Part shown: positions 1 to 64,000 of the stretch, in pieces
Layout of the letters: the number at the start of each line of letters is the position of its first letter
How positions within the stretch are numbered: the first letter of the stretch is position 1
Source of the DNA: Candidatus Parvarchaeota archaeon
GTDB lineage: Archaea > Nanobdellota > Nanobdellia > WJKC01
Assembly: GCA_017608505.1 (NCBI GenBank)
Contig: JAFCFT010000003.1
Span: 234 to 64,233, forward strand
DNA length: 64,000 bases
Direction: 5' to 3'
Notes under the pieces: model-generated
What the model saw: the letters and a program-made list of their open reading frames with translations, nothing else
Databases searched by the model: none
Told to the model about the DNA's origin: nothing
Translations under genes and position numbers: made by a program

Positions 1-438
1 TGGGTTTGCATCGCCTTTAGTAGTATAATATGTCTTGCCGTCAATAACTGTCTTGTTTATCACTCTATGGACTATTAAATTACGGCCGTAATAATATACA
101 ACAACATCTCCAACATTTATTTCACCTGAACGAACTGTAATGGCATCCCCCATGTCAAGACCGTTTTGAAACGGCCAAGACAAGTAATCTGACTTATTAT
201 AGCCATTTCGGTCTAGCCATTCATAAAAAGTTATGTTTACTACGCCTGGCTGATGATGCATTGAGTTAGAAAGCACTGCAATAAAGTCATTCAAGCCAAA
301 AACATACAGAAATACTGGAAAAGCAACAAATTTTAACAAAACATATGCAAATACGACAAATGCTATATAAGAGCCTACGCCTTTGCCGTACAGCACCCAT
401 TTTACGAATTTTTTAAATATTCTTAGAGCCTTGCGCAT
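1..438 (-). CDS. Type I signal peptidase (archaeal/Sec11-like); 3' end runs off the window
   Basis: Hand translation of the - strand from ATG at 438 gives MRKALRIFKKF..., then a TM helix. Motifs follow: LSNSMHH (Ser box), GDVVVYY, VHRV (His box), TKGDAN. Absent from the ORF track because it is truncated by the window edge. Confidence 0.7.
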   Translation of the reverse strand, partial: MRKALRIFKKFVKWVLYGKGVGSYIAFVVFAYVLLKFVAFPVFLYVFGLNDFIAVLSNSMHHQPGVVNITFYEWLDRNGYNKSDYLSWPFQNGLDMGDAITVRSGEINVGDVVVYYYGRNLIVHRVINKTVIDGKTYYTTKGDANP

Positions 439-470
439 GAATATAGAATAAAAAGTGCCTTTTTTAAATT

Positions 471-1052
471 TTATGCTCTGCCATGCGATTCGCCAGTCAC
501 AATGCCTGACGCAATCAAGTGGGCAACCCTTACAGGTTCAGGAATTCTGCCGCGAAGTGTTGAAAGTTTAATGATTTTTACAGCATCCTCGCGAGAAAGG
601 CCAATGTGCTGGAAATATATCTTGCCTTCTTTAAGCTCTGTCTCAGACACAGGAGGAAGCTTTTCAATTAAAGACCATCTTTTTTTAGGCCTTGAAAGAT
701 TGTTTAATGCTTTTTTAATAGAGTTTAAGTCAGGTCTTCGCCTAATAACTGCAATTACAGGCAACTTTGTTTCTTTATAAACAAGCTCTAAGTCAACAAT
801 ATTAAAGCCTCCAAGAGCCACGCCATCAATCATTATAACACTTAACTGGGCCTTGTGCTTTGAGGAGTTAACGGCGCGTATCAATTTTCTTGTCGCGTCA
901 AATCCATCTTGCCTCACATAAAAAGAGAGCAAGCCGTCAATTGAACTTTTTCCTCTATAAACAGTGCACACGACTAATACTTTTCTTTTTGGTCCAAACT
1001 TCTCAAATGGACCATCATCAACGCCTAGAATGCGCAATTCTTTTTTAACCAC
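471..1052 (-). CDS. DUF99/UPF0215 family protein (endonuclease V-like fold)
   Basis: Motifs ELRILGVDDGPF, DGFDATRKL, IMIDGVALGGFNIVD, LPVIAVIRRRPD. The track start (TTG 1094) adds a junk hydrophobic N-terminus lying over TATA-like TTTATAAA/TTTATATAT. GTG at 1052 is preferred. Confidence 0.75.
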   Translation of the reverse strand: MVKKELRILGVDDGPFEKFGPKRKVLVVCTVYRGKSSIDGLLSFYVRQDGFDATRKLIRAVNSSKHKAQLSVIMIDGVALGGFNIVDLELVYKETKLPVIAVIRRRPDLNSIKKALNNLSRPKKRWSLIEKLPPVSETELKEGKIYFQHIGLSREDAVKIIKLSTLRGRIPEPVRVAHLIASGIVTGESHGRA

Positions 1053-1104
1053 ATATATAAAGAGATAAAAAACATTTATAAATGAATTGAACAAAAGAAA
1101 GTCT

Positions 1105-1713
1105 ATGAAAGAGGTATACTTAATAGGTGTAAATCACCTACAATATGACTTAAACCAAAAAATATACAATGAGTTAAGCAATATAAAACCAAACGCTATT
1201 ACAGTTGAAGCAAAGCCTGGGATGGTGGAATATTACATAAAAGCAACAATTTTACCTTTAATAATTAATGGATTTGCTGATAAAAAAGAATTTATACCTG
1301 GTCTAGAATTAGTGGGCGCATATCAGTACGCTACTGATAATAAAATTAATCTGTACCAAATTGACAATCTGAGGGGTCTGAACTCATTTATTGTAAATGT
1401 TGAAAGAATCTTATCAAAATGTTCAAAGGAAGAATTAGTAAATAAATTGAAAATTCTTTCAAAAGAAGTTAATAATAACAAAATAATAAGGTTTGAGAAG
1501 GGATTGCATAACAAATTACTCCACCCAATAAATAGAATGACGTTGAATTTAAGAGACACGTATCAAGCAATAAAAATAAAAGAGTTATTAAATAACTATG
1601 AAAAGTTGGCTCACATTGGAGGTCTTGGTCACATTAAAAACTTAAAAAAATACTTAAAAGATAAAGAAATCAAGACTTATGTTCGAAATATTTCAGTAAA
1701 GCAAAAAGAATAG
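1105..1713 (+). CDS. Hypothetical protein; weak TraB/GumN-like N-terminus
   Basis: ORF 1087..1713. VYLIGVNHLQ...PNAITVEAKPG weakly resembles the TraB GTAHVS...VELC pattern. ATG at 1105 is preferred over TTG at 1087. Confidence 0.35.
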   Translation: MKEVYLIGVNHLQYDLNQKIYNELSNIKPNAITVEAKPGMVEYYIKATILPLIINGFADKKEFIPGLELVGAYQYATDNKINLYQIDNLRGLNSFIVNVERILSKCSKEELVNKLKILSKEVNNNKIIRFEKGLHNKLLHPINRMTLNLRDTYQAIKIKELLNNYEKLAHIGGLGHIKNLKKYLKDKEIKTYVRNISVKQKE

Positions 1714-2143
1714 GGACTTTTTTACTAAATCTTAAAATACTTTCACTTGCCTCGTTAGGCCTCCCTCTTCTTAAATTCTCAAGTATTTTTTGAAAATTTT
1801 TATCCCCACTCTTTTCAAAAGCCCTGCTTATGTTCCACAAGTCGTGCGTTAATAATTCTTTGATCAGTTCTTTAGTATCTTTATTTTTAAAATATTTAGG
1901 CAAACACTCTCTAAATTTTTTTGACTCAAAAATATCTCCTAATTCTTCAGCAAAACTATTAAGAAGCCCCTCTTGTCTTTTCTTATTTAGTTTGCCCCAC
2001 TCGTGCACTAGTGATTTAAATTCTTTAGTCTTATCCGGATCAAAACCAAAATTTTTTAGTTTATCATATAATTTACTCAAATATTTGGGCTCAAGAGTCA
2101 TAAAAAGCATGTACTTTGCAAAAAAGTAGTTGCGTTCTATCAT
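1670..2143 (-). CDS. Hypothetical protein (157 aa)
   Basis: Long ORF with a K/E-rich helical sequence and no recognised motif. Its 4-nt overlap with the rpoL stop suggests an operon. Confidence 0.4.
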   Translation of the reverse strand: MIERNYFFAKYMLFMTLEPKYLSKLYDKLKNFGFDPDKTKEFKSLVHEWGKLNKKRQEGLLNSFAEELGDIFESKKFRECLPKYFKNKDTKELIKELLTHDLWNISRAFEKSGDKNFQKILENLRRGRPNEASESILRFSKKVPILFALLKYFEHKS

Positions 2144-2397
2144 TTTACTTGCTTTTCTAATTCAGCAATGTCTGCTTTTAAAGCCTTTAGTGCGTTTTCG
2201 ACAGAGGCTTTGACATTGCTTCCTTTAATGTTAAGCACGAATTTGCCAAGCAATGGATGAGGCTGATTGTACCCTGCAAATTTTATTGTTTTATCGTCCT
2301 GCAACTTTCTTTTAAGCATGTTAAGCAATGTATGGTCTTCGCCTTCAATTTCTAGAACCCAAGAGGCCTTGTCCCTTTGAACAAAATTAATATCCAT
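2140..2397 (-). CDS. rpoL: DNA-directed RNA polymerase subunit L (Rpo11)
   Basis: MDINFVQRDKASWVLEIEGEDHTLLNMLKRKL... carries the EDHTL(G/L)N signature and is about 85 aa. The track ORF (to 2571) adds an implausible hydrophobic extension. ATG (cat) at 2395-2397. Confidence 0.8.
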   Translation of the reverse strand: MDINFVQRDKASWVLEIEGEDHTLLNMLKRKLQDDKTIKFAGYNQPHPLLGKFVLNIKGSNVKASVENALKALKADIAELEKQVK

Positions 2398-2440
2398 AGA
2401 ATGGAGAAAATTAAAAGGTTTTATAAATGTTTCGCAATTA

Positions 2441-3133
2441 ATGATACTCATGGACAAGCGCAAACGTGCAATGGAGCTTGTAAAAAAGAAATTAAAAGAG
2501 GCATTTAGCCCAGAAATCCCTTTAATACAGGCGATAAGCGCTATTGATGAAATTGACAAAAATATCAACATTCAGTATGAGCGCTTGAGCGAATTGTACA
2601 AAATGTATTATCCTGAAGCTATGAAAAAAGTCAAAGACGCATCGCATCTTGTAAAACTTTTGCAAGACCCGAAAAGGAGCGCAGTCAGCAAAAAGCTCGG
2701 CATTAAAGAAGAAAGCGTTGGGTATGAATACGGCTCTGCAGACTTAGAAATGATTAAAGTTTTTGCGCAAAAATTAGGTGAACTAATAGTTCTTAGAAAA
2801 AAGCTTGAAGAATACGTTAAGAAAAGAGTTAAAGAAATTGCGCCAAAAATGAGCGAGGTTGCAGGCCCAATGCTTGCAGCAAGGCTTATAATGATTGCAG
2901 GAAGCCTAAAAAGACTTGCACTAATGCCTTCAAGCACTATTCAAGTGCTCGGCGCTGAAAAGGCGCTGTTTAGGCACTTAAGAAGCGGTGCAAAGCCGCC
3001 AAAGCACGGCGTTATAATCCAACATCAGTCAATTCAAAGGGTTGGAAGAAAAGAAAGGGGCAAAGCTGCAAGAAGGCTTGCCAACGAGATTAGCAAAGCT
3101 GCAAGGAGTGATTACTTTGAAAAGAATAAGTGA
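2441..3133 (+). CDS. nop5: Nop5 (Nop56/58) C/D box sRNP protein, short form lacking the N-terminal domain
   Basis: Nop domain motifs AGPMLAARLI, GAEKALFRHL, PKHGVI, plus the coiled-coil start LIQAISAIDEIDKNIN...YPE. Only 230 aa. Sits directly upstream of fibrillarin. Confidence 0.85.
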   Translation: MILMDKRKRAMELVKKKLKEAFSPEIPLIQAISAIDEIDKNINIQYERLSELYKMYYPEAMKKVKDASHLVKLLQDPKRSAVSKKLGIKEESVGYEYGSADLEMIKVFAQKLGELIVLRKKLEEYVKKRVKEIAPKMSEVAGPMLAARLIMIAGSLKRLALMPSSTIQVLGAEKALFRHLRSGAKPPKHGVIIQHQSIQRVGRKERGKAARRLANEISKAARSDYFEKNK

Positions 3134-3770
3134 AGGAATATATAGAGAAGGAAATAAAATATACACAAAAAGCATAGCGCCAAAAACAAAAGTATATGAT
3201 GAGAGAATTAAAAAAATCAAGAAAGACGAATTTAGAGAATGGGACCCAAGAAGAAGCAAATTAAGCGCAGCAATAATGAAGGGCCTAAGAAGGATTCCAA
3301 TAAAGAGTGATTCTATAATATTGTACTTAGGGGCTGCAAATGGCACGACAGCAAGCCATGTTGCTGACATCGCGTACAAAGGACGAGTCTATGCTGTAGA
3401 AATCAGCCCAAGGGCTATGATGGACCTTATGTTTGTGTGCGAAAAAAGAAAAAACATGATACCTATTTTAGGAAATGCAAATCATCCAGAAGAGTATGAA
3501 AGTCTGCTAGAGCCTGTTGATTTGGTTTACCAAGACGTTGCTCAAAAGAACCAAGCAGAAATATTGCTGGAAAACTGCAAGAAGTTTTTAAAGCGCGAAG
3601 GATACGCCATGATTGCAGTTAAAGCCAGAAGCATTGATGTTGCAGAAAAACCCTCAAAGGTCTTTGCAAGAGTTGAAGAAAAGCTAAAGAAAAATTTCAA
3701 TATAATTGACAAGAGAAGGCTGGAGCCTTATGAAAAAGATCACATGTTCTACCTGCTTAAGATGAAATAG
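3108..3770 (+). CDS. flpA: Fibrillarin (rRNA/tRNA 2'-O-methyltransferase)
   Basis: Motifs WDPRRSKLSAAI, ILYLGAANGTTASHVAD, VYAVEISPR, DVAQKNQAEI. GTG at 3108 is in frame with the track ORF 3042 and is preferred, because the N-terminus LKRISEGIYREG then matches fibrillarin starts. TTG at 3117 is an alternative. Confidence 0.9.
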   Translation: MITLKRISEGIYREGNKIYTKSIAPKTKVYDERIKKIKKDEFREWDPRRSKLSAAIMKGLRRIPIKSDSIILYLGAANGTTASHVADIAYKGRVYAVEISPRAMMDLMFVCEKRKNMIPILGNANHPEEYESLLEPVDLVYQDVAQKNQAEILLENCKKFLKREGYAMIAVKARSIDVAEKPSKVFARVEEKLKKNFNIIDKRRLEPYEKDHMFYLLKMK

Positions 3771-3771
3771 T

Positions 3772-4485
3772 ATGGATGTAGAAAAAATTGAAAAAGCATT
3801 AAAAGAAAGGAATAAAGCAGAGATAACGCTAGGAGAGGATGAGAAGGCAATCTATATTGGCAGTGGTCCATATATTGAAAATATTTCGCACATTACTCCA
3901 TTAGTCAACGCAAAGACATACATCTTATCTGACATAAAATTTGAAAAAAATGAAGAAGTCATTATTGATGATGTAAGGATAATTATTTCTAAAAAGGATG
4001 GGTTTGAATTAGTTAAGAAGGATAAGAATATTAAATTTGTCATGATTGACCAAGCAGTTAGTTATAAAGACAAGCTTAGATTAATATCAGAGAATGCGTA
4101 TGTTTGCTTCTGGACCATGAGCAAGTTCAATGACTTTGAAAAAATAATTTATGAAAGAATGGGATTAAAATATCATAGTACACATCAAGGCGTTGCTATA
4201 TTCGTTAAGAAAAAAGAACCAAGCAAAAACGATGTTAAGGTTGCTGAGTACCTTAAAGACATATATTCAATCATTACAGTCAAACTACTACTCAATGTTA
4301 AAGTAAGGATACCTCCTGATTACGAAAGGTTTAAAAAAATGCTAAAAGAATTAGAGAAGCCTGAATTTAAATTGATAGGCAAGGAAAAACAGGTAATAAA
4401 AGAATTCATTAAGAAAATGAAAGAACGAAGAATAGAAGATTACATAATTGAAGAAATTAAGGATGCATTAAATTGGAAGGATTAA
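3772..4485 (+). CDS. Hypothetical protein (237 aa)
   Basis: Long ORF starting 2 nt after the flpA stop. No recognised motif. Confidence 0.45.
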   Translation: MDVEKIEKALKERNKAEITLGEDEKAIYIGSGPYIENISHITPLVNAKTYILSDIKFEKNEEVIIDDVRIIISKKDGFELVKKDKNIKFVMIDQAVSYKDKLRLISENAYVCFWTMSKFNDFEKIIYERMGLKYHSTHQGVAIFVKKKEPSKNDVKVAEYLKDIYSIITVKLLLNVKVRIPPDYERFKKMLKELEKPEFKLIGKEKQVIKEFIKKMKERRIEDYIIEEIKDALNWKD

Positions 4486-4486
4486 A

Positions 4487-4735
4487 TTACTTGTAAATTC
4501 TGCTTCTATGACCAACTTCAACTACAAAGATCACTGATTCCTTAATCCTTATGTCAAGTATCGCCCTGTAATCTCCAATTCTTAAGCTGTAATAAGGCAA
4601 TCCAGCTAAGCGTTTAACAAAATTAAAAGGCCTAATCTTAATTCTTTCAAGAACATTAATAATTCTTTTCTGAGTAATGTTATCTAACTTATTAAATTGT
4701 TTTTCAGCATTATATGAGAAAAAGACTTTATACAT
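4487..4735 (-). CDS. relE: RelE/ParE-family type II toxin
   Basis: 82 aa. The YSLRIGDYRAI...VGHRSRIY pattern is typical of RelE mRNA interferases. It lies 3 nt downstream of a small antitoxin-like ORF. Confidence 0.8.
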   Translation of the reverse strand: MYKVFFSYNAEKQFNKLDNITQKRIINVLERIKIRPFNFVKRLAGLPYYSLRIGDYRAILDIRIKESVIFVVEVGHRSRIYK

Positions 4736-4738
4736 GTC

Positions 4739-4957
4739 TTAAACGCCTATTTTCTTTTTAATATCCTCAAGAGAAACAACCTTTCCTTCGCGAATTTCTT
4801 TCTCAGATTTTGCAACATTCTTTTTTGCTTCATCAGATAACTCTAATCTGTCTTCAATTAGGTCCCAAATAATATCCTCATAACTCTCGTTACGATACAT
4901 TTTCATAAGCTTAAGTTTAGTTAATAATTCCTTGCTAACTTGGATAGTTGTTTCCAT
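4739..4957 (-). CDS. Putative antitoxin partner of RelE
   Basis: 72 aa. The N-terminal beta-strand-like TIQVSKELLTKLK is followed by an acidic helix. It occupies the position upstream of the toxin. Confidence 0.6.
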   Translation of the reverse strand: METTIQVSKELLTKLKLMKMYRNESYEDIIWDLIEDRLELSDEAKKNVAKSEKEIREGKVVSLEDIKKKIGV

Positions 4958-5062
4958 AGTTAATTATATAAATATTATATTTTTAAGACTTATGCATTTA
5001 CTTAGATAAAAAACGAAAAATAATAAATTTTTCAAAATTCTAGAAAGGACTGGAAAAGTGTT

Positions 5063-5359
5063 ATGAATTTGCAATTTAAGAGTTTAAAAGAAGGACTACT
5101 GCTATTGAATAAAAATTATGTTGTTCTAACAAGCCACACTAAAAAATTGATCAGCGAAGTAAGCAAGAAACTCAATAACATCACTGACGCAATAATACTC
5201 ACAGACCTAAAAACAAAAAAACATTCTGAGCAAGAGATAATGAGCATCTTTAACTTAGCAGAGAAATACAATATTAATTATGACGAAGAACTATGGAATA
5301 ATTACAAATGCATTAAAGAAGCATTAAAGAAAAAAATAAAGAGATTGTCAAGGAATTAA
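5063..5359 (+). CDS. Hypothetical protein (98 aa)
   Basis: ORF only; no motif recognised. Confidence 0.3.
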   Translation: MNLQFKSLKEGLLLLNKNYVVLTSHTKKLISEVSKKLNNITDAIILTDLKTKKHSEQEIMSIFNLAEKYNINYDEELWNNYKCIKEALKKKIKRLSRN

Positions 5360-5569
5360 CAAAAGATGGAATAAAAAGGGCCTCTCTAGGTCCAGAATCA
5401 CTAACCCTCTTTGGACATACAAAAATTGTAATATTCTTTAATAAAAAAAATAAAAATTCAAAATGGAGAAAACGAGGAATTCCAAAAAATAAAGAAAAAA
5501 GTTAGAAAGTTATTAAACACGTTATAAAACAAAATAAAGCTTAAATAATGACCTTGCTATATTATTTCC

Positions 5570-7042
5570 TTGATGGAAGAAAACATAACTGTTGCCAAAG
5601 CAATTGCAGACACGCTAAAAACTACTTTAGGACCAAAAGGAATGGACAAAATGCTGATTGACGCTGTTGGAGACATAGTGATAACAAATGACGGCGCAAC
5701 AGTCTTAAAAGAAGTTGAGTTAAAGCATCCAGGGGCAAAAGTAATTGCAGAAGTTGCAAAAACATTAGAAGAGTCTGTTGGCGACGGCACCGCAAGCGCA
5801 GTCGTGTTAACTGGAGAATTATTAAACAAAGCGCTGGAATTAAAGAAAAAAGGATTGCATCCTGCAACAATAATTAAAGGATACGAACTTGCAAGGGATT
5901 ATGCATTAGATGCGCTTGATAGGAATGCAATAAGCATAGATGTGAATGACAAAAAGGTTCTTGAAAATATAATTGGTACTGCGCTTACTGGGAAAAGCGT
6001 GGGAAAAGTAAAAGAAATCTTAACAAGAATTGTTTTGGAAACAGCGCAAACTGTTGAAAGCTTTGATGATGTAAAAATCGAAAAAAAGATTGGAGGGTCA
6101 ATAGAAGATTCCAAAGTAATAAAGGGCGTTCTTATTGACAAAGAGCCAGTGTTTAGCCAGATGAGTAAAAAAATTGACAAAGCAAGAATAGTTCTTGTTG
6201 ATTCCCCGCTAGAGGTTAAAACCCTTGAGACAAATGCTGAAATCAAGATAAGATTCCCTGAAGAGCTTGGAAAATTCAGGGAAAAAGAACTAGAAATGCT
6301 AAAAGACTTGGTTCAAAAGATTATAAATGTAAATGCGAACTTGGTGCTTTGTCAAAAAGGAATTGATGAAGAAGCCCAGCAAATGCTTGCAAAAGCAGGC
6401 ATAACAGCAATAAGAAGAATCAGAAGGACTGACATGGAGCTTCTCTCAAAAGCATTAAGGGTCAACATAGTCACTGATTTGAAAGATTTGAAGGAAAGTG
6501 ATGTTGGTTTGGCAAGCATGGAAACTAAAAAAATAGGGGACGAAGAAATGACAATAATACATAACTGCGCTAATCCAAAAGCAGTGACAATATTATTAAG
6601 AGGCGCCCAAGAGCAGCTGCTTGACGAAATTGAAAGGTCCATAAAAGATGCTTTCGGAGACCTAAAAACAATTTTTAAAGACAATAGGGTTGTGTTTGGG
6701 GCAGGTGCAACAGAACTAATGCTAAGAAAAAAAATAATTGAATACTCAAACAAGATAAAAGGAAAGGAGCAGCTAGCAGTTCTTGGCTTTGCGCAAGCGC
6801 TTGAAGCGATTCCAAAAGCGCTGATAGAAAATTCAGGTGGAAACGTAATTGATATTATGGCGGAGCTAATTAAAAGGTATGAATCTTGCAGCGAGTGGGG
6901 TGCAGGAGAAAGAGTCATTAATGCAAAAAAAGAAGGAATAATAGAGCCGCTGAATCTTAAAAAACAAGTGATAAAAACTGCTTGCGAATCAGCAAAGATG
7001 GTACTAAGAGTAGATAATATTATTTTAAAGAAAAAGTTGTAA
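5570..7042 (+). CDS. ths: Thermosome subunit (group II chaperonin), compact 490 aa
   Basis: Motifs LGPKGMDKMLID, GDIVITNDGATVLKE, HPGAKV, VGDGTASAVVLTGELL, VFGAGATE. Start is TTG 5570 or ATG 5573. Confidence 0.9.
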   Translation: MMEENITVAKAIADTLKTTLGPKGMDKMLIDAVGDIVITNDGATVLKEVELKHPGAKVIAEVAKTLEESVGDGTASAVVLTGELLNKALELKKKGLHPATIIKGYELARDYALDALDRNAISIDVNDKKVLENIIGTALTGKSVGKVKEILTRIVLETAQTVESFDDVKIEKKIGGSIEDSKVIKGVLIDKEPVFSQMSKKIDKARIVLVDSPLEVKTLETNAEIKIRFPEELGKFREKELEMLKDLVQKIINVNANLVLCQKGIDEEAQQMLAKAGITAIRRIRRTDMELLSKALRVNIVTDLKDLKESDVGLASMETKKIGDEEMTIIHNCANPKAVTILLRGAQEQLLDEIERSIKDAFGDLKTIFKDNRVVFGAGATELMLRKKIIEYSNKIKGKEQLAVLGFAQALEAIPKALIENSGGNVIDIMAELIKRYESCSEWGAGERVINAKKEGIIEPLNLKKQVIKTACESAKMVLRVDNIILKKKL

Positions 7043-7085
7043 TCTTAAAGTAACCTTTATAATTCCTAAGTGATTTAAAAAAAGC

Positions 7086-7574
7086 ATGCCTAGAAAGGCT
7101 TCTGAAGAAGAGTACGAATTAGTGCCTGTGAGCCCTATTAAAAGGCTTGAAAGGGAAATTGAAGATTTAAAGAAAAAAAAGGTTGCTGAAATCCCTATAG
7201 AAAAACTTGGAGACAATATTGAAAAACTAAATGAGCAAGTAAGCAAATTAGTGACTGTAAATATTAATCTCCAAGCAAAAATAACTGAACTGCTGATAAA
7301 AAATGCTGAGTTAATAGAAGGAGTCACCGAAATGGTTGAACTATTAAAGAGGGCTTCAGAAGTTGAGGTAACGGCAGAAACAAAGCCAGAACAAAAAATA
7401 GACTTGTCTCCAGTAGTCAACGAATTAAAAAATATAAGCTCGCAAAATGCTCAAATACTTGAAGGCTTTAAAAGATTAAATGAATATATGCAAAAGACGT
7501 ATAGAAGAGGTATGCTTGAAAAGGTGCTTGAAGCGCCAAGTCAAAGAACCATGCCTGAAGGTGGAAAAATTTGA
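7086..7574 (+). CDS. Coiled-coil protein, first gene of the pilus locus
   Basis: 162 aa with heptad-rich sequence (LEREIEDLKKKK..., LNEQVSKLVTVNINLQAKITELL). Its stop overlaps the start of pilin 1. Confidence 0.5.
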   Translation: MPRKASEEEYELVPVSPIKRLEREIEDLKKKKVAEIPIEKLGDNIEKLNEQVSKLVTVNINLQAKITELLIKNAELIEGVTEMVELLKRASEVEVTAETKPEQKIDLSPVVNELKNISSQNAQILEGFKRLNEYMQKTYRRGMLEKVLEAPSQRTMPEGGKI

Positions 7575-8023
7575 ATAAAAAAGCAATTACTCCAGTCATT
7601 GCAGTTGTATTGTTGCTAATGATGACTGTGGCTGCAGCAGGAGCTGCTTTTTTTTGGATAACAACAATACAAAGCAGGATACAGGGGCAGATAGGAACGC
7701 AAACAACAGAATCAACAGGACAAGCAAGACAGTTTCAAATAATAAGTGCTGAATGCTCAAATGCGTCTCCAAACTTAATTAATGTAACAATCCAAAATGT
7801 TGGAAATTTGCAAATAGATGCTGGCACAACAGCAATTACAGTTACTGACAATTTAGGCCAAGTCATAGCAACAAACATATCGACAATGGAATCTGCATTA
7901 GAGAAAGGGGACATAACAACAATCAGATTTGCAACAGAAGCGCTTACAAGCGGAAAAACATACGGCTTAAAGATAACGCTTCCAGGCGGAGCAGAGCAGA
8001 CAACAGTATGCATTAGTAAGTAA
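7571..8023 (+). CDS. Archaeal type IV pilin-like protein 1 (class III signal peptide, Pilin_N-like)
   Basis: N-terminus (M)NKKAITPVIAVVLLLMMTVAAAGAAFFW: a basic leader followed by a hydrophobic helix. Several N-X-S/T sequons and two Cys. TTG start. Confidence 0.75.
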   Translation: MNKKAITPVIAVVLLLMMTVAAAGAAFFWITTIQSRIQGQIGTQTTESTGQARQFQIISAECSNASPNLINVTIQNVGNLQIDAGTTAITVTDNLGQVIATNISTMESALEKGDITTIRFATEALTSGKTYGLKITLPGGAEQTTVCISK

Positions 8024-8024
8024 A

Positions 8025-8034
8025 GTATATAAAT
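8025..8034 (+). promoter_or_regulatory. TATA-box-like element upstream of pilin 2
   Basis: GTATATAAAT lies about 25-30 nt upstream of ATG 8058. This spacing fits a leaderless archaeal transcript. Confidence 0.3.
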
Positions 8035-8057
8035 CCTAACGCATTATATAAAAACTA

Positions 8058-8516
8058 ATGTTTAACAGGAAAGCAATTACTCCAGTCATTGCAGTTGTAT
8101 TGTTGCTAATGATGACTGTGGCTGCAGCAGGAGCTGCTTTTTTTTGGATGACCACAATTCAAAGCAGAATACAAGGGCAGATAGGAACTCAAGTTTCAGA
8201 AACAACGCTTACAACAACTACGACGTTAAACATAGTAAATGTAATATGCAATGCTTCTCCAGGAATGGTTAATATCACAATACAAAACACAGGAAGCAAC
8301 ACAATAGTGTCAGGAACAAGCGCACTAACAATAACAGACACGCAGGACAGAGTATTAAAAACAGCAACAACGACAAGCCCTTCATTTGCGCAAAACGAAA
8401 TAATAACAATAAATTACACAATTGGAGAAGGAGTAATAACTGCAGGAACAACATATGGAGTTAAAATAACGCTTCCAGGCGGAGCAGAGCAGACAACTGA
8501 CTGCATAGCGCAATAA
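8058..8516 (+). CDS. Archaeal type IV pilin-like protein 2 (paralog of pilin 1)
   Basis: MFNRKAITPVIAVVLLLMMTVAAAGAAFFW. The N-terminal 80 nt and C-terminal 32 nt are identical to pilin 1; the core differs. Confidence 0.75.
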   Translation: MFNRKAITPVIAVVLLLMMTVAAAGAAFFWMTTIQSRIQGQIGTQVSETTLTTTTTLNIVNVICNASPGMVNITIQNTGSNTIVSGTSALTITDTQDRVLKTATTTSPSFAQNEIITINYTIGEGVITAGTTYGVKITLPGGAEQTTDCIAQ

Positions 8517-8554
8517 GAAAAGAATTATAAGTTATCTATTATTTATTAATTTTA

Positions 8555-9451
8555 ATGAAGGCGCAGTCAGCAATAATAAGCACAATACTATTATCAAGCA
8601 TTATCCTTTCCATTGTTACTGCAACTTTTATCTGGGGACAGCCATTGGTCCAAAAAACAACAGATAAAATTAAGATAGACACTTTAACTGAAATGTTAAA
8701 AACTATTAAAAATGGAATTGACAATGCTCAGCAGACTGGAAGCCCGTCTCAAGTGCAATTAGACATTTCTGGCGCAACAGTGATTATAAAACCAGATGAC
8801 AATGCGATAGCTGTAAAAACAAAGACTACAATACCAATAATAACATCGTATACTTTTGTTCCATTAAGTTATACTGAATTGCCGTTTGAAAATGAATTAA
8901 TAGATATTAACACTTCGCATATTAACAGCACTCCTGTTTTTACGCCTGAAGACTATGTTGCTGGAACAGACATACGCTTTGGAAATGTTACATTAGAAAA
9001 CGAAATTTACAATGTCACTACTTTTTATACAGGGGCAAGTTATGACGTTGCTTGCTTTTATCAAGGACAGTACGCAACGCAGGATGAATGCGTAGACGAG
9101 GGCCAAGATTTTGTTAAAAATGACACAACATACACCCTCTCATGGATAAGCTCAGATGGAACTGAAGTAATACTTATAGGCCCTGAAGTGGAAAATTTAG
9201 GAGTGCTTGGCACAGACCCAGGAGGCATAATAATAGGAAAAAGCCTGCCTATAAGCGGCGTGCAAAATGTTGAATTAAGACTTGCATATAGGGGATTGAT
9301 TGACGCCTCTGGAAGAGTAACAAAAACAGTGCTTCAATGCACAAGAGGCTGCAGGACTGGCGAAGGAAGGAAAAAATTAAAAATTTCGTTAGACAGGGTT
9401 GAGAGAACGGAAAACGCAACATACTTTTACGTGAACCTGCAATTTGAATAG
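8555..9451 (+). CDS. Pilin-like protein (298 aa) with class III signal-like N-terminus
   Basis: MKAQSAIISTILLSSIILSIVTATFIWGQP, followed by a beta-rich region with many sequons. Confidence 0.6.
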   Translation: MKAQSAIISTILLSSIILSIVTATFIWGQPLVQKTTDKIKIDTLTEMLKTIKNGIDNAQQTGSPSQVQLDISGATVIIKPDDNAIAVKTKTTIPIITSYTFVPLSYTELPFENELIDINTSHINSTPVFTPEDYVAGTDIRFGNVTLENEIYNVTTFYTGASYDVACFYQGQYATQDECVDEGQDFVKNDTTYTLSWISSDGTEVILIGPEVENLGVLGTDPGGIIIGKSLPISGVQNVELRLAYRGLIDASGRVTKTVLQCTRGCRTGEGRKKLKISLDRVERTENATYFYVNLQFE

Positions 9452-9502
9452 AACCATAAAATCCTTAAACATAGAACAACTATTTTATCTTGAGGGATAA
9501 TA

Positions 9503-12500
9503 ATGGTCAATATTTATAAAAGACTTTCAAAAAGGCTTAAAGAAGCAAAGGAGAAATTGCTGGAAGAAGAATTAAAAGCTCCTGAAAAGCCGGCTGCGCC
9601 TGAAATTAAAGAGCTTCCAAGACCTATCTCACTTAAAAAACCTCCTGAATTGATTGAGGCTCCTAAAGTTCCTGAGATTCCAAAAATTCCTAAAATAGAG
9701 CCTAAGAAAGTTGTTGCTAAAGCGCCTGAAGCTCCAAAATTAATAGTCCCCCCGCAGCAAGTGATAGTGCAAGCGCCTGTAGTCAAGCCAGAAATAGTTA
9801 AAGAGGCTGCGATGGAAGTTCCAGAAGGGCTTGAAACTGGAAGAGCATTTAAAATGAAATACAAGCCAATAAGCATGGAAATACCAGAAGAATTTACTGA
9901 AGCGGCTGGCAAAGGGTTGGAAGCAAAAAAAGAAGTATACATGAAAAAATTAAGAAAAATTGATGAAAAAGTGCCATTAATAACCTTAAAGACAAAAGGC
10001 AAAGAAGTAGTAGTCTCGTGGGCAAACATAAAATGGAATCCTGCATCAAGAAGTCTCATATATTATGTTTACGAACCGAAATTAAATGACAAATTAAGGA
10101 CAACGCTTGACGAAGCAAAAACCCTTCTAAGGCAAAAACTAGACATAGACTTTACTAAGATAAGAATTGAAAAAGCATACGAGTACTTAATGAGCAAATT
10201 TGATGCAGTGCTTAATGAAATGGGCGCAAAAATAACTCCTAAAGAAAAAATCATACTTAATTATTATGTCTTCAGGGATTTTATAGGGCTTGGAAAAATA
10301 GAGCCTTTGCTTCATGACAAAAATTTGGAAGATATTCACTGCGACGGCGCAGGAGTGCCGTTATTTGTAACGCACAGAAATCCATTGTATGGAGAAATGC
10401 AGACAAACATCATATTCAAGACAAAAGAAGAGCTTGACTCATTTGTTTTAAGGCTTGCGCAAAAATGCGGAAAAGCGTTAAGCATTGCAGAGCCTTTGCT
10501 TGACGGAGCCCTTCCAGACGGGTCCAGGGTGCAGATAACATATGGAACAGATATTGCAATGAGAGGCTCGAATTTTACAATTCGTAAATTCACTGAAAAG
10601 CCAATAACCCCAATTGATGAATTAAATTACGGCACAGCAAGCCCAGAAATCCTTGCTTATCTTTGGATGGCTGTGGAGTCAGGCCTTTCAATGCTTATTG
10701 CTGGGGCAACTGCTACTGGAAAAACGAGCTTCTTAAACGCTTTAAGCATGTTCATTAACCCTGAACTGAAAATAATAAGCATAGAAGACAGTGTTGCAGG
10801 AGACACGCCTTTTGTTTTTTTAAACAGCAACAAATACAGGCAGGAAACAATAGGGAATTATATAGATACTGTAATGAATAAACATGGATTTGAAAAACTA
10901 AGCAGCGGACACCACATATGCCCTAATTATGAGAATATCAAAGTACCCACAATAGATTTCAACAACAAACTTACATTCTTGCCAGTAAATGCCTTGATAA
11001 GGCACAAAGTAAACAAAAAAGGATACGAAATTATAACAAAAACAGGGAAAACAATTAAGGTAACCGAAGATCACTCACTATATATCCTGGGTCCAGATAT
11101 TGAAAAAATGAGTCCTAAAAGATTTGTTAAAGAAATTGCGCAGGGAAACAAACAAAAAGCGCAAATTAATGAAGATATTGCGTTTTTAACAGGGTTAACT
11201 GTAACTCACGGGGTGGTGGACAAAAATAAAAATGTGTATTATCCAAAAATCAAAAAATTAGAAAACATCTTGAATAAATTAGGATTTAAATATAAAATTA
11301 GAAAATACCATATAAGAATTTCAAGAAAAGAATTCTATGATTACTTAGTAAGTCTTGGCATAAACTTAAACTCAAAATGGATTAATGAAAGAACGCCTAA
11401 ATGGGTTGTGTCTTTAGAAGGCGCACACTTAAGAAATTTCATTCTTGGGTACAGACTAGGCAACAAAAAAAAGGTATATTATATAAAACCAAAATTATGC
11501 AAAGCAAAGGCGAGCAAGTTAAGAAAAGGCGATTGCATAATTTCTGCAAAAACGCTTGAAAAAGATTACAAAGGATTGGAGTGCATTAACTTAGACTTAA
11601 AGAACTTTGGCAAAAGAGCAAAAATAATAGACGGCAAAGTCAAAGTTGGATCATACGCTATGCCATGCAAAGTAAAACTTGATAAAGACCTGCTTGAATT
11701 TATTGGATTATGGATTGCTGACGGTTGTTATGATGAACGCGGCAAATATGTAATAATCAGCGCGCCAAAACCAGAAACTGAAAATGTGGTAAAAAGAATC
11801 TGTGAAAAATTCAAGTTTAAATATAAAAAGCATTCAGACGGTGTTTCCCTCAACATATATGGGAGCATATTTTATTATTTTTTGAAAAACGAGCTTAAAT
11901 TGACCCATTATGCGCATCATAAAACAATGCCTCAATGGGTAAATAAATTATCAAACAAACAGTTAGCAGCATTATTAAGAGGATATTTTGCAGGCGATAA
12001 TAATGACGGAAAATACGAAATGGGTTGTGCAAGCGTATCAAAGAAACTTATAGAAGATATCCAACACTTGTTGTTAAGATTTGGCATAAGATCAACTATA
12101 AGAGAAAAAAAGCAGATATATAATTTAAGTATATCAGAAATTAATAATATAAAAAAGCTAGAAAAAATAGGATTTATACGCAAAGACAGACTAAAAAGAT
12201 TTAAAGAGATAACAAGCAGAAATAAGCAAGATCATGACTGTTCAGATATAATAGACCTTCCAGAAAACTTTTTAATAGCCATATTTGATGAAGCTAAAGA
12301 TACATGGAAATCATTAAAACAGAGATATAAAAAGAAAAAAATTGGAAGAGCATTTCTTAAACAGATAGTAAAGTCTCTTAAAGGAGAAACAAAAGAGTTA
12401 TTGAAAAGCATAATAGACGCTGACTTGTACTTTGAGAAAATCAAAAAGATAAATAAGATTAGATTAAATGAATATGTATATGATTTCTCAGTACAACCTG

Positions 12501-14512
12501 TTCAAAGATTTTGCACTAAAAATGGAATCCTGTGTTCAAATACGCCAGAGCTTAGATTGCCTCACCCTAACTGGATTCCTGAAGTAGCAAGGGCAGGATT
12601 TGGCGTGAAAAGATATGGCGAAGTTACGATGTTTGATTTGCTTAAAAGCGCTTTAAGACAAAGACCTAACTACGTTATAGTAGGCGAAGTGCGTGGCAAA
12701 GAAGCATACGTCATGTTCCAAGGGATGGCATCAGTACTTGGATGCGAAAAAATTTTTGTAAGCGATACTGAAGGAAATCCAACAATAATGCCTATTAAAG
12801 AATTGGGCAAATACGCATTTAAGAATTGGAAAGCAGTCACATTAAATCCAGGACACGAAGCAAAATTACTGCCAGTAAAAGCATGGGCAAGGCATGGAAA
12901 AAGAACTAAAATGATAAAAATTGAAACACACACAGGAAGAGAAGTCATTGTAACGCCAGAACACTCTTTATTCACGTATGATAAAAAACAAGGAATATTT
13001 CCAATAGAAGCAAACAATTTAACGCAAGGGAGCATAATATTAGTGCCTTCGAAAATTCCTTGCAATTACAAAAACATTGAATATTTTGATTTAACAAATT
13101 TAAAAGGAATTAGAGTATTAGCGCCGGAATTAATTAAAAAAGCTGTCCAAAAAATTGGATTTAAAAAAGCTTGCGAGATTTGTTGCGTTAAGTCGATAAA
13201 TGATTATTACTCAAAAAATGCATGTTCAGCGCTTCACTCAGACAAATTCAAAAAATTAATGGATGCGTCAAAAATAGACTATTCTAATGAAGAATTTATG
13301 GTGCGCTTTGATAGAAAAAGTGAAACATTCCCAAATAAATTAAAGATAAGCAATGAATTGTTGCGTTTGATAGGATACTACTTAAGTGAAGGCACGCTTA
13401 ACACGGCTAATAAAAATAATTCAATTGCGTTATATAATTCTGATAAAAAAGTTCTTAGAGATATGAAACAATGCATTAAAAAAGTCACTGGAAAGACTCC
13501 TAAAGAAAGATTAACAAAAGGTTGGGGCAAGACGCTTGAACTAAGATTCAATCACAAAGTATTATACGAATTTTTAAAACAATTATGCGGTCTTGGAAGT
13601 TCAAATAAAAAAATTCCAGAATTTGTATTTGGATTAAGCAAAGAAAAAATAGGACAGGTGTTGGCAGGAATGTACGCAGGAGATAGCAATTTTAGTGCAA
13701 AAGCAATTACATATTACACTAAATCAAAAGAACTTGCAAATACTTTACTTTATGCCCTGCTTTGCTTAGAAATTGTTGGCAGAGTAAGATCTCACAAAGG
13801 AATCTATGAAATAAAAATATACAGAAGCGATTTCAGAAAAAAACTAAGCGAGTATGTTAAACCAGTAAATAAGAAATATGTATTCAAAAAAGCAAGATAT
13901 TTAAAAAACATAATAGGCGACGTTTACTTAGATAAAGTGAAGAATATTACTGAAATAAGACTAAAAAGCCCATTAAATGTTTATGATATATCAGTGCCGC
14001 CGACTGAAAATTTTGTAGGCGGATTTGGAGGAATAATGCTCCATAACACAGGCCATCCAAGCTTCGGCACCCTTCATGCAGACAGCGTAGCTACAGTCAT
14101 AGACAGACTGACTACAGAACCAATAAATCTTCCTAAAGCAATGCTTGAAAATCTTGATTTAATTGTATTCCTGATTTTAACAAAGAGAAAAGGCGAGTAC
14201 GTAAGAAGGGTCAACGAAATAGTAGAAATTTTAGGGTATGACCCTAAAACAAGAAACTTAATTACAAACAGAGCGTTTAGATGGGACCCTGAAGAAGACA
14301 AATTTGTTTTGCTTAAAAGCGTGCTTCTTGATAAAATAAGAGAAAAACTTGGATACACAATCGAGGAGCTAAAATTAGACATGCTTAGAAGAATCAAACT
14401 GTTAAAATGGCTTCAAAAACACAAAATCACGGATTACAAAGAAGTTGCCCGTTATTTCAAAATGTATTACACAAGTCCTGAAAAGGTCGATAAGCTTGTG
14501 AGGAGAGCTTAA
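9503..14512 (+). CDS. Type II/IV secretion (FlaI/PilB/TadA/KlbA-type) ATPase precursor containing two inteins
   Basis: Extein motifs: Walker A GATATGKTS, Asp box IISIED|TPELRL, Walker B RPNYVIVGEVRG, His box FQGMA|TGHPSFGTLHADS. 1669 aa in total; the predicted spliced product is 646 aa. Confidence 0.9.
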   Translation: MVNIYKRLSKRLKEAKEKLLEEELKAPEKPAAPEIKELPRPISLKKPPELIEAPKVPEIPKIPKIEPKKVVAKAPEAPKLIVPPQQVIVQAPVVKPEIVKEAAMEVPEGLETGRAFKMKYKPISMEIPEEFTEAAGKGLEAKKEVYMKKLRKIDEKVPLITLKTKGKEVVVSWANIKWNPASRSLIYYVYEPKLNDKLRTTLDEAKTLLRQKLDIDFTKIRIEKAYEYLMSKFDAVLNEMGAKITPKEKIILNYYVFRDFIGLGKIEPLLHDKNLEDIHCDGAGVPLFVTHRNPLYGEMQTNIIFKTKEELDSFVLRLAQKCGKALSIAEPLLDGALPDGSRVQITYGTDIAMRGSNFTIRKFTEKPITPIDELNYGTASPEILAYLWMAVESGLSMLIAGATATGKTSFLNALSMFINPELKIISIEDSVAGDTPFVFLNSNKYRQETIGNYIDTVMNKHGFEKLSSGHHICPNYENIKVPTIDFNNKLTFLPVNALIRHKVNKKGYEIITKTGKTIKVTEDHSLYILGPDIEKMSPKRFVKEIAQGNKQKAQINEDIAFLTGLTVTHGVVDKNKNVYYPKIKKLENILNKLGFKYKIRKYHIRISRKEFYDYLVSLGINLNSKWINERTPKWVVSLEGAHLRNFILGYRLGNKKKVYYIKPKLCKAKASKLRKGDCIISAKTLEKDYKGLECINLDLKNFGKRAKIIDGKVKVGSYAMPCKVKLDKDLLEFIGLWIADGCYDERGKYVIISAPKPETENVVKRICEKFKFKYKKHSDGVSLNIYGSIFYYFLKNELKLTHYAHHKTMPQWVNKLSNKQLAALLRGYFAGDNNDGKYEMGCASVSKKLIEDIQHLLLRFGIRSTIREKKQIYNLSISEINNIKKLEKIGFIRKDRLKRFKEITSRNKQDHDCSDIIDLPENFLIAIFDEAKDTWKSLKQRYKKKKIGRAFLKQIVKSLKGETKELLKSIIDADLYFEKIKKINKIRLNEYVYDFSVQPVQRFCTKNGILCSNTPELRLPHPNWIPEVARAGFGVKRYGEVTMFDLLKSALRQRPNYVIVGEVRGKEAYVMFQGMASVLGCEKIFVSDTEGNPTIMPIKELGKYAFKNWKAVTLNPGHEAKLLPVKAWARHGKRTKMIKIETHTGREVIVTPEHSLFTYDKKQGIFPIEANNLTQGSIILVPSKIPCNYKNIEYFDLTNLKGIRVLAPELIKKAVQKIGFKKACEICCVKSINDYYSKNACSALHSDKFKKLMDASKIDYSNEEFMVRFDRKSETFPNKLKISNELLRLIGYYLSEGTLNTANKNNSIALYNSDKKVLRDMKQCIKKVTGKTPKERLTKGWGKTLELRFNHKVLYEFLKQLCGLGSSNKKIPEFVFGLSKEKIGQVLAGMYAGDSNFSAKAITYYTKSKELANTLLYALLCLEIVGRVRSHKGIYEIKIYRSDFRKKLSEYVKPVNKKYVFKKARYLKNIIGDVYLDKVKNITEIRLKSPLNVYDISVPPTENFVGGFGGIMLHNTGHPSFGTLHADSVATVIDRLTTEPINLPKAMLENLDLIVFLILTKRKGEYVRRVNEIVEILGYDPKTRNLITNRAFRWDPEEDKFVLLKSVLLDKIREKLGYTIEELKLDMLRRIKLLKWLQKHKITDYKEVARYFKMYYTSPEKVDKLVRRA
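10790..12541 (+). mobile_element. Intein 1 (584 aa) with LAGLIDADG homing endonuclease, inserted in the Asp box
   Basis: Block A SVAGDTPFVF (Ser1), block B KVTEDHSLYI. LAGLIDADG motifs LLEFIGLWIADGCYDE and LAALLRGYFAGDNNDG. C-terminal YVYDFSV...NGILCSN|T (Thr+1). Confidence 0.85.
12731..14047 (+). mobile_element. Intein 2 (439 aa) with LAGLIDADG homing endonuclease, inserted in the His box
   Basis: Block A SVLGCEKIFV (Ser1), block B VIVTPEHSLFT. Motifs LLRLIGYYLSEGTLN and IGQVLAGMYAGDSNF. C-terminal VYDISVP...GGIMLHN|T. Confidence 0.85.
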
Positions 14513-15376
14513 ATGAACTTTGGAGAATTCAGCTACAAACTTGTTCATAAAATTGCAAGAAAATACAGCCACTTATTTAAAGACATAGCAGAAGACCTTC
14601 AAGTCAGCAACATGCCTTACTCCATAGAAGAGTACTTTGCAATGATGATAGTCACGATTATTTTTTCAATGCCCTTAATAGGAATTATAGCATTTCTTTT
14701 TTACTTGCTAATTAATGACTTGCTTATTTCAATTATTGCAGGAGTAGTGTTTTACTCCATAATTTTAGTAGGAATAATTGCGCTTTATTATGTATACCCT
14801 TCGCAAGTCGCAAGCAGCAGAAGAAAAAAAATAGACAATGCGCTTCATTTTGCAACAATATATATGCAGACCCTTGCAGGAACAGGAGCGCCCCCGCACA
14901 TAATATTTAAAATACTGGGCTCTTTTGAAGAGTTTAGCGAGATATCTGAAGTTTCAAGAAAAATAAACAGAGACATTGAAATTTTTGGCATGGACCCTGT
15001 TGAAGCAATAAACAGAGCTGCAGAAAGAACGCCAAGCAACAATTTAAGAGAACTTCTTTACGGAATGAGAAGCACAATAACAAGCGGCGGCGACTTAAAA
15101 AGATACTTGGAAGAAAAAGCAAACGCATTTGTAAATAACTTTAGAAGAAAACTTGAAGAATACACTAAAGTGCTTGCTGTTTTCATGGAAATATATATTA
15201 CAATGGTCATTGTAGGAAGCGTTTTAGCATTAGTGCTTACAACTATAATGTCCTTAATCAGCGGAGGAATTTTAGGAATAGAACAACTGCAAATATTAAT
15301 CGTTACAGTAGGCCTGCCAATCCTTTCAGGCATATTCATATTGTTGATAAAATCTGTAAGCCCAACAGAGGTGTAA
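14513..15376 (+). CDS. Pilus platform membrane protein, single T2SSF domain (TadB/FlaJ N-half-like)
   Basis: IDNALHFATIYMQTLAGTGAPP...MDPVEAINRAAERTPSNNLRELLYGMRSTITSGGDL, flanked by TM helices. ATG follows the ATPase stop directly. Confidence 0.8.
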   Translation: MNFGEFSYKLVHKIARKYSHLFKDIAEDLQVSNMPYSIEEYFAMMIVTIIFSMPLIGIIAFLFYLLINDLLISIIAGVVFYSIILVGIIALYYVYPSQVASSRRKKIDNALHFATIYMQTLAGTGAPPHIIFKILGSFEEFSEISEVSRKINRDIEIFGMDPVEAINRAAERTPSNNLRELLYGMRSTITSGGDLKRYLEEKANAFVNNFRRKLEEYTKVLAVFMEIYITMVIVGSVLALVLTTIMSLISGGILGIEQLQILIVTVGLPILSGIFILLIKSVSPTEV

Positions 15377-15379
15377 AAT

Positions 15380-16498
15380 TTGGAAAAAAAAGATACATTG
15401 ATAATTGTATGGTCTGGAGTTATTGCAGTTGCGCAATTAGTGATTGGGTTATTCTTAACTAACTTTGAGTTAATATACGTAGGTTATTTCGGGGTTGCTG
15501 CATTAATGATAATTATATTTCCATATTCACTGATAGTTTATTTAAGGGTGCGCAAAGCAAAAATGATGGAAGAATACTTTCCTTCTTTTTTAAGAGACAT
15601 TGCTGAAGCAAAAAGAGCAGGAATGACAATTCCAAATGCAATTGCGCTTAGCGCGCAGACAGATTACGGTCCACTAACAAAAGAAATCAAGAGGATGAAC
15701 AACTTGCTTTCATGGGGCGTTCCGTTTCCAGAAACAATCAAATTGCTGCAAAAAAGAGTAAAATACAGCACATACATAAAAAGAGGCCTTGCAATACTTC
15801 TTGAATCATATTACACAGGGGGAAGGATTGAAGACGCAATGGATGCTGTAGCAGAAAGCACGCGGCTTCTTAAAGAAGTGGAAAAAGACAGAGAGTCTGT
15901 TCTTCAACAGCAGTTGATAATTGTATATTTAATTCATTTCATATTTGTCGGAATACTGGTCGCATTGTACAAAATATTAATACCGCTTTTGACATTTCAA
16001 GGAGGAGGAAGTGCTAGTCTAATCACAAGCTTTGGAGGAGGGCAGTCACCCCCTCTTGATTTTTACAAATTGTTGTTTTTTCTTACAATGACAATACAAT
16101 CTTTCAGCAACGGGCTGGTTGCGGGCGTTACAAAGGAAGGAAGTCTTGCAGCAGGAACAAAACATGCAGGAATAATGATTAGCACAGCATTGCTTGCATT
16201 TGCAATATTCATATTTCCAAAAACATACGCAATCAATGTTATGAGCTCTAAAACAGAAGTCACTACAAATGAACTAGTGGAATTCTTCGGATCAGTGACC
16301 CTTGAGAATGAACCAATATCAAATGTTGAAGTGACTGTGAATTTTGGAGGTGTTGCTGACTCCACTTACACGGACGAGTATGGAGACTTTAGCATAAAAA
16401 TTAGAGCTCCAACAGTTGAAGGCAATTACATTGCTAGGGTGAGCTCCACATATGAAGGTTTTGAAGCGGTTGTTGACATCCCAATTGTTGTCAGATAA
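15380..16498 (+). CDS. Pilus platform membrane protein, single T2SSF domain (TadC/FlaJ C-half-like) with C-terminal beta-sandwich
   Basis: FPSFLRDIAEAKRAGMTIPNAI...WGVPFPETIKLL...LLESYYTGGRIEDAM plus TM helices. The C-terminal VEVTVNFGGVADSTYTDEYGDFSIKIRAPTVEGNYIARV looks CarboxypepD_reg-like. TTG start 3 nt after the previous stop. Confidence 0.75.
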   Translation: MEKKDTLIIVWSGVIAVAQLVIGLFLTNFELIYVGYFGVAALMIIIFPYSLIVYLRVRKAKMMEEYFPSFLRDIAEAKRAGMTIPNAIALSAQTDYGPLTKEIKRMNNLLSWGVPFPETIKLLQKRVKYSTYIKRGLAILLESYYTGGRIEDAMDAVAESTRLLKEVEKDRESVLQQQLIIVYLIHFIFVGILVALYKILIPLLTFQGGGSASLITSFGGGQSPPLDFYKLLFFLTMTIQSFSNGLVAGVTKEGSLAAGTKHAGIMISTALLAFAIFIFPKTYAINVMSSKTEVTTNELVEFFGSVTLENEPISNVEVTVNFGGVADSTYTDEYGDFSIKIRAPTVEGNYIARVSSTYEGFEAVVDIPIVVR

Positions 16499-17252
16499 AA
16501 AAGGGGCAGTAATTGACATTGACCTAATAATATCTTATTTGATATTCATGGGCCTAATAATTGCAGTAGTGCAATTTACGCTTGGATTAGTTACTGTATT
16601 TAGCAATGATTTCAGAACCCTTTCAAGAGAAAAGAATATGCTAAGCGCTTCAAAATTAATAAGCGCAGAATTTAAGGCGTCGGATATAAACAAATTGTGC
16701 AACGAATTGAATTACACAGGAATAAGAGTAAAACACGTAGAATACGAAGTGCTGGGGTTTTTTATGCCGAAAAAGGACACTGCATACGAACTGCCAAACA
16801 CAGGCGCAGAACCAAAAGTGCTGTTTTTAAGAGATAATAATTACTTGCGCGTTATTGTGGGCTCTGGGGCAGGCAGCGACACAAAAGTCACTGTTTATGT
16901 ATCTATGAAATATGGCACAAGTGTTGCAAACAAAACCCTTGAGTCAGGCGATTCGTATACAACATATTACGACTCCAAGGGCTATTTTGTTGTAAAAATA
17001 ACATCAACTGTAGGCAACGGAGACCTTGACGAAATTGTAATAGGACCAATCAACAACAGAACATTAATAATGCCTGAAGTCAATAATGTGACAACCAGCA
17101 ACGTGTTTGTCGGCGATTTAAGTTTTAATAATAGTTGCGGGAGGACAGCAATCAAAGGACCACAGTCATCTTTTTTAAGATACGGAACAATAATGCACGA
17201 TTCTGAATTGTATCCTGTAAAAATTAAGGGTGATATATGGTGGACAGGTTAG
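16452..17252 (+). CDS. Pilin-like protein (266 aa)
   Basis: ...SDKKGAVIDIDLIISYLIFMGLIIAVVQF is class III signal-like. The start is uncertain: ATG 16452 overlaps the upstream gene by 47 nt, with TTG 16485/16488 as alternatives. Confidence 0.5.
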   Translation: MKVLKRLLTSQLLSDKKGAVIDIDLIISYLIFMGLIIAVVQFTLGLVTVFSNDFRTLSREKNMLSASKLISAEFKASDINKLCNELNYTGIRVKHVEYEVLGFFMPKKDTAYELPNTGAEPKVLFLRDNNYLRVIVGSGAGSDTKVTVYVSMKYGTSVANKTLESGDSYTTYYDSKGYFVVKITSTVGNGDLDEIVIGPINNRTLIMPEVNNVTTSNVFVGDLSFNNSCGRTAIKGPQSSFLRYGTIMHDSELYPVKIKGDIWWTG

Positions 17253-18253
17253 GCTTTGTAAAAACTTTGGAAGCAATTCTTGCAGCAATAATAATGATGT
17301 CAATGTACGGCATAATTAATGATTTCATAACAAAGCAGGTAGGAGCTTATCAGCGCGACCCGACATTTTTAATGAATGATTTTATTGAGATGCTTGCAAA
17401 AAACAATTTGATAAATGATGCAATAAATAATTATGAGTATTCAGAAATGGACGCGCTTTTTTACGAATATTTCTTAAAATCCATATATTATTACTTTGAA
17501 CCAAGATATTATGAACGTATCAAAGTCAAAAGCGAGATTAACAAAACATATCCAAACATTAGCTTTGTATATCACTTTCCATTTGGCATTGATGAAAACT
17601 CAGTAAGGGTGACTGGTAACGAATACGAATTGCCAACAAAAGCGCTTTTTAATTGGTACGCAACACCAATTGTCTTCTTAGAAGATATCAACAATTCATA
17701 TGTAGAAGTTAATATAACAATTGAAGCGTCTGGAATAGATAATAAGACATTAATGTATTTTGTAAATGACAAACGTTCAATATTGGATGTTCATAAATGG
17801 ACAAAAGTAGACCAAGACATGTACAATGCAACGCTTGTATTGTTTGTGCCAGAAGTGAAAAAGAATGTCTTAACATATGTCTATGCTGCGCAAAATGACA
17901 GCATGATTAATTTCACATATCCTTCTCTTAACAAAAATTTAGATATCCAATATTACCAGCTAAACACTTTTAAAACTACAACCGGTCTTGTTGTGTTCAC
18001 GCCTGAAAATGTAAGCTCAACAAGAGATGACACATACTATATTGAATACACCCTTTACTCTCATCAAGATGATAATTATGCAGACATAAAAATCGTAAAC
18101 AATACAGGAATTACAATAATCCCTGAACTTGATTATGTAAAGCACGGAAGCAGCCCTGCATATGCGACAACAAAAGGAGAATACTCTGTAAAAAGACTTT
18201 TCCCTAAAAAAGGAGGATTTGTTGAATTAACTGTTTATGGAGGATACTCATGA
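17237..18253 (+). CDS. Pilin-like protein (338 aa)
   Basis: MVDRLGFVKTLEAILAAIIMMSMYGII has a G|F...E pattern followed by a hydrophobic helix. Many sequons. Overlaps both neighbours. Confidence 0.5.
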   Translation: MVDRLGFVKTLEAILAAIIMMSMYGIINDFITKQVGAYQRDPTFLMNDFIEMLAKNNLINDAINNYEYSEMDALFYEYFLKSIYYYFEPRYYERIKVKSEINKTYPNISFVYHFPFGIDENSVRVTGNEYELPTKALFNWYATPIVFLEDINNSYVEVNITIEASGIDNKTLMYFVNDKRSILDVHKWTKVDQDMYNATLVLFVPEVKKNVLTYVYAAQNDSMINFTYPSLNKNLDIQYYQLNTFKTTTGLVVFTPENVSSTRDDTYYIEYTLYSHQDDNYADIKIVNNTGITIIPELDYVKHGSSPAYATTKGEYSVKRLFPKKGGFVELTVYGGYS

Positions 18254-21066
18254 AAAAAGCGCAGTTTTTCATTGGAACAATAGTGCTTGTTGCATTATCA
18301 ACATCAATAATTGCAGGCAGCTTGACAATACCAGAACAATTAAAATACAACAGCTTTGAAACTGATTTAAATGACTACAATAATATAATATTTGTTAAGA
18401 ATTCAATTAAGGACTTGTTTAACAATTATTTTACAGACTACTGGATGCTTCCTTATGACTACAGAACAACAATCAAAGTATACAACAATTTTACATTAAA
18501 AGGAAATCTGATAAAAGTTCAATTAGACTTGCCCAATGACATTCATGAAGAGTCGTTAATATTAATTGACAGCGATGGAGATATAGTCCCCTTTGGCATT
18601 GAATGGACAGATGTATCAGAAAAACAAGGCGCATTATACTTTCAGTCGTCTCTTAATTCAATGGATAACGAAAACTATTATTTATACTACAATGATGTTT
18701 CAAACTCAAATAAAGATAATAAATACAAAGAGCAAATGGTAATATACAACAGCTCTTCCGAATACATTGACATTAGAACAGGACTTTACAGTCTAAGACT
18801 AAACAAAAGTCTTGGGGGCGCACTTACAAATCTTAACATTTCTGGAAAAGGGAATGTGCTAAACATTTTAGAAGCAAGGCTTAACTGCTCAGGAACAATA
18901 TATAGCTTGTCTAACAGCAGTAATCAAGAATACGCTATTAATGATTACAATTACTTTTTAGAAGTCGCAATCACAGGCTCAAGATTCACAAACACAAGCT
19001 ACAAAATAAAAGAATATTTCTTTCCAGATAGAATAATAATTAAAGACTTTTTAACTGTTGGAGCAGATTCGCCATGCAGCTCTTGGGAATTTTTTGTTGA
19101 TGCAAAAAAAGATGATCTGCCAAATTACATAGACTCAAAAGAAAATTCTTATGCGCCTGTGCCTGTCATGGACCAAAACGGGCTTGACATGGGGGACTGG
19201 GCAGAATTCTATGGTGACAATTATGCCCTTGGCGTGTTAATAAGCAATAGTTCTCCATACAATTATCTTTCAAGCACAAGCAGCGAGAACATACTTTTGC
19301 TTAGAGCGCACAACGCGTCTCTTTTAAGCAAAGGAGCTTATAACAACACAATTACTATTATTCCAATGCATAATGACTCAATTAAAAATAATCATTTGAA
19401 TTATGAAGTTAATGCGCTCACTTCAAACGATGACTTATTTAATGAAAAACAAGAATTGCTTAATATCCTTAAAAGATACTTTACGCAAGCAAACACATAC
19501 GTAACAGTTACTGTTGACAACGCTCGCTCTATAGAACAGTACAATAACAGATCTAATTGGTACAGCAACTTAACGATGCGCTCCAGCATCAGAGCATTTG
19601 GACCTAATTTCAAGACGCCCCTTGTCATATCTGCAAGATTTCTTAAAGGTTTTGAACCAAGCTCGGTCGTACTAGTTGGCAGTGAAGGACCGCTAATTTC
19701 TCAACTTTCAACAGACAATTATATGAACAATTCATTTAGCCCTCTTCTTAACAACTCTTTAGTAAATAACACGATTCTTGTCCTTAACTTGGATGGGCGC
19801 GACTTTAATGTGAGTATTAACAAACAAGTTGCTGGCCCATTAAGTGCTTATGCATATTATCCGAATGGGACTTTAATCAATTATTATGACATTAACACAG
19901 ATTTTTACAACATAGAATTTAAAGATATAAAGCAGTCTGGATTTTACAACATATCATTTAATGGCACTGATGCTTTATTCTTTGCAAACTCCTCGCTTCC
20001 AAAAATGGTCATAGGACTGCCAGCACAAGTCCATGCTGAGGAATTAATTTTGCCTGTAAATGAGACTACAAATAATATTTCCATTTCAATAGAAGCATTT
20101 AATAACAATGCTAGACTCATTGACTTCTTAAATAACACAGTAGCATCAGACAACGGAAGCACACTAAGCCTTAATGCTGATGTCGTAAAATGTCTTGACG
20201 GATGCTATTATAAACTGTTGCTTGAAAATGCAAGCCCTGCTTTTATTAGCTCATCACTTAATTATGCTTGCGCAAATGCGCTGTCTTGCATTAATCCTGA
20301 TGAACCAAGAGTAGACATAGTAAGTTATGGCCTAACAAGCGAGTCAGGCGCGGATATGCACTATTACTACAATGTGGATACATACTCAACAAATTACAGC
20401 AAAAATACAGACTTAAAGTACAGCTTAAAAGACTATGAAGTCAACAACTCTTATTTTAGCTTTGATTTAGACGACTTAAAATTCATTGTTAACAACACTG
20501 ACTGGAGTCTTGGCTGGACAACCTGCGACCCAGAATGCACAAATGGATTTAACAAAATCAAATTTTTAGAAACTGGTCCAGCACGCGTTGTGTTGTGGGC
20601 AAACGCAAGCCCTTATACAAAATACTATTTTTTCTTTTATTACAATGCTTCATTATTTGATGTTTTTATAGACTCAAGTCGCGAAGTGACTTTTGGACCA
20701 GACTTTAAAGTCGGGGGCAGCGACACTTTGTATTATGATTACTTGGGGTCTGGCTCATTAAGCGAAGGCAATACAGACAATTACATTAACAGAGTGCTGC
20801 TTAAAGGAGTAAACAATTACATTAGAAGAAAAAGCTTAAACAATTCATTTTCTGTTGTCTTTAAGCCGCGCGATTTATCATACAACAACTCTATCTTAGT
20901 CAATGACTCCACAGTGCGCTTTAAAGTTTACAAACCAGGGTTTTTTAGATTTTTAATTGATGTTGACCCAAATAACTATTTATATGACTTAAAGCAAAGA
21001 GAATGGATGTTCTCATTGCATTACAACATAACAGGCCTTACATACACTTTAAGCGAACATTCATAA
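18250..21066 (+). CDS. Large pilin-like/secreted Asn-Tyr-Ser-rich protein (938 aa), putative pilus-associated adhesin
   Basis: MKKAQFFIGTIVLVALSTSIIAGS N-terminus. More than 30 N-X-S/T sequons by eye. ATGA overlap with the upstream gene. Last gene of the co-directional locus. Confidence 0.6.
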   Translation: MKKAQFFIGTIVLVALSTSIIAGSLTIPEQLKYNSFETDLNDYNNIIFVKNSIKDLFNNYFTDYWMLPYDYRTTIKVYNNFTLKGNLIKVQLDLPNDIHEESLILIDSDGDIVPFGIEWTDVSEKQGALYFQSSLNSMDNENYYLYYNDVSNSNKDNKYKEQMVIYNSSSEYIDIRTGLYSLRLNKSLGGALTNLNISGKGNVLNILEARLNCSGTIYSLSNSSNQEYAINDYNYFLEVAITGSRFTNTSYKIKEYFFPDRIIIKDFLTVGADSPCSSWEFFVDAKKDDLPNYIDSKENSYAPVPVMDQNGLDMGDWAEFYGDNYALGVLISNSSPYNYLSSTSSENILLLRAHNASLLSKGAYNNTITIIPMHNDSIKNNHLNYEVNALTSNDDLFNEKQELLNILKRYFTQANTYVTVTVDNARSIEQYNNRSNWYSNLTMRSSIRAFGPNFKTPLVISARFLKGFEPSSVVLVGSEGPLISQLSTDNYMNNSFSPLLNNSLVNNTILVLNLDGRDFNVSINKQVAGPLSAYAYYPNGTLINYYDINTDFYNIEFKDIKQSGFYNISFNGTDALFFANSSLPKMVIGLPAQVHAEELILPVNETTNNISISIEAFNNNARLIDFLNNTVASDNGSTLSLNADVVKCLDGCYYKLLLENASPAFISSSLNYACANALSCINPDEPRVDIVSYGLTSESGADMHYYYNVDTYSTNYSKNTDLKYSLKDYEVNNSYFSFDLDDLKFIVNNTDWSLGWTTCDPECTNGFNKIKFLETGPARVVLWANASPYTKYYFFFYYNASLFDVFIDSSREVTFGPDFKVGGSDTLYYDYLGSGSLSEGNTDNYINRVLLKGVNNYIRRKSLNNSFSVVFKPRDLSYNNSILVNDSTVRFKVYKPGFFRFLIDVDPNNYLYDLKQREWMFSLHYNITGLTYTLSEHS

Positions 21067-22206
21067 AAAATCGATGTCTTTTGGATTCAAATCCAACTCA
21101 TTTATCAGCATATTTTTAAAATCATTATTTTTACACATTATTTTCAAATAAGGAAGATACTCGTTCATTAATTTTCTTTTGCTTGCATGAATTTTTGTTC
21201 TTAATGCTTCCAAAACCCTATTCCTTGAAGCCCTATCGCTCTTTGTCTTCCACAATTTCAATATCTTTTTTGGAGAATTAAATTTGTAACAAGGGGTTTT
21301 TGTTTTTACTCCTCCTGTCATAAGCGCATTGGCATATGCCCAGTATCTATAATGTTGCCATCTTAAAACCCTTCCTATAAAAACATCAGCTCTTGACAAA
21401 TAATTGTAAATTTCACTTAACTCTTTAAGGTCCTTTACTAATGATGCGTTTTCGCTTATCCATAACAGTTTTTCGTTAATATCCATTTCAACATCATCTA
21501 ATGCTTTAAGCGCCTCATTAAAGTCCTTTGCATTATACAATCTGCTTAAGCCCTCAAAAATGCTTATTGGTTTTTCTCTGTATGTCAGCGCCTCAAATTC
21601 GTAATCTGTTATTTCTCCGTCCTTCCCAAGCAGTTCTAAATCATTTATTGCAGCGCGCGCATCTCCTTTTGCATTTGCAGCAATCTTATACAACAGCCCG
21701 TCGCTTACTTTTACGTTTTCTTTAGAACATATTTTCCTTAAGATTTTAGCAATCCAAGCAGCCCTTAACTTTCTGTATTCAATTATCTCACAATAATTTT
21801 TTAAGCTCCTTAGCTTTTGGTCCCACTTGTCTTTTGCAGTGAAAATTATAGCTACTTTTGACATTTTCACACATTTTATTAATTCAGGCATCCCTCCTCT
21901 ATCAAGCAAGTCAACATCATCAATAAGCACAAGTTTTTCTCCAAAAAAACCTCTTGTAAGTATCGTATTTCTTAAAACACTATTTATGTATTCTGCGTTT
22001 CTTTTTTCGTCAACGCTTAATTCTATTAACTGCATTCCGCATTCTTTAGCAATTGCATATGCTGATGCGGTCTTGCCAGTTCCAGGAGGCCCAACAATTA
22101 GACAAGGCTTTTTTTCATTAACGCATTTTAGAACTTTTTGGATGCCTTGCCCTATTATCTCGCTTGTACTTTTCGGTGCATGCTTGTCATACCAAGGAAG
22201 GCTCAT
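21061..22206 (-). CDS. rfcL: Replication factor C large subunit (compact)
   Basis: [15 protein letters not shown], Walker [21 protein letters not shown]. Sits downstream of, and overlaps, rfcS. Confidence 0.8.
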
Positions 22207-23159
22207 AAACCAGCACTACCTAAATAACACATTTGCGCTATCAATGCGTCTATTTGCAAATATTCATCAGCGCCTTCAACAATCCTGAATTCATATTCTC
22301 CAATTTTATCTATTAATTTTATCTTCAAAGCATGAGGCAGGTCCATTTTAATTACTTGAGAATGCAATTGTTTTATTGCATCAATGCCAGACAAGCCGTA
22401 TTTTAACATAGTGTCCATCATTAGATTCTTAGCTTTCTCAAAATTTCCATCAAGTGCAAGCTTTACAACTTTTGTTATTTCATCAGGCTTAGCATAACTT
22501 GCAACTTCGTAAATTAATGAAACATCAACATTTTTTGAAATGCTTGCTGTTGCTTGCAACAAATTAATTGCTTTTCTTAAATCTCCTCTTGAAATTTCAT
22601 ACAATGCCTTTAATGCTTCATCTGATATTTTCAAGCCTTCTTTGCTTGAAACTTCTTTTAACAGCTCAATAACAGCCCCTTCTTCCAAAGGCTTGAATCT
22701 AAACACAGCGCATCTTGACTGTATTGGATCTATTATTTTTGAAGAATAATTGCAGTCAAGTATGAATCTGCAAGTTCCAGCATACTTTTCCATGGTCCGC
22801 CTAAGCGCGTGCTGTGCATCCTTTGTCAAAGAATCTGCCTCATCAAGAAGTATAAGCTTAAAAGGCATGCCTCCTATTGGCATTGTTCTTGCAAAGTCTT
22901 TTATTTTGCCTCTTATAACATCTATTCCCCGCTCATCGCTAGCGTTTAATTCAATGAAATTGTGCCCCCACTCGTCACCATAAAGCTCGCGCGCTATTGC
23001 CAAAGCACAAGTGCTTTTTCCAGTGCCAGCAGGCCCTGAAAACAAAAGATGCGGCATGCTTTTTGACTTAACAAAAGATTTAAGCCTTTTTACAATACTT
23101 ACTTGCCCGTATATTTCATCCAATTTCTTAGGCCTGTACTTCTCAGTCCATATGTCCAT
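22203..23159 (-). CDS. rfcS: Replication factor C small subunit
   Basis: [43 protein letters not shown] motif QSRCAVFRF. The true ATG is at 23159. The track ORF extends to 23396 across the ileS promoter and start. Confidence 0.9.
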
Positions 23160-23250
23160 GACTTTAAATTTTAGGGATAGGTTCTTTTTAATGTTTACGT
23201 AGGAGATTATCAAAGCATTTAAAAATAAACAATTTTTTAAAAATTCTCTA

Positions 23251-26200
23251 ATGGATAAATACGAACCAAAGAAAATTGAAGAAAAGATAATAAAATATTG
23301 GAAAAAAAACAAAATATATGCAAAAGTTAAGAATGCAAGCAAAAAATGCAAGAAAAAATTCTCATTTATTGACGGCCCTCCATACACTACTGGCACAATT
23401 CACTTAGGCCACTCGTGGAACAAGGTCATGAAAGACATGATACTTAGATACAAACGAATGAACGATTACAATGTCAATGACCAGCCAGGATATGACATGC
23501 ACGGCTTGCCTATAGAAGTGATGGTGCAAAAGGAATTCAAAATAAAAACTACAGACGACATATTAAAAATTGGGATTGGCAAGTTTACAGAAATGTGCAA
23601 AAAATATGCTTTAGAAAAACTTTACAAGATGAATGAAGAGTTTGCAAGACTGGGCGTATGGATGGACTGGGAAAACCCGTACATGACAATAAAAAACACA
23701 TACATTGAAGGCAGTTGGTGGGCTTTAAAAAAGGCTTGGGAAAATAAACTGCTTTACAAGGGGAAAAAGGTCATTAGCTGGTGCCAAATATGCGGCACAG
23801 CGCTTGCAAAACACGAGCTTGAATACAAAAACATAAAAGAAAACTCCATATACGTAAAATTAAAAATTAAAGACTCCAACGAGCACTTAATAATCTGGAC
23901 AACAACGCCATGGACGCTTCCTTTTAACATGGCAGTGATGGTGAATCCTGAATTAGACTATGTAAAAGCAAAAGTTGATGATGAAATATGGATTATTAGC
24001 AAAGCGCTGGCAGGCCCTTTTATTCAGGGCGTAATGAACAAAGAATTCACAATAATTGAGGAATTCAAAGGAGAAAGCTTGCTCGGCCTAAAGTACGAAC
24101 ATCCTTTACTTGATAAAATGCCTAAATTAAAAGAGTATTCTAAAAAGAAAGGAGTTCACACAGTAGTGCTAAGCAAAGAATATGTTGATACAAGCGCAGG
24201 GTCTGGATTGGTGCACTGCGCTCCAGGATGCGGTCCAGAAGACTATGAAGTTGGAAAAAAGTACAAACTGCCTGTTTTTAATGACATAGATGAGCAAGGG
24301 TTCTTTGGAGAAGAATCTGGCGCACTTAAAGGCTTGAGGGCAAAAGAAGATGATGAAAAAATTATCAAGTTGCTTGGCGACAGCGTATTAACGCGCGTAA
24401 TGATAGAGCATGAGTACCCTCACTGCTGGCGTTCAAAAAATCCAGTGATATTTAGAGCATCTAATCAATGGTTTATTAAAACAAGCAAGTTAAAAAATAA
24501 GATGCGAGCCCAAAACAAAAAAGTTTATTGGGTCCCAGACTGGGCAGGCAGCGCATGGTTTGACTCGTGGCTTAAAGAACTTGATGACTGGTGCATCAGC
24601 AGACAGCGTTTTTGGGGAATCCCACTTCCAATATGGGTTTGCGAGAAATGCGGCAATGAAAAAATAATAGGTTCATGGGATGAGTTAAAAAAGATAAGCG
24701 GACTGAAAAAAGAAATTGATTTTCATAGGCCTCACATTGACAAAGTAACATTTAAGTGTAACAAATGCAAAGGGGTGATGAAAAGGATTCCCGACATTCT
24801 CGACGTATGGCTTGATTCTGGCTCTGCTCCTTGGAGCAGCCTTGATTTCCCGAGAACTAATAAGAAATTTGAAGGGTCTTTCCCAATGGACTTCATTATT
24901 GAAGGAAAAGACCAAATCAGAGGCTGGTTTAACTCGCTTATATGCTTAAGCAACGCCAGCTGGGGCATTGCGCCTTATAAGAAAATATATATGCACGGCT
25001 TTGTTAATGACAGTGAAGGCAGAAAAATGAGCAAAAGTCTTGGAAACGTAATCAGTCCCATGGAAATGGTTGACAAATTTGGGGCAGACATACTTAGATT
25101 TTATCAAATAGGCGCAACAAGCCCTGGCGTAGACCAAAAATTCAACATTAAAGACATGAAAGACACCCAAAAAGCGTTAAATGTCATATACAATACTCAC
25201 TTGTATGCTTTAAAGAACTTTAAAATCGAACGCTACAAGCATAAAGAGCCAGCAATCAATTCTCCAGAAGATAAATGGATTGTTGGGCGCTTAAACAAAC
25301 TAATTAAAGAAGTAACTGATGCAATGGAATCATACAACGTATATTTGGTCCCGCGCCTTGTCAAGCAATTTCTTGTTGAAGATTTCAGCAGAGAATACTT
25401 AAAACTTGTAAAAAACAGGATTGTGCTTGGAAGCAAAGAAGAAAAATTAAACACGCTTGCAGTCATTGACAAAATACTAAGAGAAAGTCTGAAATTGCTT
25501 TCAATCATCACTCCATTTATTGCTGAAGAAATGTATCTAAACTTAAGAAGTTATTTGGGGCTTAAAGAAGAAAGCATATTCATGCTTAAATGGCCTAAAG
25601 CAGAACCTTACAATGAAAAGTTCATCAAAGGATTCGAACTTGCAAGAAATGTGTCGCAAGCAATCCTTCACTTAAGGGAAAAAGCAAAGATAAACAAAAG
25701 ATGGCCTCTTAAAACAGCATATATAGTGACAGAAGAAGAAAAGCGCATAAAGGACTTTTTAAATGTAATAAAAGAACAAACAAACATTAAAGAATTAAAG
25801 TTTGAAAACCCCCGTCTTGATTTTGACGTCAAGCCAGATTACAAGATGCTTAATCAGTTATTCCCAGGTGTTGTTGCGCAAATCATAAGCAGATTAACGC
25901 AATTAAGCCAGGAACTCGTAAAAAGAAAACTTGTCGAGTCAAAGTGCGTCAAATTAACAATTGATGCAAAAGAATATGCAATACCAGAAAATGCGTTTGT
26001 AATTTCTGAAAAACTGCCTCAAAATATAATTGGCGAGCAAGTAGGCGACAAGCTAAGAGTTTATATTGACACAGAATTAAATGACGAATTAATAAGCGAA
26101 GGATTTACTCGCGAAGTGATAAGAAGAATTCAAGAAACGCGCAAAGCCTTTGGACTAAAAAGAAATCAAAAAATAAGAGCAATCATTGAATGCGACAGCG

Positions 26201-26343
26201 AACTGACCCAAATGCTAAAAGAGCACATAGATTGGGTAACTAAGCAGACTAATTCAGAAGTTTCGTTTTCAAAAACAGTTGGAGACGCAACAGAATACAA
26301 AATAAAAGACAAAGAGATTAAAATCAATATAAAGACTATTTAA
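23251..26343 (+). CDS. ileS: Isoleucyl-tRNA synthetase
   Basis: HIGH-type HLGH, KMSKS, a CP1 editing region, Zn-type CxxC pairs, 1030 aa. Confidence 0.95.
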
Positions 26344-27196
26344 AATACCCTATAGTTTCCTTTTTTATCTGCTCTGCAAGTTTTTTGTCTTTGTTAATAA
26401 TCACTTTAATCTCTGTTTTTGCTTCAAAAACATCTCGCGCAAAATTAATTAGATTAATATCTTCAATACTTTTTGCTTTTACAGCATAATTGTGCAACTT
26501 GCCTTTTATGTCGTCTGGAAGAAATATTTGAATCACAAGGTCGCCAAATACCATTATCTCGCTAATTCCTGCGCAGTTTACCCCAGTTTTTATATTTAAT
26601 CCAATGCTTTTATAAATTTTTGAGCACCACTTATCCATCGGCGTTTTTCCAGAGCACAATATGTATATGTTGCCGTCAAGCTCTTTAACTTTCTTTGCCC
26701 AATTATACTCAGCCCTTAAATAAAATAAGGGGCGCCACTCATGGCTGTGATGAATGCATATCACACCCCCTTTGCTCTTTAGCATGTAGTTCTTTTGCAA
26801 ATAATAAAGATACTTTTCAACGTCAAATAAAGTTTCAAACACAAGCAGACTCATAGAGCCGTTCATTTTAGCATCTAAAACGCCCATTATCATGTTGTGC
26901 CTATCTTTTGTATAATAATTTGATTCTGTCAATTCTGTATATGCGTGGAGGTCTTTAAGCCAGTTTAAATTTAATTTGTAGTTATGCGGCGCGTTCTTTT
27001 CCAAGACGCCCATAGAAATCAACTCTTTTACAGTTTTGTATACTGCCTGATATGTAATGCCCAACGAATACTTTTTCTTAATTTGATTATAAATTTGCTT
27101 GACACTTAAAGGCCAATCATACGAGAGAATTGTAATAATATAATCCTTAACAGTGTGCCTGCTTCCTGAGAATGGTATAAAAAAGCTAAGGCCCAT
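26336..27196 (-). CDS. Winged-helix DNA-binding protein with unknown C-terminal domain
   Basis: The N-terminal LSVKQIYNQIKKKYSLGITYQAVYKTVKELISMGVLEK is wHTH-like. The remainder is unrecognised. Confidence 0.5.
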   Translation of the reverse strand: MGLSFFIPFSGSRHTVKDYIITILSYDWPLSVKQIYNQIKKKYSLGITYQAVYKTVKELISMGVLEKNAPHNYKLNLNWLKDLHAYTELTESNYYTKDRHNMIMGVLDAKMNGSMSLLVFETLFDVEKYLYYLQKNYMLKSKGGVICIHHSHEWRPLFYLRAEYNWAKKVKELDGNIYILCSGKTPMDKWCSKIYKSIGLNIKTGVNCAGISEIMVFGDLVIQIFLPDDIKGKLHNYAVKAKSIEDINLINFARDVFEAKTEIKVIINKDKKLAEQIKKETIGYFK

Positions 27197-27303
27197 TAAA
27201 ATATCAAAGACTTAACTATTTTATATAATTAATTAAACTATTTAGTTTATTAATTTTTAAACATAGAATATTTATTTAACGTGAGAATACGCATGTATTT
27301 GGC

Positions 27304-27669
27304 ATGATGGAATTTGAAGTTAAAATTGTCGATGTGCTGAATACAAACGAAGGCGTCACATTTATAATGAAAACAAAAGATGGAATAATTATCAAGCCAA
27401 AATTAATGAACTTTAAAGGGAAATTCTTTATAAATTTGGTAACAAAAGAAAGAAGAGCCCTTAATGTGGCTGAAATAATTAATCAAGTAACTAAAATCTT
27501 AAATTGCATAAAAAAAGATGATGTAAAAGAGCTTGTGTTTAATTATCCATGCATAACAAAAGAGTCTTTAGACGCTGAAAGACTGCTAAAAACTGCTTTT
27601 AAAACGCTAAACATTTCATTTGCAAATGAAAAAGAGCATGTGTATTTCTTTGATTGCCACGACCATTAG
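27304..27669 (+). CDS. Hypothetical protein (121 aa)
   Basis: ORF only. Confidence 0.35.
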   Translation: MMEFEVKIVDVLNTNEGVTFIMKTKDGIIIKPKLMNFKGKFFINLVTKERRALNVAEIINQVTKILNCIKKDDVKELVFNYPCITKESLDAERLLKTAFKTLNISFANEKEHVYFFDCHDH

Positions 27670-27716
27670 TATTTATAAATGAGTAGCTATTTTCTTTTAT
27701 AAAGGGGGTTTTTTAA

Positions 27717-28262
27717 ATGCCAGAAGACGTAAAAATAGAAAACGTTGTTGCAAGTGTCACAATATTTATGGATGTTCCATTAGAAAAACTTGCAGCTACA
27801 CTTCCAAACACAGAATATAATCCTGAGCAGTTTCCAGGACTTGTGCTTAGGCTTAAACATATAGGAATTACAGCTCTTGTATTCAGTTCAGGCAAAATGG
27901 TCTGCACTGGAGCCAAATCAGAGGAAATGGTAAAAGTAGGCGTAAAAGAAATACTAAAAGAACTAAGAAAAATTGGACTAAGCACAAACAAGAAACCAGA
28001 AATAACAATACAAAACATGGTGGCGTCAGGCAATTTGCACATGACGCTTAATTTAAACACATTGGCGTTCAAGTTAGAAAACGCTGAATACGAGCCAGAA
28101 CAGTTTCCAGGACTAGTATACAAAGTCCCAAACAGCCACATAACATTCCTGCTGTTTGGAACAGGAAAAATAGTGTGCACTGGAGCAAAAAACGAAGAAG
28201 AAGTCAAAACAAGCGTGAAAAAACTAGCAATAAAATTAAAAGGATTAATTAAAAAAGACTAA
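27717..28262 (+). CDS. tbp: TATA-box-binding protein
   Basis: Two repeats with IENVVAS/IQNMVAS, PEQFPGLV(L/Y)R and (M/I)VCTGAK. Confidence 0.95.
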   Translation: MPEDVKIENVVASVTIFMDVPLEKLAATLPNTEYNPEQFPGLVLRLKHIGITALVFSSGKMVCTGAKSEEMVKVGVKEILKELRKIGLSTNKKPEITIQNMVASGNLHMTLNLNTLAFKLENAEYEPEQFPGLVYKVPNSHITFLLFGTGKIVCTGAKNEEEVKTSVKKLAIKLKGLIKKD

Positions 28263-28375
28263 TTTTTCCCTTTATTCTTTTTCCAAGCGAAATCAGGGTC
28301 AACTTTCTATTTTTAAATTTTATAAAACAAATAAGTTTTTATTTTAGCAGGGGGAAAATTATTAGGGGGATTAAA

Positions 28376-30382
28376 TTGGAAGAGAATTTAAGAGCATTTA
28401 GAGACTTTATAACTAATAATTTTGGCAAAGACATAGCTAAAGCAATAGCAAAAGGAGAAGAATCCTTTTTTATCGACTTTAAGGTGCTTGACTCTCAAGA
28501 GCCAAAGCTTGCTGACGAACTTCTTAACAATCCAAAAGAATTCCTTGAAATGGCAAGAAAAGCGTACGAAGACTTGGGTTTTAATTTGGAGCCAAGATTT
28601 ATTAATTTACCAGAATCCAACACAGTAAAAATAAAAAACATAAGAACAAAACATTTAGGAAAACTAATTCAAATAGAAGGTCTTGTAAGACAAGCTTCTG
28701 AAGTGAGGCCTGCAAGCTCGTCAATAATATTCGAATGTCCTGCATGCGGTCAATTAATAGAAGAAAAACAAACAACAAACAGAGTCAAAGAGCCCAAAAG
28801 ATGCCCGCAATGCGGGCGCAGGGGGAGATTTTCACAGCATGAGAAAGTCTTAGAAGATGTCCAAAAAATTGTCATTGAGGAGGCTCCAGAAATGATGGAA
28901 GGAGGAGAGCAACCCCAAAGAATTAATGTCATATTAAGCAAAGACTTGGTCGACCCTTCAATTGTTTTAAAGACTTGCCCAGGGTCAAGAATACAAGTTG
29001 TTGGAGTTGTCGAAGAAGTGCCTATATATTTAAGAACTGGGGCTAAAAGCACAAGATTTGACATACTTATAAATGCCAATGCCATAAAACCAATAGAGTA
29101 CGAATTTACTGAAATAGAATTAACTGAAGACGACATTGCTAAAATAAAGAAAACTGCAAATGATCCAAGAATCTATGAAAAACTTGTTAATTCAGTCGCA
29201 CCCACAATTTTTGGCAATGAAAAAATAAAAGAGGCTATTGCAATCCAACTATTTGGAGGCGTTAGAAAAGAGAGGGCAGACGGCACTGCTGTAAGAGGGG
29301 ATTTGCACATATTGCTTGTTGGAGACCCGGGCGTCTCAAAAACCCAGATGCTAAAATATGTTTCAACGCTTGCGCCAAAAGCGCGCTATGTGTCTGGAAA
29401 AGGAGCTTCTGGGGTTGGCTTAACAGCATCAATAGTCCGCGATGAGTTTGTTAGGGGCTGGAGCCTTGAAGCTGGCGCATTAGTTCTTGCAAACAAAGGA
29501 ATTGCAATTATTGACGAGCTGGACAAAATGAGCAATGACGACCGCGTTGCAATGCATGAAGCGCTTGAAAGCCAAACAGTAACAATTGCAAAAGCAAATA
29601 TCCATGCAACACTAAATGCGCAGACAAGCGTTCTCGCAGCAGCAAATCCAAAATATTCAAGATTTGACCCTTATGTTCCTGTTCCTGAACAAATTGATTT
29701 GCCTGCAACCCTTATCAACAGATTTGACTTAATATTTCCAATGAGAGACATACCAGACAGAGAAAGGGATGAAAAAATCGCGTTACACATGCTAAATGTC
29801 GCAAGAGAGCCTAAAAAGAACTTAGGCATTTTTAATCAAGAATTCTTGCGCAAATACATAGCGTATGCAAAACAAATTAACCCAAAATTAACTGACTCTG
29901 CAATGAACGAACTAAAAGAATTCTATGTTTCATTGCGAAATAAAAGAGTTATGGGAGAAGACGAAGTTCGCCCAATACCAATAAGCCCCAGGCAATTAGA
30001 GGCTCTAGTCCGCTTAAGCGAAGCATACGCAAGGGTGAGACTCTCAAACAAAGTCACAAAAAAGGATGCTGAACGCGCAATTAGCCTTTTAAAATTCTGC
30101 CTTTCAAAAGTCGGCGTTGACCCAGAGACAGGCGAAATAGACATTGACAGAATAGTTTCTGGAGTCACAGCATCAAAACGCAATAAAATAATGATTATTA
30201 AAGAAGTCATAAAGGAACTTGCAGAAAAATTCGGAGAAAACATTCCAATAACAGACATAATTGAAGAAGCAAGGAACAGAGGCGTCAATGAAGAAACAAG
30301 TGAAGAAATTATTCAGAAAATGAAGAGAGAAGGAGAAATTTTTGAGCCAAAGCACGGGATTATAAGAAGATTGCCAAAATAG
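28376..30382 (+). CDS. mcm: MCM replicative helicase
   Basis: Zn finger CPACG...CPQCG, Walker A LLVGDPGVSKTQ, Walker B IDELDKM, arginine finger SRFDL, C-terminal wH. TTG start. Confidence 0.95.
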   Translation: MEENLRAFRDFITNNFGKDIAKAIAKGEESFFIDFKVLDSQEPKLADELLNNPKEFLEMARKAYEDLGFNLEPRFINLPESNTVKIKNIRTKHLGKLIQIEGLVRQASEVRPASSSIIFECPACGQLIEEKQTTNRVKEPKRCPQCGRRGRFSQHEKVLEDVQKIVIEEAPEMMEGGEQPQRINVILSKDLVDPSIVLKTCPGSRIQVVGVVEEVPIYLRTGAKSTRFDILINANAIKPIEYEFTEIELTEDDIAKIKKTANDPRIYEKLVNSVAPTIFGNEKIKEAIAIQLFGGVRKERADGTAVRGDLHILLVGDPGVSKTQMLKYVSTLAPKARYVSGKGASGVGLTASIVRDEFVRGWSLEAGALVLANKGIAIIDELDKMSNDDRVAMHEALESQTVTIAKANIHATLNAQTSVLAAANPKYSRFDPYVPVPEQIDLPATLINRFDLIFPMRDIPDRERDEKIALHMLNVAREPKKNLGIFNQEFLRKYIAYAKQINPKLTDSAMNELKEFYVSLRNKRVMGEDEVRPIPISPRQLEALVRLSEAYARVRLSNKVTKKDAERAISLLKFCLSKVGVDPETGEIDIDRIVSGVTASKRNKIMIIKEVIKELAEKFGENIPITDIIEEARNRGVNEETSEEIIQKMKREGEIFEPKHGIIRRLPK

Positions 30383-30422
30383 TATACAAATCCTTATAAT
30401 ATCTAAAAAATCTTAAAATAAT

Positions 30423-31043
30423 ATGTTCACGCAAAGGCACACTGCATATAAACTAACAATAAAAGACATAGTGAGCAACCCTTATGTGCAAAGGGAAGGA
30501 GAAGTTGATTATGTCAAAGTAGGCGACTTGCAAGTTGCCAGGGCAAGAATTTTAGCAACAATAGTAAACAAGATGACTTTTGATAACAAAAGCGGTTTTC
30601 TTGTTCTTGACGACGGAACAGAAACAATAAGGGTGCGCGCATGGGAAGACAACTTTGAATTAATTGACAATGCAGTAATTGGAGACCTAATAGAAGTCAT
30701 AGGACGCATAAGACAATACAATGATGAAGTGTACATGACTCCTGAAATCATAAAAAAAGCGACTCCAGACTTTTTTGTCTTAAGAAAGCTTGAATTAAGC
30801 AAAAAAAAGCCTGTTGTTAAAGAAAAAGAAGAGGAAAAAGAGAATGAAAATGAAAATCCATTTGGCAAAGACGAAATGTACGAGCTAATTAAAAAATTGG
30901 ACAAAGGAACTGGCGCAGAACTTAAAAGCATCATAGAAAAGTCAAAGCTTGACAAACAAGAATGCTTAAAAATCATTCGCGAGCTCATGGGTGACGGCTT
31001 AGTATTTGAACCAAAAGCAGAAAAATTCAAGGTTTTAGATTAA
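30423..31043 (+). CDS. OB-fold plus C-terminal winged-helix protein (RPA32/Stn1-like ssDNA-binding candidate)
   Basis: OB-like region ARILATIVNK...LVLDDGTETIRVRAWED...GDLIEVIGRIRQYNDEVYM, then an acidic linker, then wH ELKSIIEKSKLDKQECLKIIRELMGDGLVFEP. Adjacent to mcm. Confidence 0.55.
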   Translation: MFTQRHTAYKLTIKDIVSNPYVQREGEVDYVKVGDLQVARARILATIVNKMTFDNKSGFLVLDDGTETIRVRAWEDNFELIDNAVIGDLIEVIGRIRQYNDEVYMTPEIIKKATPDFFVLRKLELSKKKPVVKEKEEEKENENENPFGKDEMYELIKKLDKGTGAELKSIIEKSKLDKQECLKIIRELMGDGLVFEPKAEKFKVLD

Positions 31044-31091
31044 CGTAAGCCTTAGATAAACTTATAAGAGTTTAATGTTGTAATTTGAAAT

Positions 31092-31805
31092 ATGAAGAAA
31101 AAACTAATTCCTTCTTCTTTTGAGATCATTGAAGAAGCTGCTAAAAGCAATCCTAAAGCAGACATAAATGAAATACATTCAAAAACTTTTGAATTAATCA
31201 AAAAATATAGAAAAGAGTATTATAAAAATAAAGTTAATGCTTTTCTTTCTAGAAAAAGTTTAGCAGGCCTCTCAAAAAAAATAAAAATTAAAATAAAAAG
31301 AGAACTATTAAAACCAATAAAAGTTAAAGACAAAGAATATAGTAATTTTATGGAAGAAGCGTCAAGAAGAATTAGTCAGACGCTACAAGTTATTTCTGGT
31401 AATATAGCAGAATTATGTGTTGAAAGAGAATTAAAAAAAGCTGGATTAAAATTAGGCGTACATTATGTTAAAAGAGCAGAAAGGGCAGATTTCACAGTTT
31501 ATTATCCTCAAAAAGAGAATTTTAAGAAAAAACATAGAATTGAAGTAAAAAATGTCAAACTAAGAGAAAGGGGAACAAGAGGTTTGGCTTTTGATGGTGA
31601 TACAATGATAGGTTTTTTTAATCAACCTTCTGAATTTACTGCCTCTAACATTGAGATTATAGACAAACATTGTAAAAAAACAGGCGGATATTGTTATGTT
31701 CCTCCAAAAACTTTAAAATTAATCAAATATAAAAACACGAGATTTAAATCAAATACTAAATTTGCCAAAGACATGAAGAAGTTTGTTAAAAAAGGTTTTA
31801 TTTAA
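31092..31805 (+). CDS. Candidate type II restriction endonuclease (PD-(D/E)XK-like)
   Basis: AELCVERELKK...ADFTVYY...HRIEVKNVK fits a D...ExK arrangement. Convergent with the adjacent DNA MTase, overlapping it by 8 nt. Confidence 0.45.
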   Translation: MKKKLIPSSFEIIEEAAKSNPKADINEIHSKTFELIKKYRKEYYKNKVNAFLSRKSLAGLSKKIKIKIKRELLKPIKVKDKEYSNFMEEASRRISQTLQVISGNIAELCVERELKKAGLKLGVHYVKRAERADFTVYYPQKENFKKKHRIEVKNVKLRERGTRGLAFDGDTMIGFFNQPSEFTASNIEIIDKHCKKTGGYCYVPPKTLKLIKYKNTRFKSNTKFAKDMKKFVKKGFI

Positions 31806-32667
31806 GGGGTTTCCAAAAATCTAAAATATACTCAAAAGTGGTTCCTAGCGTAATATAGTTGCTTGGCCATCCAAATATGCCTGCGCCATTTATTAAATTT
31901 CTTCTATCCCATATTATAATATTTCTTAATTCATAACCTGCGTTGGTCATGGCTTCAATAACATAAATATGAAGAGGTATTCTTCTATTTTCCCACCACA
32001 AATCTGTTATATTAATAACGCAATGCGCTTTTGGTTTTAATAAAGGCAGGATTTTTTGGTAAATTTTCCCCAACTCTTTAGCATATTTTTTTGGTTCCAT
32101 AGTCCCTAAATCTCGCGGATTATTTGAATATTGTTGAATTTTTTTATATTGATCATTGTATCTTGCTTTTCCCATTAAGCTTTTGTTTAATCTAGGCCTA
32201 TTCAACATATTGGCGTAGGGAGGAGAAGTAACACACAAAGAAACTGTGTTTTTTTCTAAATAATCTGAAATATTTATAGCGTCATCGCATATTGCTATTT
32301 GTTTAGTATCGCATAGTGTTTGTTGAGACAACCTCTTTTTAGCAAAATCCACATACTCTTTTTTTAAATCAAACCCAACTGCATTTCTTCCTGTATCCTT
32401 TGCTGCAACTAAGGTAGTCCCAATACCCATAAAAGGATCTAACACTAATTCTCCTTTGTGTGTAAAAAGTTCTATGCATTTTTTAGGAAGTGCTATTGGA
32501 AAAACTGCAGGATGTATATTTTTATCTCTTATATCTCTGCTTTCGTAATAAAATTCCCAAATTGCAACTTGGTTTTTAAGCCATTCTTTTGCAGTTAAAC
32601 AATTAATATGATTTCGGCTACAATTACAAGTTTTTATATAATTTATATTTAATTTTTTACTTGTCAT
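31798..32667 (-). CDS. DNA amino-methyltransferase (N6-A/N4-C, PF01555-like)
   Basis: HPAVFPIALPKKCI...VLDPFMGIGTTLVAA (motif I region) and CVTSPPYANM (motif IV). ATG at 32667 is preferred, because the track extension to 32736 overlaps a Zn-ribbon ORF in another frame. Confidence 0.85.
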   Translation of the reverse strand: MTSKKLNINYIKTCNCSRNHINCLTAKEWLKNQVAIWEFYYESRDIRDKNIHPAVFPIALPKKCIELFTHKGELVLDPFMGIGTTLVAAKDTGRNAVGFDLKKEYVDFAKKRLSQQTLCDTKQIAICDDAINISDYLEKNTVSLCVTSPPYANMLNRPRLNKSLMGKARYNDQYKKIQQYSNNPRDLGTMEPKKYAKELGKIYQKILPLLKPKAHCVINITDLWWENRRIPLHIYVIEAMTNAGYELRNIIIWDRRNLINGAGIFGWPSNYITLGTTFEYILDFWKPLK

Positions 32668-32812
32668 TTTTATTTCCTCGCATTTTTGGTTTATCCCAAT
32701 AAGGCGACTTACATTTTGGACATACAACAGGGACATCCTCTGTCCTTGTTATCCATTTATGATTACATCTTTCGCATTTGCATTCATAAACTTTAATTTC
32801 TTTTTTACTCAT
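32657..32812 (-). CDS. Small Zn-ribbon protein (51 aa), not in the ORF track
   Basis: Hand translation: MSKKEIKVYECKCERCNHKWITRTEDVPVVCPKCKSPYWDKPKMRGNKNDK. Two CxxC pairs. Its stop overlaps the MTase start region. Confidence 0.5.
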   Translation of the reverse strand: MSKKEIKVYECKCERCNHKWITRTEDVPVVCPKCKSPYWDKPKMRGNKNDK

Positions 32813-32922
32813 TATTTTATATAAAATTATTCTACTTTAAATATTTTATTATAGTTAAATACCACAATCAAGAACCTGTTGAAACACAAGCCTTAAAAAG
32901 CATTAATTGCATTCACAATTCT

Positions 32923-33342
32923 ATGGTTTGGAAATACTCTTACGAAGAACTGCTTAAAAGAGCAAGAAGTCAGCTGCCAGCAATAGTTTTTGAGAAAAAA
33001 AGATTTGAAGTTCCGCGAGTAAAAGGAATGATACAAGGCAATAGAACAATTGTTAACAACTTCAAGGCAATTGCAGATTATATTGCCAGAAAGCCGGAAC
33101 ATCTTATGAAATTCTTATTAAGAGAGCTTGCAACCCAAGGCATACTTGAGGGGCAAAGAGCAACATTTACAGGCAAATTCTCAAGCGCAATATTAAACGA
33201 AAAAATCAATAAATATGTTAATGAATTTGTCAAGTGCGGCGAATGCGGCAAACCAGACACAAAGTTAATTAAAGAAGGAAGACTAACATTCATGAAGTGC
33301 ATGGCATGCGGAAGCAAAAGACCTGTTAGGAGCATAAAATGA
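32923..33342 (+). CDS. eif2b: Translation initiation factor aIF2 beta subunit
   Basis: YEELLKRA..., FEVPRV, NFKAIADYIARKPEHLMKFLLRELAT, Zn ribbon CGECGKPDT...CMACG. Confidence 0.9.
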   Translation: MVWKYSYEELLKRARSQLPAIVFEKKRFEVPRVKGMIQGNRTIVNNFKAIADYIARKPEHLMKFLLRELATQGILEGQRATFTGKFSSAILNEKINKYVNEFVKCGECGKPDTKLIKEGRLTFMKCMACGSKRPVRSIK

Positions 33343-33626
33343 TACTAAATGCAAAAGTTTCTGGAAAAGACTACTTAGTGTGCGTGTGTGACGAGAATTT
33401 GCTAGGCAAAACACTTGTAGAAGGAGATGTTGAAATTAAAATAAGCAGGCAATTTTACGGAGACAAAAAAGCAAGCGAAGAAGAAGTAATACAAGAGCTT
33501 AAAAAAGCAACAATAATAAATGCGTTTGGAGAAGAGTCAGTAAATGCCCTTAAAAAAGTTAAAGATATCTCAAGCACAATATACATCCAAGGAGTTCCTC
33601 ACGCGCAATGGGTAAAACTTTTTTAA
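33339..33626 (+). CDS. DUF424 family protein
   Basis: YLVCVCDENLLGK...EIKISRQFYGD pattern. Conserved position downstream of aIF2-beta. Confidence 0.7.
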   Translation: MILNAKVSGKDYLVCVCDENLLGKTLVEGDVEIKISRQFYGDKKASEEEVIQELKKATIINAFGEESVNALKKVKDISSTIYIQGVPHAQWVKLF

Positions 33627-33650
33627 ATGCATACTAACTAAAGTTTCTTA

Positions 33651-33977
33651 ATGGATGAAGAAGAACAAGAGTTTCGCGAAGGAGAAGAACTAATTAGAGT
33701 CAGGCTCCCAAAAGGCAGGGAAGTCATAGGCATTGTTGTCAAACTGCTTGGAGCTGCCAGAATGGATGTTAGATGCGTTGACGGAAAAACAAGAAGATGC
33801 AGAGTTCCAGGCAGATTTAGGCGAAGGCTGTGGATTAAAGAAGGCAATTTAGTTATTGTTGAACCGTGGGAAATTGAAGGGAATACAAAAGGGGACATAG
33901 TATACAAATACAATAAAACTCAAGAAGGGTGGCTTAGGAAAAAAGGATATCTTCAAAAGCTTGAAGAAGAGTTCTAA
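33651..33977 (+). CDS. eif1a: Translation initiation factor aIF1A
   Basis: S1-like region [57 protein letters not shown]. Confidence 0.9.
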
Positions 33978-34052
33978 AACCGACGATATTTCGATGCACT
34001 ATTTATTGTTTCTTAACAATTAATTTAAAAAGAGAAATACAATACTAGCGAT

Positions 34053-34865
34053 ATGAAGACGCTGACACTAGATTTAACAAGCAAGTGCAACCTGAACTGC
34101 GAGTACTGCTACGTAAATAGAAAATTAAAAGACATGTCTTTAAAAAAAATAATCAAATTACTAAAACAAGGTGTTGAAAACGGCTTTACGCACTTAATAG
34201 TATCAGGCGGCGAGCCTTTATTAAGACGCGATTTAATAAAGATTTTAAAAACTGCAAAAGAATTGAAATACGCAATTAGATTAAATACTAATGGAACCCT
34301 AATAACAGATGATTTTTGTAAAAAAGTTAAGAACTTAGTTGATGTAATCCAAGTAACAATAGATGGGTCCAAAGACACTCATAACAAATTAAGAAGCAGA
34401 AGCTATGACAAAGCGCTTTTGGGCCTTAAAAAAATCATAAAACATGGCATTAAAGTCTGCGTTGCAACAGTATTATCAAAAGATACTTATAAAGAAATAC
34501 CACACACTATAAAATTGTGCGAAACACTGGGCGTTGACTATTACAGATTAATAAGATTAATACCGCATAAAAAAGAATTAAAAAGCAAAGTAGTCACTAA
34601 AAAAATGAACAAATTGCTAATCAAATACTTAAAAGCTCAAAATAAAGTCAAACCCAAAATATTCTATGAAGGCATATGCACAAACAACTGTCCTGCTGGC
34701 AAAGAGTACTTAGGAGTAAATCCTGACGGCTCAATAGTTCCATGCATCTTTTATCAGAAAATTATTGGCAAGAATTTTAAACAAGCGCAAAAAAGCGATG
34801 CCTTAAAAGAAATATTAAACAATCCTTGCAAAGGTTGCAAAGCGCTTGCATATTACGGAGGTTAA
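34053..34865 (+). CDS. Radical SAM protein with SPASM/twitch-like C-terminus
   Basis: CNLNCEYCY (CxxxCxxC), SGGEPLL. C-terminal Cys-rich CTNNCPAGKEYLGVNPDGSIVPC...CKGC. Confidence 0.85.
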   Translation: MKTLTLDLTSKCNLNCEYCYVNRKLKDMSLKKIIKLLKQGVENGFTHLIVSGGEPLLRRDLIKILKTAKELKYAIRLNTNGTLITDDFCKKVKNLVDVIQVTIDGSKDTHNKLRSRSYDKALLGLKKIIKHGIKVCVATVLSKDTYKEIPHTIKLCETLGVDYYRLIRLIPHKKELKSKVVTKKMNKLLIKYLKAQNKVKPKIFYEGICTNNCPAGKEYLGVNPDGSIVPCIFYQKIIGKNFKQAQKSDALKEILNNPCKGCKALAYYGG

Positions 34866-34871
34866 GGCTTT

Positions 34872-35312
34872 ATGCAAAAATTAAAGACTAAAAAGAAATA
34901 TGACAATTTGTTTGAAGTGACAAAAGACGGCAAGCAGATATTGTGGCTTAATGAAGAACTGTCAAACAAAATAATAAATAATGACTTGTATAAAGCCTTG
35001 CTAACGCAGTTTCAGTATGACAATGGCATAGAAGTAAGACTTAATAACACATACAATGCGCATATCGAAGAAAAATCAAAGCCGCTAGAAATTGAATTAT
35101 TGCGCAACAACACTATTATTGAGGAGCTGCCGCTGAATGATATATATTCAAATTTTTATAAAAAAGCAACGCAAAACACAAGGTTTAGACCTTACAACGT
35201 AAGCTTTAACACATACAAAAACACCCCTTATCCAAAAAGCTCTAAAGCAAGCTACCAATCTTTGGGCGACATTTTCAAAAATTACAAAGGACTCTTTGGA
35301 TGTTGCAGTTAA
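34872..35312 (+). CDS. Hypothetical protein (146 aa) ending in GCCS
   Basis: ORF starts 6 nt after the radical SAM gene. C-terminus ...KGLFGCCS. Confidence 0.4.
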   Translation: MQKLKTKKKYDNLFEVTKDGKQILWLNEELSNKIINNDLYKALLTQFQYDNGIEVRLNNTYNAHIEEKSKPLEIELLRNNTIIEELPLNDIYSNFYKKATQNTRFRPYNVSFNTYKNTPYPKSSKASYQSLGDIFKNYKGLFGCCS

Positions 35313-35352
35313 ACCAAAAATAAGAAAATTAAAGACTTCCTAAAAATAATTC

Positions 35353-36063
35353 ATGGCTAGGAGAAGACCAAGAGAAGAATGGAAAGTAGAGCAAGGCGTA
35401 TTTGACAACACTACGCTGGACGCGCTTTACAAACTGTATCCAAAATACTTTGACAGGCTGCGATTTGTCATTAGCACTGGCAAAGAAGCAGATGTATACT
35501 TAGCCGAGCGCGGAGAAGAAAGGGTTGCAATAAAATTATATAGAATGGTGGCTCGTTCTTACAGAGATATTTACAAATACATTCAAGGAGACCCAAGATT
35601 TGAACATGTGCGCAACAGGATGCGCGATGTCATATTTGCGTGGGCAAAAAAAGAATACAAAAACTTAGAAAGAGCAATGCAGGCAGGCGTAAGGGTCCCA
35701 AAACCAATAGCTGTTGAAAAAAATGCTCTTGTAATGGAGTTCATAGGAGAAGATGACATGCCCGCAACAACAGCAAACAAACTTCCGCCAAAAGACCCTG
35801 CAACATGGCGCAGAAAAATCTATAAATGGGTCCAGGATCTATGGGATAAAGCCAATTTAGTGCATGGCGACTTAAATAAATTCAACATAATGAATTTTAA
35901 TGAGGAGCCAGTAATAATTGACATTAGTCAGGCTGTTTTAAAAGAGCATCCATTAAGCTTGGAATTGCTTAAAAGAGATGTTACAATAATAAGCAACTGG
36001 TTTAAAAAAATGGGTGCAGATGACGGAAGCCTAATAAAATGGCTTAAAGGCGTGATAAAATGA
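35353..36063 (+). CDS. rio1: RIO-type serine protein kinase (Rio1-like)
   Basis: ISTGKEADVYLA, AIKLYR, LVMEFIG, LVHGDLNKFNIM, IIDISQAV. Confidence 0.9.
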   Translation: MARRRPREEWKVEQGVFDNTTLDALYKLYPKYFDRLRFVISTGKEADVYLAERGEERVAIKLYRMVARSYRDIYKYIQGDPRFEHVRNRMRDVIFAWAKKEYKNLERAMQAGVRVPKPIAVEKNALVMEFIGEDDMPATTANKLPPKDPATWRRKIYKWVQDLWDKANLVHGDLNKFNIMNFNEEPVIIDISQAVLKEHPLSLELLKRDVTIISNWFKKMGADDGSLIKWLKGVIK

Positions 36064-36593
36064 GTTATGAATATAAAGTATTAATTCCGAAAGAAAGGGT
36101 TGCAGTCCTTATTGGCGAAAAAGGAAGCACAAAAAAAATGATAGAAAAGCGAACTGGCACAAAATTAATTGTCAAAGAAGAAGAAGTAACAATAATAAGC
36201 GAAGATTCGTACAAAGGCTGGGTCACGCAATCTATAATAAAAGCAATTGGCAGAGGATTTAAGCCTACAAAAGCTTTAATGCTTCTAAATGAAGGCTATG
36301 AACTAGAAATAATAGAAATCATGGATTATGGAAATACAAAAAAAGACAAAGTAAGACTAAAAGGAAGAGTGATTGGAGAAGAAGGCAGGTCAAGAAAATT
36401 TATTGAAAGAGAAACAAGGTGTTTTGTAAGCGTTTATGGCAAGACAGTGAGCATCATAGGGCCCCAAGATAAAATAGGCATTGCAAAAAGGGCTGTTGAA
36501 ATGCTTTTAAGCGGAGCCCAGCACCATACAGTCTATAAATACATCGCAAAAAAGATGAAAGAAATGAAATTAAGAGAAATGGGGCTAATTTAA
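36060..36593 (+). CDS. KH-domain RNA-binding protein (Dim2/Pno1-like)
   Basis: VLIGEKGSTKKMIE and VIGEEGRSRKFIE GxxG KH loops. Overlaps the RIO kinase stop, a conserved pairing. Confidence 0.8.
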   Translation: MSYEYKVLIPKERVAVLIGEKGSTKKMIEKRTGTKLIVKEEEVTIISEDSYKGWVTQSIIKAIGRGFKPTKALMLLNEGYELEIIEIMDYGNTKKDKVRLKGRVIGEEGRSRKFIERETRCFVSVYGKTVSIIGPQDKIGIAKRAVEMLLSGAQHHTVYKYIAKKMKEMKLREMGLI

Positions 36594-36704
36594 GAGTTAA
36601 TTTTTAAAAATCTCTTTATTTTAATATTATTTTTGCAAAATATTTATTGTAGAATATCTATTTTTTCCAAAAACTTTAAAAATACTTGTTAATTCCCTTA
36701 ATTT

Positions 36705-38381
36705 ATGGCTGAAAAGACTATTGCAGAAGAATTGGCAAAAGAAATGAAACAAACTAGCGTAGCTGAATTTTTCGAAAGAAACAGACACTTATTAGGATTT
36801 GACTCTAAAATAAAAGCAATGCTTACCTGCGTCAAAGAGATTGTTGACAACGGCATTGACGCTTGCGAAGAAATGATATATGAGTGCAAAAGAAAAAGAA
36901 AAGACTACGTCCTCCCAGAAATCCACGTAAAAATAAGCAAAGCTGGCGAAGACAGATACACAATAAGAGTCATAGATAACGGCACAGGAATAGTCAAAGA
37001 GCAAATACCACATGTTTTTACCCGCCTCCTTTACGGCTCAAAATTCCATAAAAAGAAGCAAGGAAGGGGCCAGCAAGGAATAGGCGTCTCTGCAGCAGTG
37101 CTTTACTCCCAACTTACAACAGGAAAAGCAACTCATGTTGTTTCAAAAACAGGACCTGACAAGCCAGCCTACTTTTATGATTTGCGAATCGACACTTCAA
37201 AAAACAGGCCTGAAATAGTAAATGAAGGCGTTATTGAAAGATTCAAATGGGACCATGGAACCCAAGTCGAGCTTGAAATCCTTGGAACTTACCTTGCAAA
37301 AGGAGAAAAAAGCATTTACGAATACTTAAGAAGAACAAGCATAGTAAACCCTCATGTAAGAATCACATTCATAGACCCTGAAGGAAAAAAAGTAATTTTC
37401 CCAAGAACAAGCGAAAGCGTTCCTAAAGAGGCAAAATCCATCAAACCTCACCCATACGGAATCGAAGTTGGAGATTTTATAAGAATGGCTGCAACAACAA
37501 AAGCAAAAACAGCCCTTACATTCCTTACCCATGATTTCTCAAGAGTTGGCCCAAAAGTCGCAAAAGAAATTCTTGAAAAAGTCGGCGTAAATCCAAGATA
37601 CAAACCATCTCAAATCACTAGAGAACAAGCTGTCGAAATTGTGCGCATCATGCAAAACACGAAATTCATGGCCCCTCCGCTTGACTGCTTAAGCCCAATT
37701 GGAGAAGACGCTCTTCGCAAAAGCTTAAGAACAGAGCTTGACGCAGAATTTGTCACAACAGTAAGCAGAAGCCCTAGCGTATATAAAGGAAACCCTTTCT
37801 TAATCGAAGCTGCTATTGCATATGGAGGCAGTCTTCCAACAGACAAACAAGTAAAAATAATTAGATTCGCAAATAAAATGCCCCTTCAATACGACGCAGG
37901 TGCTTGCGCAATTACAGAAACAATATCAAATATTGATTGGAGGCGCTACGGACTATCTCAAACAGGAGGAAGAGGCATTCCAGTAGGTCCTGCAATATTT
38001 CTTGTCCACATGGCTTCAACATGGATCCCATACACGTCAGAAGGAAAAAGCGCAATTGCGCATTATGACGCAATAATGAAAGAAATGAGGCTTGCGCTTC
38101 AAGACTGCGCGCGCGATTTAAGGCGCTACTTATCAAGAAAACACAAAGCATTAAGACAGCAACAAAGAACTTCAACATTTATCAAATACTCTGAAGAATC
38201 TATAAAAGCGCTTGCTGAATTAACTGGAGAAAAAGAAGAAGTTATTAAAGAGATGTTTAACAAGTTAATTGAAGCAAAAACAGGAGGCGCGCCTCAAATA
38301 AGCGAGCCTGCTGCGCCTAAAGACGAAGACTTTGAAGAAATTGACAAATTCATAAAAGAGGAGGGTGAAGAAAATGAGTAA
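36705..38381 (+). CDS. top6B: DNA topoisomerase VI subunit B
   Basis: Bergerat fold EIVDNGIDA, DNGTGI, GQQGIGVSA; transducer region. Confidence 0.95.
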   Translation: MAEKTIAEELAKEMKQTSVAEFFERNRHLLGFDSKIKAMLTCVKEIVDNGIDACEEMIYECKRKRKDYVLPEIHVKISKAGEDRYTIRVIDNGTGIVKEQIPHVFTRLLYGSKFHKKKQGRGQQGIGVSAAVLYSQLTTGKATHVVSKTGPDKPAYFYDLRIDTSKNRPEIVNEGVIERFKWDHGTQVELEILGTYLAKGEKSIYEYLRRTSIVNPHVRITFIDPEGKKVIFPRTSESVPKEAKSIKPHPYGIEVGDFIRMAATTKAKTALTFLTHDFSRVGPKVAKEILEKVGVNPRYKPSQITREQAVEIVRIMQNTKFMAPPLDCLSPIGEDALRKSLRTELDAEFVTTVSRSPSVYKGNPFLIEAAIAYGGSLPTDKQVKIIRFANKMPLQYDAGACAITETISNIDWRRYGLSQTGGRGIPVGPAIFLVHMASTWIPYTSEGKSAIAHYDAIMKEMRLALQDCARDLRRYLSRKHKALRQQQRTSTFIKYSEESIKALAELTGEKEEVIKEMFNKLIEAKTGGAPQISEPAAPKDEDFEEIDKFIKEEGEENE

Positions 38382-39471
38382 AAAAACTAGAACTGAAGAA
38401 TTAGAAAAGCTTGCGCAGTTTGGAAAACAAGTATTAGAACAAATCAAAAAAATGGAAAATCCTCACATTCAAATCCCGCTACGAAGCCTTTCAAACACAA
38501 TTTTTGACGAAGATAAACAAATATTAAAACTTGGCAATAAAAAGCAAGTTAGGACTTATTTTAACACAGCGCACACAAAAAAATTCATGCAGACCCTGCT
38601 TATAGCCTCAGCTTGCAAAGAGTTAATAAAAAGCGGCAAAACAACAAGCATAAGGGACCTATTCTACATGACAAAACATACAATAGGCACAAGCAAAGAA
38701 AACACTTTTGAAGACCAAGAAGAAAGCAATGCAATCATAGAAGACTTAGAAGTCACAATAGACGCATTAAGAGAAAATCTTCATTTATTTGCAAGCACAA
38801 GGGGCGCAATGGTAGGCAATGCCACAATTGTCGACTCAGGCGACACCATTAATCTTAGAAAAATGGGTTCTGGAGGATGGGGAATCCCTTCAATTGTTGA
38901 AGAAGAAGTCATCCAATTCAAGAATGTAGAAGCAGAATTTGTATTGGTCGTAGAAAAAGACGCTATGTGGCGCAGGCTTAATGAAGACAAGTTCTGGAAA
39001 AAACACAACTGCCTTTTAATGCACGGCCAAGGAATGGCCCCGCGCGGAGTGCGCAGGCTGCTCTGGCGCTTAAATCACGAATTAAAACTCCCTGTTTATG
39101 TGTTTGTAGATAATGACCCTTGGGGATTTTACATATATTCTGTCTACAAACAAGGAAGCATTAACTTAGCATATGAAAGCAAAAGAATGGCAGTAACAGA
39201 CGCCAAATTCATAGGCCTCTCAAGCTTTGACCAAGAAAAATTCGACATCCCAGACAATGCCACAATCAAGCTCACTAAAACAGACATAGCACGCTGCCGC
39301 CAAATTCTTGAATATCCTTGGTTTCAGAAAAAATCATGGCAAAAGGAAATCAAGCACATGATGAAAAAAGGCGTAAAACTTGAATTAGAGGCATTAAGCA
39401 AAAAAGGCCTTGAATTCACAGCAAACACATACCTTCCGCAAAAAATAGAAAATAAAGACTGGCTTGAATAA
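38365..39471 (+). CDS. top6A: DNA topoisomerase VI subunit A (Spo11 homolog)
   Basis: SIRDLFYM (catalytic Tyr region). Toprim motifs VVEKDAMW and VDNDPWG. Confidence 0.95.
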   Translation: MKKMSKKTRTEELEKLAQFGKQVLEQIKKMENPHIQIPLRSLSNTIFDEDKQILKLGNKKQVRTYFNTAHTKKFMQTLLIASACKELIKSGKTTSIRDLFYMTKHTIGTSKENTFEDQEESNAIIEDLEVTIDALRENLHLFASTRGAMVGNATIVDSGDTINLRKMGSGGWGIPSIVEEEVIQFKNVEAEFVLVVEKDAMWRRLNEDKFWKKHNCLLMHGQGMAPRGVRRLLWRLNHELKLPVYVFVDNDPWGFYIYSVYKQGSINLAYESKRMAVTDAKFIGLSSFDQEKFDIPDNATIKLTKTDIARCRQILEYPWFQKKSWQKEIKHMMKKGVKLELEALSKKGLEFTANTYLPQKIENKDWLE

Positions 39472-39646
39472 AATTTTACATATTTAATTTAAAATAGCGC
39501 GTGCTTTGGAAAAAATTAAAGACTAAAAGAATAACATTAAGGCATTAGTTACTGCAATAGAATATTTAGGCAGCATAATGTTTATATTGCATTCAGACGA
39601 AAACAAAAAACATTTAAGTGGAATATAAATTTCTATGTTATTAAGT

Positions 39647-39756
39647 GCCCAGGTAGCTCAGTAGGTAGAGCGTCCGACTGTTACCCAACGCTGAACAGAA
39701 CATTACGGCGTTGGATTGATATCGGATGGTCGCAGGTTCGAGTCCTGTCCTGGGCG
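39647..39756 (+). tRNA. tRNA-Asn(GUU) with a 37-nt canonical (37/38) intron
   Basis: Manual cloverleaf: acceptor GCCCAGG/CCTGGGC, D arm GCTC..GAGC, anticodon stem TCCGA/TCGGA, loop CT-GTT-A. Intron 39684-39720 has an internal CCAACGC/GCGTTGG helix. T arm GCAGG-TTCGAGT-CCTGT. No encoded CCA. Confidence 0.85.
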
Positions 39757-39788
39757 CATTACTTTCTTTTAAATAATAATTTCAACTC
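39751..39788. repeat. Direct repeat, left copy (att-like) at the tRNA-Asn 3' end
   Basis: TGGGCGCATTACTTTCTTTTAAATAATAATTTCAACTC, identical to 41647-41684. Covers the last 6 nt of the tRNA and an orphan copy of the 3' end of the 41655-41924 gene. Confidence 0.9.
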
Positions 39789-39932
39789 ACATAGTGGCGA
39801 TCATCAATGACTTAAAGATAATAAATGGGAAAAGTACAGATGTTATGAAAAGATATTAAAAACCTTGAAATTTGCAGAAAGTATTTATTCGTAAACGTAT
39901 TTAAATATTAATGTTAATAATTAGGTATCGCT

Positions 39933-40403
39933 ATGGTTCAGGCTGGAGTGCTTGGGGAGAGTAAAACAATTACGCCAGGCTCGTCTATTGATGAATTGCT
40001 TGACAAGTACTTAAGTAAATCTAAGTATGCTAAGAAGCTTAAGCCTGATGAGTTAGTTCGTAAGAAGAATAAATTATACAATTTACTCTTGGAGGTTGGC
40101 AAGACAAAACTAAAGGATGTTGAGGAAGTATTAAGTCTTTACCAGAGCATTCCTTTATGGCAGAATTCAAAGGACTTGCCAGATGATGCTAACTTGCTTG
40201 ACGCTGTGTTAAGGGAGGAGGAATGGGTTTACAAGCCAGACGCATTAGAATACTTGTTAGAGAAGTACAAAAAGGAAGGTGGAAAAGACTTCAGGATTAT
40301 TTTACATTACCATAACGGAGTCATTACTAGTGGAAGGCCTGATTATAAGACTAAATATTCTACTCTTAAGGCAGTGGCTAAGTACCTAGGAGATACATTA
40401 TAG
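39933..40403 (+). CDS. Hypothetical protein (156 aa) inside the tRNA-Asn island
   Basis: ORF with AAG-rich Lys codon usage unlike the flanking genes. Confidence 0.4.
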   Translation: MVQAGVLGESKTITPGSSIDELLDKYLSKSKYAKKLKPDELVRKKNKLYNLLLEVGKTKLKDVEEVLSLYQSIPLWQNSKDLPDDANLLDAVLREEEWVYKPDALEYLLEKYKKEGGKDFRIILHYHNGVITSGRPDYKTKYSTLKAVAKYLGDTL

Positions 40404-41540
40404 TCTGTAGCGCTTGTACACGTTCTTGCATGGACTGCCGTAACAATAGAAGTACTCACTACTAGTTAGATTAAAGATTAATGAGGCGACAGTTATTACG
40501 CCACTGTCGTGTCCGCAAATGCCTGTCCCTGCATGTCTAAAGTGTGACCTAAGTAGCCCTATTACTCTTCCAATCAAGTCATTGTTTAAAGGATAATTAA
40601 TCAGTGTTTTTGCAATTACATCGACAGTGACGTACCTGTGCATTGAGTCGGTGTAATCCCTTTCAGTCTTAGCATTAGGAATTTTCTTAATTGAATGATT
40701 AGTTGATATAATGTAGTTGTCAGACTCTCTACATTTGCACGCCACTCCATCCTTAGAAGATAGTTTTTCAACAACAATTGCTTTGTCCTTGTTAAAAAGG
40801 AGTAAGTTATAGCCGCTAATGCATGGCGTATTCTCTGCAATCTCCTTTGCTTTATTCAAACTTGATGCCTCGTTAAGTATTTTCTGGACAACCAGTGATG
40901 GTGGCAGGCCAGCATGACTTCTAAGAAAAGACTCCTTTTCATCTTCATCCTTTATTGTGCCATAATCTTTTAAGATTTTTTTGTAGTCTCTTTCAAGACC
41001 ATTTTTAGGTCTTAGCGTGTTGAGAAATACTCCTATGCTCTTCTCATTAACACCTGCTATAGAGCCAATCAGCGGTGTTAGAGTAACTGATAAGGATTTG
41101 TGAAAGCCTGGAGGGTGATTACTCCTTAAGATGGTGTATTGTAGCGCTCTTGACTTAAGGTCTACATTGCCTCCAGCAACCTTCTTGCATAGGACAAATG
41201 AAGTGCATCCTTCTTGATTGCGAACAGATTCAATAAATAATCCATCAAGGATGCCGAGACGCATAAGTGGCTCTTTCTCATCTATGTATGTTCCTTCATA
41301 TTCTTTTTTATCTTTACTATCTAAGTAGTTAAATAGTTCGGTAGCATAGCCTTGAAGCTCGTCCCAAAACGTGTTTCTTTCAAAGAAGTTTATACTTTTA
41401 ATCATTAAATCAGAAACGGCTCCAATTTCGTCTTCTTGTTCTATTAATGGTTTGCCACCAAGTCTATACGTTTTTAACGTATGCAATATGTTCTTATGGT
41501 ATGCTCTTGCTAGATTCCTGCCTAAATCATAAAAAGACAT
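40398..41540 (-). CDS. Peptidase C45 / acyl-CoA:6-APA acyltransferase-like Ntn hydrolase candidate
   Basis: 380 aa. NQEGCTSFVL resembles the autoproteolytic GCT(S/T)F nucleophile site of the C45/choloylglycine-type Ntn hydrolases. Overall size fits. Confidence 0.5.
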   Translation of the reverse strand: MSFYDLGRNLARAYHKNILHTLKTYRLGGKPLIEQEDEIGAVSDLMIKSINFFERNTFWDELQGYATELFNYLDSKDKKEYEGTYIDEKEPLMRLGILDGLFIESVRNQEGCTSFVLCKKVAGGNVDLKSRALQYTILRSNHPPGFHKSLSVTLTPLIGSIAGVNEKSIGVFLNTLRPKNGLERDYKKILKDYGTIKDEDEKESFLRSHAGLPPSLVVQKILNEASSLNKAKEIAENTPCISGYNLLLFNKDKAIVVEKLSSKDGVACKCRESDNYIISTNHSIKKIPNAKTERDYTDSMHRYVTVDVIAKTLINYPLNNDLIGRVIGLLRSHFRHAGTGICGHDSGVITVASLIFNLTSSEYFYCYGSPCKNVYKRYRL

Positions 41541-41646
41541 TAATTTAAAAATAAGTTAGAATATTTATTTAATTTTCTAATGTTTGTTTTTATGATTTTT
41601 CTTTTTTGAAGCCTTAAAAATATTAAAATAGTTGAGGTCGTTATTT

Positions 41647-41684
41647 TGGGCGCATTACTTTCTTTTAAATAATAATTTCAACTC
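41647..41684. repeat. Direct repeat, right copy (att-like)
   Basis: Identical 38 nt to 39751-39788. Contains the stop and last 9 codons of the 89-aa membrane protein gene. Confidence 0.9.
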
Positions 41685-41924
41685 GCACAGCAACATTTTG
41701 TAATTAAGAGCAAAGTGTATTGCAATTAAAAAGCTCATTAAAAAGCTAGGAAGTGTGTGGACAGATTGAAGTGTGCCTTTGTCAAAGCCAAAAAAGGTCC
41801 AGCCAGTTTCACGAGCTATTCGACTGCTAGGAGCAAAATGCAATCCAAGGCCACTAAAGAACACAATGATAAAGAAAAGCAACAGCAATAATGAAATTGC
41901 GCCTCTTAATTTGACAATATTCAT
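41655..41924 (-). CDS. Small membrane protein (DUF4405-like, 2-3 TM, conserved His)
   Basis: ISLLLLLFFIIVFFSGLGLHF...SVHTLPSFLMSFLIAIHFALN. Confidence 0.5.
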   Translation of the reverse strand: MNIVKLRGAISLLLLLFFIIVFFSGLGLHFAPSSRIARETGWTFFGFDKGTLQSVHTLPSFLMSFLIAIHFALNYKMLLCELKLLFKRK

Positions 41925-41956
41925 TTATCAAGAATAAAATGTTTCTTTTTTAAAAA

Positions 41957-42256
41957 CTATTCGTTTAAAGCTTCGTTGATTAAAAACCCAGGCCACTCCC
42001 AGCAATTGAATTTTTTGCACATAAAAGGCTTAATATCATGAATTGTGCATTTATTGTCCTTGCTTAAAAATGGGCATTTTGGAAGTTTTTTCCCATCAGA
42101 GTCAAACCAAGCAAGGAAGTGTCTGCCATTCCATTTAAGAAATTTAATGATATCAAAACGCCCCATTTGGGCGTATTTTTTGACTTCTTCTCTGCTTATA
42201 GTGATAAGACCGCAATAGTATTTGCAGCATCTTCCGCATTGAATGCAAATTTCCAT
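41957..42256 (-). CDS. YkgJ-family Zn/Fe-chelating domain protein (UPF0153)
   Basis: MEICIQCGRCCKYYCG...CPFLSKDNKCTIHDIKPFMCKKF. True ATG at 42256; the track ORF extension to 42493 is hydrophobic junk. Confidence 0.7.
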   Translation of the reverse strand: MEICIQCGRCCKYYCGLITISREEVKKYAQMGRFDIIKFLKWNGRHFLAWFDSDGKKLPKCPFLSKDNKCTIHDIKPFMCKKFNCWEWPGFLINEALNE

Positions 42257-42290
42257 ACAAATATTTATAGGATAAATGATAATAATTTTA

Positions 42291-42521
42291 ATGGATTTAA
42301 AAACAGTGCTCGACAGTATTGATGAAGCAGTTCTTTTGACTGACAAGAAAGGGCAGGTGATAGACGCTAATAAAAATGTCAAAAACATATTTGGATTAAG
42401 TAAAAAAGAAATAATTGGAAAAAAATACACAGTGCTTGGAATTAAAAAAAGAGGCGGGATACAAAAGTTTAAAGAGAAGATTGCAAAAATCAAAGTGAAG
42501 AAGATAGTGACGGCTTTTTAA
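42291..42521 (+). CDS. PAS-domain protein (short)
   Basis: MDLKTVLDSIDEAVLLTDKKGQVIDANKNVKNIFGLSKKEIIGKK is a PAS N-terminal pattern. Confidence 0.5.
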   Translation: MDLKTVLDSIDEAVLLTDKKGQVIDANKNVKNIFGLSKKEIIGKKYTVLGIKKRGGIQKFKEKIAKIKVKKIVTAF

Positions 42522-43009
42522 TGATAATTAAAGATGTCACAGAAGAAGAACATTTAAAAAATATAGCAAAATTAAATCAGGAGATTATTAAAAAAGCGTC
42601 TTTTAGGATATACATTGTAAATGAAAATGGCATTATCGAGTTTGTCAATAATGCAATAATTAAGATGTCTGGAACGAGTAGAGAGCAGTTTATTGGAATG
42701 AATGTTTTTGAACTTCCTACATATAAAAAGAAGCCGAAAGGAAAAATAGATGAAGAAATTAAAAAACACATTAGAATGCTGGGAAGCGCTTTGTATAGCA
42801 TTAGTCCGGAGATACATGAAGAAGATTGGAATTGTGTTTTAAAATTTGCAAAAGAAAACAGGATTAAAAACTGCCAATTTTGGCTTAGAGGCTGGCCTGA
42901 TGTTCCAAATCCAAAAGTGAAAGCTGAAACAATAATGAAAGCAATGAACTTGGAAGAAAAATACGGAGTAAAAATTTATTTTGACATAAATCCAGAATAT
43001 ATAGTGTGA
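42521..43009 (+). CDS. PAS-like domain protein
   Basis: ASFRIYIVNENGIIEFVNNAIIKMSGTSREQFIGMNVFEL. TAATG junction with the upstream PAS ORF. Confidence 0.45.
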   Translation: MIIKDVTEEEHLKNIAKLNQEIIKKASFRIYIVNENGIIEFVNNAIIKMSGTSREQFIGMNVFELPTYKKKPKGKIDEEIKKHIRMLGSALYSISPEIHEEDWNCVLKFAKENRIKNCQFWLRGWPDVPNPKVKAETIMKAMNLEEKYGVKIYFDINPEYIV

Positions 43010-44365
43010 CTATTCAAGCATTCTTTTTTCGTATTTTTTTAAATAATTGATAGATGTGTTTACGTCTGCAAAGAGTTTTTCCACTTCTTCTACATGCTCT
43101 TTTTTAACAGCGCTGTTGCCTGCAACAATGCTTGCAGGAGCAAGGAGATGCACAGCATGCCTTAAGCTGGTCTTGTCGCCAATGCTTGTTAAATAATCCA
43201 AAGCTTCTGGAGAGAGTTCAATGCCTTCAACTTTGCTTCTTATTTTTAATATTTCCTTAATTTCGCTAGCAGAGTAATCTGAAGTATTGATTATTAATAG
43301 GCGGTCTATTAAGTCAAGGGGCATGCCGTGAGGCGCTTTGATGCTTGTGCCTCTGATTTCGCTCATTCCTCTGTTTGTCGCGAAAATTATAATAGGTGCA
43401 AGTTCGCCTTCCATAGCCCTGTTAAGAAAAGCAAAAGATTCTATGTCAAGCATGCTGCATTCGTCTATAAAAAGAACACCAGGAATTATTTCTGCTTTTC
43501 CGCTTTCAACCCAAGATTTAACTGTGCTGTTTATTTCAGACCTTAGTTCGCTGTCAACTTCTTTGCTTGACCCGCCAAATAAAACGCTGAAAAAGTCGCT
43601 CCTTGCAGCGCGCGCATTTAATACATCCATTTGATGAAGAGTTAAAGTGTAAACAAATTCTTTGTTTTTTAAAACAGTTCCAGAAGGCACAGGCAATAAT
43701 TCTTCAGCGCTTAAGTCTAGTTTTTTATCTTTAGCATATTTGCTGGATTTTCCTAATTTTACTACTTTGTTGCCGTCTGCATCGATTTGAATAACATCGC
43801 CTTCGCTTACGCCTTGCTGAAGAAATTGAAGTGCAAAAGCCTGGTCCATGCTTAAGCTCTTGCATTCTTCAGTAGTGCAAAGCTTAACAGTCGCGCTGAC
43901 TGGAATCTGCTGATAAGGATTGTAAGGATGCGCTTCCTTTTCTATGTCAAGCTTTTCAACAACGCCCTCATAGATTTTTCTCATCTCTTTAATTCTTACG
44001 CCAATAGCCTTTCTTAGAGCTTGGGTAAGAAACTCGGTTTTTTTAATCTCAGCGCTGTAAATTTCACTTGCTGTTATCGGAACAAATGGCACGTCTCTGC
44101 CTAATTCTTTTGCCATGCCAAGGGCAACTGCAGTTTTGCCAGTTCCTGGAGGGCCCGCAATAAGCACTGCTCTTCCTGCAAATTTGCCGCTTTTTACAAG
44201 CTCTACAACTATGCCCGCTGCCTCTCTTGCTTTTTCTTGCCCGACTAAGCCGTCTGCTTTCTTTTTGGCTTTAAGACCTTTAAGACCTAATCCTGTGATG
44301 TGAGAATGGGCGCTTACGCGCTCCCAGTCCTTTATAGACTCGGGCAGCTCCTTAATTTCTGCCAT
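43010..44365 (-). CDS. RuvB-like / TIP49 AAA+ ATPase
   Basis: ERVSAHSHITGLGL, GQEKAREAAG, Walker [12 protein letters not shown], inserted OB-like domain II, Walker B VLFIDECSML. Confidence 0.9.
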   Translation of the reverse strand: MAEIKELPESIKDWERVSAHSHITGLGLKGLKAKKKADGLVGQEKAREAAGIVVELVKSGKFAGRAVLIAGPPGTGKTAVALGMAKELGRDVPFVPITASEIYSAEIKKTEFLTQALRKAIGVRIKEMRKIYEGVVEKLDIEKEAHPYNPYQQIPVSATVKLCTTEECKSLSMDQAFALQFLQQGVSEGDVIQIDADGNKVVKLGKSSKYAKDKKLDLSAEELLPVPSGTVLKNKEFVYTLTLHQMDVLNARAARSDFFSVLFGGSSKEVDSELRSEINSTVKSWVESGKAEIIPGVLFIDECSMLDIESFAFLNRAMEGELAPIIIFATNRGMSEIRGTSIKAPHGMPLDLIDRLLIINTSDYSASEIKEILKIRSKVEGIELSPEALDYLTSIGDKTSLRHAVHLLAPASIVAGNSAVKKEHVEEVEKLFADVNTSINYLKKYEKRMLE

Positions 44366-44420
44366 AGATTTTTAGATGTAAAAAATAACTTTTAAAATTT
44401 ACTGTGCCTTAAGAATAATA

Positions 44421-45113
44421 GTGGATATTGTTTTAGAAGTTAAAAATTTGAATGTGTCTTTTAATAATGAAGCAGTTATTAAGGACTTAAGCTTTGATGT
44501 CAAAAAAAGCGAAGTGCTGGTGATTTTAGGTCCAAACGGCGCAGGAAAAACAACCCTTTTAAGAACACTTTTAGGCATTGTTCCGCATACAGGAGAAATC
44601 ATCTGGCGCACTAAAAACATAAGTTACCTTCCGCCCCAGGAATTTGTGCAAAGAAAAAATATGCCCCCTTTAAGCGTGCTGGAATTTTTTAAAATAAAAA
44701 ATGATTCTTTAAAAAGAATTAAAGAAATAATAAATATGGTCGGGCTTGACAAAAGCATATTAAATAAAGAGTTTTATAATTTATCAACAGGCCAATTTCA
44801 AAGGATGCTTATAGCATGGGCGCTGATTAACAAGCCTGAAGTGTTGCTTCTTGACGAGCCTGCAAGCGGAATAGATATTGGTGGAGAAGAAACAATATAT
44901 TCTTTGTTGCATAAATTTTGGGAAAAATGGGGAATTACAATACTTATGGTAACGCACGATTTAAATATTGTGTGGGAGCATGCCACAAATGTTTTGTGTT
45001 TAAATAAAAGAGGCTTGTGCTACGGGCCTCCTGAAAAAGTGCTTGCGCCAAAAAGATTAAAAGAACTTTATGGCGTTGGAATAAAATTTTACAAACACAA
45101 GGTGAAAAAATGA
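44421..45113 (+). CDS. Metal (Zn/Mn-type) ABC transporter ATP-binding protein
   Basis: GPNGAGKTTLL, LSTGQFQRMLIAWAL, LLLDEPASGID. Overlaps the ABC-3 permease gene. Confidence 0.85.
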   Translation: MDIVLEVKNLNVSFNNEAVIKDLSFDVKKSEVLVILGPNGAGKTTLLRTLLGIVPHTGEIIWRTKNISYLPPQEFVQRKNMPPLSVLEFFKIKNDSLKRIKEIINMVGLDKSILNKEFYNLSTGQFQRMLIAWALINKPEVLLLDEPASGIDIGGEETIYSLLHKFWEKWGITILMVTHDLNIVWEHATNVLCLNKRGLCYGPPEKVLAPKRLKELYGVGIKFYKHKVKK

Positions 45114-45871
45114 TTGAATTAATGTATGCTTTAATAATAGGAGGATTTACAGGATGGCTTGCAGGATACATGGGCTCATTAATGCTTACTAAAAGAATGG
45201 CCCTTGCAGGAGGGGCGCTGGGCCACTTGACTCTTCCAGGGATTACATTGGCATTGATTTACGGATTTGATGTCACTTTAGGCGCCTTAGCATTCTTAAT
45301 ACTTGGAATAACATTAATATGGTTTTTTGAAAAGAAAACAAAGCAACCAATGGAGGCCTTAACTGCAGTTGTTTTTGCTTCCTCAGTTGCAGTGGCATTT
45401 CTTTTTCTTAAACAAGAGCAGGTTGTTCCAGCCCTTATTGGCGACGTATCAAAACTAACAATAGATGTTGTGATTGCAACTGCATTTGCGTCAATTGCAA
45501 TTTTTTTAATTGTTAAAAGATACCTTCTTAAGATGACATTAATAAACATTTCAAGAGACCTTGCAATAAGCGAAGGCATAAATGTAGACAAATACAATCT
45601 CTTGTATCTTGCTTGCGTTGCAGTAACAGTCGCGATAGGCGTAAGAATTGTAGGAGGGCTTATGACAGCAGCGATAGTTGCAATACCTGCAGTAGCAAGC
45701 AGAATAGTAAGTAGAACATTAAAAAGCTATGTTTACACATCAGCATTTTTTGGAGCTCTTGCCTGCGTTGCAGGCATACTGATGAACTATGCAACAGGCC
45801 TTCCTGCAGGCCCCATGATAATAATTTCAAACGCTGTGATCTTTTTTATTGCAGCATTAAAACCATCCTAA
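45110..45871 (+). CDS. ABC-3 family metal transporter permease
   Basis: Polytopic protein of 253 aa, translationally coupled to the ATPase. Resembles ZnuB/MntB-type permeases. Confidence 0.8.
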   Translation: MIELMYALIIGGFTGWLAGYMGSLMLTKRMALAGGALGHLTLPGITLALIYGFDVTLGALAFLILGITLIWFFEKKTKQPMEALTAVVFASSVAVAFLFLKQEQVVPALIGDVSKLTIDVVIATAFASIAIFLIVKRYLLKMTLINISRDLAISEGINVDKYNLLYLACVAVTVAIGVRIVGGLMTAAIVAIPAVASRIVSRTLKSYVYTSAFFGALACVAGILMNYATGLPAGPMIIISNAVIFFIAALKPS

Positions 45872-47182
45872 GAGCATGCCAAGGCCAAGGAAAGTTATTA
45901 TAAGCCCTGCAGTTAAATGAAGATGCTTGACATTCTTGTCTTTCCATTTTTTAACATCTTTGGCTTTTGAAAGGCCAAAATAAACTGCAAAAGTTATTCC
46001 CACCATAGGGCTTATGAATAACATATTGTATATTATTAAGTAAGGAATTGAACTTAAAAGCTCAAAAGCGCTTAAAAGTCCGCTAGTAATGACATAAGGC
46101 CCTATAGTGCATGGAAGCAAGAACACAGTTATGAATAATCCAATTATAAATGCTCCTTTTGGGGATGTAACTTTGTTTATTAATTTTTTTGCAAAAGGCC
46201 TTAAACGCATAGGCATTTCAGTTGCAAAGCCTCCAGGTTTGTAATAAAAATAATCCTTTATTTGGAAAAAGCCAAGAATTAAAGCAACAAAGCCAAGCGC
46301 TTTATAAAGAAAAAGTCTAATGCTTGTCAATGCCTGCACTAATTGAAAAAATCTAATTAAAACTAAGCCATAAAAAAAATACATGATAAAAACAGCAAGT
46401 GAAAAATTAAATCCTGCTAAAAGAACATTTCTTTTCTTTTTGGGGTTGTATGTCACGATTGAAATAAGCACAAGAGCCAGCACTGCCAAAGCGCAAGGAT
46501 TTACTGCATCAACAAGAGCCAATGTAATTATCTTAAACAAAGTCAAGTCGCTTGCTTGGTAGTTTCCTGAACCTGCAATTTGAACTTTAACTGCGTTTTC
46601 GAATGAAATCGAACCTCCAGAAATAGGGAGGTCTTCAGGTTCTGCAAGCGAATATTCATCTCCAATTTCAGATAAAAGCTCGGGAGGAACTATTTTGTAA
46701 AATGATTCGTTGCCGTTCCATTCAAGCGTCCATAAATCATTTTCTTTAAACAAAACGCCGTTTTTAAACCAGATTTTAGGCTTTCCAGGAAGCGAACTTA
46801 TGTTAAGTTCTAAAAGACTTTGCGACCCATTTAAAAGCAGAAATTCGTTGTCAGAATTAGCATCCATATATGTTTCAATGCTTTGTATTATTGGCAGGTC
46901 GCCTATAAGATAACTTGTGTTCGAAAAGATTACAAGAGGTATTCCGCATCGCGCAAGGCCGAGCAGGTCGCAGTATTTGCTAAGCAAAGGCGCATTAATG
47001 TTTTCTTGATAAATTTCGTATTCAATAACAGTAAGATTTGGGTATTTATTAAACAAGTTGAAAACAATAGGGTCTGTTTTAGCGCAGTGAGGGCATCCAA
47101 TGCCTGTAAAATAGACAATAGACTGCGCGCATGCTGCGTTAAATATGCTAAATGCTAAAAACAAAAATAATGATTTTTTCAA
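45857..47182 (-). CDS. Secreted thioredoxin-like domain fused to a CcdA/DsbD-type membrane thiol-disulfide transporter
   Basis: Signal peptide MKKSLFLFLAFSIFNAACA, CPHC motif, then the TM domain with AVNPCALAVL and LLPCTIGPY. Confidence 0.8.
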   Translation of the reverse strand: MKKSLFLFLAFSIFNAACAQSIVYFTGIGCPHCAKTDPIVFNLFNKYPNLTVIEYEIYQENINAPLLSKYCDLLGLARCGIPLVIFSNTSYLIGDLPIIQSIETYMDANSDNEFLLLNGSQSLLELNISSLPGKPKIWFKNGVLFKENDLWTLEWNGNESFYKIVPPELLSEIGDEYSLAEPEDLPISGGSISFENAVKVQIAGSGNYQASDLTLFKIITLALVDAVNPCALAVLALVLISIVTYNPKKKRNVLLAGFNFSLAVFIMYFFYGLVLIRFFQLVQALTSIRLFLYKALGFVALILGFFQIKDYFYYKPGGFATEMPMRLRPFAKKLINKVTSPKGAFIIGLFITVFLLPCTIGPYVITSGLLSAFELLSSIPYLIIYNMLFISPMVGITFAVYFGLSKAKDVKKWKDKNVKHLHLTAGLIITFLGLGMLLGWF

Positions 47183-47188
47183 GGCAAC

Positions 47189-47467
47189 TCACTCCTTTAA
47201 AATTTTAATTGCTTTGCCATTAATTATTGCGTCAGCAATTTTTTTTCTTGCATTGCTTAAAATCCTGTTAAATGTTGGTTGGGAAATTTTCATTTTTTCT
47301 GCAGCTTCGTCCTGCTTTAAGCCAAGCAGATCGCACAATCTTAATGCTTCAACTTCATCCATTCTTAATTCAACCTCTTCAAGGGCTCTTATAGGTATGC
47401 CTGCAGGTTTGTAATATGTCACGCTTGGATTAAATAAAATTCTTCTGCATCTTAAAGGTCTAGGCAT
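47189..47467 (-). CDS. DUF134 (UPF0251) DNA-binding protein
   Basis: MPRPLRCRRI...YYKPAGIP...DEVEALRLCDL...ISQPTFNRIL. Confidence 0.8.
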   Translation of the reverse strand: MPRPLRCRRILFNPSVTYYKPAGIPIRALEEVELRMDEVEALRLCDLLGLKQDEAAEKMKISQPTFNRILSNARKKIADAIINGKAIKILKE

Positions 47468-47513
47468 GGGATAAAAAAAGAAATAAAAATTTAAAAAGGT
47501 TTTGAATAAAAAT

Positions 47514-47723
47514 TCATTTTTCTTCTTTTTCGCTTTTAAGTTCTTTTAATCTTTTTTCTATTTCTTGTTTGTATGCTTCAAGCATGCGTATTTCCTCTTC
47601 TTTGCTCAACATCAAATATGGGCGGAATCTAAACCATCTTCTAAATCCCATGCCGCACGGACCTCTGCCCCACCCAGTTCCAGGACCTAGACCAAGAGGG
47701 CCTGTACCATCTCCGAAAGGCAT
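47514..47723 (-). CDS. DUF5320 family protein
   Basis: MPFGDGTGPLGLGPGTGWGRGPCG... plus a C-terminal coiled coil. Commonly paired with DUF134. Confidence 0.7.
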   Translation of the reverse strand: MPFGDGTGPLGLGPGTGWGRGPCGMGFRRWFRFRPYLMLSKEEEIRMLEAYKQEIEKRLKELKSEKEEK

Positions 47724-47828
47724 ATTATCACCTCCTTTTATGAATTATTATTCATAATTCCTTTATAAATGTTTTGAATTATAATTCATAAGTAACTTTA
47801 AAAATAAACAAGATTTCCTTCAAAAAGC

Positions 47829-48293
47829 ATGATGATCTTTTGCGGGCATATAGGAGTTGCGCTAATAATAGCAGGGCTCCTAAAATTAGACCCTATAATA
47901 ACATTGATTGGGGCAGTGATTCCAGACCTTGATGCTTTAATGTTTTTAACAGGAAAACACTGGTATAAATTTCACAGAAAACTAACGCACTCGCTGTTAT
48001 TTCTGCTTGCGCCATTACCATTTGCAGGGGTTCCAAACATAATGATCCCTTTGTTTTTTGGAATATTGTCTCACTTGATAGTTGATTTCATATGGTATCC
48101 TGGATTAAGAATATTTTATCCGTTCAGCAACAAAAAATATTATATATTTGACTCTATATACTCAAAAGGGTTTAAAGAAGACACCCCAATAATAGCAATA
48201 AGAAATTGGTTTCACAGGCCAAAATGGTTTTTTGGAGAACTTACAATTTTAATTATCGGCGCAATAGTGTTTAGTTTGTTTTTCCAAAAGTAA
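47829..48293 (+). CDS. Membrane-bound metal-dependent hydrolase (DUF457/YdjM-like)
   Basis: GHIGVALII...PDLDAL...HRKLTHSLLF with TM helices. Confidence 0.6.
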   Translation: MMIFCGHIGVALIIAGLLKLDPIITLIGAVIPDLDALMFLTGKHWYKFHRKLTHSLLFLLAPLPFAGVPNIMIPLFFGILSHLIVDFIWYPGLRIFYPFSNKKYYIFDSIYSKGFKEDTPIIAIRNWFHRPKWFFGELTILIIGAIVFSLFFQK

Positions 48294-48924
48294 TTTTTAA
48301 CACTTCTAAGAAATTTTTCCAAATGCTTGTGAATTCGCTTCTGCGCATAACTCCAATTACATTTTGATATGTCCATTTGACACCAGTTTTTGCAACAGAT
48401 ATTGCCTTATCGCGTGCAAAAAAGAATAATAGGCCTGCAAACAAGCAAGCAAAAACTCCTGGAAGTGGCGCTTTGATGCGGTCCCATATAGTGACTTTAG
48501 GTTCTAAATGATTAAGTAAGTTCTTTCCATAAAGAACTTTTCCTTGGTTTTTTATGTCCCTCCATATAATACCTTTTGGAATCATTAATTTTGAAAGCAC
48601 GCCATGTTTGCAAAAGTTAAATTTCTTTTTGCGCCACTCATTTAAGCTAAATAAAAAAATGTTTCTTTTGTATCCAACGTTGTCCAAAAATTGAGAGAAT
48701 TTTTTTTCAATAAAATTGTGAGAAGACTCTACGAGTGAATCTTCTACTTCTTCCATTAATCTTATGATTTCTTTTGTCTTGTTTTTAACAACAACTATTA
48801 AATCAATGTCGCTGTCAGGCTGCCAGTCTCCCCTGCTTACGCTTCCAAAAACAATCATTGAAACTAAGTCGTTGCGCAGTAATGAAATTATTTCATCCTT
48901 CAAAGCTTTTAATTTCTCGTTCAT
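48271..48924 (-). CDS. Nucleotidyltransferase-domain protein
   Basis: VFGSVSRGDWQPDSDIDLIVVV (GS-x-RG...DxD). ATG at 48924 is preferred over the track start at 49065. Confidence 0.7.
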   Translation of the reverse strand: MNEKLKALKDEIISLLRNDLVSMIVFGSVSRGDWQPDSDIDLIVVVKNKTKEIIRLMEEVEDSLVESSHNFIEKKFSQFLDNVGYKRNIFLFSLNEWRKKKFNFCKHGVLSKLMIPKGIIWRDIKNQGKVLYGKNLLNHLEPKVTIWDRIKAPLPGVFACLFAGLLFFFARDKAISVAKTGVKWTYQNVIGVMRRSEFTSIWKNFLEVLKITFGKTN

Positions 48925-49021
48925 CAATATAAAAATGACTGCTTGCGTTTTTAAATTTTTACGCTTAAATATCACTTTTAATACAGAAAAAGCTTTAATA
49001 AGAATTATAATAAAAGTCTGT

Positions 49022-49774
49022 ATGATAAAAGCAAAAGCAATACTTGATTTTCTTGACACAATCATGAATTACGAAGAGGAATCCTTTTGGGATAATAGCG
49101 GTCTGCAACTGGGAAATTCAAACAATGGAGTTGGAAGATTAGGCGTGTGCTTTCACGCAGACAATTACACAATTAAAAAAGCAGTCAAATCAGAAGTAAA
49201 CATGCTTGTTACACATCACCCTTTGTTTCTTCCAAAAATAAGGCCTTTAGATAAAATAACGCAAAGCGATTATGAAAATATAAGGCTCCTTGTAAACAAT
49301 GATATTGTAGTAGCAAGCTACCACACGTGTTGGGACTGCGCAAATGGCGGCATAAGAGATACGTACTCAAAACTTCTTGGAATCAAAGAAATTTTCAAGA
49401 AATGCGGTTTAGTTATTGGGGACATAACGCCAGTTGACTTTAATGAGTTGCTCATGCAGATAAAAGAAAAATTTAAAGTCAAAAATGTGAGGCCCTATGG
49501 CATAAAAGAAGGAATAATTAAAAGAATAGGATTTGCAAATGGTTCAGGATTTAATCATGAAAACATAGAGACATGCATTGATTATGGAGTGCAGGCTTTT
49601 ATAAGCGGAGACGCAAAAGATGCAGTAATCAGGCAAGCAATCGATTCAGGAATTTTATGCATTGATGCAGGACACTATGGAACAGAGCATTTAGGCGTAA
49701 AAGAGCTTGCAAGGCAAATCAAGAAAAAATTCAAAAATCTTGAAGTGATATACATCGACTCAGAAGAGGTATGA
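49022..49774 (+). CDS. NIF3-family dinuclear metal-centre protein
   Basis: MIKAKAILDFLDTI...WDNSGLQLG...LVTHHPLF...ISGDAKD...DAGHYGTEH. ATG at 49022; the track start 48764 is antisense to the NTase gene. Confidence 0.75.
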   Translation: MIKAKAILDFLDTIMNYEEESFWDNSGLQLGNSNNGVGRLGVCFHADNYTIKKAVKSEVNMLVTHHPLFLPKIRPLDKITQSDYENIRLLVNNDIVVASYHTCWDCANGGIRDTYSKLLGIKEIFKKCGLVIGDITPVDFNELLMQIKEKFKVKNVRPYGIKEGIIKRIGFANGSGFNHENIETCIDYGVQAFISGDAKDAVIRQAIDSGILCIDAGHYGTEHLGVKELARQIKKKFKNLEVIYIDSEEV

Positions 49775-50565
49775 AAGATATCATAAGACTATTGAGAATG
49801 GCCCCGCATAACGCTGCATTGCTTGCAGCAGGCTCTGCAGTTTCTTACGCGCTCAATAAAGAGTTTGGATTATTTAAATTCATTTTTGGGCTTTTAATCT
49901 TTGTATTTGCATATAGCGCCGCATATATAATCAATGATCTGCATGACTTAGAGTATGACAAAAAACACAACATATTGCGCAAAAGAAATGCGCCCTTAGT
50001 AAAAGGAACAATAACAAAAAAGCAGGCAAAGATAGTGGCTTTTTTGTTAATTGTTGGAGGAATGACGGCTTCGATACTTGTTAATCACATGTTTGCAATA
50101 ACACTTGCCTTGCTTTTAACACTAAATGTCTTTTACACATATGAAAATAAAAAACATCCGAACATGATTCCTTACTGGCATACAATAAACACATATGTAA
50201 AATTCGTATGCGGATGGAGTTTAATTTGTGAAAGCATTAATATGTTTCCTTGGATGTTGTTCATTCCGCCAAGCATTGTTTATGGATATTACATGTTAGT
50301 TTACAAAAAACCGCTGATGAAAAGAAAAAATTATTCAAAAAATCAAAAAATACTGCTATTACTATTTTTCTTGTCTTTAATGCCTTTGATTATATCAAAA
50401 GGCGAATTATCTTTTAAGATGCTTCTTGCATTAAGCATTGCAGTTTTAGTATCAATTTTTGTATATGCATATGACAAAAAAAAGGGAGCAAATGCGTCTT
50501 ATATAAAAGCACAATATTTAATGGCGATGTTGATATGTCTTTTAAATTTAATAATAATAGCTTAA
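49771..50565 (+). CDS. UbiA-family prenyltransferase 1
   Basis: YIINDLHDLEYDKKH...RNAPLVKG (NDxxDxxxD plus a basic loop). Polytopic. Confidence 0.8.
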   Translation: MKDIIRLLRMAPHNAALLAAGSAVSYALNKEFGLFKFIFGLLIFVFAYSAAYIINDLHDLEYDKKHNILRKRNAPLVKGTITKKQAKIVAFLLIVGGMTASILVNHMFAITLALLLTLNVFYTYENKKHPNMIPYWHTINTYVKFVCGWSLICESINMFPWMLFIPPSIVYGYYMLVYKKPLMKRKNYSKNQKILLLLFFLSLMPLIISKGELSFKMLLALSIAVLVSIFVYAYDKKKGANASYIKAQYLMAMLICLLNLIIIA

Positions 50566-51608
50566 TGAAGGTAACGCTAGGGATTATATACTTTCTGCTG
50601 ATAATGCATTTTGGAGTTGACTATGCAGTTCACATAACAAACGCCCATTACTTTAATTACATGATTGCGCATGGATTCACATTATACAATCCTAATTTTA
50701 ATAGCGGAAAACAATATGTGTGGGCTTACGGAATATTTGCAAATTTAATTTCAGGGCTTTTTTACTTTGTTTTTGGAAAATTTACTGTAAAAATTTTAGA
50801 AATAGTGCTGTTTACAATAGTTGTCTTTGTTGCAAATAAGCATATAAGAAACAAACTAAGACTAACCTTCTTTTTGTTGTGCGCGTACATAATATTGCCA
50901 TACACTGGCGCGTATTTGTATCTTTTTAGCATGACTGTCTTTATTTTAGGATATTACAGTCGCAATAAAAAAACAAGCATAATAACTAAAATAATAGCAG
51001 GACTGAATCACGTGTTCTTCACTCTGTTTAATTTTTATTATTTTAGAAAAAATAAGAAATTGCTTGCATTAACAGCAATAATATTTGCTATTCAAGTAAT
51101 CAACATATGGCTCCATACGCAACCAGGAGACGAAGCTTTGTGGCTAAATGCAGGAGTGCTTGGAGCAAGAGCGTCCCTTAATGCATTGCTTGGAGTAAAG
51201 ACCAGCAAAAAGAAACTTGTGTATTTTGCAAGCGCTTGTTTTACTTTCTTTTATTTGTTGATAAACCTTCCAGGAGTGTTTGTGTATGCAATTAATATAA
51301 TTAATGAAAATTACTATGATTTGCCACATTTAAATGGGACAGCAAGATTTGCTTCATATAGTGAATGGAGCGGATTGTACGAAATGCAATTAAAAAACGT
51401 AACATTATCAACGCCACTCACGTACCATGAACAAACTCACCACTTTAAATCAGAGGAAGATTATCTTAGATTCTTGTCTGAAAAAAATGTTTCTTATGTA
51501 ATTTTAGATAAAAATATATTTGGCTCTTATGAGCACAAACTGCTTGAGAAAAACTTTAATAAATTAATAAAAAATGATAGATATATATTGTACGAGGTGA
51601 AATCTTGA
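50565..51608 (+). CDS. Polytopic membrane protein with C-terminal soluble domain (paralog A)
   Basis: TAATG junction with UbiA-1. Shares ILP(Y/F)TGAY(L/V)YL, G(L/I)NHV(F/Y)F, NGTAR and (V/I)SYVI blocks with the next gene. Confidence 0.5.
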   Translation: MKVTLGIIYFLLIMHFGVDYAVHITNAHYFNYMIAHGFTLYNPNFNSGKQYVWAYGIFANLISGLFYFVFGKFTVKILEIVLFTIVVFVANKHIRNKLRLTFFLLCAYIILPYTGAYLYLFSMTVFILGYYSRNKKTSIITKIIAGLNHVFFTLFNFYYFRKNKKLLALTAIIFAIQVINIWLHTQPGDEALWLNAGVLGARASLNALLGVKTSKKKLVYFASACFTFFYLLINLPGVFVYAINIINENYYDLPHLNGTARFASYSEWSGLYEMQLKNVTLSTPLTYHEQTHHFKSEEDYLRFLSEKNVSYVILDKNIFGSYEHKLLEKNFNKLIKNDRYILYEVKS

Positions 51609-52726
51609 ATAAAAAATTAATAGTTGTTGGGACTTTGCTGTGCGCATCAATACTCTTTTACATAGCTCCAGATCACCCAACTCATTTGCATAACGGATGG
51701 GTGTTTAACAAGATGCTAAAAACAGGGCAGTTCCATATATTTGACCCTTACACTGGTGGAGGCCATCAATTTTTGTGGAGCTATGGCGTGCCAGCGAACT
51801 TCATTGTGGCTGTCCTTTGGTTTGCATTTTCAGAATTCTCGCTAAACATAGCTGAAGCAGCAATATTTGCTGTATTTTTATTCTATTCAACAAAGATAAT
51901 AAAAGACGAAAAGAAGCTGGTTGTGTGGTGGCTCTTAACATATTTTATCCTTCCATTCACAGGAGCATACGTGTATTTATTGTCATTTACATTGTTTTTC
52001 ATTGGTTTTACAAAAAAGGGAAAACTTAAATCAGCGCTTCAGCTTCTTGCCGGCATTAATCATGTTTACTTTTCAATGATAAACCTGCTGTTTGTCTCAA
52101 GAAAAAGAAAGAATTTTTTCAATGCTCAAATAATAATATTGGCAATTCAACTAAGCATGATACTAATCTTAAGGCTTGGCGGAGGATATGCGGGGCTTAT
52201 GATTTTTGGCATTTTCTGGTTTAGACTGCTTGCAGTAGCATATCCATATGTATTCACTGAATGGATTAAGCTTAAGCCAAGCCTTATTAAAGTTAGAAGA
52301 CCTGGCAAATTAAACAAAGCATACAAAATAGGCGCAACAACAGGAATTGCAATATGTATGATAGTTTTCCCAATGATGTCAAACACAGAATTTACTGAGT
52401 ATAACTTTGATAAATTACCTATACATCCAGACAGCAATGGAACTGCCAGACTTGTTGATATAAACATAATTGGGGTCTATCAGCTTCCAAAACAAGGCCT
52501 TGTGTTATCTACATCGCAGTACTTTCATGAGCAAGAAAATTTGATTTTCAACAAGACAAAATATCTAGATATGCTTAAGAAATACAATATAAGCTATGTC
52601 ATTTACTGCGCAAACTGCATAATATCAAACATGAGCCAAGAAAAAAAGTTCTTAGAAGAAGAATTTAAAGCAATATACAGCGACAACGAATACATGGTGT
52701 TTGACACTAGAAACAGAAAGTCTTAA
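51605..52726 (+). CDS. Polytopic membrane protein with C-terminal soluble domain (paralog B)
   Basis: Paralog of 50565-51608, with the same conserved blocks. TTG start overlapping the upstream stop. Confidence 0.5.
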   Translation: MNKKLIVVGTLLCASILFYIAPDHPTHLHNGWVFNKMLKTGQFHIFDPYTGGGHQFLWSYGVPANFIVAVLWFAFSEFSLNIAEAAIFAVFLFYSTKIIKDEKKLVVWWLLTYFILPFTGAYVYLLSFTLFFIGFTKKGKLKSALQLLAGINHVYFSMINLLFVSRKRKNFFNAQIIILAIQLSMILILRLGGGYAGLMIFGIFWFRLLAVAYPYVFTEWIKLKPSLIKVRRPGKLNKAYKIGATTGIAICMIVFPMMSNTEFTEYNFDKLPIHPDSNGTARLVDINIIGVYQLPKQGLVLSTSQYFHEQENLIFNKTKYLDMLKKYNISYVIYCANCIISNMSQEKKFLEEEFKAIYSDNEYMVFDTRNRKS

Positions 52727-52757
52727 AAAATTACTGCTTTTTTCAAATATTCAAAGT

Positions 52758-52866
52758 GGGCCTGTAGCTCAGCTTGGTAGAGCGCTGGTCTTATATGATC
52801 CCGCTCTAGGACAACCAGAGGTCCCGAGTTCAAAACCCGCAAGGGATGAGTATCTCGGCAGGCCCA
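52758..52866 (+). tRNA. tRNA-Ile(UAU) with two introns (37/38 and T-loop)
   Basis: Manual fold: acceptor GGGCCTG/CAGGCCC, D arm GCTC-AGCTTGGTA-GAGC, anticodon stem CTGGT/ACCAG, loop CT-TAT-A (anticodon 52792-52794). Intron 1 is about 52796-52812 (17 nt). T stem CCGAG/CTCGG is interrupted in the loop by about 18 nt (52835-52852) containing a CCC-GCAA-GGG hairpin. Mature length 74 nt. Confidence 0.7.
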
Positions 52867-52880
52867 CTAAAATATTGCTG

Positions 52881-53633
52881 ATGCGTATGAATTACAATGA
52901 AAAAATATATGCAAGAGTGTTTAGCGAAGAAGAAGAATTCTACGATTCTTTAATGGAATACAAATACAAGACAATAATAGACATGATTGGCGCATCAAAG
53001 AAAATCCTTGATATTGGATGCGGCAACGGAAAACTTGGAGAACTGATAAAAAACGAATTAAAAGATGTTGAAGTTTATGGAGTAGACATCTCAAGCAATG
53101 CGCTAAAAGCTGCAAAAAAAAGAGGCTTAATAACAGTTAAGCAAAATGTGGACGGAAAAAAATTAAAATTTAAAGATAACACCTTTGATCTTGTCATTTG
53201 CGGCGATATAATAGAGCACGTGTACAACAATTTTTTTCTTTTAAAAGAAATTAAAAGAATCTTAAAAAAAGGTGGCAGATTAATAGTGTCTGTTCCAAAT
53301 GTCAACGCATGGTATAACAGATTCTTATCGCTAATTGGAAAAATGCCATGTTTTCTTGATTCAACAGAAGAAGATATTCAAGCAACTCCTTTTTTTAAAA
53401 ATGCTTTAGGCCACATAAGGGCGTTTAATAAAGACGCAATTATCAAACTGCTTTCAGAAGCAGGATTTAAAATTAAAAAAATAAAAGGAATTGGATTAAA
53501 TTTCAAAGTGAAGCACAATGCAATCGAACTTAAAGGATACAAAATATTTGCAACAATGCTTACAAAAGCAGATTCGCTCCTAAGCAAAAAAGCCTCAATA
53601 GCATCAACAATACTTGTGGAGGCAGAAAAATGA
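52881..53633 (+). CDS. Class I SAM-dependent methyltransferase
   Basis: ILDIGCGNGKLG (motif I), VYGVDIS, DLVICGDIIEHV, GGRLIVSVPN. ATG at 52881; the track start 52701 reads through the tRNA-Ile gene. Confidence 0.8.
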   Translation: MRMNYNEKIYARVFSEEEEFYDSLMEYKYKTIIDMIGASKKILDIGCGNGKLGELIKNELKDVEVYGVDISSNALKAAKKRGLITVKQNVDGKKLKFKDNTFDLVICGDIIEHVYNNFFLLKEIKRILKKGGRLIVSVPNVNAWYNRFLSLIGKMPCFLDSTEEDIQATPFFKNALGHIRAFNKDAIIKLLSEAGFKIKKIKGIGLNFKVKHNAIELKGYKIFATMLTKADSLLSKKASIASTILVEAEK

Positions 53634-54442
53634 CAAGCATTAAAGATTATGCAAAACTAATAAGACTAGACCACTCATTTGGAGTGCTATCGCTTTATGG
53701 ACTTGGCGTGGCGCTTGCTTTTAAATTATTAAATGCAGTGAACTTTAACGCGCTTCTTGGCGCATTGTCTCTTTTTTTTGCTTACGCAAGCGTTTATGTG
53801 TTTAATGACATAATGGATGTTGAAGAGGATAAAAAACATTACTCCAAATTTAAAAGAAATCGTCCGCTTCCAAGCGGAAGAATAAGTGTAAAAACAGCAA
53901 AAAAAGTATTTTTGGCAAACGCAGTTTTAGGATATATCACAGCATCTTTAGTTAACTTAACATTTTTGGCAGCCACTTTAATAATAACGCAAATCAATTA
54001 TATTTACTCAGCATTTAAAATTAAAAGACATTTCTTAGCTTCGATGTGCATTCTTGGACTTGTGCAAGGACTTAAAATAATGCTTGGCTGGATAAGCATC
54101 CAAGAATCATTATTTAAAATGCCAATAACGCTCGTTCTTTCAATATGTTTTGCTTACTTGTTCATTATGGGAATTTACAAAAAAGAACGTTACAAACATG
54201 TAAGACACTATAAAGCATTCCAAACAACAACTGGATTGCTTGCCATATTTGCATTTTTTACATCATTTACGTGCCAAGACTTGCGCAATTCTTTAGCATT
54301 CTTCACAATAACTTGCACGATTATAGGAATCTTCACATTCTTGCAAGTAAGAAAAAAAGACATTGACCAAAAGTTTGTTCCAAGCTTAATAATCATGCCT
54401 GCGCTCATAAATTTTTTATCTTTAAGCATAATTTTCTTATGA
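53630..54442 (+). CDS. UbiA-family prenyltransferase 2
   Basis: YVFNDIMDVEEDKKH...RNRPLPSGRIS. Polytopic. Paralogous to 49771-50565. Confidence 0.8.
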   Translation: MTSIKDYAKLIRLDHSFGVLSLYGLGVALAFKLLNAVNFNALLGALSLFFAYASVYVFNDIMDVEEDKKHYSKFKRNRPLPSGRISVKTAKKVFLANAVLGYITASLVNLTFLAATLIITQINYIYSAFKIKRHFLASMCILGLVQGLKIMLGWISIQESLFKMPITLVLSICFAYLFIMGIYKKERYKHVRHYKAFQTTTGLLAIFAFFTSFTCQDLRNSLAFFTITCTIIGIFTFLQVRKKDIDQKFVPSLIIMPALINFLSLSIIFL

Positions 54443-54481
54443 AAAGTTTTAAAAAAGAAAAACAAATACCTTAAAACAAAC

Positions 54482-54556
54482 GCTCCTGTAGTCTAGCTCG
54501 GTCAAGGATACTGGCCTTTCGAGCCAGGGACCCGGGTTCAAATCCCGGCAGGAGCA
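54482..54556 (+). tRNA. tRNA-Glu(UUC), intronless
   Basis: Acceptor GCTCCTG/CAGGAGC, anticodon stem CTGGC/GCCAG, loop CT-TTC-GA, T arm CCGGG-TTCAAAT-CCCGG. Confidence 0.9.
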
Positions 54557-54580
54557 TTTTAAAAAATTTAGTGAAGAAGT

Positions 54581-55297
54581 ATGCACATATACACAAAGTG
54601 GGTTATTTACGGGTTTATTGTGTCATTTTTTCCGCTTCTTTTTAATGGGCTATTTTTATATGCGTACTTTTTATTATTTCAAAATAATTTCTTATTTTAT
54701 TTCTTGCTTCCATTAAACATACTCATTAATGTGATAGCGTACTTAATAATGAGATGCGTTTTCGCGCACATAATAGTAAAAAAATATGGGTATCCAAAAG
54801 AAGGAGAATACAAGTATCCTTCAAAAGATACAGAGGCATGGTTTGCTAATTCGCTGCTTCTTGACCAGTTTTCTTATATTAGAACAATACTCAATGTCCC
54901 GCCGCAAGCAACTTTGTGGTTTTTCCGCAGGGCGTTTAATGCAAAAATAGGAAAGCTCAAATTATTTGGATACGGCGACATAATAGACCCTCACTTAATA
55001 GAAATTGGAGACGGAACAGTAATAGGACACAAATGCGTAATTGCAGCACATTTTATCGAAAGAAACAAAATCATATTCAAAAAAGTTAAAATTGGAAAAA
55101 ACTGCACTATTGGATGCAATTCTGTAATAAGCCCTGGCGCAAAAATTGGAGATAATACAATAATTGGAGCCCACAGCTTTGTGCCTAAAGGCGCCAAGCT
55201 TGACGCAAACAGCGTGTATGCAGGAACCCCTGTTAGAAAGCTAAAAACAAAAAGATTTAAAAAACAAGCGAATTTCCAAAAACCTAATGAAACGTAG
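54581..55297 (+). CDS. Membrane-anchored hexapeptide-repeat (LbH) acyltransferase
   Basis: Two or three N-terminal TM helices, then IEIGDGTVIGHKCVI...VKIGKNCTIGCNSVISPGAKIGDNTIIGAHSFV. Confidence 0.8.
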   Translation: MHIYTKWVIYGFIVSFFPLLFNGLFLYAYFLLFQNNFLFYFLLPLNILINVIAYLIMRCVFAHIIVKKYGYPKEGEYKYPSKDTEAWFANSLLLDQFSYIRTILNVPPQATLWFFRRAFNAKIGKLKLFGYGDIIDPHLIEIGDGTVIGHKCVIAAHFIERNKIIFKKVKIGKNCTIGCNSVISPGAKIGDNTIIGAHSFVPKGAKLDANSVYAGTPVRKLKTKRFKKQANFQKPNET

Positions 55298-62816: not shown

Positions 62817-62889
62817 TAGGCCTGCCAGGATTCGAACCTGGGTCTTCGGGTCCAGAGCCCGACATGCTTGGCCGCTACACCACAGGCCT
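62817..62889 (-). tRNA. tRNA-Gln(CUG), intronless
   Basis: Reverse complement gives AGGCCTG-TG-GTGTAGCGGCCAAGCAT-G-TCGGG-CTCTGGA-CCCGA-AGAC-CCAGG-TTCGAAT-CCTGG-CAGGCCT-A. The A1-U72 pair is typical of archaeal tRNA-Gln. Confidence 0.9.
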
Positions 62890-62972
62890 GTCAAATTTAA
62901 AATAGCGTTGCTCTTTTTTAAATCCTTTGGATAAATAATATTTAAATAGTACTTTAGTAAAAAAATACATAG

Positions 62973-63434
62973 ATGATAGAACTAATAATGCAAATCATTA
63001 TAACAACTAGCTTAATTTTTGGAATAATAATAGGAGAATCAATTGCCATCAGAACATTTGGAATCAGCAACAAATGGTATGCAAATTTAATTGATGTAAT
63101 GTTATTTGTAGTGTTATTAATTTGCCTCCTTAATTTCATTTATTTAAAAGAAATTAACTATTTTTTAATAATAGGATTAAATTTCTTTTTAGGGCTATGC
63201 ACAATACTGCTTACAAAGGGACTGACAACAGGATTTGGGTTTCTAAGTAAAAAAATAATTGAAAAGGTTAATGCGCCAGAAATTACTGATGATGTCTTAA
63301 TAGCAGGGCTTTTAAGGAATTTAAAGAACAAAGGACTTAAAAACGCTGAAATAATGAACATACTTGTAAATTCCGGATTTAATAAAAGAAAAGTAGAATA
63401 TTATATGAATAAAACAATTTATAAGGAACTGTGA
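62973..63434 (+). CDS. Membrane protein (153 aa, 3-4 TM)
   Basis: Hydrophobic N-terminal two-thirds and a basic C-terminal tail. Confidence 0.4.
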   Translation: MIELIMQIIITTSLIFGIIIGESIAIRTFGISNKWYANLIDVMLFVVLLICLLNFIYLKEINYFLIIGLNFFLGLCTILLTKGLTTGFGFLSKKIIEKVNAPEITDDVLIAGLLRNLKNKGLKNAEIMNILVNSGFNKRKVEYYMNKTIYKEL

Positions 63435-63490
63435 GGAACTGAAGGGAACTGATAATCAGATTCCTTAGAACAGGAACAGTACAAAAGGAA

Positions 63491-63976
63491 CTATTCCGCT
63501 TTTTCCTTTATTGCCTTTTTAATTTTAGCTAAATTTCCAGCATTAATAAACCAATATCTCGTGTTTCCTTTCTTAATGCTATTAATTAATCCGGATTTAG
63601 ACAGGTTCATTAGCTTTTTTCTTAAGCCTCTATCTGTTATTTTATATGTCAAGTTATCAAAGATTTCTTGGGTTGAAATTGAATTTTCTTTGTCAAAAGC
63701 AGCATATTGGTACAAAATTTGTATTAAAAGCATATCCTTATCAGGCAAGTCTAATTTTTGATTAGGAACTCTCGCGCCTTGTTCAATTACTTCTTCTGCT
63801 TCCTCCTCTTCGTATATTTCCCCTTCAAACCTATTTATTAGCTGATTTGCAAGTTCTATTAACTTCATGTTGCTTTCTTCCAATCTTTTAAGGCGTTCCT
63901 CGTATTGTTCCGTTATGTTGTTTAGGTGTTTGATCCATTCCCAAGATCTAACTAAAGAGTCTGTAAAAGCATCCAT
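63491..63976 (-). CDS. Coiled-coil plus wHTH protein (161 aa)
   Basis: N-terminal coiled coil and an acidic stretch. C-terminal ISTQEIFDNLTYKITDRGLRKKLMNLSKSGLINSIKKGNTRYW is wHTH-like. Same architecture as 60842-61411. Confidence 0.5.
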   Translation of the reverse strand: MDAFTDSLVRSWEWIKHLNNITEQYEERLKRLEESNMKLIELANQLINRFEGEIYEEEEAEEVIEQGARVPNQKLDLPDKDMLLIQILYQYAAFDKENSISTQEIFDNLTYKITDRGLRKKLMNLSKSGLINSIKKGNTRYWFINAGNLAKIKKAIKEKAE

Positions 63977-64000
63977 TTTCTTTTCTATTTTTTTAATTCC

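What the first reader, a model, noticed from the sequence alone, without database searches (positions are those of the whole stretch)
7086..21066. 14-kb co-directional type IV pilus / Tad-like locus with unusual architecture
Eleven tightly packed or overlapping + strand genes make up the locus. They are a coiled-coil protein, two near-duplicate major pilins, a 298-aa pilin-like protein, an intein-laden secretion ATPase and a platform split into two single-T2SSF-domain proteins. Three further proteins have class III signal-like N-termini, ending in a 938-aa giant. No archaellum-specific components (FlaH, FlaF/G, FlaC/D/E) and no prepilin peptidase are present in the window. The locus therefore looks like an adhesion or attachment pilus rather than a motility organelle. 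In a reduced, probably episymbiotic archaeon, such a pilus is a candidate host-contact apparatus. The combination of features is not one I recognise as described: split TadB/C-like platform, double-intein ATPase, giant terminal pilin-like protein.
Basis: partly seen in the sequence, partly recalled or inferred. Interest (0 to 1): 0.75.

Follow-up and report, generated by a model that had tools for sequence, protein, structure and literature searches.

The report
DPANN archaeal adhesion-pilus operon
This is a real ten-gene operon for a type IV adhesion pilus (not a swimming organelle) in a tiny DPANN archaeon, ending in a giant sugar-binding-like tip protein; its odd features (split membrane platform, inteins in the motor ATPase) have each been described before.

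Summary
Window 7086-21066 (+) carries 10 co-directional genes, not 11. They are a coiled-coil protein, two major pilins, a PilB/VirB11-type ATPase interrupted by two LAGLIDADG inteins, a FlaJ/TadC-type platform split into an N-half and a C-half gene, and four further proteins with conserved class III signal N-termini (298, 266, 338 and 938 aa).

It is not an archaellum. The ArlI, ArlJ, ArlF and ArlG models all score far below their cut-offs. No KaiC/ArlH-like ATPase lies in the window. The spliced ATPase matches A. fulgidus GspE better than FlaI.

The whole cassette, flanked by thermosome and RFC genes, recurs in about 11 related DPANN genomes. The ATPase plus split platform recurs in about 50 loci, including Aenigmatarchaeota. 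The closest ortholog has no inteins, which fixes both splice junctions exactly.

The 938-aa protein models confidently as a pilin-like helix followed by galactose-mutarotase/GH38/PL4-like beta domains. Relatives insert lectin modules, so it looks like a modular tip adhesin.

The literature already reports split platforms (Epd/Tad, DPANN), inteins in archaeal VirB11 ATPases, and large adhesins with class III signals. This is a new member of a known kind, of moderate interest. The host-contact role is inferred only.

The parts
7086..7574 (+). cc162: 162-aa soluble coiled-coil protein, first gene of the operon. A TATA-like box (TTTATAAT) lies about 26 nt upstream.
   Evidence: It has no TM segment and only coiled-coil noise hits. 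It is conserved at the head of the cassette in L001, L002, L006 and L008-L011.
7571..8023 (+). pilA1: 150-aa major pilin with a class III signal (MNKKA|ITPVIAVVLLL...). TTG start preceded by a GGTGG Shine-Dalgarno-like motif.
   Evidence: TIGR02537 scores 38.1 bits against a cut-off of 20. [quoted passage not shown] It has 3 N-X-S/T sequons.
8058..8516 (+). pilA2: 152-aa second major pilin and tandem paralog of pilA1, with its own TATA-like box.
   Evidence: TIGR02537 scores 36.8 bits. It is 57% identical to pilA1, with the N-terminal 44 codons at 91% nucleotide identity.
8555..9451 (+). p298: 298-aa pilin-like protein (MKA|QSAIISTILL...), a putative minor pilin.
   Evidence: The [KR][GA]|Q[SVA] motif is conserved in orthologs. 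DUF7289 matches below threshold in 6 of 8 family members. Four Cys are conserved.
9503..14512 (+). Assembly ATPase precursor, 1669 aa. The spliced extein is 646 aa with a Pro/Lys/Glu-rich N-terminal extension.
   Evidence: PF00437 is met. The extein scores 426 bits against 2OAP (A. fulgidus GspE), 311 against FlaI and 153 against CpaF. The intein-free ortholog is 649 aa and 78% identical. Most close homologs carry PF23989 PilB3_C.
10790..12541 (+). Intein 1: 584 aa, Ser1...Cys-Ser-Asn|Thr+1, inserted in the Asp box (IISIED|TPEL). Both LAGLIDADG motifs are intact.
   Evidence: The junction is fixed by the intein-free ortholog, which reads KIISIEDTPELRLPHPNW. Pfam intein and LAGLIDADG models hit. 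PI-PkoII and TFIIB intein structures match. GC is 0.31 against 0.386 for the extein. No other homolog examined has an intein at this site.
12731..14047 (+). Intein 2: 439 aa, Ser1...His-Asn|Thr+1, inserted at the His box (FQGMA|TGH). It has a LAGLIDADG endonuclease.
   Evidence: The ortholog reads VMFQGMATGHPS at the junction. PI-PkoII matches at 1.9e-22. An allelic intein, 48% identical, sits at the same site in L012. Five further homologs also carry an intein at this site.
14513..15376 (+). platN: 287-aa platform N-half with one T2SSF domain and about 4 TM segments.
   Evidence: PF00482 scores 53.5 bits. It matches ArlJ model positions 5-249 of 555. The split is conserved in about 50 loci.
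15380..16498 (+). platC: 372-aa platform C-half with one T2SSF domain, about 4-5 TM segments, and a C-terminal CarboxypepD_reg-like beta domain (aa 304-365, nt 16289-16474).
   Evidence: PF00482 scores 58 bits. It matches ArlJ model positions 200-445 of 465. PF13620 matches at 4.6e-5. The extra domain is present in L001-L012 (366-385 aa) but absent from most Aenigmatarchaeota loci, where platC is about 270-290 aa.
16452..17252 (+). p266: 266-aa pilin-like protein (…KKGA|VIDIDLII…) with conserved acidic residues just after the predicted cleavage site.
   Evidence: The conserved motif is [KR][GAS]|Q(V/I)(D/N)(V/I)D. It has a single N-terminal TM segment and no Pfam match. A GGGTGA Shine-Dalgarno-like motif precedes the ATG.
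17237..18253 (+). p338: 338-aa pilin-like protein (…LG|FVKTLEAILAAII…), with a bacterial-like G|F…E motif.
   Evidence: The motif K[GA]|F.[KR]T.E is conserved in 10 orthologs. No Pfam family matches. It has 10 sequons.
18250..21066 (+). p938: 938-aa modular pilin/adhesin (MKKA|QFFIGTIVLV…), predicted to sit at the pilus tip.
   Evidence: The [KR][GA]|QFF N-terminus is conserved in all orthologs, which range from 544 to 1337 aa. The AF2 model has pLDDT 85.6 and pTM 0.82, with kinked N-terminal helices 2-25 and 34-64 followed by beta domains. Foldseek matches GH38 mannosidase, LacZ, PL4/PL26 lyase and galactose mutarotase at 6e-7 to 1e-5. Only 22 cluster representatives match among 1.84 billion proteins. 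Relatives carry inserted Laminin_G_3, sialidase-N and DUF2341 modules. It has 35 sequons.

Best explanation
The locus is a single operon for a non-motile archaeal type IV (adhesion) pilus in a DPANN archaeon of the Nanoarchaeia/Woesearchaeota/Parvarchaeota type.

Proposed mechanism, step by step:
1. Six prepilin-like proteins are made with class III signal peptides. A prepilin peptidase encoded elsewhere in the genome cleaves them. (Inferred.)
2. The ATPase is translated as a 1669-aa precursor. It cannot be active until both inteins splice out, because they interrupt the Asp box and the His box. (The positions are shown; the consequence is inferred from what is known of secretion ATPases.)
3. 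The spliced 646-aa hexameric ATPase docks on a heterodimeric platform made of the N-half and C-half proteins. Together these equal one FlaJ/PilC-type protein. (Homology is shown; the complex is inferred.)
4. p298, p266, p338 and the giant p938 form a priming or tip complex. The two major pilins polymerise beneath it. (Inferred by analogy with bacterial minor-pilin/PilY1 complexes and with the modular pilins of S. sanguinis.)
5. p938 presents carbohydrate-binding-type beta-sandwich domains at the tip and binds glycans on another cell or on a surface. In this reduced lineage the most likely target is the host cell envelope. (Inferred.)
For: Core components pass curated thresholds.
- T2SSE, two T2SSF domains and TIGR02537 pilin N-termini are all met.

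Archaellum models fail.
- ArlI scores 376 against 550, ArlJ 90 against 550, and ArlF/ArlG 23 and 18 against 110.
- No KaiC-like P-loop ORF lies in the window.
- The extein matches afGspE (426 bits) better than FlaI (311 bits).
- Most close homologs carry PilB3_C.

The six pilin-like proteins look exported.
- All six have conserved [KR][GA]|X N-termini followed by one hydrophobic helix.
- N-glycosylation sequons run at 2.0-3.7 per 100 aa, against 0.28 in cytoplasmic proteins of the same window.

It reads as one operon.
- Genes overlap or are tightly spaced.
- Shine-Dalgarno-like motifs precede the internal genes and TATA-like boxes precede cc162, pilA2 and p298.

It is conserved.
- The whole cassette is syntenic in L001-L012. 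The ATPase plus split platform recurs in about 50 of 79 DPANN loci.

p938 looks like a modular adhesin.
- The confident model shows a pilin-like helix followed by galactose-mutarotase/GH38/PL4-like beta domains.
- Relatives keep the N- and C-terminal frame and insert LamG, sialidase-N or DUF2341 modules.
- No invariant catalytic-type residues are seen.

Analogues and field data.
- S. sanguinis modular pilins and their glycan-binding tip complex (PMC8179133, PMC9934059).
- Saccharibacteria T4P drive episymbiosis (PMC9894109).
- Woesearchaeota 'archaellin' genes are among the most expressed and have been proposed to act in host contact (PMC11606122).
Against: - No prepilin peptidase lies in the window. 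A crude filter also found none near any of the 79 related loci.
- No filament, adhesion or host has been observed.
- The best structural relative of the major pilin is a 'flagellar-like' pilus subunit.
- The placement of p298, p266, p338 and p938 at the tip rests on analogy only. The four families show no detectable homology to each other or to known minor pilins.
- The Foldseek matches to p938 have low global TM-scores (0.16-0.26), so the domain assignments are coarse.
- Intein 1 ends in Ser-Asn rather than His-Asn, so its splicing efficiency is unknown.
Confidence: 0.7

Rival explanations
1. It is a short pseudopilus or bindosome-like surface-display machine rather than a long adhesive pilus. 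The machinery would anchor p938, and perhaps p338, p266 and p298, at the cell surface to bind or process polysaccharides for nutrient scavenging.
For: - p938 resembles carbohydrate-active enzyme scaffolds: GH38, LacZ domain 5 and PL4/PL26 lyases.
- Relatives carry GH88-like and LamG modules.
- The 2026 preprint proposes that substrate-binding proteins with class III signals functionalise TFF machineries.
- NCBIfam gives weak BasE/BasF bindosome hits.
Against: - Two dedicated major pilins resemble a filament-forming subunit over their full length.
- The BasE/BasF scores are far below their cut-offs (178 against 1000, and 41 against 1300).
- No ABC transporter or solute-binding protein lies in the cassette.
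- p938 has no invariant catalytic-type residues.
Confidence: 0.12
2. It is a reduced archaellum (motility organelle), as KEGG and JGI annotation of relatives suggests ('flagellar protein FlaI', flaB, flaJ).
For: - The top NCBIfam hit for the ATPase is the FlaI model, and for the platform halves the ArlJ models.
- JGI names relatives FlaI.
- The pilins hit ArlF and ArlG weakly, and their best structure is a flagellar-like pilus.
Against: - All these scores are well below the equivalog cut-offs.
- There is no ArlH/KaiC-like ATPase, no ArlX or ArlCDE, and no archaellin Pfam hit in the window.
- afGspE outscores FlaI, and close homologs carry the PilB3_C signature.
- The platform is split, whereas ArlJ is a single gene.
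- The 8FK7 filament itself does not supercoil (PMC10334743).
Confidence: 0.05
3. It is a pilus for DNA or cytoplasmic exchange with the host (Ups/Ced-like, or competence-like) rather than for simple adhesion.
For: - The pilins and platform halves give weak UpsA and UpsF hits.
- DPANN archaea depend on host-derived molecules (general knowledge).
Against: - The Ups scores are far below their cut-offs (31 against 130, and 56 against 400).
- No DNA translocase, Ced or ComEC-like gene lies in the cassette.
- The distinctive component is a lectin-like giant protein.
Confidence: 0.05

Closest known systems
Archaeal TFF 'System 1' (Epd-like pili of Methanococcus/Thermococcus) and bacterial Tad pili
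   Same: - The platform is encoded by two adjacent single-T2SSF-domain genes (PMC6668835, PMC4858521).
- The operon is multi-gene, with several minor pilins and large adhesin-like proteins carrying class III signals.
- The 2026 preprint reports System 1 in DPANN.
   Different: - The major pilins here are 150 aa with a globular beta domain, not ~70-aa Epd/Flp-type pilins.
- There is no EppA peptidase and no MinD, TadZ or FlaH-like ATPase in the locus.
- The ATPase resembles afGspE/PilB3 far more than CpaF (426 against 153 bits).
- The gene order is ATPase, N-half, C-half, colinear with an unsplit gene. In Tad, by contrast, TadB corresponds to the C-half and TadC to the N-half.
Euryarchaeal 'System 2' / H. 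volcanii PilB3-PilC3-type adhesion pili and A. fulgidus GspE (PDB 2OAP)
   Same: - This is the best ATPase match.
- The ATPase has an extended N-terminus and a PilB3_C-type C-terminus.
- The major pilins are PilA-like with a TIGR02537 N-terminus, and large adhesin-like proteins lie in the locus.
   Different: - System 2 is defined by a single platform gene; here the platform is split.
- The accessory pilin-like families p266, p338 and p938 have no Pfam counterpart.
Modular type IV pilins and the minor-pilin tip complex of Streptococcus sanguinis (PilB vWA module; PilA-PilC lectin complex); PilY1-type tip adhesins
   Same: - A pilin N-terminal helix is fused to large functional, lectin-like modules.
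- The adhesin is encoded alongside several minor pilins.
- A glycan-binding role is expected (PMC8179133, PMC9934059).
   Different: - There is no sequence homology.
- p938 is far larger and is built from galactose-mutarotase/GH38-like supersandwich domains.
- The setting is archaeal, with no secretin and no retraction ATPase.
Inteins in archaeal VirB11/COG0630 secretion ATPases (21 catalogued in PMC4760082; the KlbA inteins, from my own recollection)
   Same: These are canonical HINT plus LAGLIDADG inteins inserted in conserved catalytic motifs of a P-loop secretion ATPase. The His-box site is reused by allelic inteins in 6 relatives.
   Different: - This protein carries two inteins. None of the best 120 database homologs or the 79 loci has more than one.
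- None of the relatives I examined has an intein in the Asp box. That rests on ORF lengths in the 79 loci and on the five intein-bearing database homologs I read.
- Intein 1 has a penultimate Ser.

Membership tests
Archaeal type IV pilus / TFF assembly system | PilB/VirB11-family assembly ATPase | tested here: met
   PF00437 scores 73.9 bits against a cut-off of 24.9. The extein matches 2OAP at 1.4e-126.
Archaeal type IV pilus / TFF assembly system | Polytopic platform protein with T2SSF domains | tested here: met
   PF00482 scores 53.5 and 58 bits against a cut-off of 25.2, in two adjacent genes that cover the N- and C-halves of the ArlJ/UpsF models.
Archaeal type IV pilus / TFF assembly system | Filament subunits with a class III signal peptide | tested here: met
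   TIGR02537 scores 38.1 and 36.8 bits against a cut-off of 20. The cleavage motifs are conserved in orthologs. A FlaFind-style pattern is specific to the six locus proteins. That pattern is my own implementation, not the published tool.
Archaeal type IV pilus / TFF assembly system | Class III signal (prepilin) peptidase | tested here: not met
   None was found in the 64-kb window. A crude filter found none in the 79 related loci. The rest of the genome cannot be searched here, and this gene is often unlinked.
Archaellum | ArlI and ArlJ at equivalog level | tested here: not met
   ArlI scores 376.5 bits against a cut-off of 550. ArlJ scores 90.5 and 52.6 bits against cut-offs of 550 and 400.
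Archaellum | ArlH (KaiC-like), ArlF/ArlG, ArlX or ArlCDE, and archaellins | tested here: not met
   The only P-loop ORFs in the window are RFC, TIP49 and an ABC ATPase. ArlF and ArlG score 23 and 18 bits against a cut-off of 110. There is no archaellin Pfam hit.
Epd-like / Tad-like (System 1) | Two single-T2SSF platform genes | tested here: met
Epd-like / Tad-like (System 1) | Short major pilins lacking a globular domain; dedicated EppA peptidase; MinD/TadZ/FlaH-type ATPase | tested here: not met
   The pilins are 150 and 152 aa and align over their full length to a globular pilin. No peptidase or second ATPase lies in the locus.
Epd-like / Tad-like (System 1) | ATPase and platform fall in the Epd/Tad clade in a phylogeny | not tested
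   No Epd reference sequences were obtainable. The only proxy is the PDB ranking: afGspE 426, FlaI 311 and CpaF 153 bits.
System 2 / PilB3-type | PilB3-like ATPase with N- and C-terminal extensions | tested here: inconclusive
   PF23989 scores 21.5 bits against a cut-off of 27 in the window protein. It is on record for most close homologs.
System 2 / PilB3-type | Single platform gene | tested here: not met
   The platform is split in every relative where it was found.
Intein (HINT + LAGLIDADG) | Splicing blocks, nucleophiles at both junctions, and a precise in-frame insertion relative to an intein-free ortholog | tested here: met
   PF14890 scores 137 bits and PF14528 scores 112 bits. Both inteins have Ser1, Asn at the end and Thr+1. 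The junctions match the ortholog residue for residue. Splicing activity itself cannot be tested here.
DUF2341 / PilY-like adhesins of archaeal T4P loci | DUF2341 (PF10102) domain | tested here: inconclusive
   One of 8 p938 orthologs matches, at E=0.022. Bona fide DUF2341 occurs elsewhere in relatives P0017 and P0022. A weak profile echo falls at the DUF2341 position in P0022.

The most novel reading that the evidence does not exclude
This cassette could be the host-recognition organelle of a large DPANN lineage, with three further properties.
- The fast-evolving, module-swapping p938 family would be a pilus-tip lectin that sets host range by reading host envelope glycans.
- The split platform in a PilB3/afGspE-like system would be an independent fission, colinear with the unsplit gene and convergent with Epd/Tad.
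- The two inteins in catalytic motifs would make pilus assembly conditional on protein splicing.
Probability: 0.22. Interest if true: 0.65.

Novelty: new member of a known kind. Interest (0 to 1): 0.38.

Why it matters
DPANN archaea are thought to live attached to hosts, but the molecules that make contact are unknown.

This cassette is conserved in one DPANN lineage, and it is probably the source of the highly expressed genes reported as 'archaellin/fla' in metatranscriptomes of Woesearchaeota (PMC11606122).

Two things follow from showing that it is an adhesion-type pilus with a modular, lectin-like tip protein:
- it corrects a common mis-annotation of these genes as motility genes;
- it names concrete candidates for host-binding experiments, namely p938 and the three minor pilins.

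It also supplies a natural double-intein secretion ATPase, and a data point on how often the platform gene has been split.

Tried and rejected
- Word-indexed homolog searches with p938, alone and as an 8-sequence profile, returned only the protein itself and one ortholog. One search was effectively wasted.
- AlphaFold with 2 sequences failed, at pLDDT 27. It worked only with the 23-sequence alignment.
- Foldseek against viral structures gave only low-TM noise.
- Sequence searches of the PDB with the two platform halves found nothing.
- Sigma-70 promoter and intrinsic-terminator scans were at background, as expected for an archaeon.
- hhalign among the p298, p266, p338 and p938 families showed no relationship.
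- The similarity of the p938 N-terminal domain to DUF2341 stayed below threshold.
- A crude filter for peptidases (TM segments plus GxGD/GxHD) in the 79 loci recovered only platN homologs.
- My first regex for intein site A was too loose and was discarded. ORF lengths and direct reading of sequences were used instead.
- An enzymatic (lyase or hydrolase) role for p938 was considered. I rank it low because no invariant catalytic-type residues are seen.

Full report
**What is there**

Window 7086-21066 holds ten + strand ORFs that overlap or lie at most 51 nt apart.
- Shine-Dalgarno-like motifs (GGTGG, GAGGTG, GGGTGA, GGAGGA) precede the internal genes, including the two TTG starts.
- TATA-like boxes lie about 25-30 nt before cc162, pilA2 and p298.
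- This pattern fits one operon with extra pilin promoters.
- Bacterial promoter and terminator scans are at background.
- The flanks are archaeal housekeeping genes: Nop56/fibrillarin and thermosome upstream; RFC, an aminoacyl-tRNA synthetase, TBP and MCM downstream.

**Core machinery**

The 1669-aa ORF carries T2SSE, intein-splicing and LAGLIDADG domains.

The closest relative is contig JAUWZX010000001.1 (727 kb), held as L001 and L011.
- It has the same cassette gene for gene, but with a 649-aa ATPase.
- Its sequence reads ...KIISIEDTPELRLPHPNW... and ...VMFQGMATGHPS...
- This fixes both inteins residue for residue.

| | Intein 1 | Intein 2 |
|---|---|---|
| Protein residues | 430-1013 | 1077-1515 |
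| Window coordinates | 10790-12541 | 12731-14047 |
| Length | 584 aa | 439 aa |
| Junction residues | Ser1...Ser-Asn, then Thr+1 | Ser1...His-Asn, then Thr+1 |
| Insertion site | Asp box (IED\|TPEL) | His box (QGMA\|TGH) |

(Coordinates.)
- Both inteins keep two LAGLIDADG motifs.
- Both resemble PI-PkoII, TFIIB and VMA inteins.
- Both are AT-richer than the extein (GC 0.31 against 0.386).
- Because they interrupt catalytic motifs, the precursor must be inactive until both splice. This is an inference.

The spliced 646-aa extein scores 426 bits against A. fulgidus GspE (2OAP), 311 bits against FlaI and 153 bits against CpaF.

The 287-aa and 372-aa ORFs each hold one T2SSF domain.
- They align to the N-half and the C-half of the ArlJ/UpsF models.
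- Together they equal one FlaJ/PilC-type platform.
- The C-half also ends in a CarboxypepD_reg-like beta domain.

**Pilins and pilin-like proteins**

pilA1 and pilA2 pass TIGR02537.
- They are 57% identical overall.
- The N-terminal 44 codons are 91% identical at the DNA level, against 67% for the rest.
[quoted passage not shown] That filament does not supercoil (PMC10334743).

Ortholog alignments show conserved class III-type N-termini for all six proteins:

| Protein | Conserved N-terminal motif |
|---|---|
| pilA1, pilA2 | [KR]K[GA]\|ITPVIA |
| p298 | [KR][GA]\|QS |
| p266 | [KR][GAS]\|Q(V/I)D(V)D |
| p338 | K[GA]\|F.[KR]T.E |
| p938 | [KR][GA]\|QFF |

- Each motif is followed by a single hydrophobic helix.
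- A FlaFind-style pattern, in my own implementation, selects exactly these six ORFs plus one antisense ORF among 82 in the window.
- N-X-S/T sequons are 7-13 times denser than in cytoplasmic proteins of the window, as expected for glycosylated surface proteins.
- The four accessory families have no Pfam assignment. The exception is a recurrent sub-threshold DUF7289 match for p298.
- The four families are unrelated to each other.

**Not an archaellum**

- ArlI, ArlJ, ArlF and ArlG all score far below their curated cut-offs.
- The only Walker-A ORFs in the window are RFC, TIP49 and an ABC ATPase.
- No archaellin domain is found.
- No prepilin peptidase is found in the window.

**Distribution**

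A scan of one genome per GTDB species found 282 relatives of the ATPase. All of the 79 loci retrieved are from MAGs or single-cell genomes, and nearly all are labelled as DPANN archaea or uncultured archaea.
- Ten-gene synteny, including the thermosome and RFC flanks, holds in L001-L012. These carry Nanoarchaeia, Woesearchaeota, Parvarchaeota or Nanoarchaeota labels.
- The module of ATPase, N-half and C-half recurs in about 50 loci, including Aenigmatarchaeota and Undinarchaeota. No fused platform was seen.
- The split is therefore real and lineage-wide.
- Extracellular components diverge much faster than the motor. In L006 the ATPase hits at 2e-233 while the 995-aa p938 ortholog hits at 2e-20.
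- The terminal giant protein ranges from 544 to 1337 aa in the loci.

Inteins among relatives:
- Of the best 120 database homologs, six carry a single intein. One of them is the L012 protein.
- The six that I read directly all have the intein at the His-box site: L012 (48% identical to intein 2) and five further database homologs.
- None carries two inteins.
- None carries an intein in the Asp box.

**The giant protein p938**

A full HMMER scan of 1.84 billion cluster representatives found only 22 relatives.

With these relatives as the alignment, AlphaFold gave a confident model, pLDDT 85.6 and pTM 0.82.
- The N-terminus forms kinked helices (residues 2-25 and 34-64), with Pro28 invariant. 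This resembles a pilin alpha-1 helix.
- The rest is almost entirely beta domains.

Foldseek against the PDB returns GH38 alpha-mannosidases, LacZ, PL4/PL26 rhamnogalacturonan lyases and galactose mutarotase (E about 1e-6, probability 1.0, low global TM-scores). These share carbohydrate-binding supersandwich and jelly-roll scaffolds.

Longer relatives keep the N- and C-terminal frame and insert extra modules:
- five Laminin_G_3 modules;
- a sialidase-N CBM;
- DUF2341;
- a GH88-like domain.

The invariant residues are mostly aromatic or structural. I read p938 as a modular pilin-type adhesin, not as an enzyme.

**Comparison with the literature**

- Two single-T2SSF platform genes define Epd-like and Tad systems and are attributed to a gene fission (PMC6668835).
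- Makarova et al. describe clade-1 loci with two TadC genes, at least five minor pilins and DUF2341 PilY-like adhesins (PMC4858521).
- Sivabalasarma and Albers (bioRxiv 2026) report two-platform loci in DPANN under System 1 and subsystem 4A. They define System 2 by extended ATPases, a single platform gene and large adhesins.
- This locus mixes a System-2-like ATPase with a split platform. Which clade it belongs to needs a phylogeny that I could not run.
- Inteins in archaeal VirB11/COG0630 ATPases are catalogued, with 21 cases (PMC4760082).
- Modular pilins with lectin modules are known in S. sanguinis (PMC8179133, PMC9934059).
- Woesearchaeota studies annotate such genes as fla genes and find them highly expressed (PMC11606122).

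**Verdict**

This is a genuine, well-conserved archaeal type IV adhesion-pilus operon in a DPANN archaeon. Each 'unusual' feature has precedent. What is new is the lineage-specific set of four pilin-like families, above all the p938 modular adhesin family, and the double intein. The host-contact function is a reasonable inference, not a finding.

Noticed in passing
window 39647-39756 (+): Rfam finds a tRNA spanning 110 nt (62.7 bits) that ARAGORN does not report. It is probably an intron-containing archaeal tRNA.
   Followed up: no
L001 12814-13440 (+): The closest relative has an extra 208-aa Cys-rich (CxxC-type) gene between the p938 ortholog and RFC. The window lacks it.
   Followed up: no
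window 5570-7042 and 21061-23396; L002, L003, L006-L008, L010: The pilus cassette sits in a fixed chromosomal slot across the lineage, with thermosome upstream and the RFC large and small subunit genes convergent downstream.
   Followed up: partly
window 50535-52726 (+): Two adjacent multi-TM ORFs (357 and 373 aa) have no Pfam or NCBIfam match. They lie between two UbiA prenyltransferases and a methyltransferase, and may be a lipid or cell-envelope gene cluster.
   Followed up: partly
L028 3-1793 (+): One Aenigmatarchaeota locus carries a second, divergent pair of platform N-half and C-half genes about 8 kb upstream of the ATPase.
   Followed up: no
window 57907-59718 (+): A 603-aa molybdopterin oxidoreductase (formate dehydrogenase-like domains) is present, which is unexpected in a metabolically reduced DPANN genome.
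   Followed up: no
proteins P0038, P0042, P0044 and others: Public sources (JGI) name close homologs of this ATPase 'flagellar protein FlaI', although the family fails the ArlI equivalog cut-off. This looks like a systematic mis-annotation of DPANN pili as archaella.
   Followed up: partly
window 22203-23396 (-) vs 23251-26343 (+): The RFC small-subunit ORF, called from a GTG start (397 aa), overlaps the start of the 1030-aa tRNA-synthetase gene by about 145 nt. It is also about 60-80 aa longer than its orthologs, so the true start is probably further downstream.
   Followed up: no

What the first reader, a model, noticed from the sequence alone, without database searches (positions are those of the whole stretch)
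9503..14512. Pilus ATPase interrupted by two inteins in the Asp box and His box
The 1669-aa ORF contains the exteins of a FlaI/PilB/KlbA-type ATPase, with 1023 aa of insertions. IISIED|[584 aa]|TPELRL splits the Asp box and FQGMA|[439 aa]|TGHPSFGTLHA splits the His box. Removing 10790-12541 and 12731-14047 restores canonical IEDTPEL and AMxTGH motifs. Both inserts have Ser1, a TxxH block B, LAGLIDADG pairs, a terminal Asn and Thr+1. Pilus assembly would then depend on two protein-splicing events, which could act as a conditional switch. Inteins in KlbA-type ATPases are known, but I am not aware of a double-intein pilus ATPase with these two sites.
Basis: partly seen in the sequence, partly recalled or inferred. 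Interest (0 to 1): 0.7.

Follow-up and report, generated by a model that had tools for sequence, protein, structure and literature searches.

The report
Two inteins in archaeal pilus ATPase
The motor ATPase gene of a type IV pilus locus in a small DPANN-type archaeon is interrupted by two unrelated self-splicing inteins, a real feature but an ordinary one, because the same two sites are occupied singly or together in many related environmental archaea.

Summary
ORF 9503..14512 (1669 aa) is a FlaI/GspE-type secretion ATPase carrying two in-frame inserts, 10790-12541 (584 aa) and 12731-14047 (439 aa). Both have Ser1, a TxxH block B, two LAGLIDADG motifs with intact acidic residues, a terminal Asn and Thr+1. 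Both pass Pfam's intein and LAGLIDADG thresholds. Removing them gives a 646-aa protein that aligns without gaps across both junctions to A. fulgidus GspE (E 1e-126). A syntenic sister genome has codon-precise empty sites.

The novelty claim does not hold. The Asp-box (IED|T) and His-box (GMA|T) positions are recurrent homing sites: I found 42 and 36 cluster representatives respectively. Six other representatives have both sites filled, and two of those carry three inteins. Novikova et al. 2016 already counted 21 inteins in archaeal VirB11-type ATPases. The classical KlbA intein sits 5 residues downstream of site 2 and belongs to a different mechanistic class.

Nothing supports a conditional switch. 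The patchy 0/1/2-intein distribution and the intact endonuclease motifs point to selfish homing elements.

One minor curiosity is that intein 1 contains a degenerate duplicate of half its own endonuclease, inserted into the Hint domain.

Verdict: a new member of a known kind, of low to moderate interest.

The parts
9503..14512 (+). Precursor ORF, 1669 aa: type IV pilus/FlaI-GspE-family assembly ATPase with two inteins
   Evidence: ORF; T2SSE, PilB3_C, Intein_splicing, LAGLIDADG_3
9503..10789 (+). N-extein, aa 1-429. It has a K/E/P-rich extension of about 130 aa, the N-terminal domain, Walker A GATATGKT (nt 10703-10726) and the first half of the Asp box, IISIED (nt 10772-10789).
10790..12541 (+). 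Intein 1, 584 aa, class-1 type with a LAGLIDADG endonuclease. Ser1; block B KVTEDH (nt 11057-11080); LAGLIDADG motifs at nt 11690-11731 and 11963-12004; block F at nt 12473-12496; block G NGILCSN (nt 12521-12541). The penultimate residue is Ser, not His.
11096..11464 (+). Extra segment inside intein 1 (intein aa ~103-225). It is a degenerate duplicate of the first LAGLIDADG half-domain and lacks catalytic acidic residues. It is inserted after block B. The displaced Hint strands follow at nt 11471-11551.
   Evidence: The AF2 model has low confidence here.
12542..12730 (+). Middle extein, 63 aa: second half of the Asp box (TPELRL), Walker B VIVGEVRGKEA (nt 12674-12706) and the first half of the His box, FQGMA
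12731..14047 (+). Intein 2, 439 aa, canonical class-1 intein with a LAGLIDADG endonuclease. Ser1; block B IVTPEH (nt 12947-12970); LAGLIDADG motifs at nt 13358-13399 and 13649-13690; block F at nt 13976-13999; block G GGIMLHN (nt 14027-14047).
14048..14512 (+). C-extein, aa 1516-1669 plus the stop codon: Thr+1, the rest of the His box (TGHPSFGTLHA) and the PilB3_C-like C-terminal domain
7571..8023 (+). Type IV pilin (class III signal peptide, NKKAITPVIAVVLLL...)
   Evidence: N-terminus; TIGR02537, 38 bits, cutoff 20
8058..8516 (+). Second type IV pilin paralogue
   Evidence: (TIGR02537, 36.8 bits)
8555..9451 (+). Pilin-like protein (MKAQSAIISTILL...), family unassigned
   Evidence: N-terminus only; weak DUF7289 hit. 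This assignment is inferred.
14513..15376 (+). Platform protein, N-terminal half of a split FlaJ/UpsF/TadB-C-type membrane protein (T2SSF)
15380..16498 (+). Platform protein, second half (T2SSF), with a CarboxypepD_reg-like C-terminus

Best explanation
The gene encodes the single assembly ATPase of an archaeal type IV pilus operon: pilins, then the ATPase, then a split FlaJ-type platform. The host is a low-GC DPANN (Nanoarchaeia/Woesearchaeota-like) archaeon.

Two unrelated selfish homing inteins have invaded the gene independently. Each combines a Hint splicing domain with a LAGLIDADG endonuclease. Intein 1 sits between IED and T of the Asp box. Intein 2 sits between GMA and TGH of the His box, 63 codons downstream.

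The 1669-aa precursor cannot be an active ATPase, because both catalytic motifs are split. Each intein is expected to excise itself by the standard class-1 pathway:
1. Ser1 N-O acyl shift.
2. Trans-esterification to Thr+1.
3. Cyclisation of the terminal Asn.
4. O-N shift.

The product is a 646-aa ATPase plus two free endonucleases. Those endonucleases can cut intein-free alleles at the same two sites and copy the inteins in.

Shown here: the anatomy, domain identities, restoration of a contiguous host protein, codon-precise empty sites in a sister genome, and recurrence of both sites in other lineages. Inferred: actual splicing, endonuclease activity, and the lack of any regulatory role.
For: - Intein identity: Pfam intein and LAGLIDADG hits are above cutoff for each insert. 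PDB sequence hits include PI-PkoII, the TFIIB and VMA inteins and PI-PfuI. The AF2 model of intein 1 matches PI-PkoII (E 7.5e-25, TM 0.62/0.66), the Tli VMA intein and PI-PfuI.
- Host restored: the spliced product aligns without gaps over both junctions to AfGspE 2OAP (E 1e-126) and FlaI 4II7 (E 1e-91).
- Intein-free relatives: the closest homologues are 630-660 aa and intein-free, up to 77% identical.
- Empty sites: the sister genome locus L001 is fully syntenic and has codon-precise empty sites at both junctions.
- Intein 2 family: allelic Ser1...HN/T inteins of about 435 aa occur in six close homologues.
- Intein 1 family: its relatives all sit at IED|S...HN|T in divergent archaeal T2SSE ATPases.
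- Independent origin: the two inteins are only 25% identical to each other.
- Family invariants: Ser1 in 42/42 and 36/36; terminal Asn in 42/42 and 36/36; +1 Thr in 42/42 at site 1 and Thr or Ser in 36/36 at site 2.
- Operon context: TIGR02537 pilins and two T2SSF genes.
- Foreign composition: the inteins are 31% GC against 38.6% for the exteins.
Against: No experiment shows splicing.

Intein 1 departs from its family in two ways that could slow or impair splicing. Its penultimate residue is Ser instead of His, found in only 2 of 42 allelic inteins. It also has a segment of about 120 aa inserted into the Hint N-lobe just after block B.

Endonuclease activity is inferred only from retained acidic residues.

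The taxonomic assignment rests on source names attached to homologues, not on marker-gene phylogeny.
Confidence: 0.85

Rival explanations
1. Regulatory, conditional protein splicing. One or both inteins have been domesticated as environmental sensors, so that pilus assembly switches on only when conditions (temperature, redox state, host contact) allow both splicing reactions.
For: Both catalytic motifs are split, so activity strictly requires splicing. Conditional splicing has precedents in other proteins: two differently responsive inteins in M. smegmatis DnaB (PMC6195587, abstract) and the RadA intein (PMC11409957, abstract). Intein 1 has unusual features, namely the penultimate Ser and the extra domain, which are shared with P0145 and could tune kinetics.
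Against: The inteins are not fixed. The nearest orthologues, including a syntenic sister genome, lack both, and alleles with 0, 1 and 2 inteins coexist across the clade. The LAGLIDADG acidic residues are retained in both inteins, as expected for mobile elements and not for domesticated ones. Both junction nucleophiles are Ser/Thr, so the known Cys-based redox traps do not apply. No sequence feature specific to sensing was found.
Confidence: 0.06
2. Decaying element or pseudogene. Intein 1, and possibly intein 2, no longer splices efficiently. The ATPase is then non-functional or nearly so, and the pilus locus is on its way to being lost.
For: Intein 1 lacks the penultimate His found in 40 of 42 allelic inteins. 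Its Hint domain is interrupted by a degenerate LAGLIDADG-like insert that AF2 cannot model confidently.
Against: The 5-kb reading frame is intact, although the inserts' composition predicts a stop about every 11 codons. All nucleophiles and the block B His are conserved. The same CSN ending and the same insert occur in P0145, which is only about 50% identical, so these features have persisted under selection rather than arising as recent damage. The penultimate His is dispensable in some characterised inteins (PMC2807308). The extein and all operon neighbours are intact and conserved relative to L001.
Confidence: 0.08
3. Artefact. The long ORF is an assembly chimera or a fusion of unrelated genes and not a single gene with inteins.
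For: None was found. The source is probably a metagenome-assembled contig, since the protein carries no name.
Against: The junctions are codon-precise relative to an independent genome. The identical protein is on record in two sources. Independent assemblies contain the same architecture, for example L002 with both inteins in the orthologous operon and P0143 and P0144.
Confidence: 0.01

Closest known systems
Allelic inteins in archaeal VirB11/FlaI/TadA-type (COG0630/COG4962) secretion ATPases. These are tallied by Novikova et al. 2016 (PMC4760082, Table 3: 21 in VirB11, 5 in CpaF) and are abundant in metagenomic DPANN, Diapherotrites and Nitrososphaerota proteins.
   Same: They share the host family and the same two insertion points: IED|S...HN|T and GM(A/S)|S...HN|(T/S)GH. 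They also share the Ser1 / Asn / Thr(Ser)+1 chemistry and the LAGLIDADG endonuclease. Double occupancy of both sites occurs in P0141, P0143, P0144 and P0157. P0142 and P0161 carry three inteins.
   Different: This combination of intein lineages is specific to this genome. Intein 1 is about 50% identical to its nearest relative (P0145) and 29-35% to the site-1 inteins of the other double-occupied genes. Its nearest extein relatives are intein-free. Intein 1 also has the extra degenerate LAGLIDADG half and a penultimate Ser.
Methanocaldococcus jannaschii / Pyrococcus KlbA inteins (PDB 2JMZ; class 2)
   Same: The host is an archaeal VirB11-superfamily ATPase, and the insertion is in the His box.
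   Different: The KlbA intein has Ala1 and Cys+1 and uses the class 2 mechanism (PMC2807308). It is a 168-aa mini-intein without an endonuclease. It is inserted at TGHDG|...|C(S)GTLH, 5 residues downstream of site 2. It does not appear among the sequence hits of either intein here.
PI-PkoII (Thermococcus kodakarensis Pol intein-2, PDB 2CW7), PI-PfuI and the Tli/Pho VMA inteins
   Same: They have the same overall architecture of Hint domain, linker or DNA-recognition region, and two-motif LAGLIDADG endonuclease. They are the best sequence and fold matches.
   Different: They sit in different host proteins (DNA polymerase, RNR, V-ATPase). Sequence identity is low (13-18% in the fold alignment). 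They have no duplicated LAGLIDADG half inside the Hint lobe.
Multi-intein archaeal genes such as haloarchaeal MCM (sites a-d; PMC10643990) and mycobacterial DnaB (two inteins; PMC6195587)
   Same: Several independent inteins are packed into the conserved motifs of a P-loop ATPase. Alleles with 0, 1 or 2 inteins coexist. The insertion sites lie close together (189 bp apart here).
   Different: The host here is a pilus motor ATPase, not a replication protein. No homing or splicing experiments exist for this system.
Archaeoglobus fulgidus GspE (PDB 2OAP) and Sulfolobus FlaI (PDB 4II7)
   Same: The spliced extein aligns over about 450 residues with these structures. Walker A, the Asp box, Walker B and the His box are all conserved.
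   Different: Those proteins have no inteins. This one has an extra K/E/P-rich N-terminal extension. It scores below the archaellum FlaI equivalog cutoff, tested on its intein-free orthologue P0001 (413 bits against 550).

Membership tests
Class 1 intein (Hint domain, standard four-step splicing) | [quoted passage not shown] | tested here: met
   Ser430 (intein 1) and Ser1077 (intein 2). Ser1 is found in 42/42 and 36/36 allelic inteins.
Class 1 intein (Hint domain, standard four-step splicing) | Block B TxxH motif | tested here: met
   KVTEDH (intein 1 aa 90-95) and IVTPEH (intein 2 aa 73-78)
Class 1 intein (Hint domain, standard four-step splicing) | C-terminal Asn followed by a Ser/Thr/Cys +1 extein nucleophile | tested here: met
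   ...CSN|T and ...LHN|T
Class 1 intein (Hint domain, standard four-step splicing) | Penultimate His in block G. This is usual but not obligatory. | tested here: inconclusive
   Intein 2 has His. Intein 1 has Ser, as do only 2 of 42 site-1 inteins (ours and P0145). The literature notes that some active inteins lack this His (PMC2807308).
Class 1 intein (Hint domain, standard four-step splicing) | Hint fold recognised by profile and by structure | tested here: met
   PF14890 scores 67.3 and 78.1 bits against a cutoff of 35.8. The intein 1 model matches 2CW7, 7QSS and 1DQ3 with probability 1.00. Intein 2 was tested by sequence only.
Class 1 intein (Hint domain, standard four-step splicing) | In-frame insertion in a conserved host motif, whose removal restores a contiguous host protein | tested here: met
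   Gap-free alignment to 2OAP and 4II7 across both junctions. Codon-precise empty sites in the syntenic genome L001.
Class 1 intein (Hint domain, standard four-step splicing) | Demonstrated autocatalytic protein splicing | not testable with these tools
   This requires expression followed by Western blot or mass spectrometry.
LAGLIDADG homing endonuclease (two-motif, monomeric) | Two LAGLIDADG motifs, each ending in a catalytic Asp or Glu | tested here: met
   Intein 1 has GLWIADG and GYFAGD. Intein 2 has GYYLSEG and GMYAGD. PF14528 scores 69.3 and 57.5 bits against a cutoff of 22.5.
LAGLIDADG homing endonuclease (two-motif, monomeric) | Site-specific cleavage of the intein-free allele | not testable with these tools
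   Candidate target sites are available from L001.
KlbA (class 2) inteins | Ala1, with no N-terminal nucleophile, and Cys+1 | tested here: not met
   Both inteins have Ser1 and Thr+1. The KlbA definition comes from PMC2807308.
KlbA (class 2) inteins | Insertion at the KlbA site, TGHDG|...|C.GTLH | tested here: not met
   The 2JMZ construct shows the KlbA site. Site 2 here is GMA|TGH, 5 residues upstream.
PilB/GspE/FlaI/VirB11 secretion-ATPase superfamily (Pfam T2SSE) | Walker A, Asp box, Walker B and His box in order, plus the N-terminal domain | tested here: met
   The motifs are GATATGKT; IED-TPEL; VIVGEVRGKEA; and GMA-TGHPSFGTLHA. PF00437 scores 73.9 bits against a cutoff of 24.9 even in the interrupted precursor. 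2OAP matches at E 1e-126.
Archaellum motor ATPase FlaI/ArlI (NCBIfam NF058587 equivalog) | Score above the equivalog cutoff, with archaellum genes (FlaH/ArlH, FlaG/F, archaellins) as neighbours | tested here: not met
   The intein-free orthologue P0001 scores 413 bits against a cutoff of 550. The neighbours are short pilins and a split platform protein, and no FlaH was detected.

The most novel reading that the evidence does not exclude
The least ordinary reading the evidence allows concerns intein 1's sub-lineage, which consists of this gene and P0145. It has kept, over about 50% sequence divergence, a catalytically dead duplicate of half its LAGLIDADG endonuclease wedged into the Hint domain after block B, together with a His-to-Ser change at the penultimate position. 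This could be a functional accessory module. One possibility is an added DNA-recognition domain that widens or changes homing-site choice. Another is a brake that makes splicing of the pilus ATPase slow or condition-dependent. In the second case, pilus assembly in this presumably host-attached DPANN cell would be gated by intein 1 while intein 2 splices constitutively.
Probability: 0.1. Interest if true: 0.55.

Novelty: new member of a known kind. Interest (0 to 1): 0.25.

Why it matters
As it stands, this is a clean, well-delimited example of something already understood: homing inteins pile up in the catalytic motifs of P-loop ATPases. It adds little conceptually.

Its modest value is threefold.

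1. With the related proteins recovered here, it shows that the archaeal type IV pilus/FlaI-type ATPase is an intein hotspot outside the replication machinery. There are at least eight insertion points and up to three inteins per gene, mostly in uncultivated DPANN and related archaea that earlier intein surveys barely sampled.
2. The locus comes with a syntenic intein-free sister allele and single-intein relatives. That makes it a ready-made natural system for testing co-homing and interference between inteins only 189 bp apart.
3. Annotation pipelines leave such 1.3-2.1 kaa 'ATPases' unnamed or mislabelled, so knowing the sites helps in calling pilus systems correctly in DPANN genomes.

Both inteins are Ser1/Thr+1 inteins from a low-GC lineage of unknown growth temperature, so they may interest people collecting orthogonal inteins.

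Tried and rejected
- **Source contig.** The look-up of encoding contigs for the exact precursor (P0121) returned nothing. Provenance therefore rests on the listing of cluster members (sources NCBI and JGI, contig of 70,341 bp, no name) and on homologue names.
- **Novikova supplements.** The supplementary tables of PMC4760082, which should list the VirB11 insertion sites, are not held. I could not check whether these exact two sites are in their catalogue.
- **Archaeal T4P census.** PMC4858521 does not mention inteins. Literature searches for inteins together with archaellum, type IV pili or DPANN terms found no description of multi-intein pilus ATPases.
- **Intein 1 model.** The AF2 model resolved the Hint and endonuclease cores but not the extra segment (pLDDT 28-60). 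The 'degenerate LAGLIDADG half' reading therefore rests on sequence only. The supporting hits are a self-alignment at E 5e-5, a sub-threshold PF14528 hit at E 0.054 and a sub-threshold PolC_DP2_central hit at E 7e-4. I treat the PolC_DP2_central hit as uninformative.
- **Duplication hypothesis.** I considered that the two inteins arose by duplication of one another. This is rejected: they are 25% identical over part of their length, and each has closer relatives at its own site.
- **Other inteins or ATPases nearby.** I searched the window for further inteins and for a second secretion ATPase. Neither exists there.
- **MAFFT placement.** MAFFT's placement of the intein 1 extra segment was ambiguous. 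The BLAST self-comparison and the comparison with P0145 were used instead.
Full report
**Observation**

The window contains a 5010-nt ORF, 9503..14512 on the + strand, encoding 1669 aa. Translating it and locating the quoted strings reproduces every number in the finding:
- IISIED ends at aa 429 (nt 10789).
- A 584-aa insert, SVAGDT...GILCSN, occupies aa 430-1013 (nt 10790-12541) and is followed by TPELRL.
- FQGMA ends at aa 1076 (nt 12730).
- A 439-aa insert, SVLGCE...GIMLHN, occupies aa 1077-1515 (nt 12731-14047) and is followed by TGHPSFGTLHA.
- The concatenated exteins total 646 aa.

The inserts are very A-rich (31% GC), so a stop codon is expected about every 11 codons. The chance of stop-free frames this long is about 1e-23 and 1e-17. 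The other two forward frames carry 44-66 stops each.

**Identity of the inserts**

Scanned on their own, each insert passes Pfam's curated thresholds. Intein_splicing (PF14890) scores 67 and 78 bits against a cutoff of 35.8. LAGLIDADG_3 (PF14528) scores 69 and 57 bits against a cutoff of 22.5.

The best solved relatives by sequence are PI-PkoII, the Mja/Mvu TFIIB mini-inteins, PI-PfuI, and the VMA and RadA inteins. An AlphaFold2 model of intein 1 has mean pLDDT 70.6. It is high in the Hint lobes and the endonuclease core. It matches PI-PkoII at E 7.5e-25 (TM 0.62/0.66), followed by the Tli VMA intein and PI-PfuI.

The catalytic inventory is:
- Intein 1: Ser1, block B KVTEDH, block F YVYDFSV, block G NGILCSN followed by Thr. 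The LAGLIDADG motifs are GLWIADG and GYFAGD.
- Intein 2: Ser1, IVTPEH, NVYDISVP, GGIMLHN followed by Thr. The LAGLIDADG motifs are GYYLSEG and GMYAGD.

All nucleophiles and both pairs of endonuclease acidic residues are present. The only departure is the penultimate Ser of intein 1.

**Identity of the host protein and locus**

The spliced 646-aa sequence aligns over about 450 residues to Archaeoglobus fulgidus GspE (2OAP, E 1.4e-126) and to Sulfolobus FlaI (4II7, E 1e-91). There is no gap at either junction. For example, kiisiedtpelrlphpnw aligns with kvvsiedtreiklyhenw, and fqgmatghpsfgtlha aligns with fqamstghasystlha. The precursor itself still scores T2SSE and PilB3_C.

Gene order around the ATPase:
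- Upstream: a thermosome gene, a coiled-coil protein, two short pilins beginning (N/R)KKAITPVIAVVLLL (TIGR02537, above cutoff), and a larger pilin-like protein.
- Downstream: a FlaJ/UpsF-type platform protein split into two T2SSF genes, followed by conserved membrane proteins.

The intein-free orthologue scores 413 bits on the archaellum FlaI equivalog, whose cutoff is 550, and no FlaH or other archaellum gene is nearby. This is therefore a generic archaeal type IV pilus system and not an archaellum. No second secretion ATPase and no other intein occur in the 64-kb window.

Source names on the closest homologues are Candidatus Nanoarchaeia, Nanoarchaeota and Woesearchaeota. These names, together with about 35% GC, point to a DPANN archaeon.

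**Are the junctions real homing sites?**

The 120 best extein homologues are mostly 560-660 aa and intein-free, with up to 77% identity (P0001). Six are about 1000-1110 aa, and all six carry one Ser1...HN/T intein of about 435 aa at exactly the GMA|TGH site.

Searching with intein 1 alone recovers inteins inside more distant T2SSE ATPases labelled TadA, from Diapherotrites and Nitrososphaerota. Every one is inserted at IED|S...HN|T(x)EL.

P0001 lies on a 727-kb contig of GCA_030615175.1. Its locus is gene-for-gene syntenic with the window: thermosome; genes of 170, 150, 151 and 300 aa; the ATPase; T2SSF genes of 287 and 372 aa; then genes of 266, 338 and 938 aa. Neighbour proteins are 61-83% identical. 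At the DNA level both sites are empty and codon-precise in that genome...ATTGAAGAC|ACGCCAGAA... and ...GGCATGGCT|ACTGGTCAT....

**Is double occupancy new?**

I ran an exhaustive HMMER search of 1.84 billion cluster representatives, using aa 424-1526 (intein 1, middle extein, intein 2) as the query. It returned 4438 hits, many of them very long ATPases.

Mapping inserts onto the extein, followed by junction pattern checks, shows inteins at exactly both sites in six further representatives:
- P0141 (1607 aa).
- P0143 (1455 aa).
- P0144 (1583 aa).
- P0157 (1263 aa), where site 2 holds a 169-aa mini-intein.
- P0142 (2011 aa), a triple-intein protein.
- P0161 (2140 aa), a triple-intein protein.

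A further 35 representatives have site 1 only and 29 have site 2 only. P0141 sits in the orthologous operon of another assembly (L002). The exteins of these double-intein proteins are 42-48% identical to ours. Their site-2 inteins are 22-54% identical to ours and their site-1 inteins 29-35%.

Across the family, insertions cluster at about eight extein positions:
- ~280
- ~341 (DG|SRV)
- ~358 (F|TIRKF)
- ~408 (P-loop, GK|T)
- 430 (Asp box)
- ~480 (Walker B)
- 493 (His box)
- ~497

Novikova et al. 2016 tabulate 21 inteins in archaeal VirB11 (COG0630) and 5 in CpaF. Turgeman-Grott et al. 2023 document that multi-intein genes are common in Thermococcales and Halobacteriales, although their two DPANN genomes had none. 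Double occupancy at these sites is therefore recurrent in public data, even though I found no paper that describes it explicitly.

**Relation to KlbA**

The classical KlbA inteins are class 2, with Ala1 and Cys+1. A KlbA-like intein in P0176 served as a probe against the PDB. It retrieved the M. jannaschii KlbA construct 2JMZ, whose sequence reads MNTGHDG|ALAYDE...AVS(N)|(C)SGTLH. The KlbA site is thus also in the His box, but 5 residues downstream of site 2. The inteins differ in mechanism class, size and sequence. Neither intein here belongs to the KlbA family.

**Mechanism and rivals**

The best-supported account is two independent selfish homing inteins, only 25% identical to each other. 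Each is expected to splice by the standard class-1 route. The outcome would be an active 646-aa motor ATPase plus two free endonucleases.

The 'conditional switch' proposal is not excluded, but it has no positive support:
- The inteins are absent from the nearest relatives.
- Alleles with 0, 1 and 2 inteins coexist.
- The endonuclease active sites are intact.
- The junction nucleophiles are Ser/Thr, not Cys.

A decay or pseudogene reading is possible for intein 1 because of its penultimate Ser and interrupted Hint lobe. It is disfavoured for two reasons. The frame is intact. The same two peculiarities also persist in P0145, which is only about 50% identical.

**A side finding in intein 1**

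At 584 aa, intein 1 is the second longest of the 42 site-1 inteins; the median is 504 aa. Intein aa ~103-225, directly after block B, has no counterpart in the other alleles.

When this segment is deleted in silico, the Hint/Intein_splicing match becomes one continuous stretch. The segment aligns to the intein's own first LAGLIDADG half, from motif 1 to motif 2 (23% identity over 111 aa, E 5e-5). It aligns more strongly to the equivalent, longer insert of P0145 (32% identity, E 2e-18). Its two motif positions read GLTVTHG and GYRLGN, so the catalytic acids are gone.

This looks like an old internal duplication of half the endonuclease, retained in one intein sub-lineage. Its fold could not be confirmed (pLDDT 28-60), and its function, if any, is unknown.

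**Verdict**

The claim of novelty and the suggested regulatory role are not supported. This is a new member of a known kind. It is useful mainly as a tidy natural system, with matching empty-site and single-intein alleles, for studying closely spaced inteins outside the replication machinery.

Noticed in passing
window 11096-11464 (intein 1 aa ~103-225); displaced Hint strands at 11471-11551: Intein 1 carries a catalytically dead, degenerate duplicate of its own first LAGLIDADG half-domain (motifs IAFLTGLTVTHG and LRNFILGYRLGN). It is inserted into the Hint N-lobe right after block B. P0145, which has a 746-aa intein at the same site and also ends ILCSN, has a longer version. The fold was not resolved by AF2.
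   Followed up: partly
related proteins P0142, P0161, P0165, P0147, P0148, P0150, P0164, P0176 and others: The archaeal FlaI/GspE-type ATPase family is an intein hotspot, with about 8 insertion points at extein positions ~280, ~341, ~358, ~408 (P-loop), 430, ~480 (Walker B), 493 and ~497. Some genes carry up to three inteins, giving proteins of 2011-2140 aa.
   Followed up: partly
P0158-P0160, P0164, P0182, P0190: Inteins inserted at the Walker B site (GEVR[GS]|S...HN|[ST]EA), 11 codons upstream of site 2, are 30-33% identical to intein 2 over its full length (E about 1e-70). This suggests an ancestral switch of homing site within one intein family.
   Followed up: partly
P0176 and PDB 2JMZ: An endonuclease-containing relative (about 566 aa) of the classical 168-aa KlbA mini-intein sits at the KlbA site (TGHDG...ISN|CMGTLHA), in an ATPase that also has a site-1 intein. 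The comparison also pinned down the KlbA insertion point relative to site 2.
   Followed up: partly
window 9503-9900 (ATPase aa 1-~130): The ATPase has a low-complexity N-terminal extension: K 17%, E 16% and P 16% over the first 130 aa. It is absent from the solved GspE and FlaI structures. The closest DPANN orthologues have similar total length and 100% query coverage. Its function is unknown.
   Followed up: no
window 8555-9451 and 18250-21066: Two further proteins begin with M(K)KAQ followed by a hydrophobic stretch (MKAQSAIISTILL..., MKKAQFFIGTIVLV...). This may be a class III (pilin-type) signal. One of them is 938 aa, and both are conserved in synteny in L001 and L002. They could be minor pilins or a pilus-tip adhesin. 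No family hit was found.
   Followed up: no
window 14513-16498: The FlaJ/UpsF-type platform protein is split into two adjacent genes of 287 and 372 aa. The second ends in a CarboxypepD_reg-like domain. The split is conserved in L001 and L002.
   Followed up: no
window 10790-12541 and 12731-14047, compared with the exteins: Both inteins are markedly lower in GC than the host gene. GC is 0.31 for both against 0.386 for the exteins. GC3 is 0.28 and 0.25 against 0.34. This fits a foreign origin or relaxed constraint.
   Followed up: partly
window 7086-7574: A 162-aa coiled-coil protein lies immediately upstream of the pilins, with only a weak LegC2/C7-like hit far below cutoff. It is conserved in position in L001 as a 170-aa gene.
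   Followed up: no

Follow-up and report, generated by a model that had tools for sequence, protein, structure and literature searches.

A two-gene islet between repeated copies of a tRNA-Asn/DUF4405 junction in archaeal DNA

How did a pair of genes come to lie between a tRNA-Asn gene and the gene of a small DUF4405 membrane protein, with a copy of the same repeat on either side and both neighbors intact? We addressed this question in a 64-kb stretch of DNA from a DPANN-type archaeon (64,000 nt, hereafter the window), in which an earlier note, made from the sequence alone, had described an island at the 3' end of the tRNA. Insertion into a tight tRNA/DUF4405 junction was the most economical reading, well supported by the anatomy of the locus, and we regard it as very probable. 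To the complete statement, that a foreign two-gene cassette was inserted at this junction with a long duplication derived from the target and with no recombinase of its own, we assign a probability of roughly 0.45.

The repeated tRNA-Asn/DUF4405 junction

Within the 64-kb window, the 38-mer TGGGCGCATTACTTTCTTTTAAATAATAATTTCAACTC has exactly two plus-strand copies, 39751-39788 and 41647-41684, which agree with 0 mismatches, so that the coordinates and the perfect match given in the earlier note are exact. No third copy was found in the window when up to 3 mismatches were allowed, and in 100 dinucleotide shuffles the 38-mer was matched 0 times. A repeat search extended the pair to 44 nt, of which 42 are identical (42/44), and past 44 nt the similarity of the flanks was not significant (p 0.07-0.98). 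The left copy (39751-39794, plus strand) is the perfect 38-mer followed by ACATAG (39789-39794), and the right copy (41647-41690, plus strand) is the 38-mer followed by GCACAG (41685-41690).

The tRNA-Asn gene (anticodon GTT, 39647-39756, plus strand) is interrupted after position 37 by an intron of 37 nt (39684-39720, coordinates read from the sequence) and encodes no CCA. Rfam RF00005 gave a full-length model match over 39647-39756 at 62.7 bits and placed 38 inserted nt in the anticodon loop; ARAGORN misses this intron-containing tRNA. The end of the Rfam model at 39756 agrees with the earlier claim that the left copy overlaps the last 6 nt of tRNA-Asn. On the other side of the island lies the DUF4405 membrane protein gene (89 aa, 41655-41924, minus strand; Pfam PF14358, 6.1e-14), whose neighboring genes show host-like codon usage. 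This gene was probably the original neighbor of tRNA-Asn at a convergent junction. In the reconstructed empty site, 2 nt would separate the DUF4405 stop from the tRNA end, which bears out the earlier estimate of an ancestral distance of about 2 nt.

The 44 nt of the repeat are made up of 6 nt of the tRNA, a 2-nt spacer, and the stop and 11 codons of DUF4405, and 32-38 of its 38-44 nt are therefore non-tRNA sequence specific to the host lineage. The left copy holds the final 6 nt of tRNA-Asn (39751-39756) and an orphan copy of the DUF4405 3' end, whose minus strand translation is LCELKLLFKRK* (frame checked by hand). The right copy holds the functional TAA stop, the last 11 DUF4405 codons and the displaced 6-nt tRNA end. 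The earlier description of the right copy as the stop and the last 9 codons was correct as to the overlap with the stop and C terminus, but the repeat really extends to 44 nt and 11 codons.

ACATAG and GCACAG differ at two positions, both of them synonymous third-codon positions, and a random hexamer would encode Leu-Cys in the DUF4405 frame with a probability of 0.2-0.5%. Both differences cluster at one edge of the 44-nt repeat, for which the probability is ∼0.02-0.04 under simple mutation after insertion. This edge clustering is somewhat easier to reconcile with an element that brought in a copy of a donor allele than with post-insertion mutation.

The gene pair within the island

The interior of the island comprises 1,858 bp and holds two convergent genes together with their own upstream regions (144 and 106 nt). 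With shadows excluded, its only ORFs of at least 50 aa are those of 156 and 380 aa, in accordance with the earlier description of an insert of about 1.86 kb with two genes. The gene for the 156-aa protein (p156) occupies 39933-40403 on the plus strand and the 380-aa gene 40398-41540 on the minus strand, and the two overlap at their 3' ends by 6 nt (TTATAG). The left non-coding arm (144 nt, 39789-39932, plus strand), upstream of the p156 gene, is AT-rich and contains the box TTTAAATA ∼25-30 nt before the ATG, a putative promoter element. The right non-coding arm (106 nt, 41541-41646, minus strand), upstream of the 380-aa gene, contains no ORF and no integrase remnant. Because the island consists of just two intact genes and ∼250 nt upstream of them, free of pseudogene debris, the term decayed element, offered in the earlier note, fits this island poorly.

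Codon usage sets the island apart. Its Lys codons (30 AAG and 26 AAA, versus 383 and 1502 in the other ORFs of the window) are AAG-rich, as the earlier note had seen (odds ratio 4.5, p 7e-8), and GAG is enriched as well (odds ratio 3.3, p 7e-4). Among 60 window ORFs, the p156 gene ranked first in codon deviation (z 7.3) and the 380-aa gene 12th (z 3.4). The compositional deviation expected of the interior was thus apparent in Lys and Glu codons and in the p156 gene, but not in GC content (0.33-0.40, not deviant), and only moderately in the 380-aa gene. The last two observations count against insertion of a foreign cassette with a target-derived duplication.

Normal GC and a mildly codon-deviant larger gene would also fit a locus with no real or recent insertion, in which the assembler had threaded a separate molecule through the shared 38-mer, or an old local duplication enclosed long-resident genes. 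That the window comes from a metagenome assembly speaks for this reading as well. Against it stand two independent contigs from a second sample, L086 and L001, which differ from the window by 0.11-0.14%: L086 crosses the left junction from the tRNA into 136 nt of the island, L001 crosses the right junction from the island into DUF4405 and on to TIP49, and neither breaks at the repeat. An old duplication is hard to square with the perfect 38/38 repeat, and we consider either version very improbable.

The 380-aa protein matched Pfam PF03417 (AAT) at 2e-9 (37.9 bits, threshold 23.2) and, over residues 2-361, NF040521 (C45_proenzyme) at 9.6e-26 (90.9 bits, cutoff 85), as expected from the earlier reading of this gene as C45/Ntn-hydrolase-like. 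PDB sequence searches with narrow profiles gave no match; the family profile of the protein matched PDB 2x1d at 3.5e-43. In this alignment, G111-C112-T113 falls on DGCT of AAT in 2x1d, on the AAT nucleophile, and in an alignment of 33 sequences C112 was nearly invariant and D127, N281 and R302 were invariant. The AF2 model (pLDDT 38) was unusable. These sequence matches identify a genuine member of the C45 family (AAT-like, Ntn-hydrolase), predicted to be an autoproteolytic proenzyme with Cys112, after Gly111, as the nucleophile. Its sequence has diverged strongly: among 1.84 billion representative proteins, no more than two relatives reached E <1e-30. A plasmid origin was rejected, as the only plasmid matches were 25%-identical C45 genes on Halocatena megaplasmids.

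The p156 protein, mostly helical, contains no known domain: it had no match in Pfam, PHROG, PADLOC or NCBIfam, and its AF2 model, weak at pLDDT 58, matched no known fold. The earlier note had called it an ORFan. We found homologues in two other lineages, always tail-to-tail with a C45 gene: p156 is homologous to partner ORFs in the contigs L082 (blastp 2.5e-14) and L083 (4e-6), where a C45 gene and the partner share the same 6-nt TTATAR tail-to-tail overlap in unrelated neighborhoods. Among the 1.84 billion representative proteins, relatives of the pair were confined to these two distant lineages. The L082 partner is 287 aa long. One version of the partner protein carries a GIY-YIG-like nuclease domain. 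No tRNA lies next to the homologous cassettes in L082 and L083, and no flanking repeats were found around them on contigs that end close to the cassette.

As far as sequence comparison can tell, the C45/p156 pair is a portable unit that was previously undescribed. A known defense system was rejected (no PADLOC match), as was a viral origin (no PHROG match, and no relatives in IMG/VR or GenBank phages). The conserved tail-to-tail arrangement makes the pair a small candidate for a new toxin-like or defense-like module. That it is a new selfish two-gene module, acting in addiction or defense, which spreads among DPANN-type archaea without its own recombinase by long target duplication, a route that would then have its first example in archaea, appears improbable to us.

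Routes into the junction

Searches of the island with Pfam, PHROG, PADLOC and NCBIfam revealed no integrase, no Int(N) or Int(C) fragments and no recombinase domain, and the earlier statement that no integrase is present was confirmed for both of its ORFs. No recombinase was found among the 25 window ORFs run through Pfam, the remaining window ORFs being judged by eye. An SSV-type ("suicidal") split integrase was rejected: at both junctions, only plus-strand frame 1 is open across the core, and it meets stops within a few codons on both sides. Apart from DUF4405, no ORF of at least 50 aa crosses a junction. A DNA transposon or casposon was rejected as well; terminal inverted repeats were lacking (local alignment p 0.95, 0.62 and 0.11 for 40, 80 and 150 nt), as were a transposase and Cas1, and a duplication of 38-44 nt exceeds the target-site duplications of such elements. 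Casposons duplicate 14-15 bp of their target. The target duplication of IS1630 is 19-26 bp (PMC2853133). An integron cassette was considered too; by eye, the 38-mer showed no attC-like dyad. A larger element was rejected, since in 41700-48400 neither the tRNA end nor the core recurs in degenerate form.

Insertion with duplication of the target would have proceeded as follows. An empty tRNA-Asn/DUF4405 3'-to-3' junction would have existed first, and a compact non-autonomous cassette, consisting of the C45 and p156 genes with their own upstream regions, would have come from outside. Staggered breaks, or capture of the incoming DNA during replication repair, could have admitted it without an element-encoded recombinase and would have duplicated the junction on both sides (38 nt perfect, 44 nt near-perfect), the repeat most likely being derived from the target. 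Because the junction would then be present on both sides, both host genes would have stayed intact.

Such a passive insertion is favored because the 32-38 repeated bases outside the tRNA are host-specific, and an attP that targets a tRNA has no reason to carry that much lineage-specific sequence. The island also shows the features by which Furuta et al. (2010, PMC2853133) recognized insertions of this class: cargo genes only, an insert of <20 kb, and a repeat of >30 bp with two copies in the 64-kb window. Repeats of long target duplications often span a start or stop codon (PMC2853133). Counting against this reading, insertions with long target duplication have no established mechanism, and the precise landing at a tRNA 3' end is a hallmark of tyrosine integrases.

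The serious rival is therefore an integrase acting in trans. A minimal or decayed element with an attP core of 38-44 bp would have been integrated site-specifically by a tyrosine integrase encoded elsewhere, whether on the chromosome, a virus or a plasmid, or since deleted, and might still be excisable in trans. The position at the tRNA 3' end is consistent with this route, and so is the length of the repeat: according to a review (PMC8371274), att sites of archaea usually measure 40-50 bp and may reach past the tRNA. Synonymous differences at the edge would be expected if the attP copies the junction of a related host allele, and the tRNA intron, which is specific to the lineage, may have been left by an earlier recombination between an element and the tRNA (Sugahara model, cited in PMC8371274).

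The region downstream of tRNA-Asn is, in addition, a hot spot that differs between related genomes. In the closest genome (L002, 87% TopoVI-A identity), the order of TopoVI-A and then tRNA-Asn is kept, and a YdjM-like gene, which in the window lies 8 kb further on, follows the tRNA directly. Insertion of a cassette with target duplication, for its part, has a precedent in the window: a second cassette, a type II restriction-modification system of 1.8 kb with two convergent genes (31092-32736), is absent from the syntenic site of L002, and small cassettes are therefore gained and lost in this lineage.

In its tRNA, intact and with a displaced fragment, the locus resembles a tRNA island, but that fragment measures only 6 nt, and non-tRNA sequence makes up the remaining 32-38 nt of the repeat. 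The lack of an integrase, of its fragments and of debris in the island, and of a recombinase among the window ORFs covered, likewise speaks against site-specific integration, as does the finding that the core is missing from viral and metagenome contig collections and that homologous cassettes elsewhere do not lie beside tRNAs. Moreover, it is not obvious how a 1.9-kb circle without replication or transfer functions could spread. Recombination across a 38-bp core, proposed in the earlier note, can thus be kept as one option, but target duplication fits at least as well, with 6 of the 38 nt belonging to the tRNA. Overall, we judge site-specific integration possible and the less probable of these two routes.

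Campbell-type homologous integration would account both for the host-type sequence of the repeat and for an identity that ends in two synonymous, allele-like differences at one edge. A cassette at the corresponding junction of a related strain would have looped out, through recombination of the repeats on either side of it, as a circle with one 44-nt copy of that strain's junction, and after transfer it would have re-entered by a single crossover within the 38 identical bases. Five SNPs clustered within 18 nt of the DUF4405 gene separate the two available populations, and diverged alleles therefore recombine at DUF4405. On the other side, 38 bp offers little length for homologous recombination, some other mechanism would still have to account for an earlier primary insertion, and no direct sign of the circle or of a donor strain was seen. 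We consider this route improbable.

In the study that described the class to which target duplication would assign the island, membership is defined by a related genome with an empty site that holds a single copy of the repeated sequence (PMC2853133). The exact 38-nt core had no match in viral contigs or metagenome contigs. Exact-protein look-ups (DUF4405, p156, C45, the PAS protein and TIP49) gave no empty site; they returned two same-species assemblies, the window's own and one other, both occupied. With DUF4405 and TopoVI-A as queries, homologue searches recovered no contigs besides L001 and L086, both of them occupied. The comparison with related genomes and metagenome contigs that the earlier note had proposed as a check therefore did not yield the empty site, and L002 cannot serve as one because its gene set after tRNA-Asn differs. 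No excised circle and no second insertion of the same cassette were found in the collections searched. As no empty site, attP or circle was found, the insertion is inferred rather than demonstrated; the absence of attB and attP is itself weak evidence because the lineage is very sparsely sampled.

Relation to known systems

Taken together, the island belongs to a broadly known kind of genomic islet, small and non-autonomous, and is distinguished by the lack of a recombinase and by an undescribed gene pair. In this islet, a probably foreign gene pair would have been slotted between abutting gene ends, with both left intact and apparently without a recombinase of its own. DPANN archaea have tiny genomes, in which insertions must spare genes, and to our knowledge the mobile DNA of these archaea is almost undescribed. 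If the repeat is target-derived, the route of long target duplication extends from bacteria to archaea and beyond restriction-modification cargo; should it instead be an att core, it speaks for an integrase that acts in trans, in a lineage for which we know of none.

With the C45/acyl-CoA:6-APA acyltransferase family (PF03417, NF040521, PDB 2x1d), the 380-aa protein shares the Gly-Cys site and the conserved Asp, Asn and Arg. It differs from that family in its high divergence and in its constant tail-to-tail pairing with a small partner gene. We know of no record of such a pairing in the C45 family, although no literature search was aimed at it.

Bacterial IMEs and CIMEs and the tycheposon remnants of Prochlorococcus at tRNA genes are non-autonomous, have att-like repeats and borrow recombinases. 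The island may resemble them in its att-like repeats next to a tRNA and in possibly being mobilized in trans, and differs in that neither a helper element nor a recombinase was identified for it.

Like the elements that target tRNA genes (tyrosine integrases, Islander-type islands and pNOB8/SSV-type elements; PMC8371274), the island lies at a tRNA 3' end, leaves the tRNA intact and has a tRNA fragment at its far end, and it shares with them a repeat length near that of archaeal att sites, foreign codon usage and a variable downstream region. Unlike them, it contains no integrase gene or fragment, and its repeat includes only 6 nt of the tRNA, whereas theirs usually begins in the anticodon or T loop and runs to the 3' end. 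With two genes on 1.86 kb, it is also far smaller than any autonomous element.

Long target duplication was described for selfish restriction-modification cassettes of bacteria (Nobusato et al. 2000; Furuta, Abe & Kobayashi 2010, PMC2853133). In the 2010 survey, no case from archaea passed the screening (PMC2853133). The island resembles these cassettes as a small insert of cargo only, with no transposase or integrase and no inverted repeats, and in direct repeats of >30 bp (46-bp examples are given in PMC2853133) that copy a unique local target, often spanning a stop, and leave the flanking genes intact. It differs from them in that its host is an archaeon, that the edge of its repeat touches a tRNA, that the empty site defining the class is not among the collections, and that its cargo is a C45 proenzyme with its partner rather than a restriction-modification system.

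A 44-nt repeat around two convergent genes

The 38-mer TGGGCGCATTACTTTCTTTTAAATAATAATTTCAACTC has two exact copies on the same strand of the window, at 39751–39788 and 41647–41684, as the earlier note had reported. No third copy was found in the window at up to three mismatches, and the count in 100 dinucleotide shuffles was 0. The pair could be extended to 44 nt at 42/44 identity, and the 30–100 nt on either side of the copies showed no significant similarity. The 6 nt past the perfect 38 are ACATAG at the left copy and GCACAG at the right, and on the minus strand both hexamers encode Leu-Cys (CTA TGT and CTG TGC). Both 44-nt copies accordingly encode LCELKLLFKRK*, and their sole two differences are synonymous third-position transitions. 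Because a random hexamer would give such a match only 0.2–0.5% of the time, we take the homologous segment to be 44 nt.

The Rfam tRNA model placed a tRNA-Asn(GTT) on the plus strand at 39647–39756 (62.7 bits, with a 38-nt insertion in the anticodon loop), and therefore the left repeat begins 6 nt before the tRNA 3' end, confirming that this copy holds the last 6 nt of the gene. A 37-nt intron interrupts the tRNA at the canonical 37/38 site (39684–39720), and because of it ARAGORN reported no tRNA-Asn at these coordinates. The right copy, read on the minus strand, supplies the TAA stop and C-terminal codons of an 89-aa ORF (41655–41924, minus strand) encoding a DUF4405 protein (Pfam, 6.1e-14). 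The earlier description of this copy was correct as to the stop and C terminus but not as to extent, since the homology runs to 44 nt with the added Leu-Cys codons.

Only two genes, arranged convergently, lie between the repeats: one for a 156-aa protein, p156 (39933–40403, plus strand), and one for a 380-aa protein (40398–41540, minus strand), with 144 nt and 106 nt of AT-rich upstream DNA at the island's two ends. The suggestion that the larger protein is C45/Ntn-hydrolase-like was borne out by HMM searches, which gave a Pfam AAT match (2e-9) and a match to NCBIfam NF040521, “C45 family autoproteolytic acyltransferase/hydrolase” (90.9 bits versus a cutoff of 85, residues 2–361). A profile of this protein and its distant relatives matched the Penicillium acyltransferase structure 2x1d (3.5e-43), with G111-C112-T113 aligned on the autoprocessing/nucleophile site; across the family alignment D127, N281 and R302 show no variation and C112 almost none. 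Judged from its sequence, the 380-aa protein belongs to the C45 family as a genuine proenzyme, and from the conserved Gly-Cys site it is predicted to be an Ntn amidohydrolase or acyltransferase that activates itself. It has very few relatives: when 5.8 billion proteins were searched by a word index, it matched only itself, and exhaustive HMMER against 1.84 billion representatives returned two relatives below 1e-30, P0002 (39% identity) and P0003 (30%). For p156, no domain match was found in Pfam, PHROGs, PADLOC, NCBIfam or PDB, and its weak AF2 model gave no fold match.

Compositional deviation of the island was evident in codon usage but not in GC content, which did not deviate from that of the window. 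AAG made up 54% of Lys codons in the island versus 20% elsewhere (odds ratio 4.5, p 7e-8), as had been noticed by inspection, and GAG made up 47% versus 21% of Glu codons (p 7e-4). In a test over all synonymous codons, p156 ranked first among 60 ORFs (z 7.3), with several host genes near it (7.1, 6.0 and 5.9), whereas the C45 gene was only 12th (z 3.4). These codon data support a foreign origin, although not strongly for both genes.

Occupancy and variability of the tRNA-Asn flank

A second sample (JGI 3300033150) contained two contigs of the same species, L086, which corresponds to window 37291–39924 (99.89% identity) and spans the left junction, and L001, which corresponds to 40317–44661 (99.86%) and spans the right junction. 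Because neither breaks at the repeat, an assembly artefact is disfavoured. The search for an empty site came back negative: both contigs are occupied by the island, no further contig of the species was found in the collections, and the exact core had no match in viral and metagenome contig collections. For these reasons insertion, which is plausible, is something we infer from the anatomy of the locus. The two contigs stop inside the p156 gene, at 39924 and 40317, leaving ∼390 nt unassembled, perhaps because coverage was low there or because strains vary within p156. The part of the island sequenced in the second sample has no SNPs, including the 1.33 kb covered by L001; five of the six differences of L001 from the window cluster within 18 nt of DUF4405 (41745–41762) and look as if a diverged allele had been recombined in over a short tract.

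Among the archaeal genes of the window are those for Rio kinase, a KH protein, topoisomerase VI B and A, and TIP49. At species level, the genome nearest to it is the “Candidatus Parvarchaeota” MAG L002 (TopoVI-A identity 87%), and remoter relatives are labelled Nanoarchaeia, Woesearchaeota or Pacearchaeota. L002 246–11098 is collinear with window 27304–39471, and the order TopoVI-A then tRNA-Asn is kept in L002 and in the related genomes L003 and L013. In all three, the orthologous tRNA-Asn 3' of TopoVI-A lacks the intron; a model of Sugahara et al. 2012, cited in PMC8371274, proposes that such introns arrive via element/tRNA att recombination.

Downstream of tRNA-Asn, synteny with L002 is lost. 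A YdjM-like gene directly follows the tRNA in L002 but lies at 47829–48293 in the window, where ∼8 kb is extra (39757–47828 versus L002 11317–11385), comprising the island, DUF4405, a CxxCxxCC protein, two PAS proteins, TIP49, a metal ABC transporter (ZnuC/ZnuB-like), a 441-aa membrane protein and a DUF134 protein. No further copy of the tRNA end or core was found in these ∼8 kb to form an att-like boundary. Because the two genes are adjacent in L002, the flank is a variable region, a hot spot of rearrangement or insertion. The same break in synteny makes L002 too distant to act as an empty site.

Elsewhere in the window, two further convergent genes that overlap at their 3' ends make up a second cassette of 1.8 kb (31092–32736), which encodes a 237-aa ORFan of very low GC (0.27; codon z 7.1), in which a PD-(D/E)XK-like motif was seen by eye, and an N6/N4 DNA methyltransferase (Pfam, 6.4e-32); it is probably a type II restriction-modification system. 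L002 lacks this cassette at the syntenic site, with 54 nt between the genes that flank it; in the window it is bounded by at most a 13-nt imperfect direct repeat (31042–31054 and 32883–32895). Also by eye, a 1,669-aa ORF (9503–14512) looks like a secretion or pilus-type ATPase with two intein-like insertions, the genes after it look like membrane genes of a pilus or archaellum, and small ORFs at 5063–5359 and 56497–56766 resemble RelE/ParE-type toxins.

Recurrence of the gene pair in other lineages

P0002 is located on contigs L082 and L085, and P0003 on L083 and L084. In both cases the C45 gene lies next to a convergent p156 homologue (blastp 2.5e-14 and 4e-6, respectively). In all three lineages, which share only 30–39% protein identity, the pair overlaps tail to tail by exactly 6 nt, TTATAG or TTATAA (window 40398–40403, L082 1474–1479, L083 9162–9167), and both proteins end in Leu-stop. 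The L082 and L083 neighbourhoods resemble neither the window nor each other, the former having ORFans and a Piwi/Argonaute gene (6633–8744) ∼4 kb from the cassette, and the latter ORFans and a lectin-domain giant. No tRNA or flanking repeats were found near these cassettes, on contigs that end close by. Because the pair recurs with a homologous partner and the 6-nt overlap in unrelated neighbourhoods, p156 is not the ORFan it had been called, and the pair behaves as a conserved and portable accessory module.

The L082 partner (1474–2337) is longer, at 287 aa, with an additional N-terminal region that bears a GIY-YIG-like motif and weakly matches T5orf172 (E 0.0015, narrowly missing the threshold) and, within an NCBIfam exonuclease model, its GIY-YIG portion (0.004). 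Its setting may be a defence island. The Gly-Cys site, obligatory small partner, strictly conserved 3' overlap and patchy distribution, together with the Argonaute neighbourhood (one lineage) and the nuclease-like domain (one partner), suggest that the pair is a self-contained module with two components, such as an enzyme with its regulator or a toxin with its antidote, and not a part of ordinary metabolism. PADLOC gave no match of the pair to a known defence or toxin family.

Possible routes of insertion

To our knowledge, the host group has few characterised mobile elements. Several mechanisms were excluded or found to lack support. An element-encoded integrase was dismissed because no recombinase domain was found, in agreement with the earlier note, and an SSV-type split integrase because the single frame open through the core meets a stop on either side after only a few codons. 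The island ends have no terminal inverted repeats of a transposon or casposon (p 0.6–0.95). As to a virus or plasmid as carrier, IMG/VR and GenBank phages gave no relatives, and among plasmids the only finds were C45 genes of 25% identity on megaplasmids of haloarchaea.

Long direct repeats flanking cargo that lacks a recombinase are known from two kinds of event. In one, an integrase acting in trans would have recombined the island into the site. The position at a tRNA 3' end and the 38–44-nt repeat are consistent with archaeal att sites, which are typically 40–50 bp, prefer tRNA 3' ends and may reach beyond the tRNA (PMC8371274). However, the tRNA contributes only 6 of the 38–44 nt, the remainder being the spacer and the last codons of a gene for a small, poorly conserved membrane protein, and an element would carry this junction sequence only after co-evolution with the same locus. 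We consider this route rather unlikely, and integrase-mediated recombination across the core, as first proposed, is not supported over the second kind of event, in which the cassette would have inserted with a long target duplication, the repeat deriving from the target junction. This target-derived reading is the one we favour, at a probability of about 0.45. A hybrid, in which a circle formed by repeat recombination in a related strain came back in through one crossover, would account neatly for the fact that the only two differences are both synonymous and both at one edge of the 44-mer; we hold it to be improbable.

Insertion with long target duplication has been described for bacterial restriction-modification cassettes, where the inserts contain cargo genes only and the repeats exceed 30 bp (46 bp in worked examples), are unique local sequence and often cover a stop or start codon (PMC2853133). 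The islet agrees with this class in every operational criterion but the empty-site comparison. Its gene pair appears to be undescribed, whereas the islet itself falls into a known category, either that of small genomic islets next to a tRNA or that of long-target-duplication insertions.

What the first reader, a model, noticed from the sequence alone, without database searches (positions are those of the whole stretch)
52758..52866. tRNA-Ile with a UAU anticodon and two introns, one in the T-loop
My manual fold requires removing 17 nt after position 37 and about 18 nt within the T-loop (between TTCAAA and (T)CTCGG, position about 59/60). This yields a 74-nt cloverleaf with anticodon TAT. Most Archaea decode AUA with a CAU tRNA modified to agmatidine by TiaS. 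A genomic UAU tRNA-Ile is known only from a few lineages such as Nanoarchaeum and Korarchaeum. It would predict that TiaS is absent. Non-canonical T-loop introns imply a broad-specificity splicing endonuclease.
Basis: partly seen in the sequence, partly recalled or inferred. Interest (0 to 1): 0.65.

Follow-up and report, generated by a model that had tools for sequence, protein, structure and literature searches.

The report
Two-intron isoleucine tRNA (UAU) gene
This is a real but hard-to-detect archaeal tRNA gene that reads the isoleucine codon AUA directly and is interrupted by two short introns; the same kind of gene has been described in related tiny archaea since 2011.

Summary
Window 52758-52866 (+) is a 109-nt tRNA gene. 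Removing 17 nt after position 37 and 18 nt at T-loop position 59/60 leaves a 74-nt cloverleaf, which ARAGORN calls tRNA-Ile(UAU).

- **Splice motifs:** both junctions sit in bulge-helix-bulge (BHB) motifs. The 37/38 motif is strict 3-4-3. The 59/60 motif has one extra unpaired A.
- **Relatives:** three genes (L002, L018, L016) have introns at the same two sites, and their T-loop introns are 15 to 156 nt. L002 and L018 exons are identical to the window's apart from one D-loop base. L016 exons carry compensatory stem changes. On seven spliced sequences every stem position pairs, and six pairs change on both sides.
- **Expression and need:** the gene has the same TATA-like box as the window's three ordinary tRNA genes. 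AUA is the commonest Ile codon here.
- **Lineage:** the closest genome is labelled Candidatus Parvarchaeota (DPANN).
- **Prior knowledge:** Fujishima et al. 2011 reported tRNA-Ile(UAU) with a 37/38 intron, 59/60 introns in other tRNAs, and no TiaS or tRNA-Ile(CAU) in the DPANN ARMAN lineages.

I therefore class it as a new member of a known kind. TiaS absence and the endonuclease type could not be tested beyond the window.

The parts
52723..52730 (+). TATA-like box TTAAAAAA at -35..-28 from the mature 5' end (putative archaeal promoter)
   Evidence: A similar A/T box lies at about -36..-25 upstream of the other three tRNA genes of the window, and at -34..-27 in L002, L018 and L016. Promoter function is inferred, not shown.
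52758..52795 (+). Exon 1: acceptor 5' strand, D-arm, anticodon stem 5' strand and loop positions 32-37
   Evidence: Identical in L018 and one D-loop difference in L002.
52792..52794 (+). Anticodon TAT (UAU), positions 34-36
   Evidence: ARAGORN call on the spliced sequence. Fixed by the 3-4-3 BHB geometry and conserved in all seven archaeal-type homologues.
52796..52812 (+). Intron 1, 17 nt, canonical position 37/38
   Evidence: Strict hBHBh' motif. Central helix C32-G, U33-G, U34-A, A35-U; 3-nt bulges UA|U and AC|A; 2-bp inner helix. The same geometry occurs in all seven homologues, with U33-G changing to U33-A.
52813..52834 (+). Exon 2: position 38, anticodon stem 3' strand, variable loop, T-stem 5' strand, T-loop positions 54-59
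52835..52852 (+). Intron 2, 18 nt, non-canonical position 59/60 in the T-loop
   Evidence: Central helix U54-G, U55-A, C56-G, A57-U; bulges AA|A and UA|U; 3-bp inner helix closed by a GCAA loop; one extra unpaired A opposite the 5' bulge. The unconstrained minimum-energy fold reproduces this motif. Relatives carry 15-, 50- and 156-nt inserts at the same site.
52853..52866 (+). Exon 3: position 60, T-stem 3' strand, acceptor 3' strand, discriminator A73 (no encoded CCA)
   Evidence: Compensatory T-stem and acceptor changes in L016, L013, L014 and L019.
23251..26343 (+). Isoleucyl-tRNA synthetase, the presumed charging enzyme (start codon uncertain)
   Evidence: TIGR00392 ileS, 886 bits against a cut-off of 621; Pfam tRNA-synt_1 and Anticodon_1. 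Charging of this tRNA is inferred.
52881..53633 (+). Methyltransferase gene downstream. The 310-aa ORF called from 52701 runs over the tRNA and is probably an over-extension.
   Evidence: Public gene calls list the 310-aa product. The methyltransferase domains start at residues 14-43 of the 250-aa form that begins at ATG 52881.

Best explanation
This is a functional archaeal gene for tRNA-Ile with a genomically encoded UAU anticodon, the decoder of the AUA codon, and it is interrupted by two endonuclease-spliced introns.

Proposed pathway:
1. Transcription starts from a TATA-type promoter about 30 nt upstream.
2. The roughly 109-nt precursor folds so that each intron presents a BHB motif, one built on the anticodon stem (37/38) and one on the T-stem (59/60).
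3. The archaeal splicing endonuclease (EndA) cuts in the four bulges.
4. An RtcB-type ligase joins the three exons into a 74-nt tRNA.
5. CCA is added.
6. IleRS, encoded in the same window, charges the tRNA, which then reads AUA, the most used Ile codon here.

Shown here: the gene anatomy, the BHB geometry, conservation and covariation, the promoter-like box and the codon demand. Inferred: splicing, ligation, charging, any modification of U34, and replacement of the TiaS/agmatidine system. The last point rests on analogy with the ARMAN lineages.
For: - Cloverleaf and anticodon after removing the two inserts.
- BHB at 37/38 is strict in 7 of 7 homologues. At 59/60 it is strict in L018, has one extra unpaired nt in the window and L016, and is relaxed in L002.
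- The unconstrained fold of the window precursor finds the T-arm BHB by itself.
- L002 and L018 have the window's exons (one D-loop difference in L002) but T-loop introns of 50 and 15 nt against 18 nt in the window. L016 has a 156-nt T-loop intron and compensatory changes in the acceptor, anticodon and T stems.
- On the spliced alignment 100% of cells pair, 6 pairs change on both sides, and 0 of 500 shuffles reach the covariation score.
- A UbiA gene lies upstream of the tRNA gene in the window, L002 and L018.
- The TATA-like box is shared with the window's other tRNA genes.
- AUA occurs at 44 per 1000 codons, which is 47% of Ile codons.
- IleRS is present in the window.
- Precedent: ARMAN-2 pre-tRNA-Ile(UAU) with a 37/38 intron and pre-tRNA-Cys with a 59/60 intron are both cleaved in vitro by ARMAN-2 EndA. 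The ARMAN lineages lack TiaS and tRNA-Ile(CAU) (PMC3239211).
Against: - There are no expression or splicing data.
- The cloverleaf with two BHB motifs is 9.7 kcal/mol less stable than the minimum-energy fold (-36.5 against -46.2). In that fold intron 1 pairs with the D-arm and anticodon-stem strand.
- The window's T-loop motif is not a perfect 3-4-3.
- No T-run terminator follows the gene.
- EndA, RtcB, TiaS and tRNA-Ile(CAU) could not be looked for outside the 64 kb.
- The search pattern fixed parts of the D-arm and anticodon arm, so conservation there is partly by construction.
Confidence: 0.88

Rival explanations
1. The gene is genuine but redundant. The organism also keeps TiaS and tRNA-Ile(CAU), so the UAU tRNA is an extra AUA decoder rather than the replacement of the agmatidine system.
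For: TiaS absence was not tested beyond the window. AUA is so frequent that two decoders would be conceivable.
Against: Every archaeon so far reported with tRNA-Ile(UAU) lacks TiaS: the ARMAN lineages (PMC3239211), and the general statement in PMC3575796. The nearest genome carries the phylum label Parvarchaeota.
Confidence: 0.1
2. The locus is a decaying tRNA pseudogene. The two inserts are junk insertions and the apparent ORF over them (52701-53633) is the real feature.
For: Standard tRNA finders miss it, and public gene calls place a 310-aa ORF over it.
Against: Exons are conserved while introns diverge. Compensatory changes keep every stem paired, both inserts keep the BHB geometry, and a promoter-like box is present. 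The methyltransferase domain starts downstream of the tRNA.
Confidence: 0.02
3. Different splice sites are used, so the mature anticodon is not UAU.
For: ARAGORN accepts many arbitrary deletions in the anticodon region with other anticodons (275 of 453), so a cloverleaf call alone does not fix the junctions.
Against: With the covarying 5-bp anticodon stem fixed, only junctions at 37/38 or 38/39 give a 7-nt loop with U33 and a purine at position 37, and both give UAU. The two 3-nt bulges separated by 4 bp pick 37/38 in all seven homologues, although the 3' ends of their introns differ.
Confidence: 0.02

Closest known systems
Pre-tRNA-Ile(UAU) of ARMAN-2 (Candidatus Micrarchaeum acidiphilum) and the tRNA-Ile(UAU) genes of ARMAN-4/-5 (Fujishima et al. 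2011, PMC3239211)
   Same: A DPANN archaeon with a genomic UAU anticodon for AUA. In ARMAN-2 the intron sits at 37/38 in a strict hBHBh' motif.
   Different: The ARMAN-2 gene has one intron of 25 nt. The window gene has a 17-nt intron plus a second intron in the T-loop. Cleavage and TiaS loss were shown for ARMAN and are not shown here.
ARMAN-2 pre-tRNA-Cys(GCA) with a 59/60 intron, and pre-tRNA-Pro(GGG) with 53/54 and 59/60 introns (PMC3239211)
   Same: An intron at T-loop position 59/60 built on the T-stem, and more than one intron in a single tRNA gene.
   Different: Different isoacceptors. The tRNA-Cys motif is a relaxed hBH type, whereas the window's motif is nearly strict.
tRNA-Ile(UAU) of Korarchaeum cryptofilum and Nanoarchaeum equitans (PMC6000648, PMC3575796)
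   Same: An archaeal genomic UAU anticodon. The K. cryptofilum gene also carries an intron.
   Different: Other phyla. No T-loop intron was reported in the passages read.
[quoted passage not shown]
   Same: The same isoacceptor, with a canonical intron plus a T-arm intron.
   Different: A eukaryote with three introns and a different splicing enzyme complex.
Yeast tRNA-Ile(UAU), whose intron is needed for pseudouridine 34 and 36 formation by Pus1 and blocks ncm5U34 (PMC4090602, PMC11408192)
   Same: A UAU anticodon base-paired to a 37/38 intron in the precursor.
   Different: Whether the archaeal intron has any role in modification is unknown. This is only a lead.

Membership tests
Canonical tRNA (cloverleaf) | 7-bp acceptor, 4-bp D-stem, 5-bp anticodon stem with a 7-nt loop (U33, purine 37), 5-bp T-stem with a UUCRANN loop, and a discriminator base | tested here: met
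   ARAGORN fold of the spliced sequence. T-loop TTCAAAT, U33, A37, A73. 100% pairing across seven homologues with six double changes.
Canonical tRNA (cloverleaf) | Reaches the Rfam RF00005 gathering score | tested here: not met
   The unspliced gene scores 24 bits against 29, because of the T-loop insert. The spliced sequence could not be submitted to that tool.
tRNA-Ile(UAU), AUA decoder | Anticodon UAU in the mature tRNA | tested here: met
   This is a genomic prediction only.
tRNA-Ile(UAU), AUA decoder | Aminoacylated with isoleucine by IleRS | not testable with these tools
   IleRS is encoded in the window. A73, A35, U36 and A37 fit what I recall of Ile identity elements.
Archaeal BHB intron (EndA substrate) | Two 3-nt bulges separated by a 4-bp helix, flanked by helices (hBHBh'), at 37/38 | tested here: met
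   Strict in the window and in six homologues.
Archaeal BHB intron (EndA substrate) | Strict hBHBh' at 59/60 | tested here: not met
   The window has one extra unpaired A opposite the 5' bulge (a 3x1 loop). L018 is strict. L002 has an A.A mismatch or a shifted pair. The motif meets the relaxed-BHB definition.
Archaeal BHB intron (EndA substrate) | Actually cleaved by EndA and ligated | not testable with these tools
   No EndA or RtcB domain was found in the window. The precedent is the ARMAN-2 in vitro assay.
TiaS-free AUA decoding system (ARMAN, Nanoarchaeum, Korarchaeum type) | No tiaS gene and no Ile-type tRNA(CAU) in the genome | not testable with these tools
   Only 64 kb were available and contain neither.

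The most novel reading that the evidence does not exclude
In Archaea, as in eukaryotes, a genomically encoded UAU anticodon may come obligatorily with a 37/38 intron that base-pairs to the anticodon. That intron would gate or direct modification of U34/U36, for example by allowing pseudouridylation or blocking xm5U-type modification, so that AUA is read without misreading AUG.

The basis is a small count. All seven archaeal-type UAU genes found with a pattern that allowed 0-30 nt of intron carry the intron, with an invariant pairing of C32-A35. The ARMAN-2 and K. cryptofilum genes do too. In five of seven genes the intron is also more complementary to exon positions 20-32 than shuffled versions are.
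Probability: 0.15. Interest if true: 0.6.

Novelty: new member of a known kind. Interest (0 to 1): 0.3.

Why it matters
The main value is practical. This essential AUA decoder is invisible to default tRNA finders, and gene callers cover it with a spurious ORF extension. DPANN genome bins will therefore look as if they lack an AUA decoder and carry a wrong protein start.

It adds members to the short list of archaea that read AUA with a genomic UAU anticodon. It also shows a T-loop intron whose length changes tenfold (15 to 156 nt) between close relatives while the splice site and BHB ends stay fixed.

It does not change the current picture of AUA decoding or tRNA splicing. The recurring link between UAU and a canonical intron is the one thread that could lead further.

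Tried and rejected
- **Brute-force deletions scored with ARAGORN.** ARAGORN accepted 275 of 453 anticodon-region deletions with many different anticodons, so its acceptance does not discriminate splice sites. I relied on BHB geometry and covariation instead.
- **Viral-contig scan for further orthologues.** No matches.
- **Look-ups of window-edge proteins to reach sequence beyond the window and look for TiaS or EndA.** Nothing was on record.
- **Whole-window permissive Rfam scan for more split tRNAs.** Nothing new.
- **Weak snoR4a-like hit at 52655-52752 (-) (24 bits against 50).** By eye it has no C or D boxes and it overlaps a coding region, so I treated it as chance.
- **Box C/D guide inside the introns.** The TGA in the T-loop introns is forced by pairing to UUCA, and I saw no C box. 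Rejected.
- **Alternative hairpin of intron 1 with exon positions 20-32.** The excess stability is modest in five of seven genes and absent in L016 and L014. I kept it as an unexplained side observation and not as part of the mechanism.

Full report
**What is there.** Window 52758-52866 (+) reads GGGCCTGTAGCTCAGCTTGGTAGAGCGCTGGTCTTATA / tgatcccgctctaggac / AACCAGAGGTCCCGAGTTCAAA / acccgcaagggatgagta / TCTCGGCAGGCCCA. Removing the two lower-case stretches (52796-52812, 17 nt; 52835-52852, 18 nt) leaves 74 nt. ARAGORN folds this as a regular cloverleaf and calls it tRNA-Ile(tat). With only the T-loop insert removed, ARAGORN finds the 17-nt anticodon-loop intron by itself. On the raw sequence ARAGORN in default mode finds nothing. 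Rfam's tRNA model stays below threshold (24 bits against 29) and matches only the 5' two-thirds. Public gene calls place a 310-aa ORF over the locus.

**Splice-site geometry.** At 37/38 the precursor can form a strict bulge-helix-bulge (BHB) motif:
- central helix C32-G, U33-G, U34-A, A35-U;
- 3-nt bulges UA|U and AC|A;
- a 2-bp inner helix.

At 59/60 the motif is:
- central helix U54-G, U55-A, C56-G, A57-U;
- bulges AA|A and UA|U;
- a 3-bp inner helix closed by a GCAA loop;
- one extra unpaired A opposite the 5' bulge.

The unconstrained minimum-energy fold of the 109-mer reproduces the T-arm motif. With the anticodon stem fixed, only junctions at 37/38 or 38/39 give a 7-nt loop with U33 and a purine at position 37, and both give UAU. 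By sequence alone the T-loop intron could also sit at 58/59, which gives the same product. The full cloverleaf with two BHB motifs has -36.5 kcal/mol against -46.2 for the minimum-energy fold. This is a caveat and not a refutation, because tertiary contacts and proteins are not modelled.

**Relatives.** One genome scan found a single hit, L002. It comes from a 727-kb contig of a genome labelled Candidatus Parvarchaeota archaeon CSMAG_2747, which belongs to DPANN. One metagenome scan gave 19 loci.

| Locus | Exons compared with the window | 37/38 intron | 59/60 intron |
|---|---|---|---|
| window | - | 17 nt | 18 nt |
| L018 | identical | 18 nt | 15 nt |
| L002 | one D-loop difference | 18 nt | 50 nt |
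| L016 | compensatory changes in acceptor, anticodon and T stems | 27 nt | 156 nt |
| L013 | compensatory stem changes | 26 nt | none |
| L014 | compensatory stem changes | 27 nt | none |
| L019 | compensatory stem changes | 18 nt | none |

- The 37/38 BHB is strict in all seven. The 59/60 BHB is strict in L018 and relaxed in L002.
- On the spliced alignment all 126 stem cells pair and six pairs change on both sides, three of them in the T-stem. No shuffle reaches the covariation score, and slid registers pair in only 27-46% of cells.
- The acceptor and T-arm were not part of the search pattern, so that support is independent of how the loci were found.
- A UbiA gene lies upstream of the tRNA gene in the window, L002 and L018. 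The L002 Topo VI-A protein is 88% identical to the window's.
- The remaining 14 matches are intronless, have unrelated acceptor stems and look bacterial, organellar or viral. I did not examine them further.

**Context and function.**
- The window is archaeal. It encodes a thermosome, MCM, Topo VI A and B, RFC, TBP, fibrillarin/Nop5 and TIP49, and its GC content is about 35%.
- A TTAAAAAA box lies at -35..-28. The window's tRNA-Asn, tRNA-Glu and tRNA-Gln genes and the orthologues have a similar box at the same distance.
- AUA is the commonest Ile codon: 334 of 704 Ile codons, or 44 per 1000 codons. An AUA decoder is therefore indispensable.
- IleRS is encoded at 23251-26343.
- The window's tRNA-Asn(GTT) gene also has a 37-nt intron, with a U.U mismatch in its central BHB helix.
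- No ORF of 110 aa or more in the window has an EndA or TiaS domain.

**Mechanism.** Transcription, EndA cleavage at four bulge sites, RtcB-type ligation of three exons, CCA addition, charging by IleRS and reading of AUA are all inferred from the anatomy and from established archaeal tRNA biology. None of these steps is shown here.

**Comparison with what is known.**
- A survey of 167 archaeal genomes found tRNA-Ile(UAU) only in K. cryptofilum, where it has an intron, and in N. equitans (PMC6000648).
- Fujishima et al. 2011 had already reported that ARMAN-2, -4 and -5 carry tRNA-Ile(UAU) and lack both tRNA-Ile(CAU) and TiaS.
- The same paper showed that ARMAN-2 pre-tRNA-Ile(UAU) has a 25-nt 37/38 intron in a strict BHB, that ARMAN-2 tRNA-Cys and tRNA-Pro have 59/60 introns, and that ARMAN-2 EndA cuts the tRNA-Ile(UAU) 37/38 and tRNA-Cys 59/60 introns in vitro (PMC3239211).
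- DPANN EndAs with an extra loop correlate with more disrupted tRNA genes (PMC5829648).

The window gene combines two known features in one tRNA, within a superphylum where both are documented. I class it as a new member of a known kind.

**What remains open.** TiaS absence, the EndA type and any modification of U34 are untested. Two side observations may be worth a survey:
- Every archaeal-type UAU gene seen here and in the two papers carries the 37/38 intron. In eukaryotes the equivalent intron controls anticodon modification (PMC4090602, PMC11408192).
- Intron 1 is complementary to exon positions 20-32 beyond what the BHB requires in five of seven genes.

Noticed in passing
window 52701-53633 (+): The 310-aa ORF, also present in public gene calls, starts inside the upstream gene's end and runs across the whole tRNA gene. 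The methyltransferase domains begin only after ATG 52881, so the first 60 residues are probably an annotation artefact caused by the undetected tRNA.
   Followed up: partly
window 52777-52808 (+), and the same region of L002, L018, L019, L013: Nucleotides 2-13 of intron 1 are complementary to exon positions 20-32 (D-stem 3' strand and anticodon-stem 5' strand). This gives an alternative hairpin that dominates the minimum-energy fold. It is more stable than intron-shuffled controls in five of seven homologues (fraction of shuffles at least as stable 0.006-0.047) but not in L016 or L014. The meaning is unknown.
   Followed up: partly
window 39647-39756 (+): tRNA-Asn(GTT) with a 37-nt intron at 37/38. 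Its central BHB helix has a U33.U mismatch and its inner helix is 9 bp long, so it is a relaxed motif in the same organism.
   Followed up: partly
L016 about 1027-1182 (T-loop intron): The T-loop intron at the same 59/60 site is 156 nt long and folds into several stable hairpins. In close relatives the intron at this site is 15, 18 or 50 nt. Whether the long intron carries a small RNA was not examined.
   Followed up: no
L019 about 7870-7965 (-): The tRNA-Ile(UAU) gene is followed with no spacer by a tRNA-Asp(GTC) gene. The discriminator A is directly followed by G1 of the next tRNA.
   Followed up: no
window 9503-14512 (+): A 1669-aa type II/IV secretion (T2SSE) ATPase ORF contains intein splicing and LAGLIDADG homing-endonuclease domains, apparently more than one intein. 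It sits next to pilin or archaellin-like genes and T2SSF genes.
   Followed up: no
window 43010-44365 (-): A full-length TIP49 (RuvB-like, Pontin/Reptin-type) ATPase homologue lies in a genome whose nearest relative is labelled DPANN.
   Followed up: no
window 18250-21066 (+): A 938-aa ORF with no Pfam match, in the cluster downstream of the T2SSE and T2SSF secretion genes.
   Followed up: no
L003-L012, L015, L017, L020, L021: Fourteen intronless tRNA(UAU) genes with unrelated acceptor stems lie on contigs of 25-67% GC. They are presumably bacterial, organellar or viral. Some sit in tRNA arrays (L005, L009, L007, L008).
   Followed up: no
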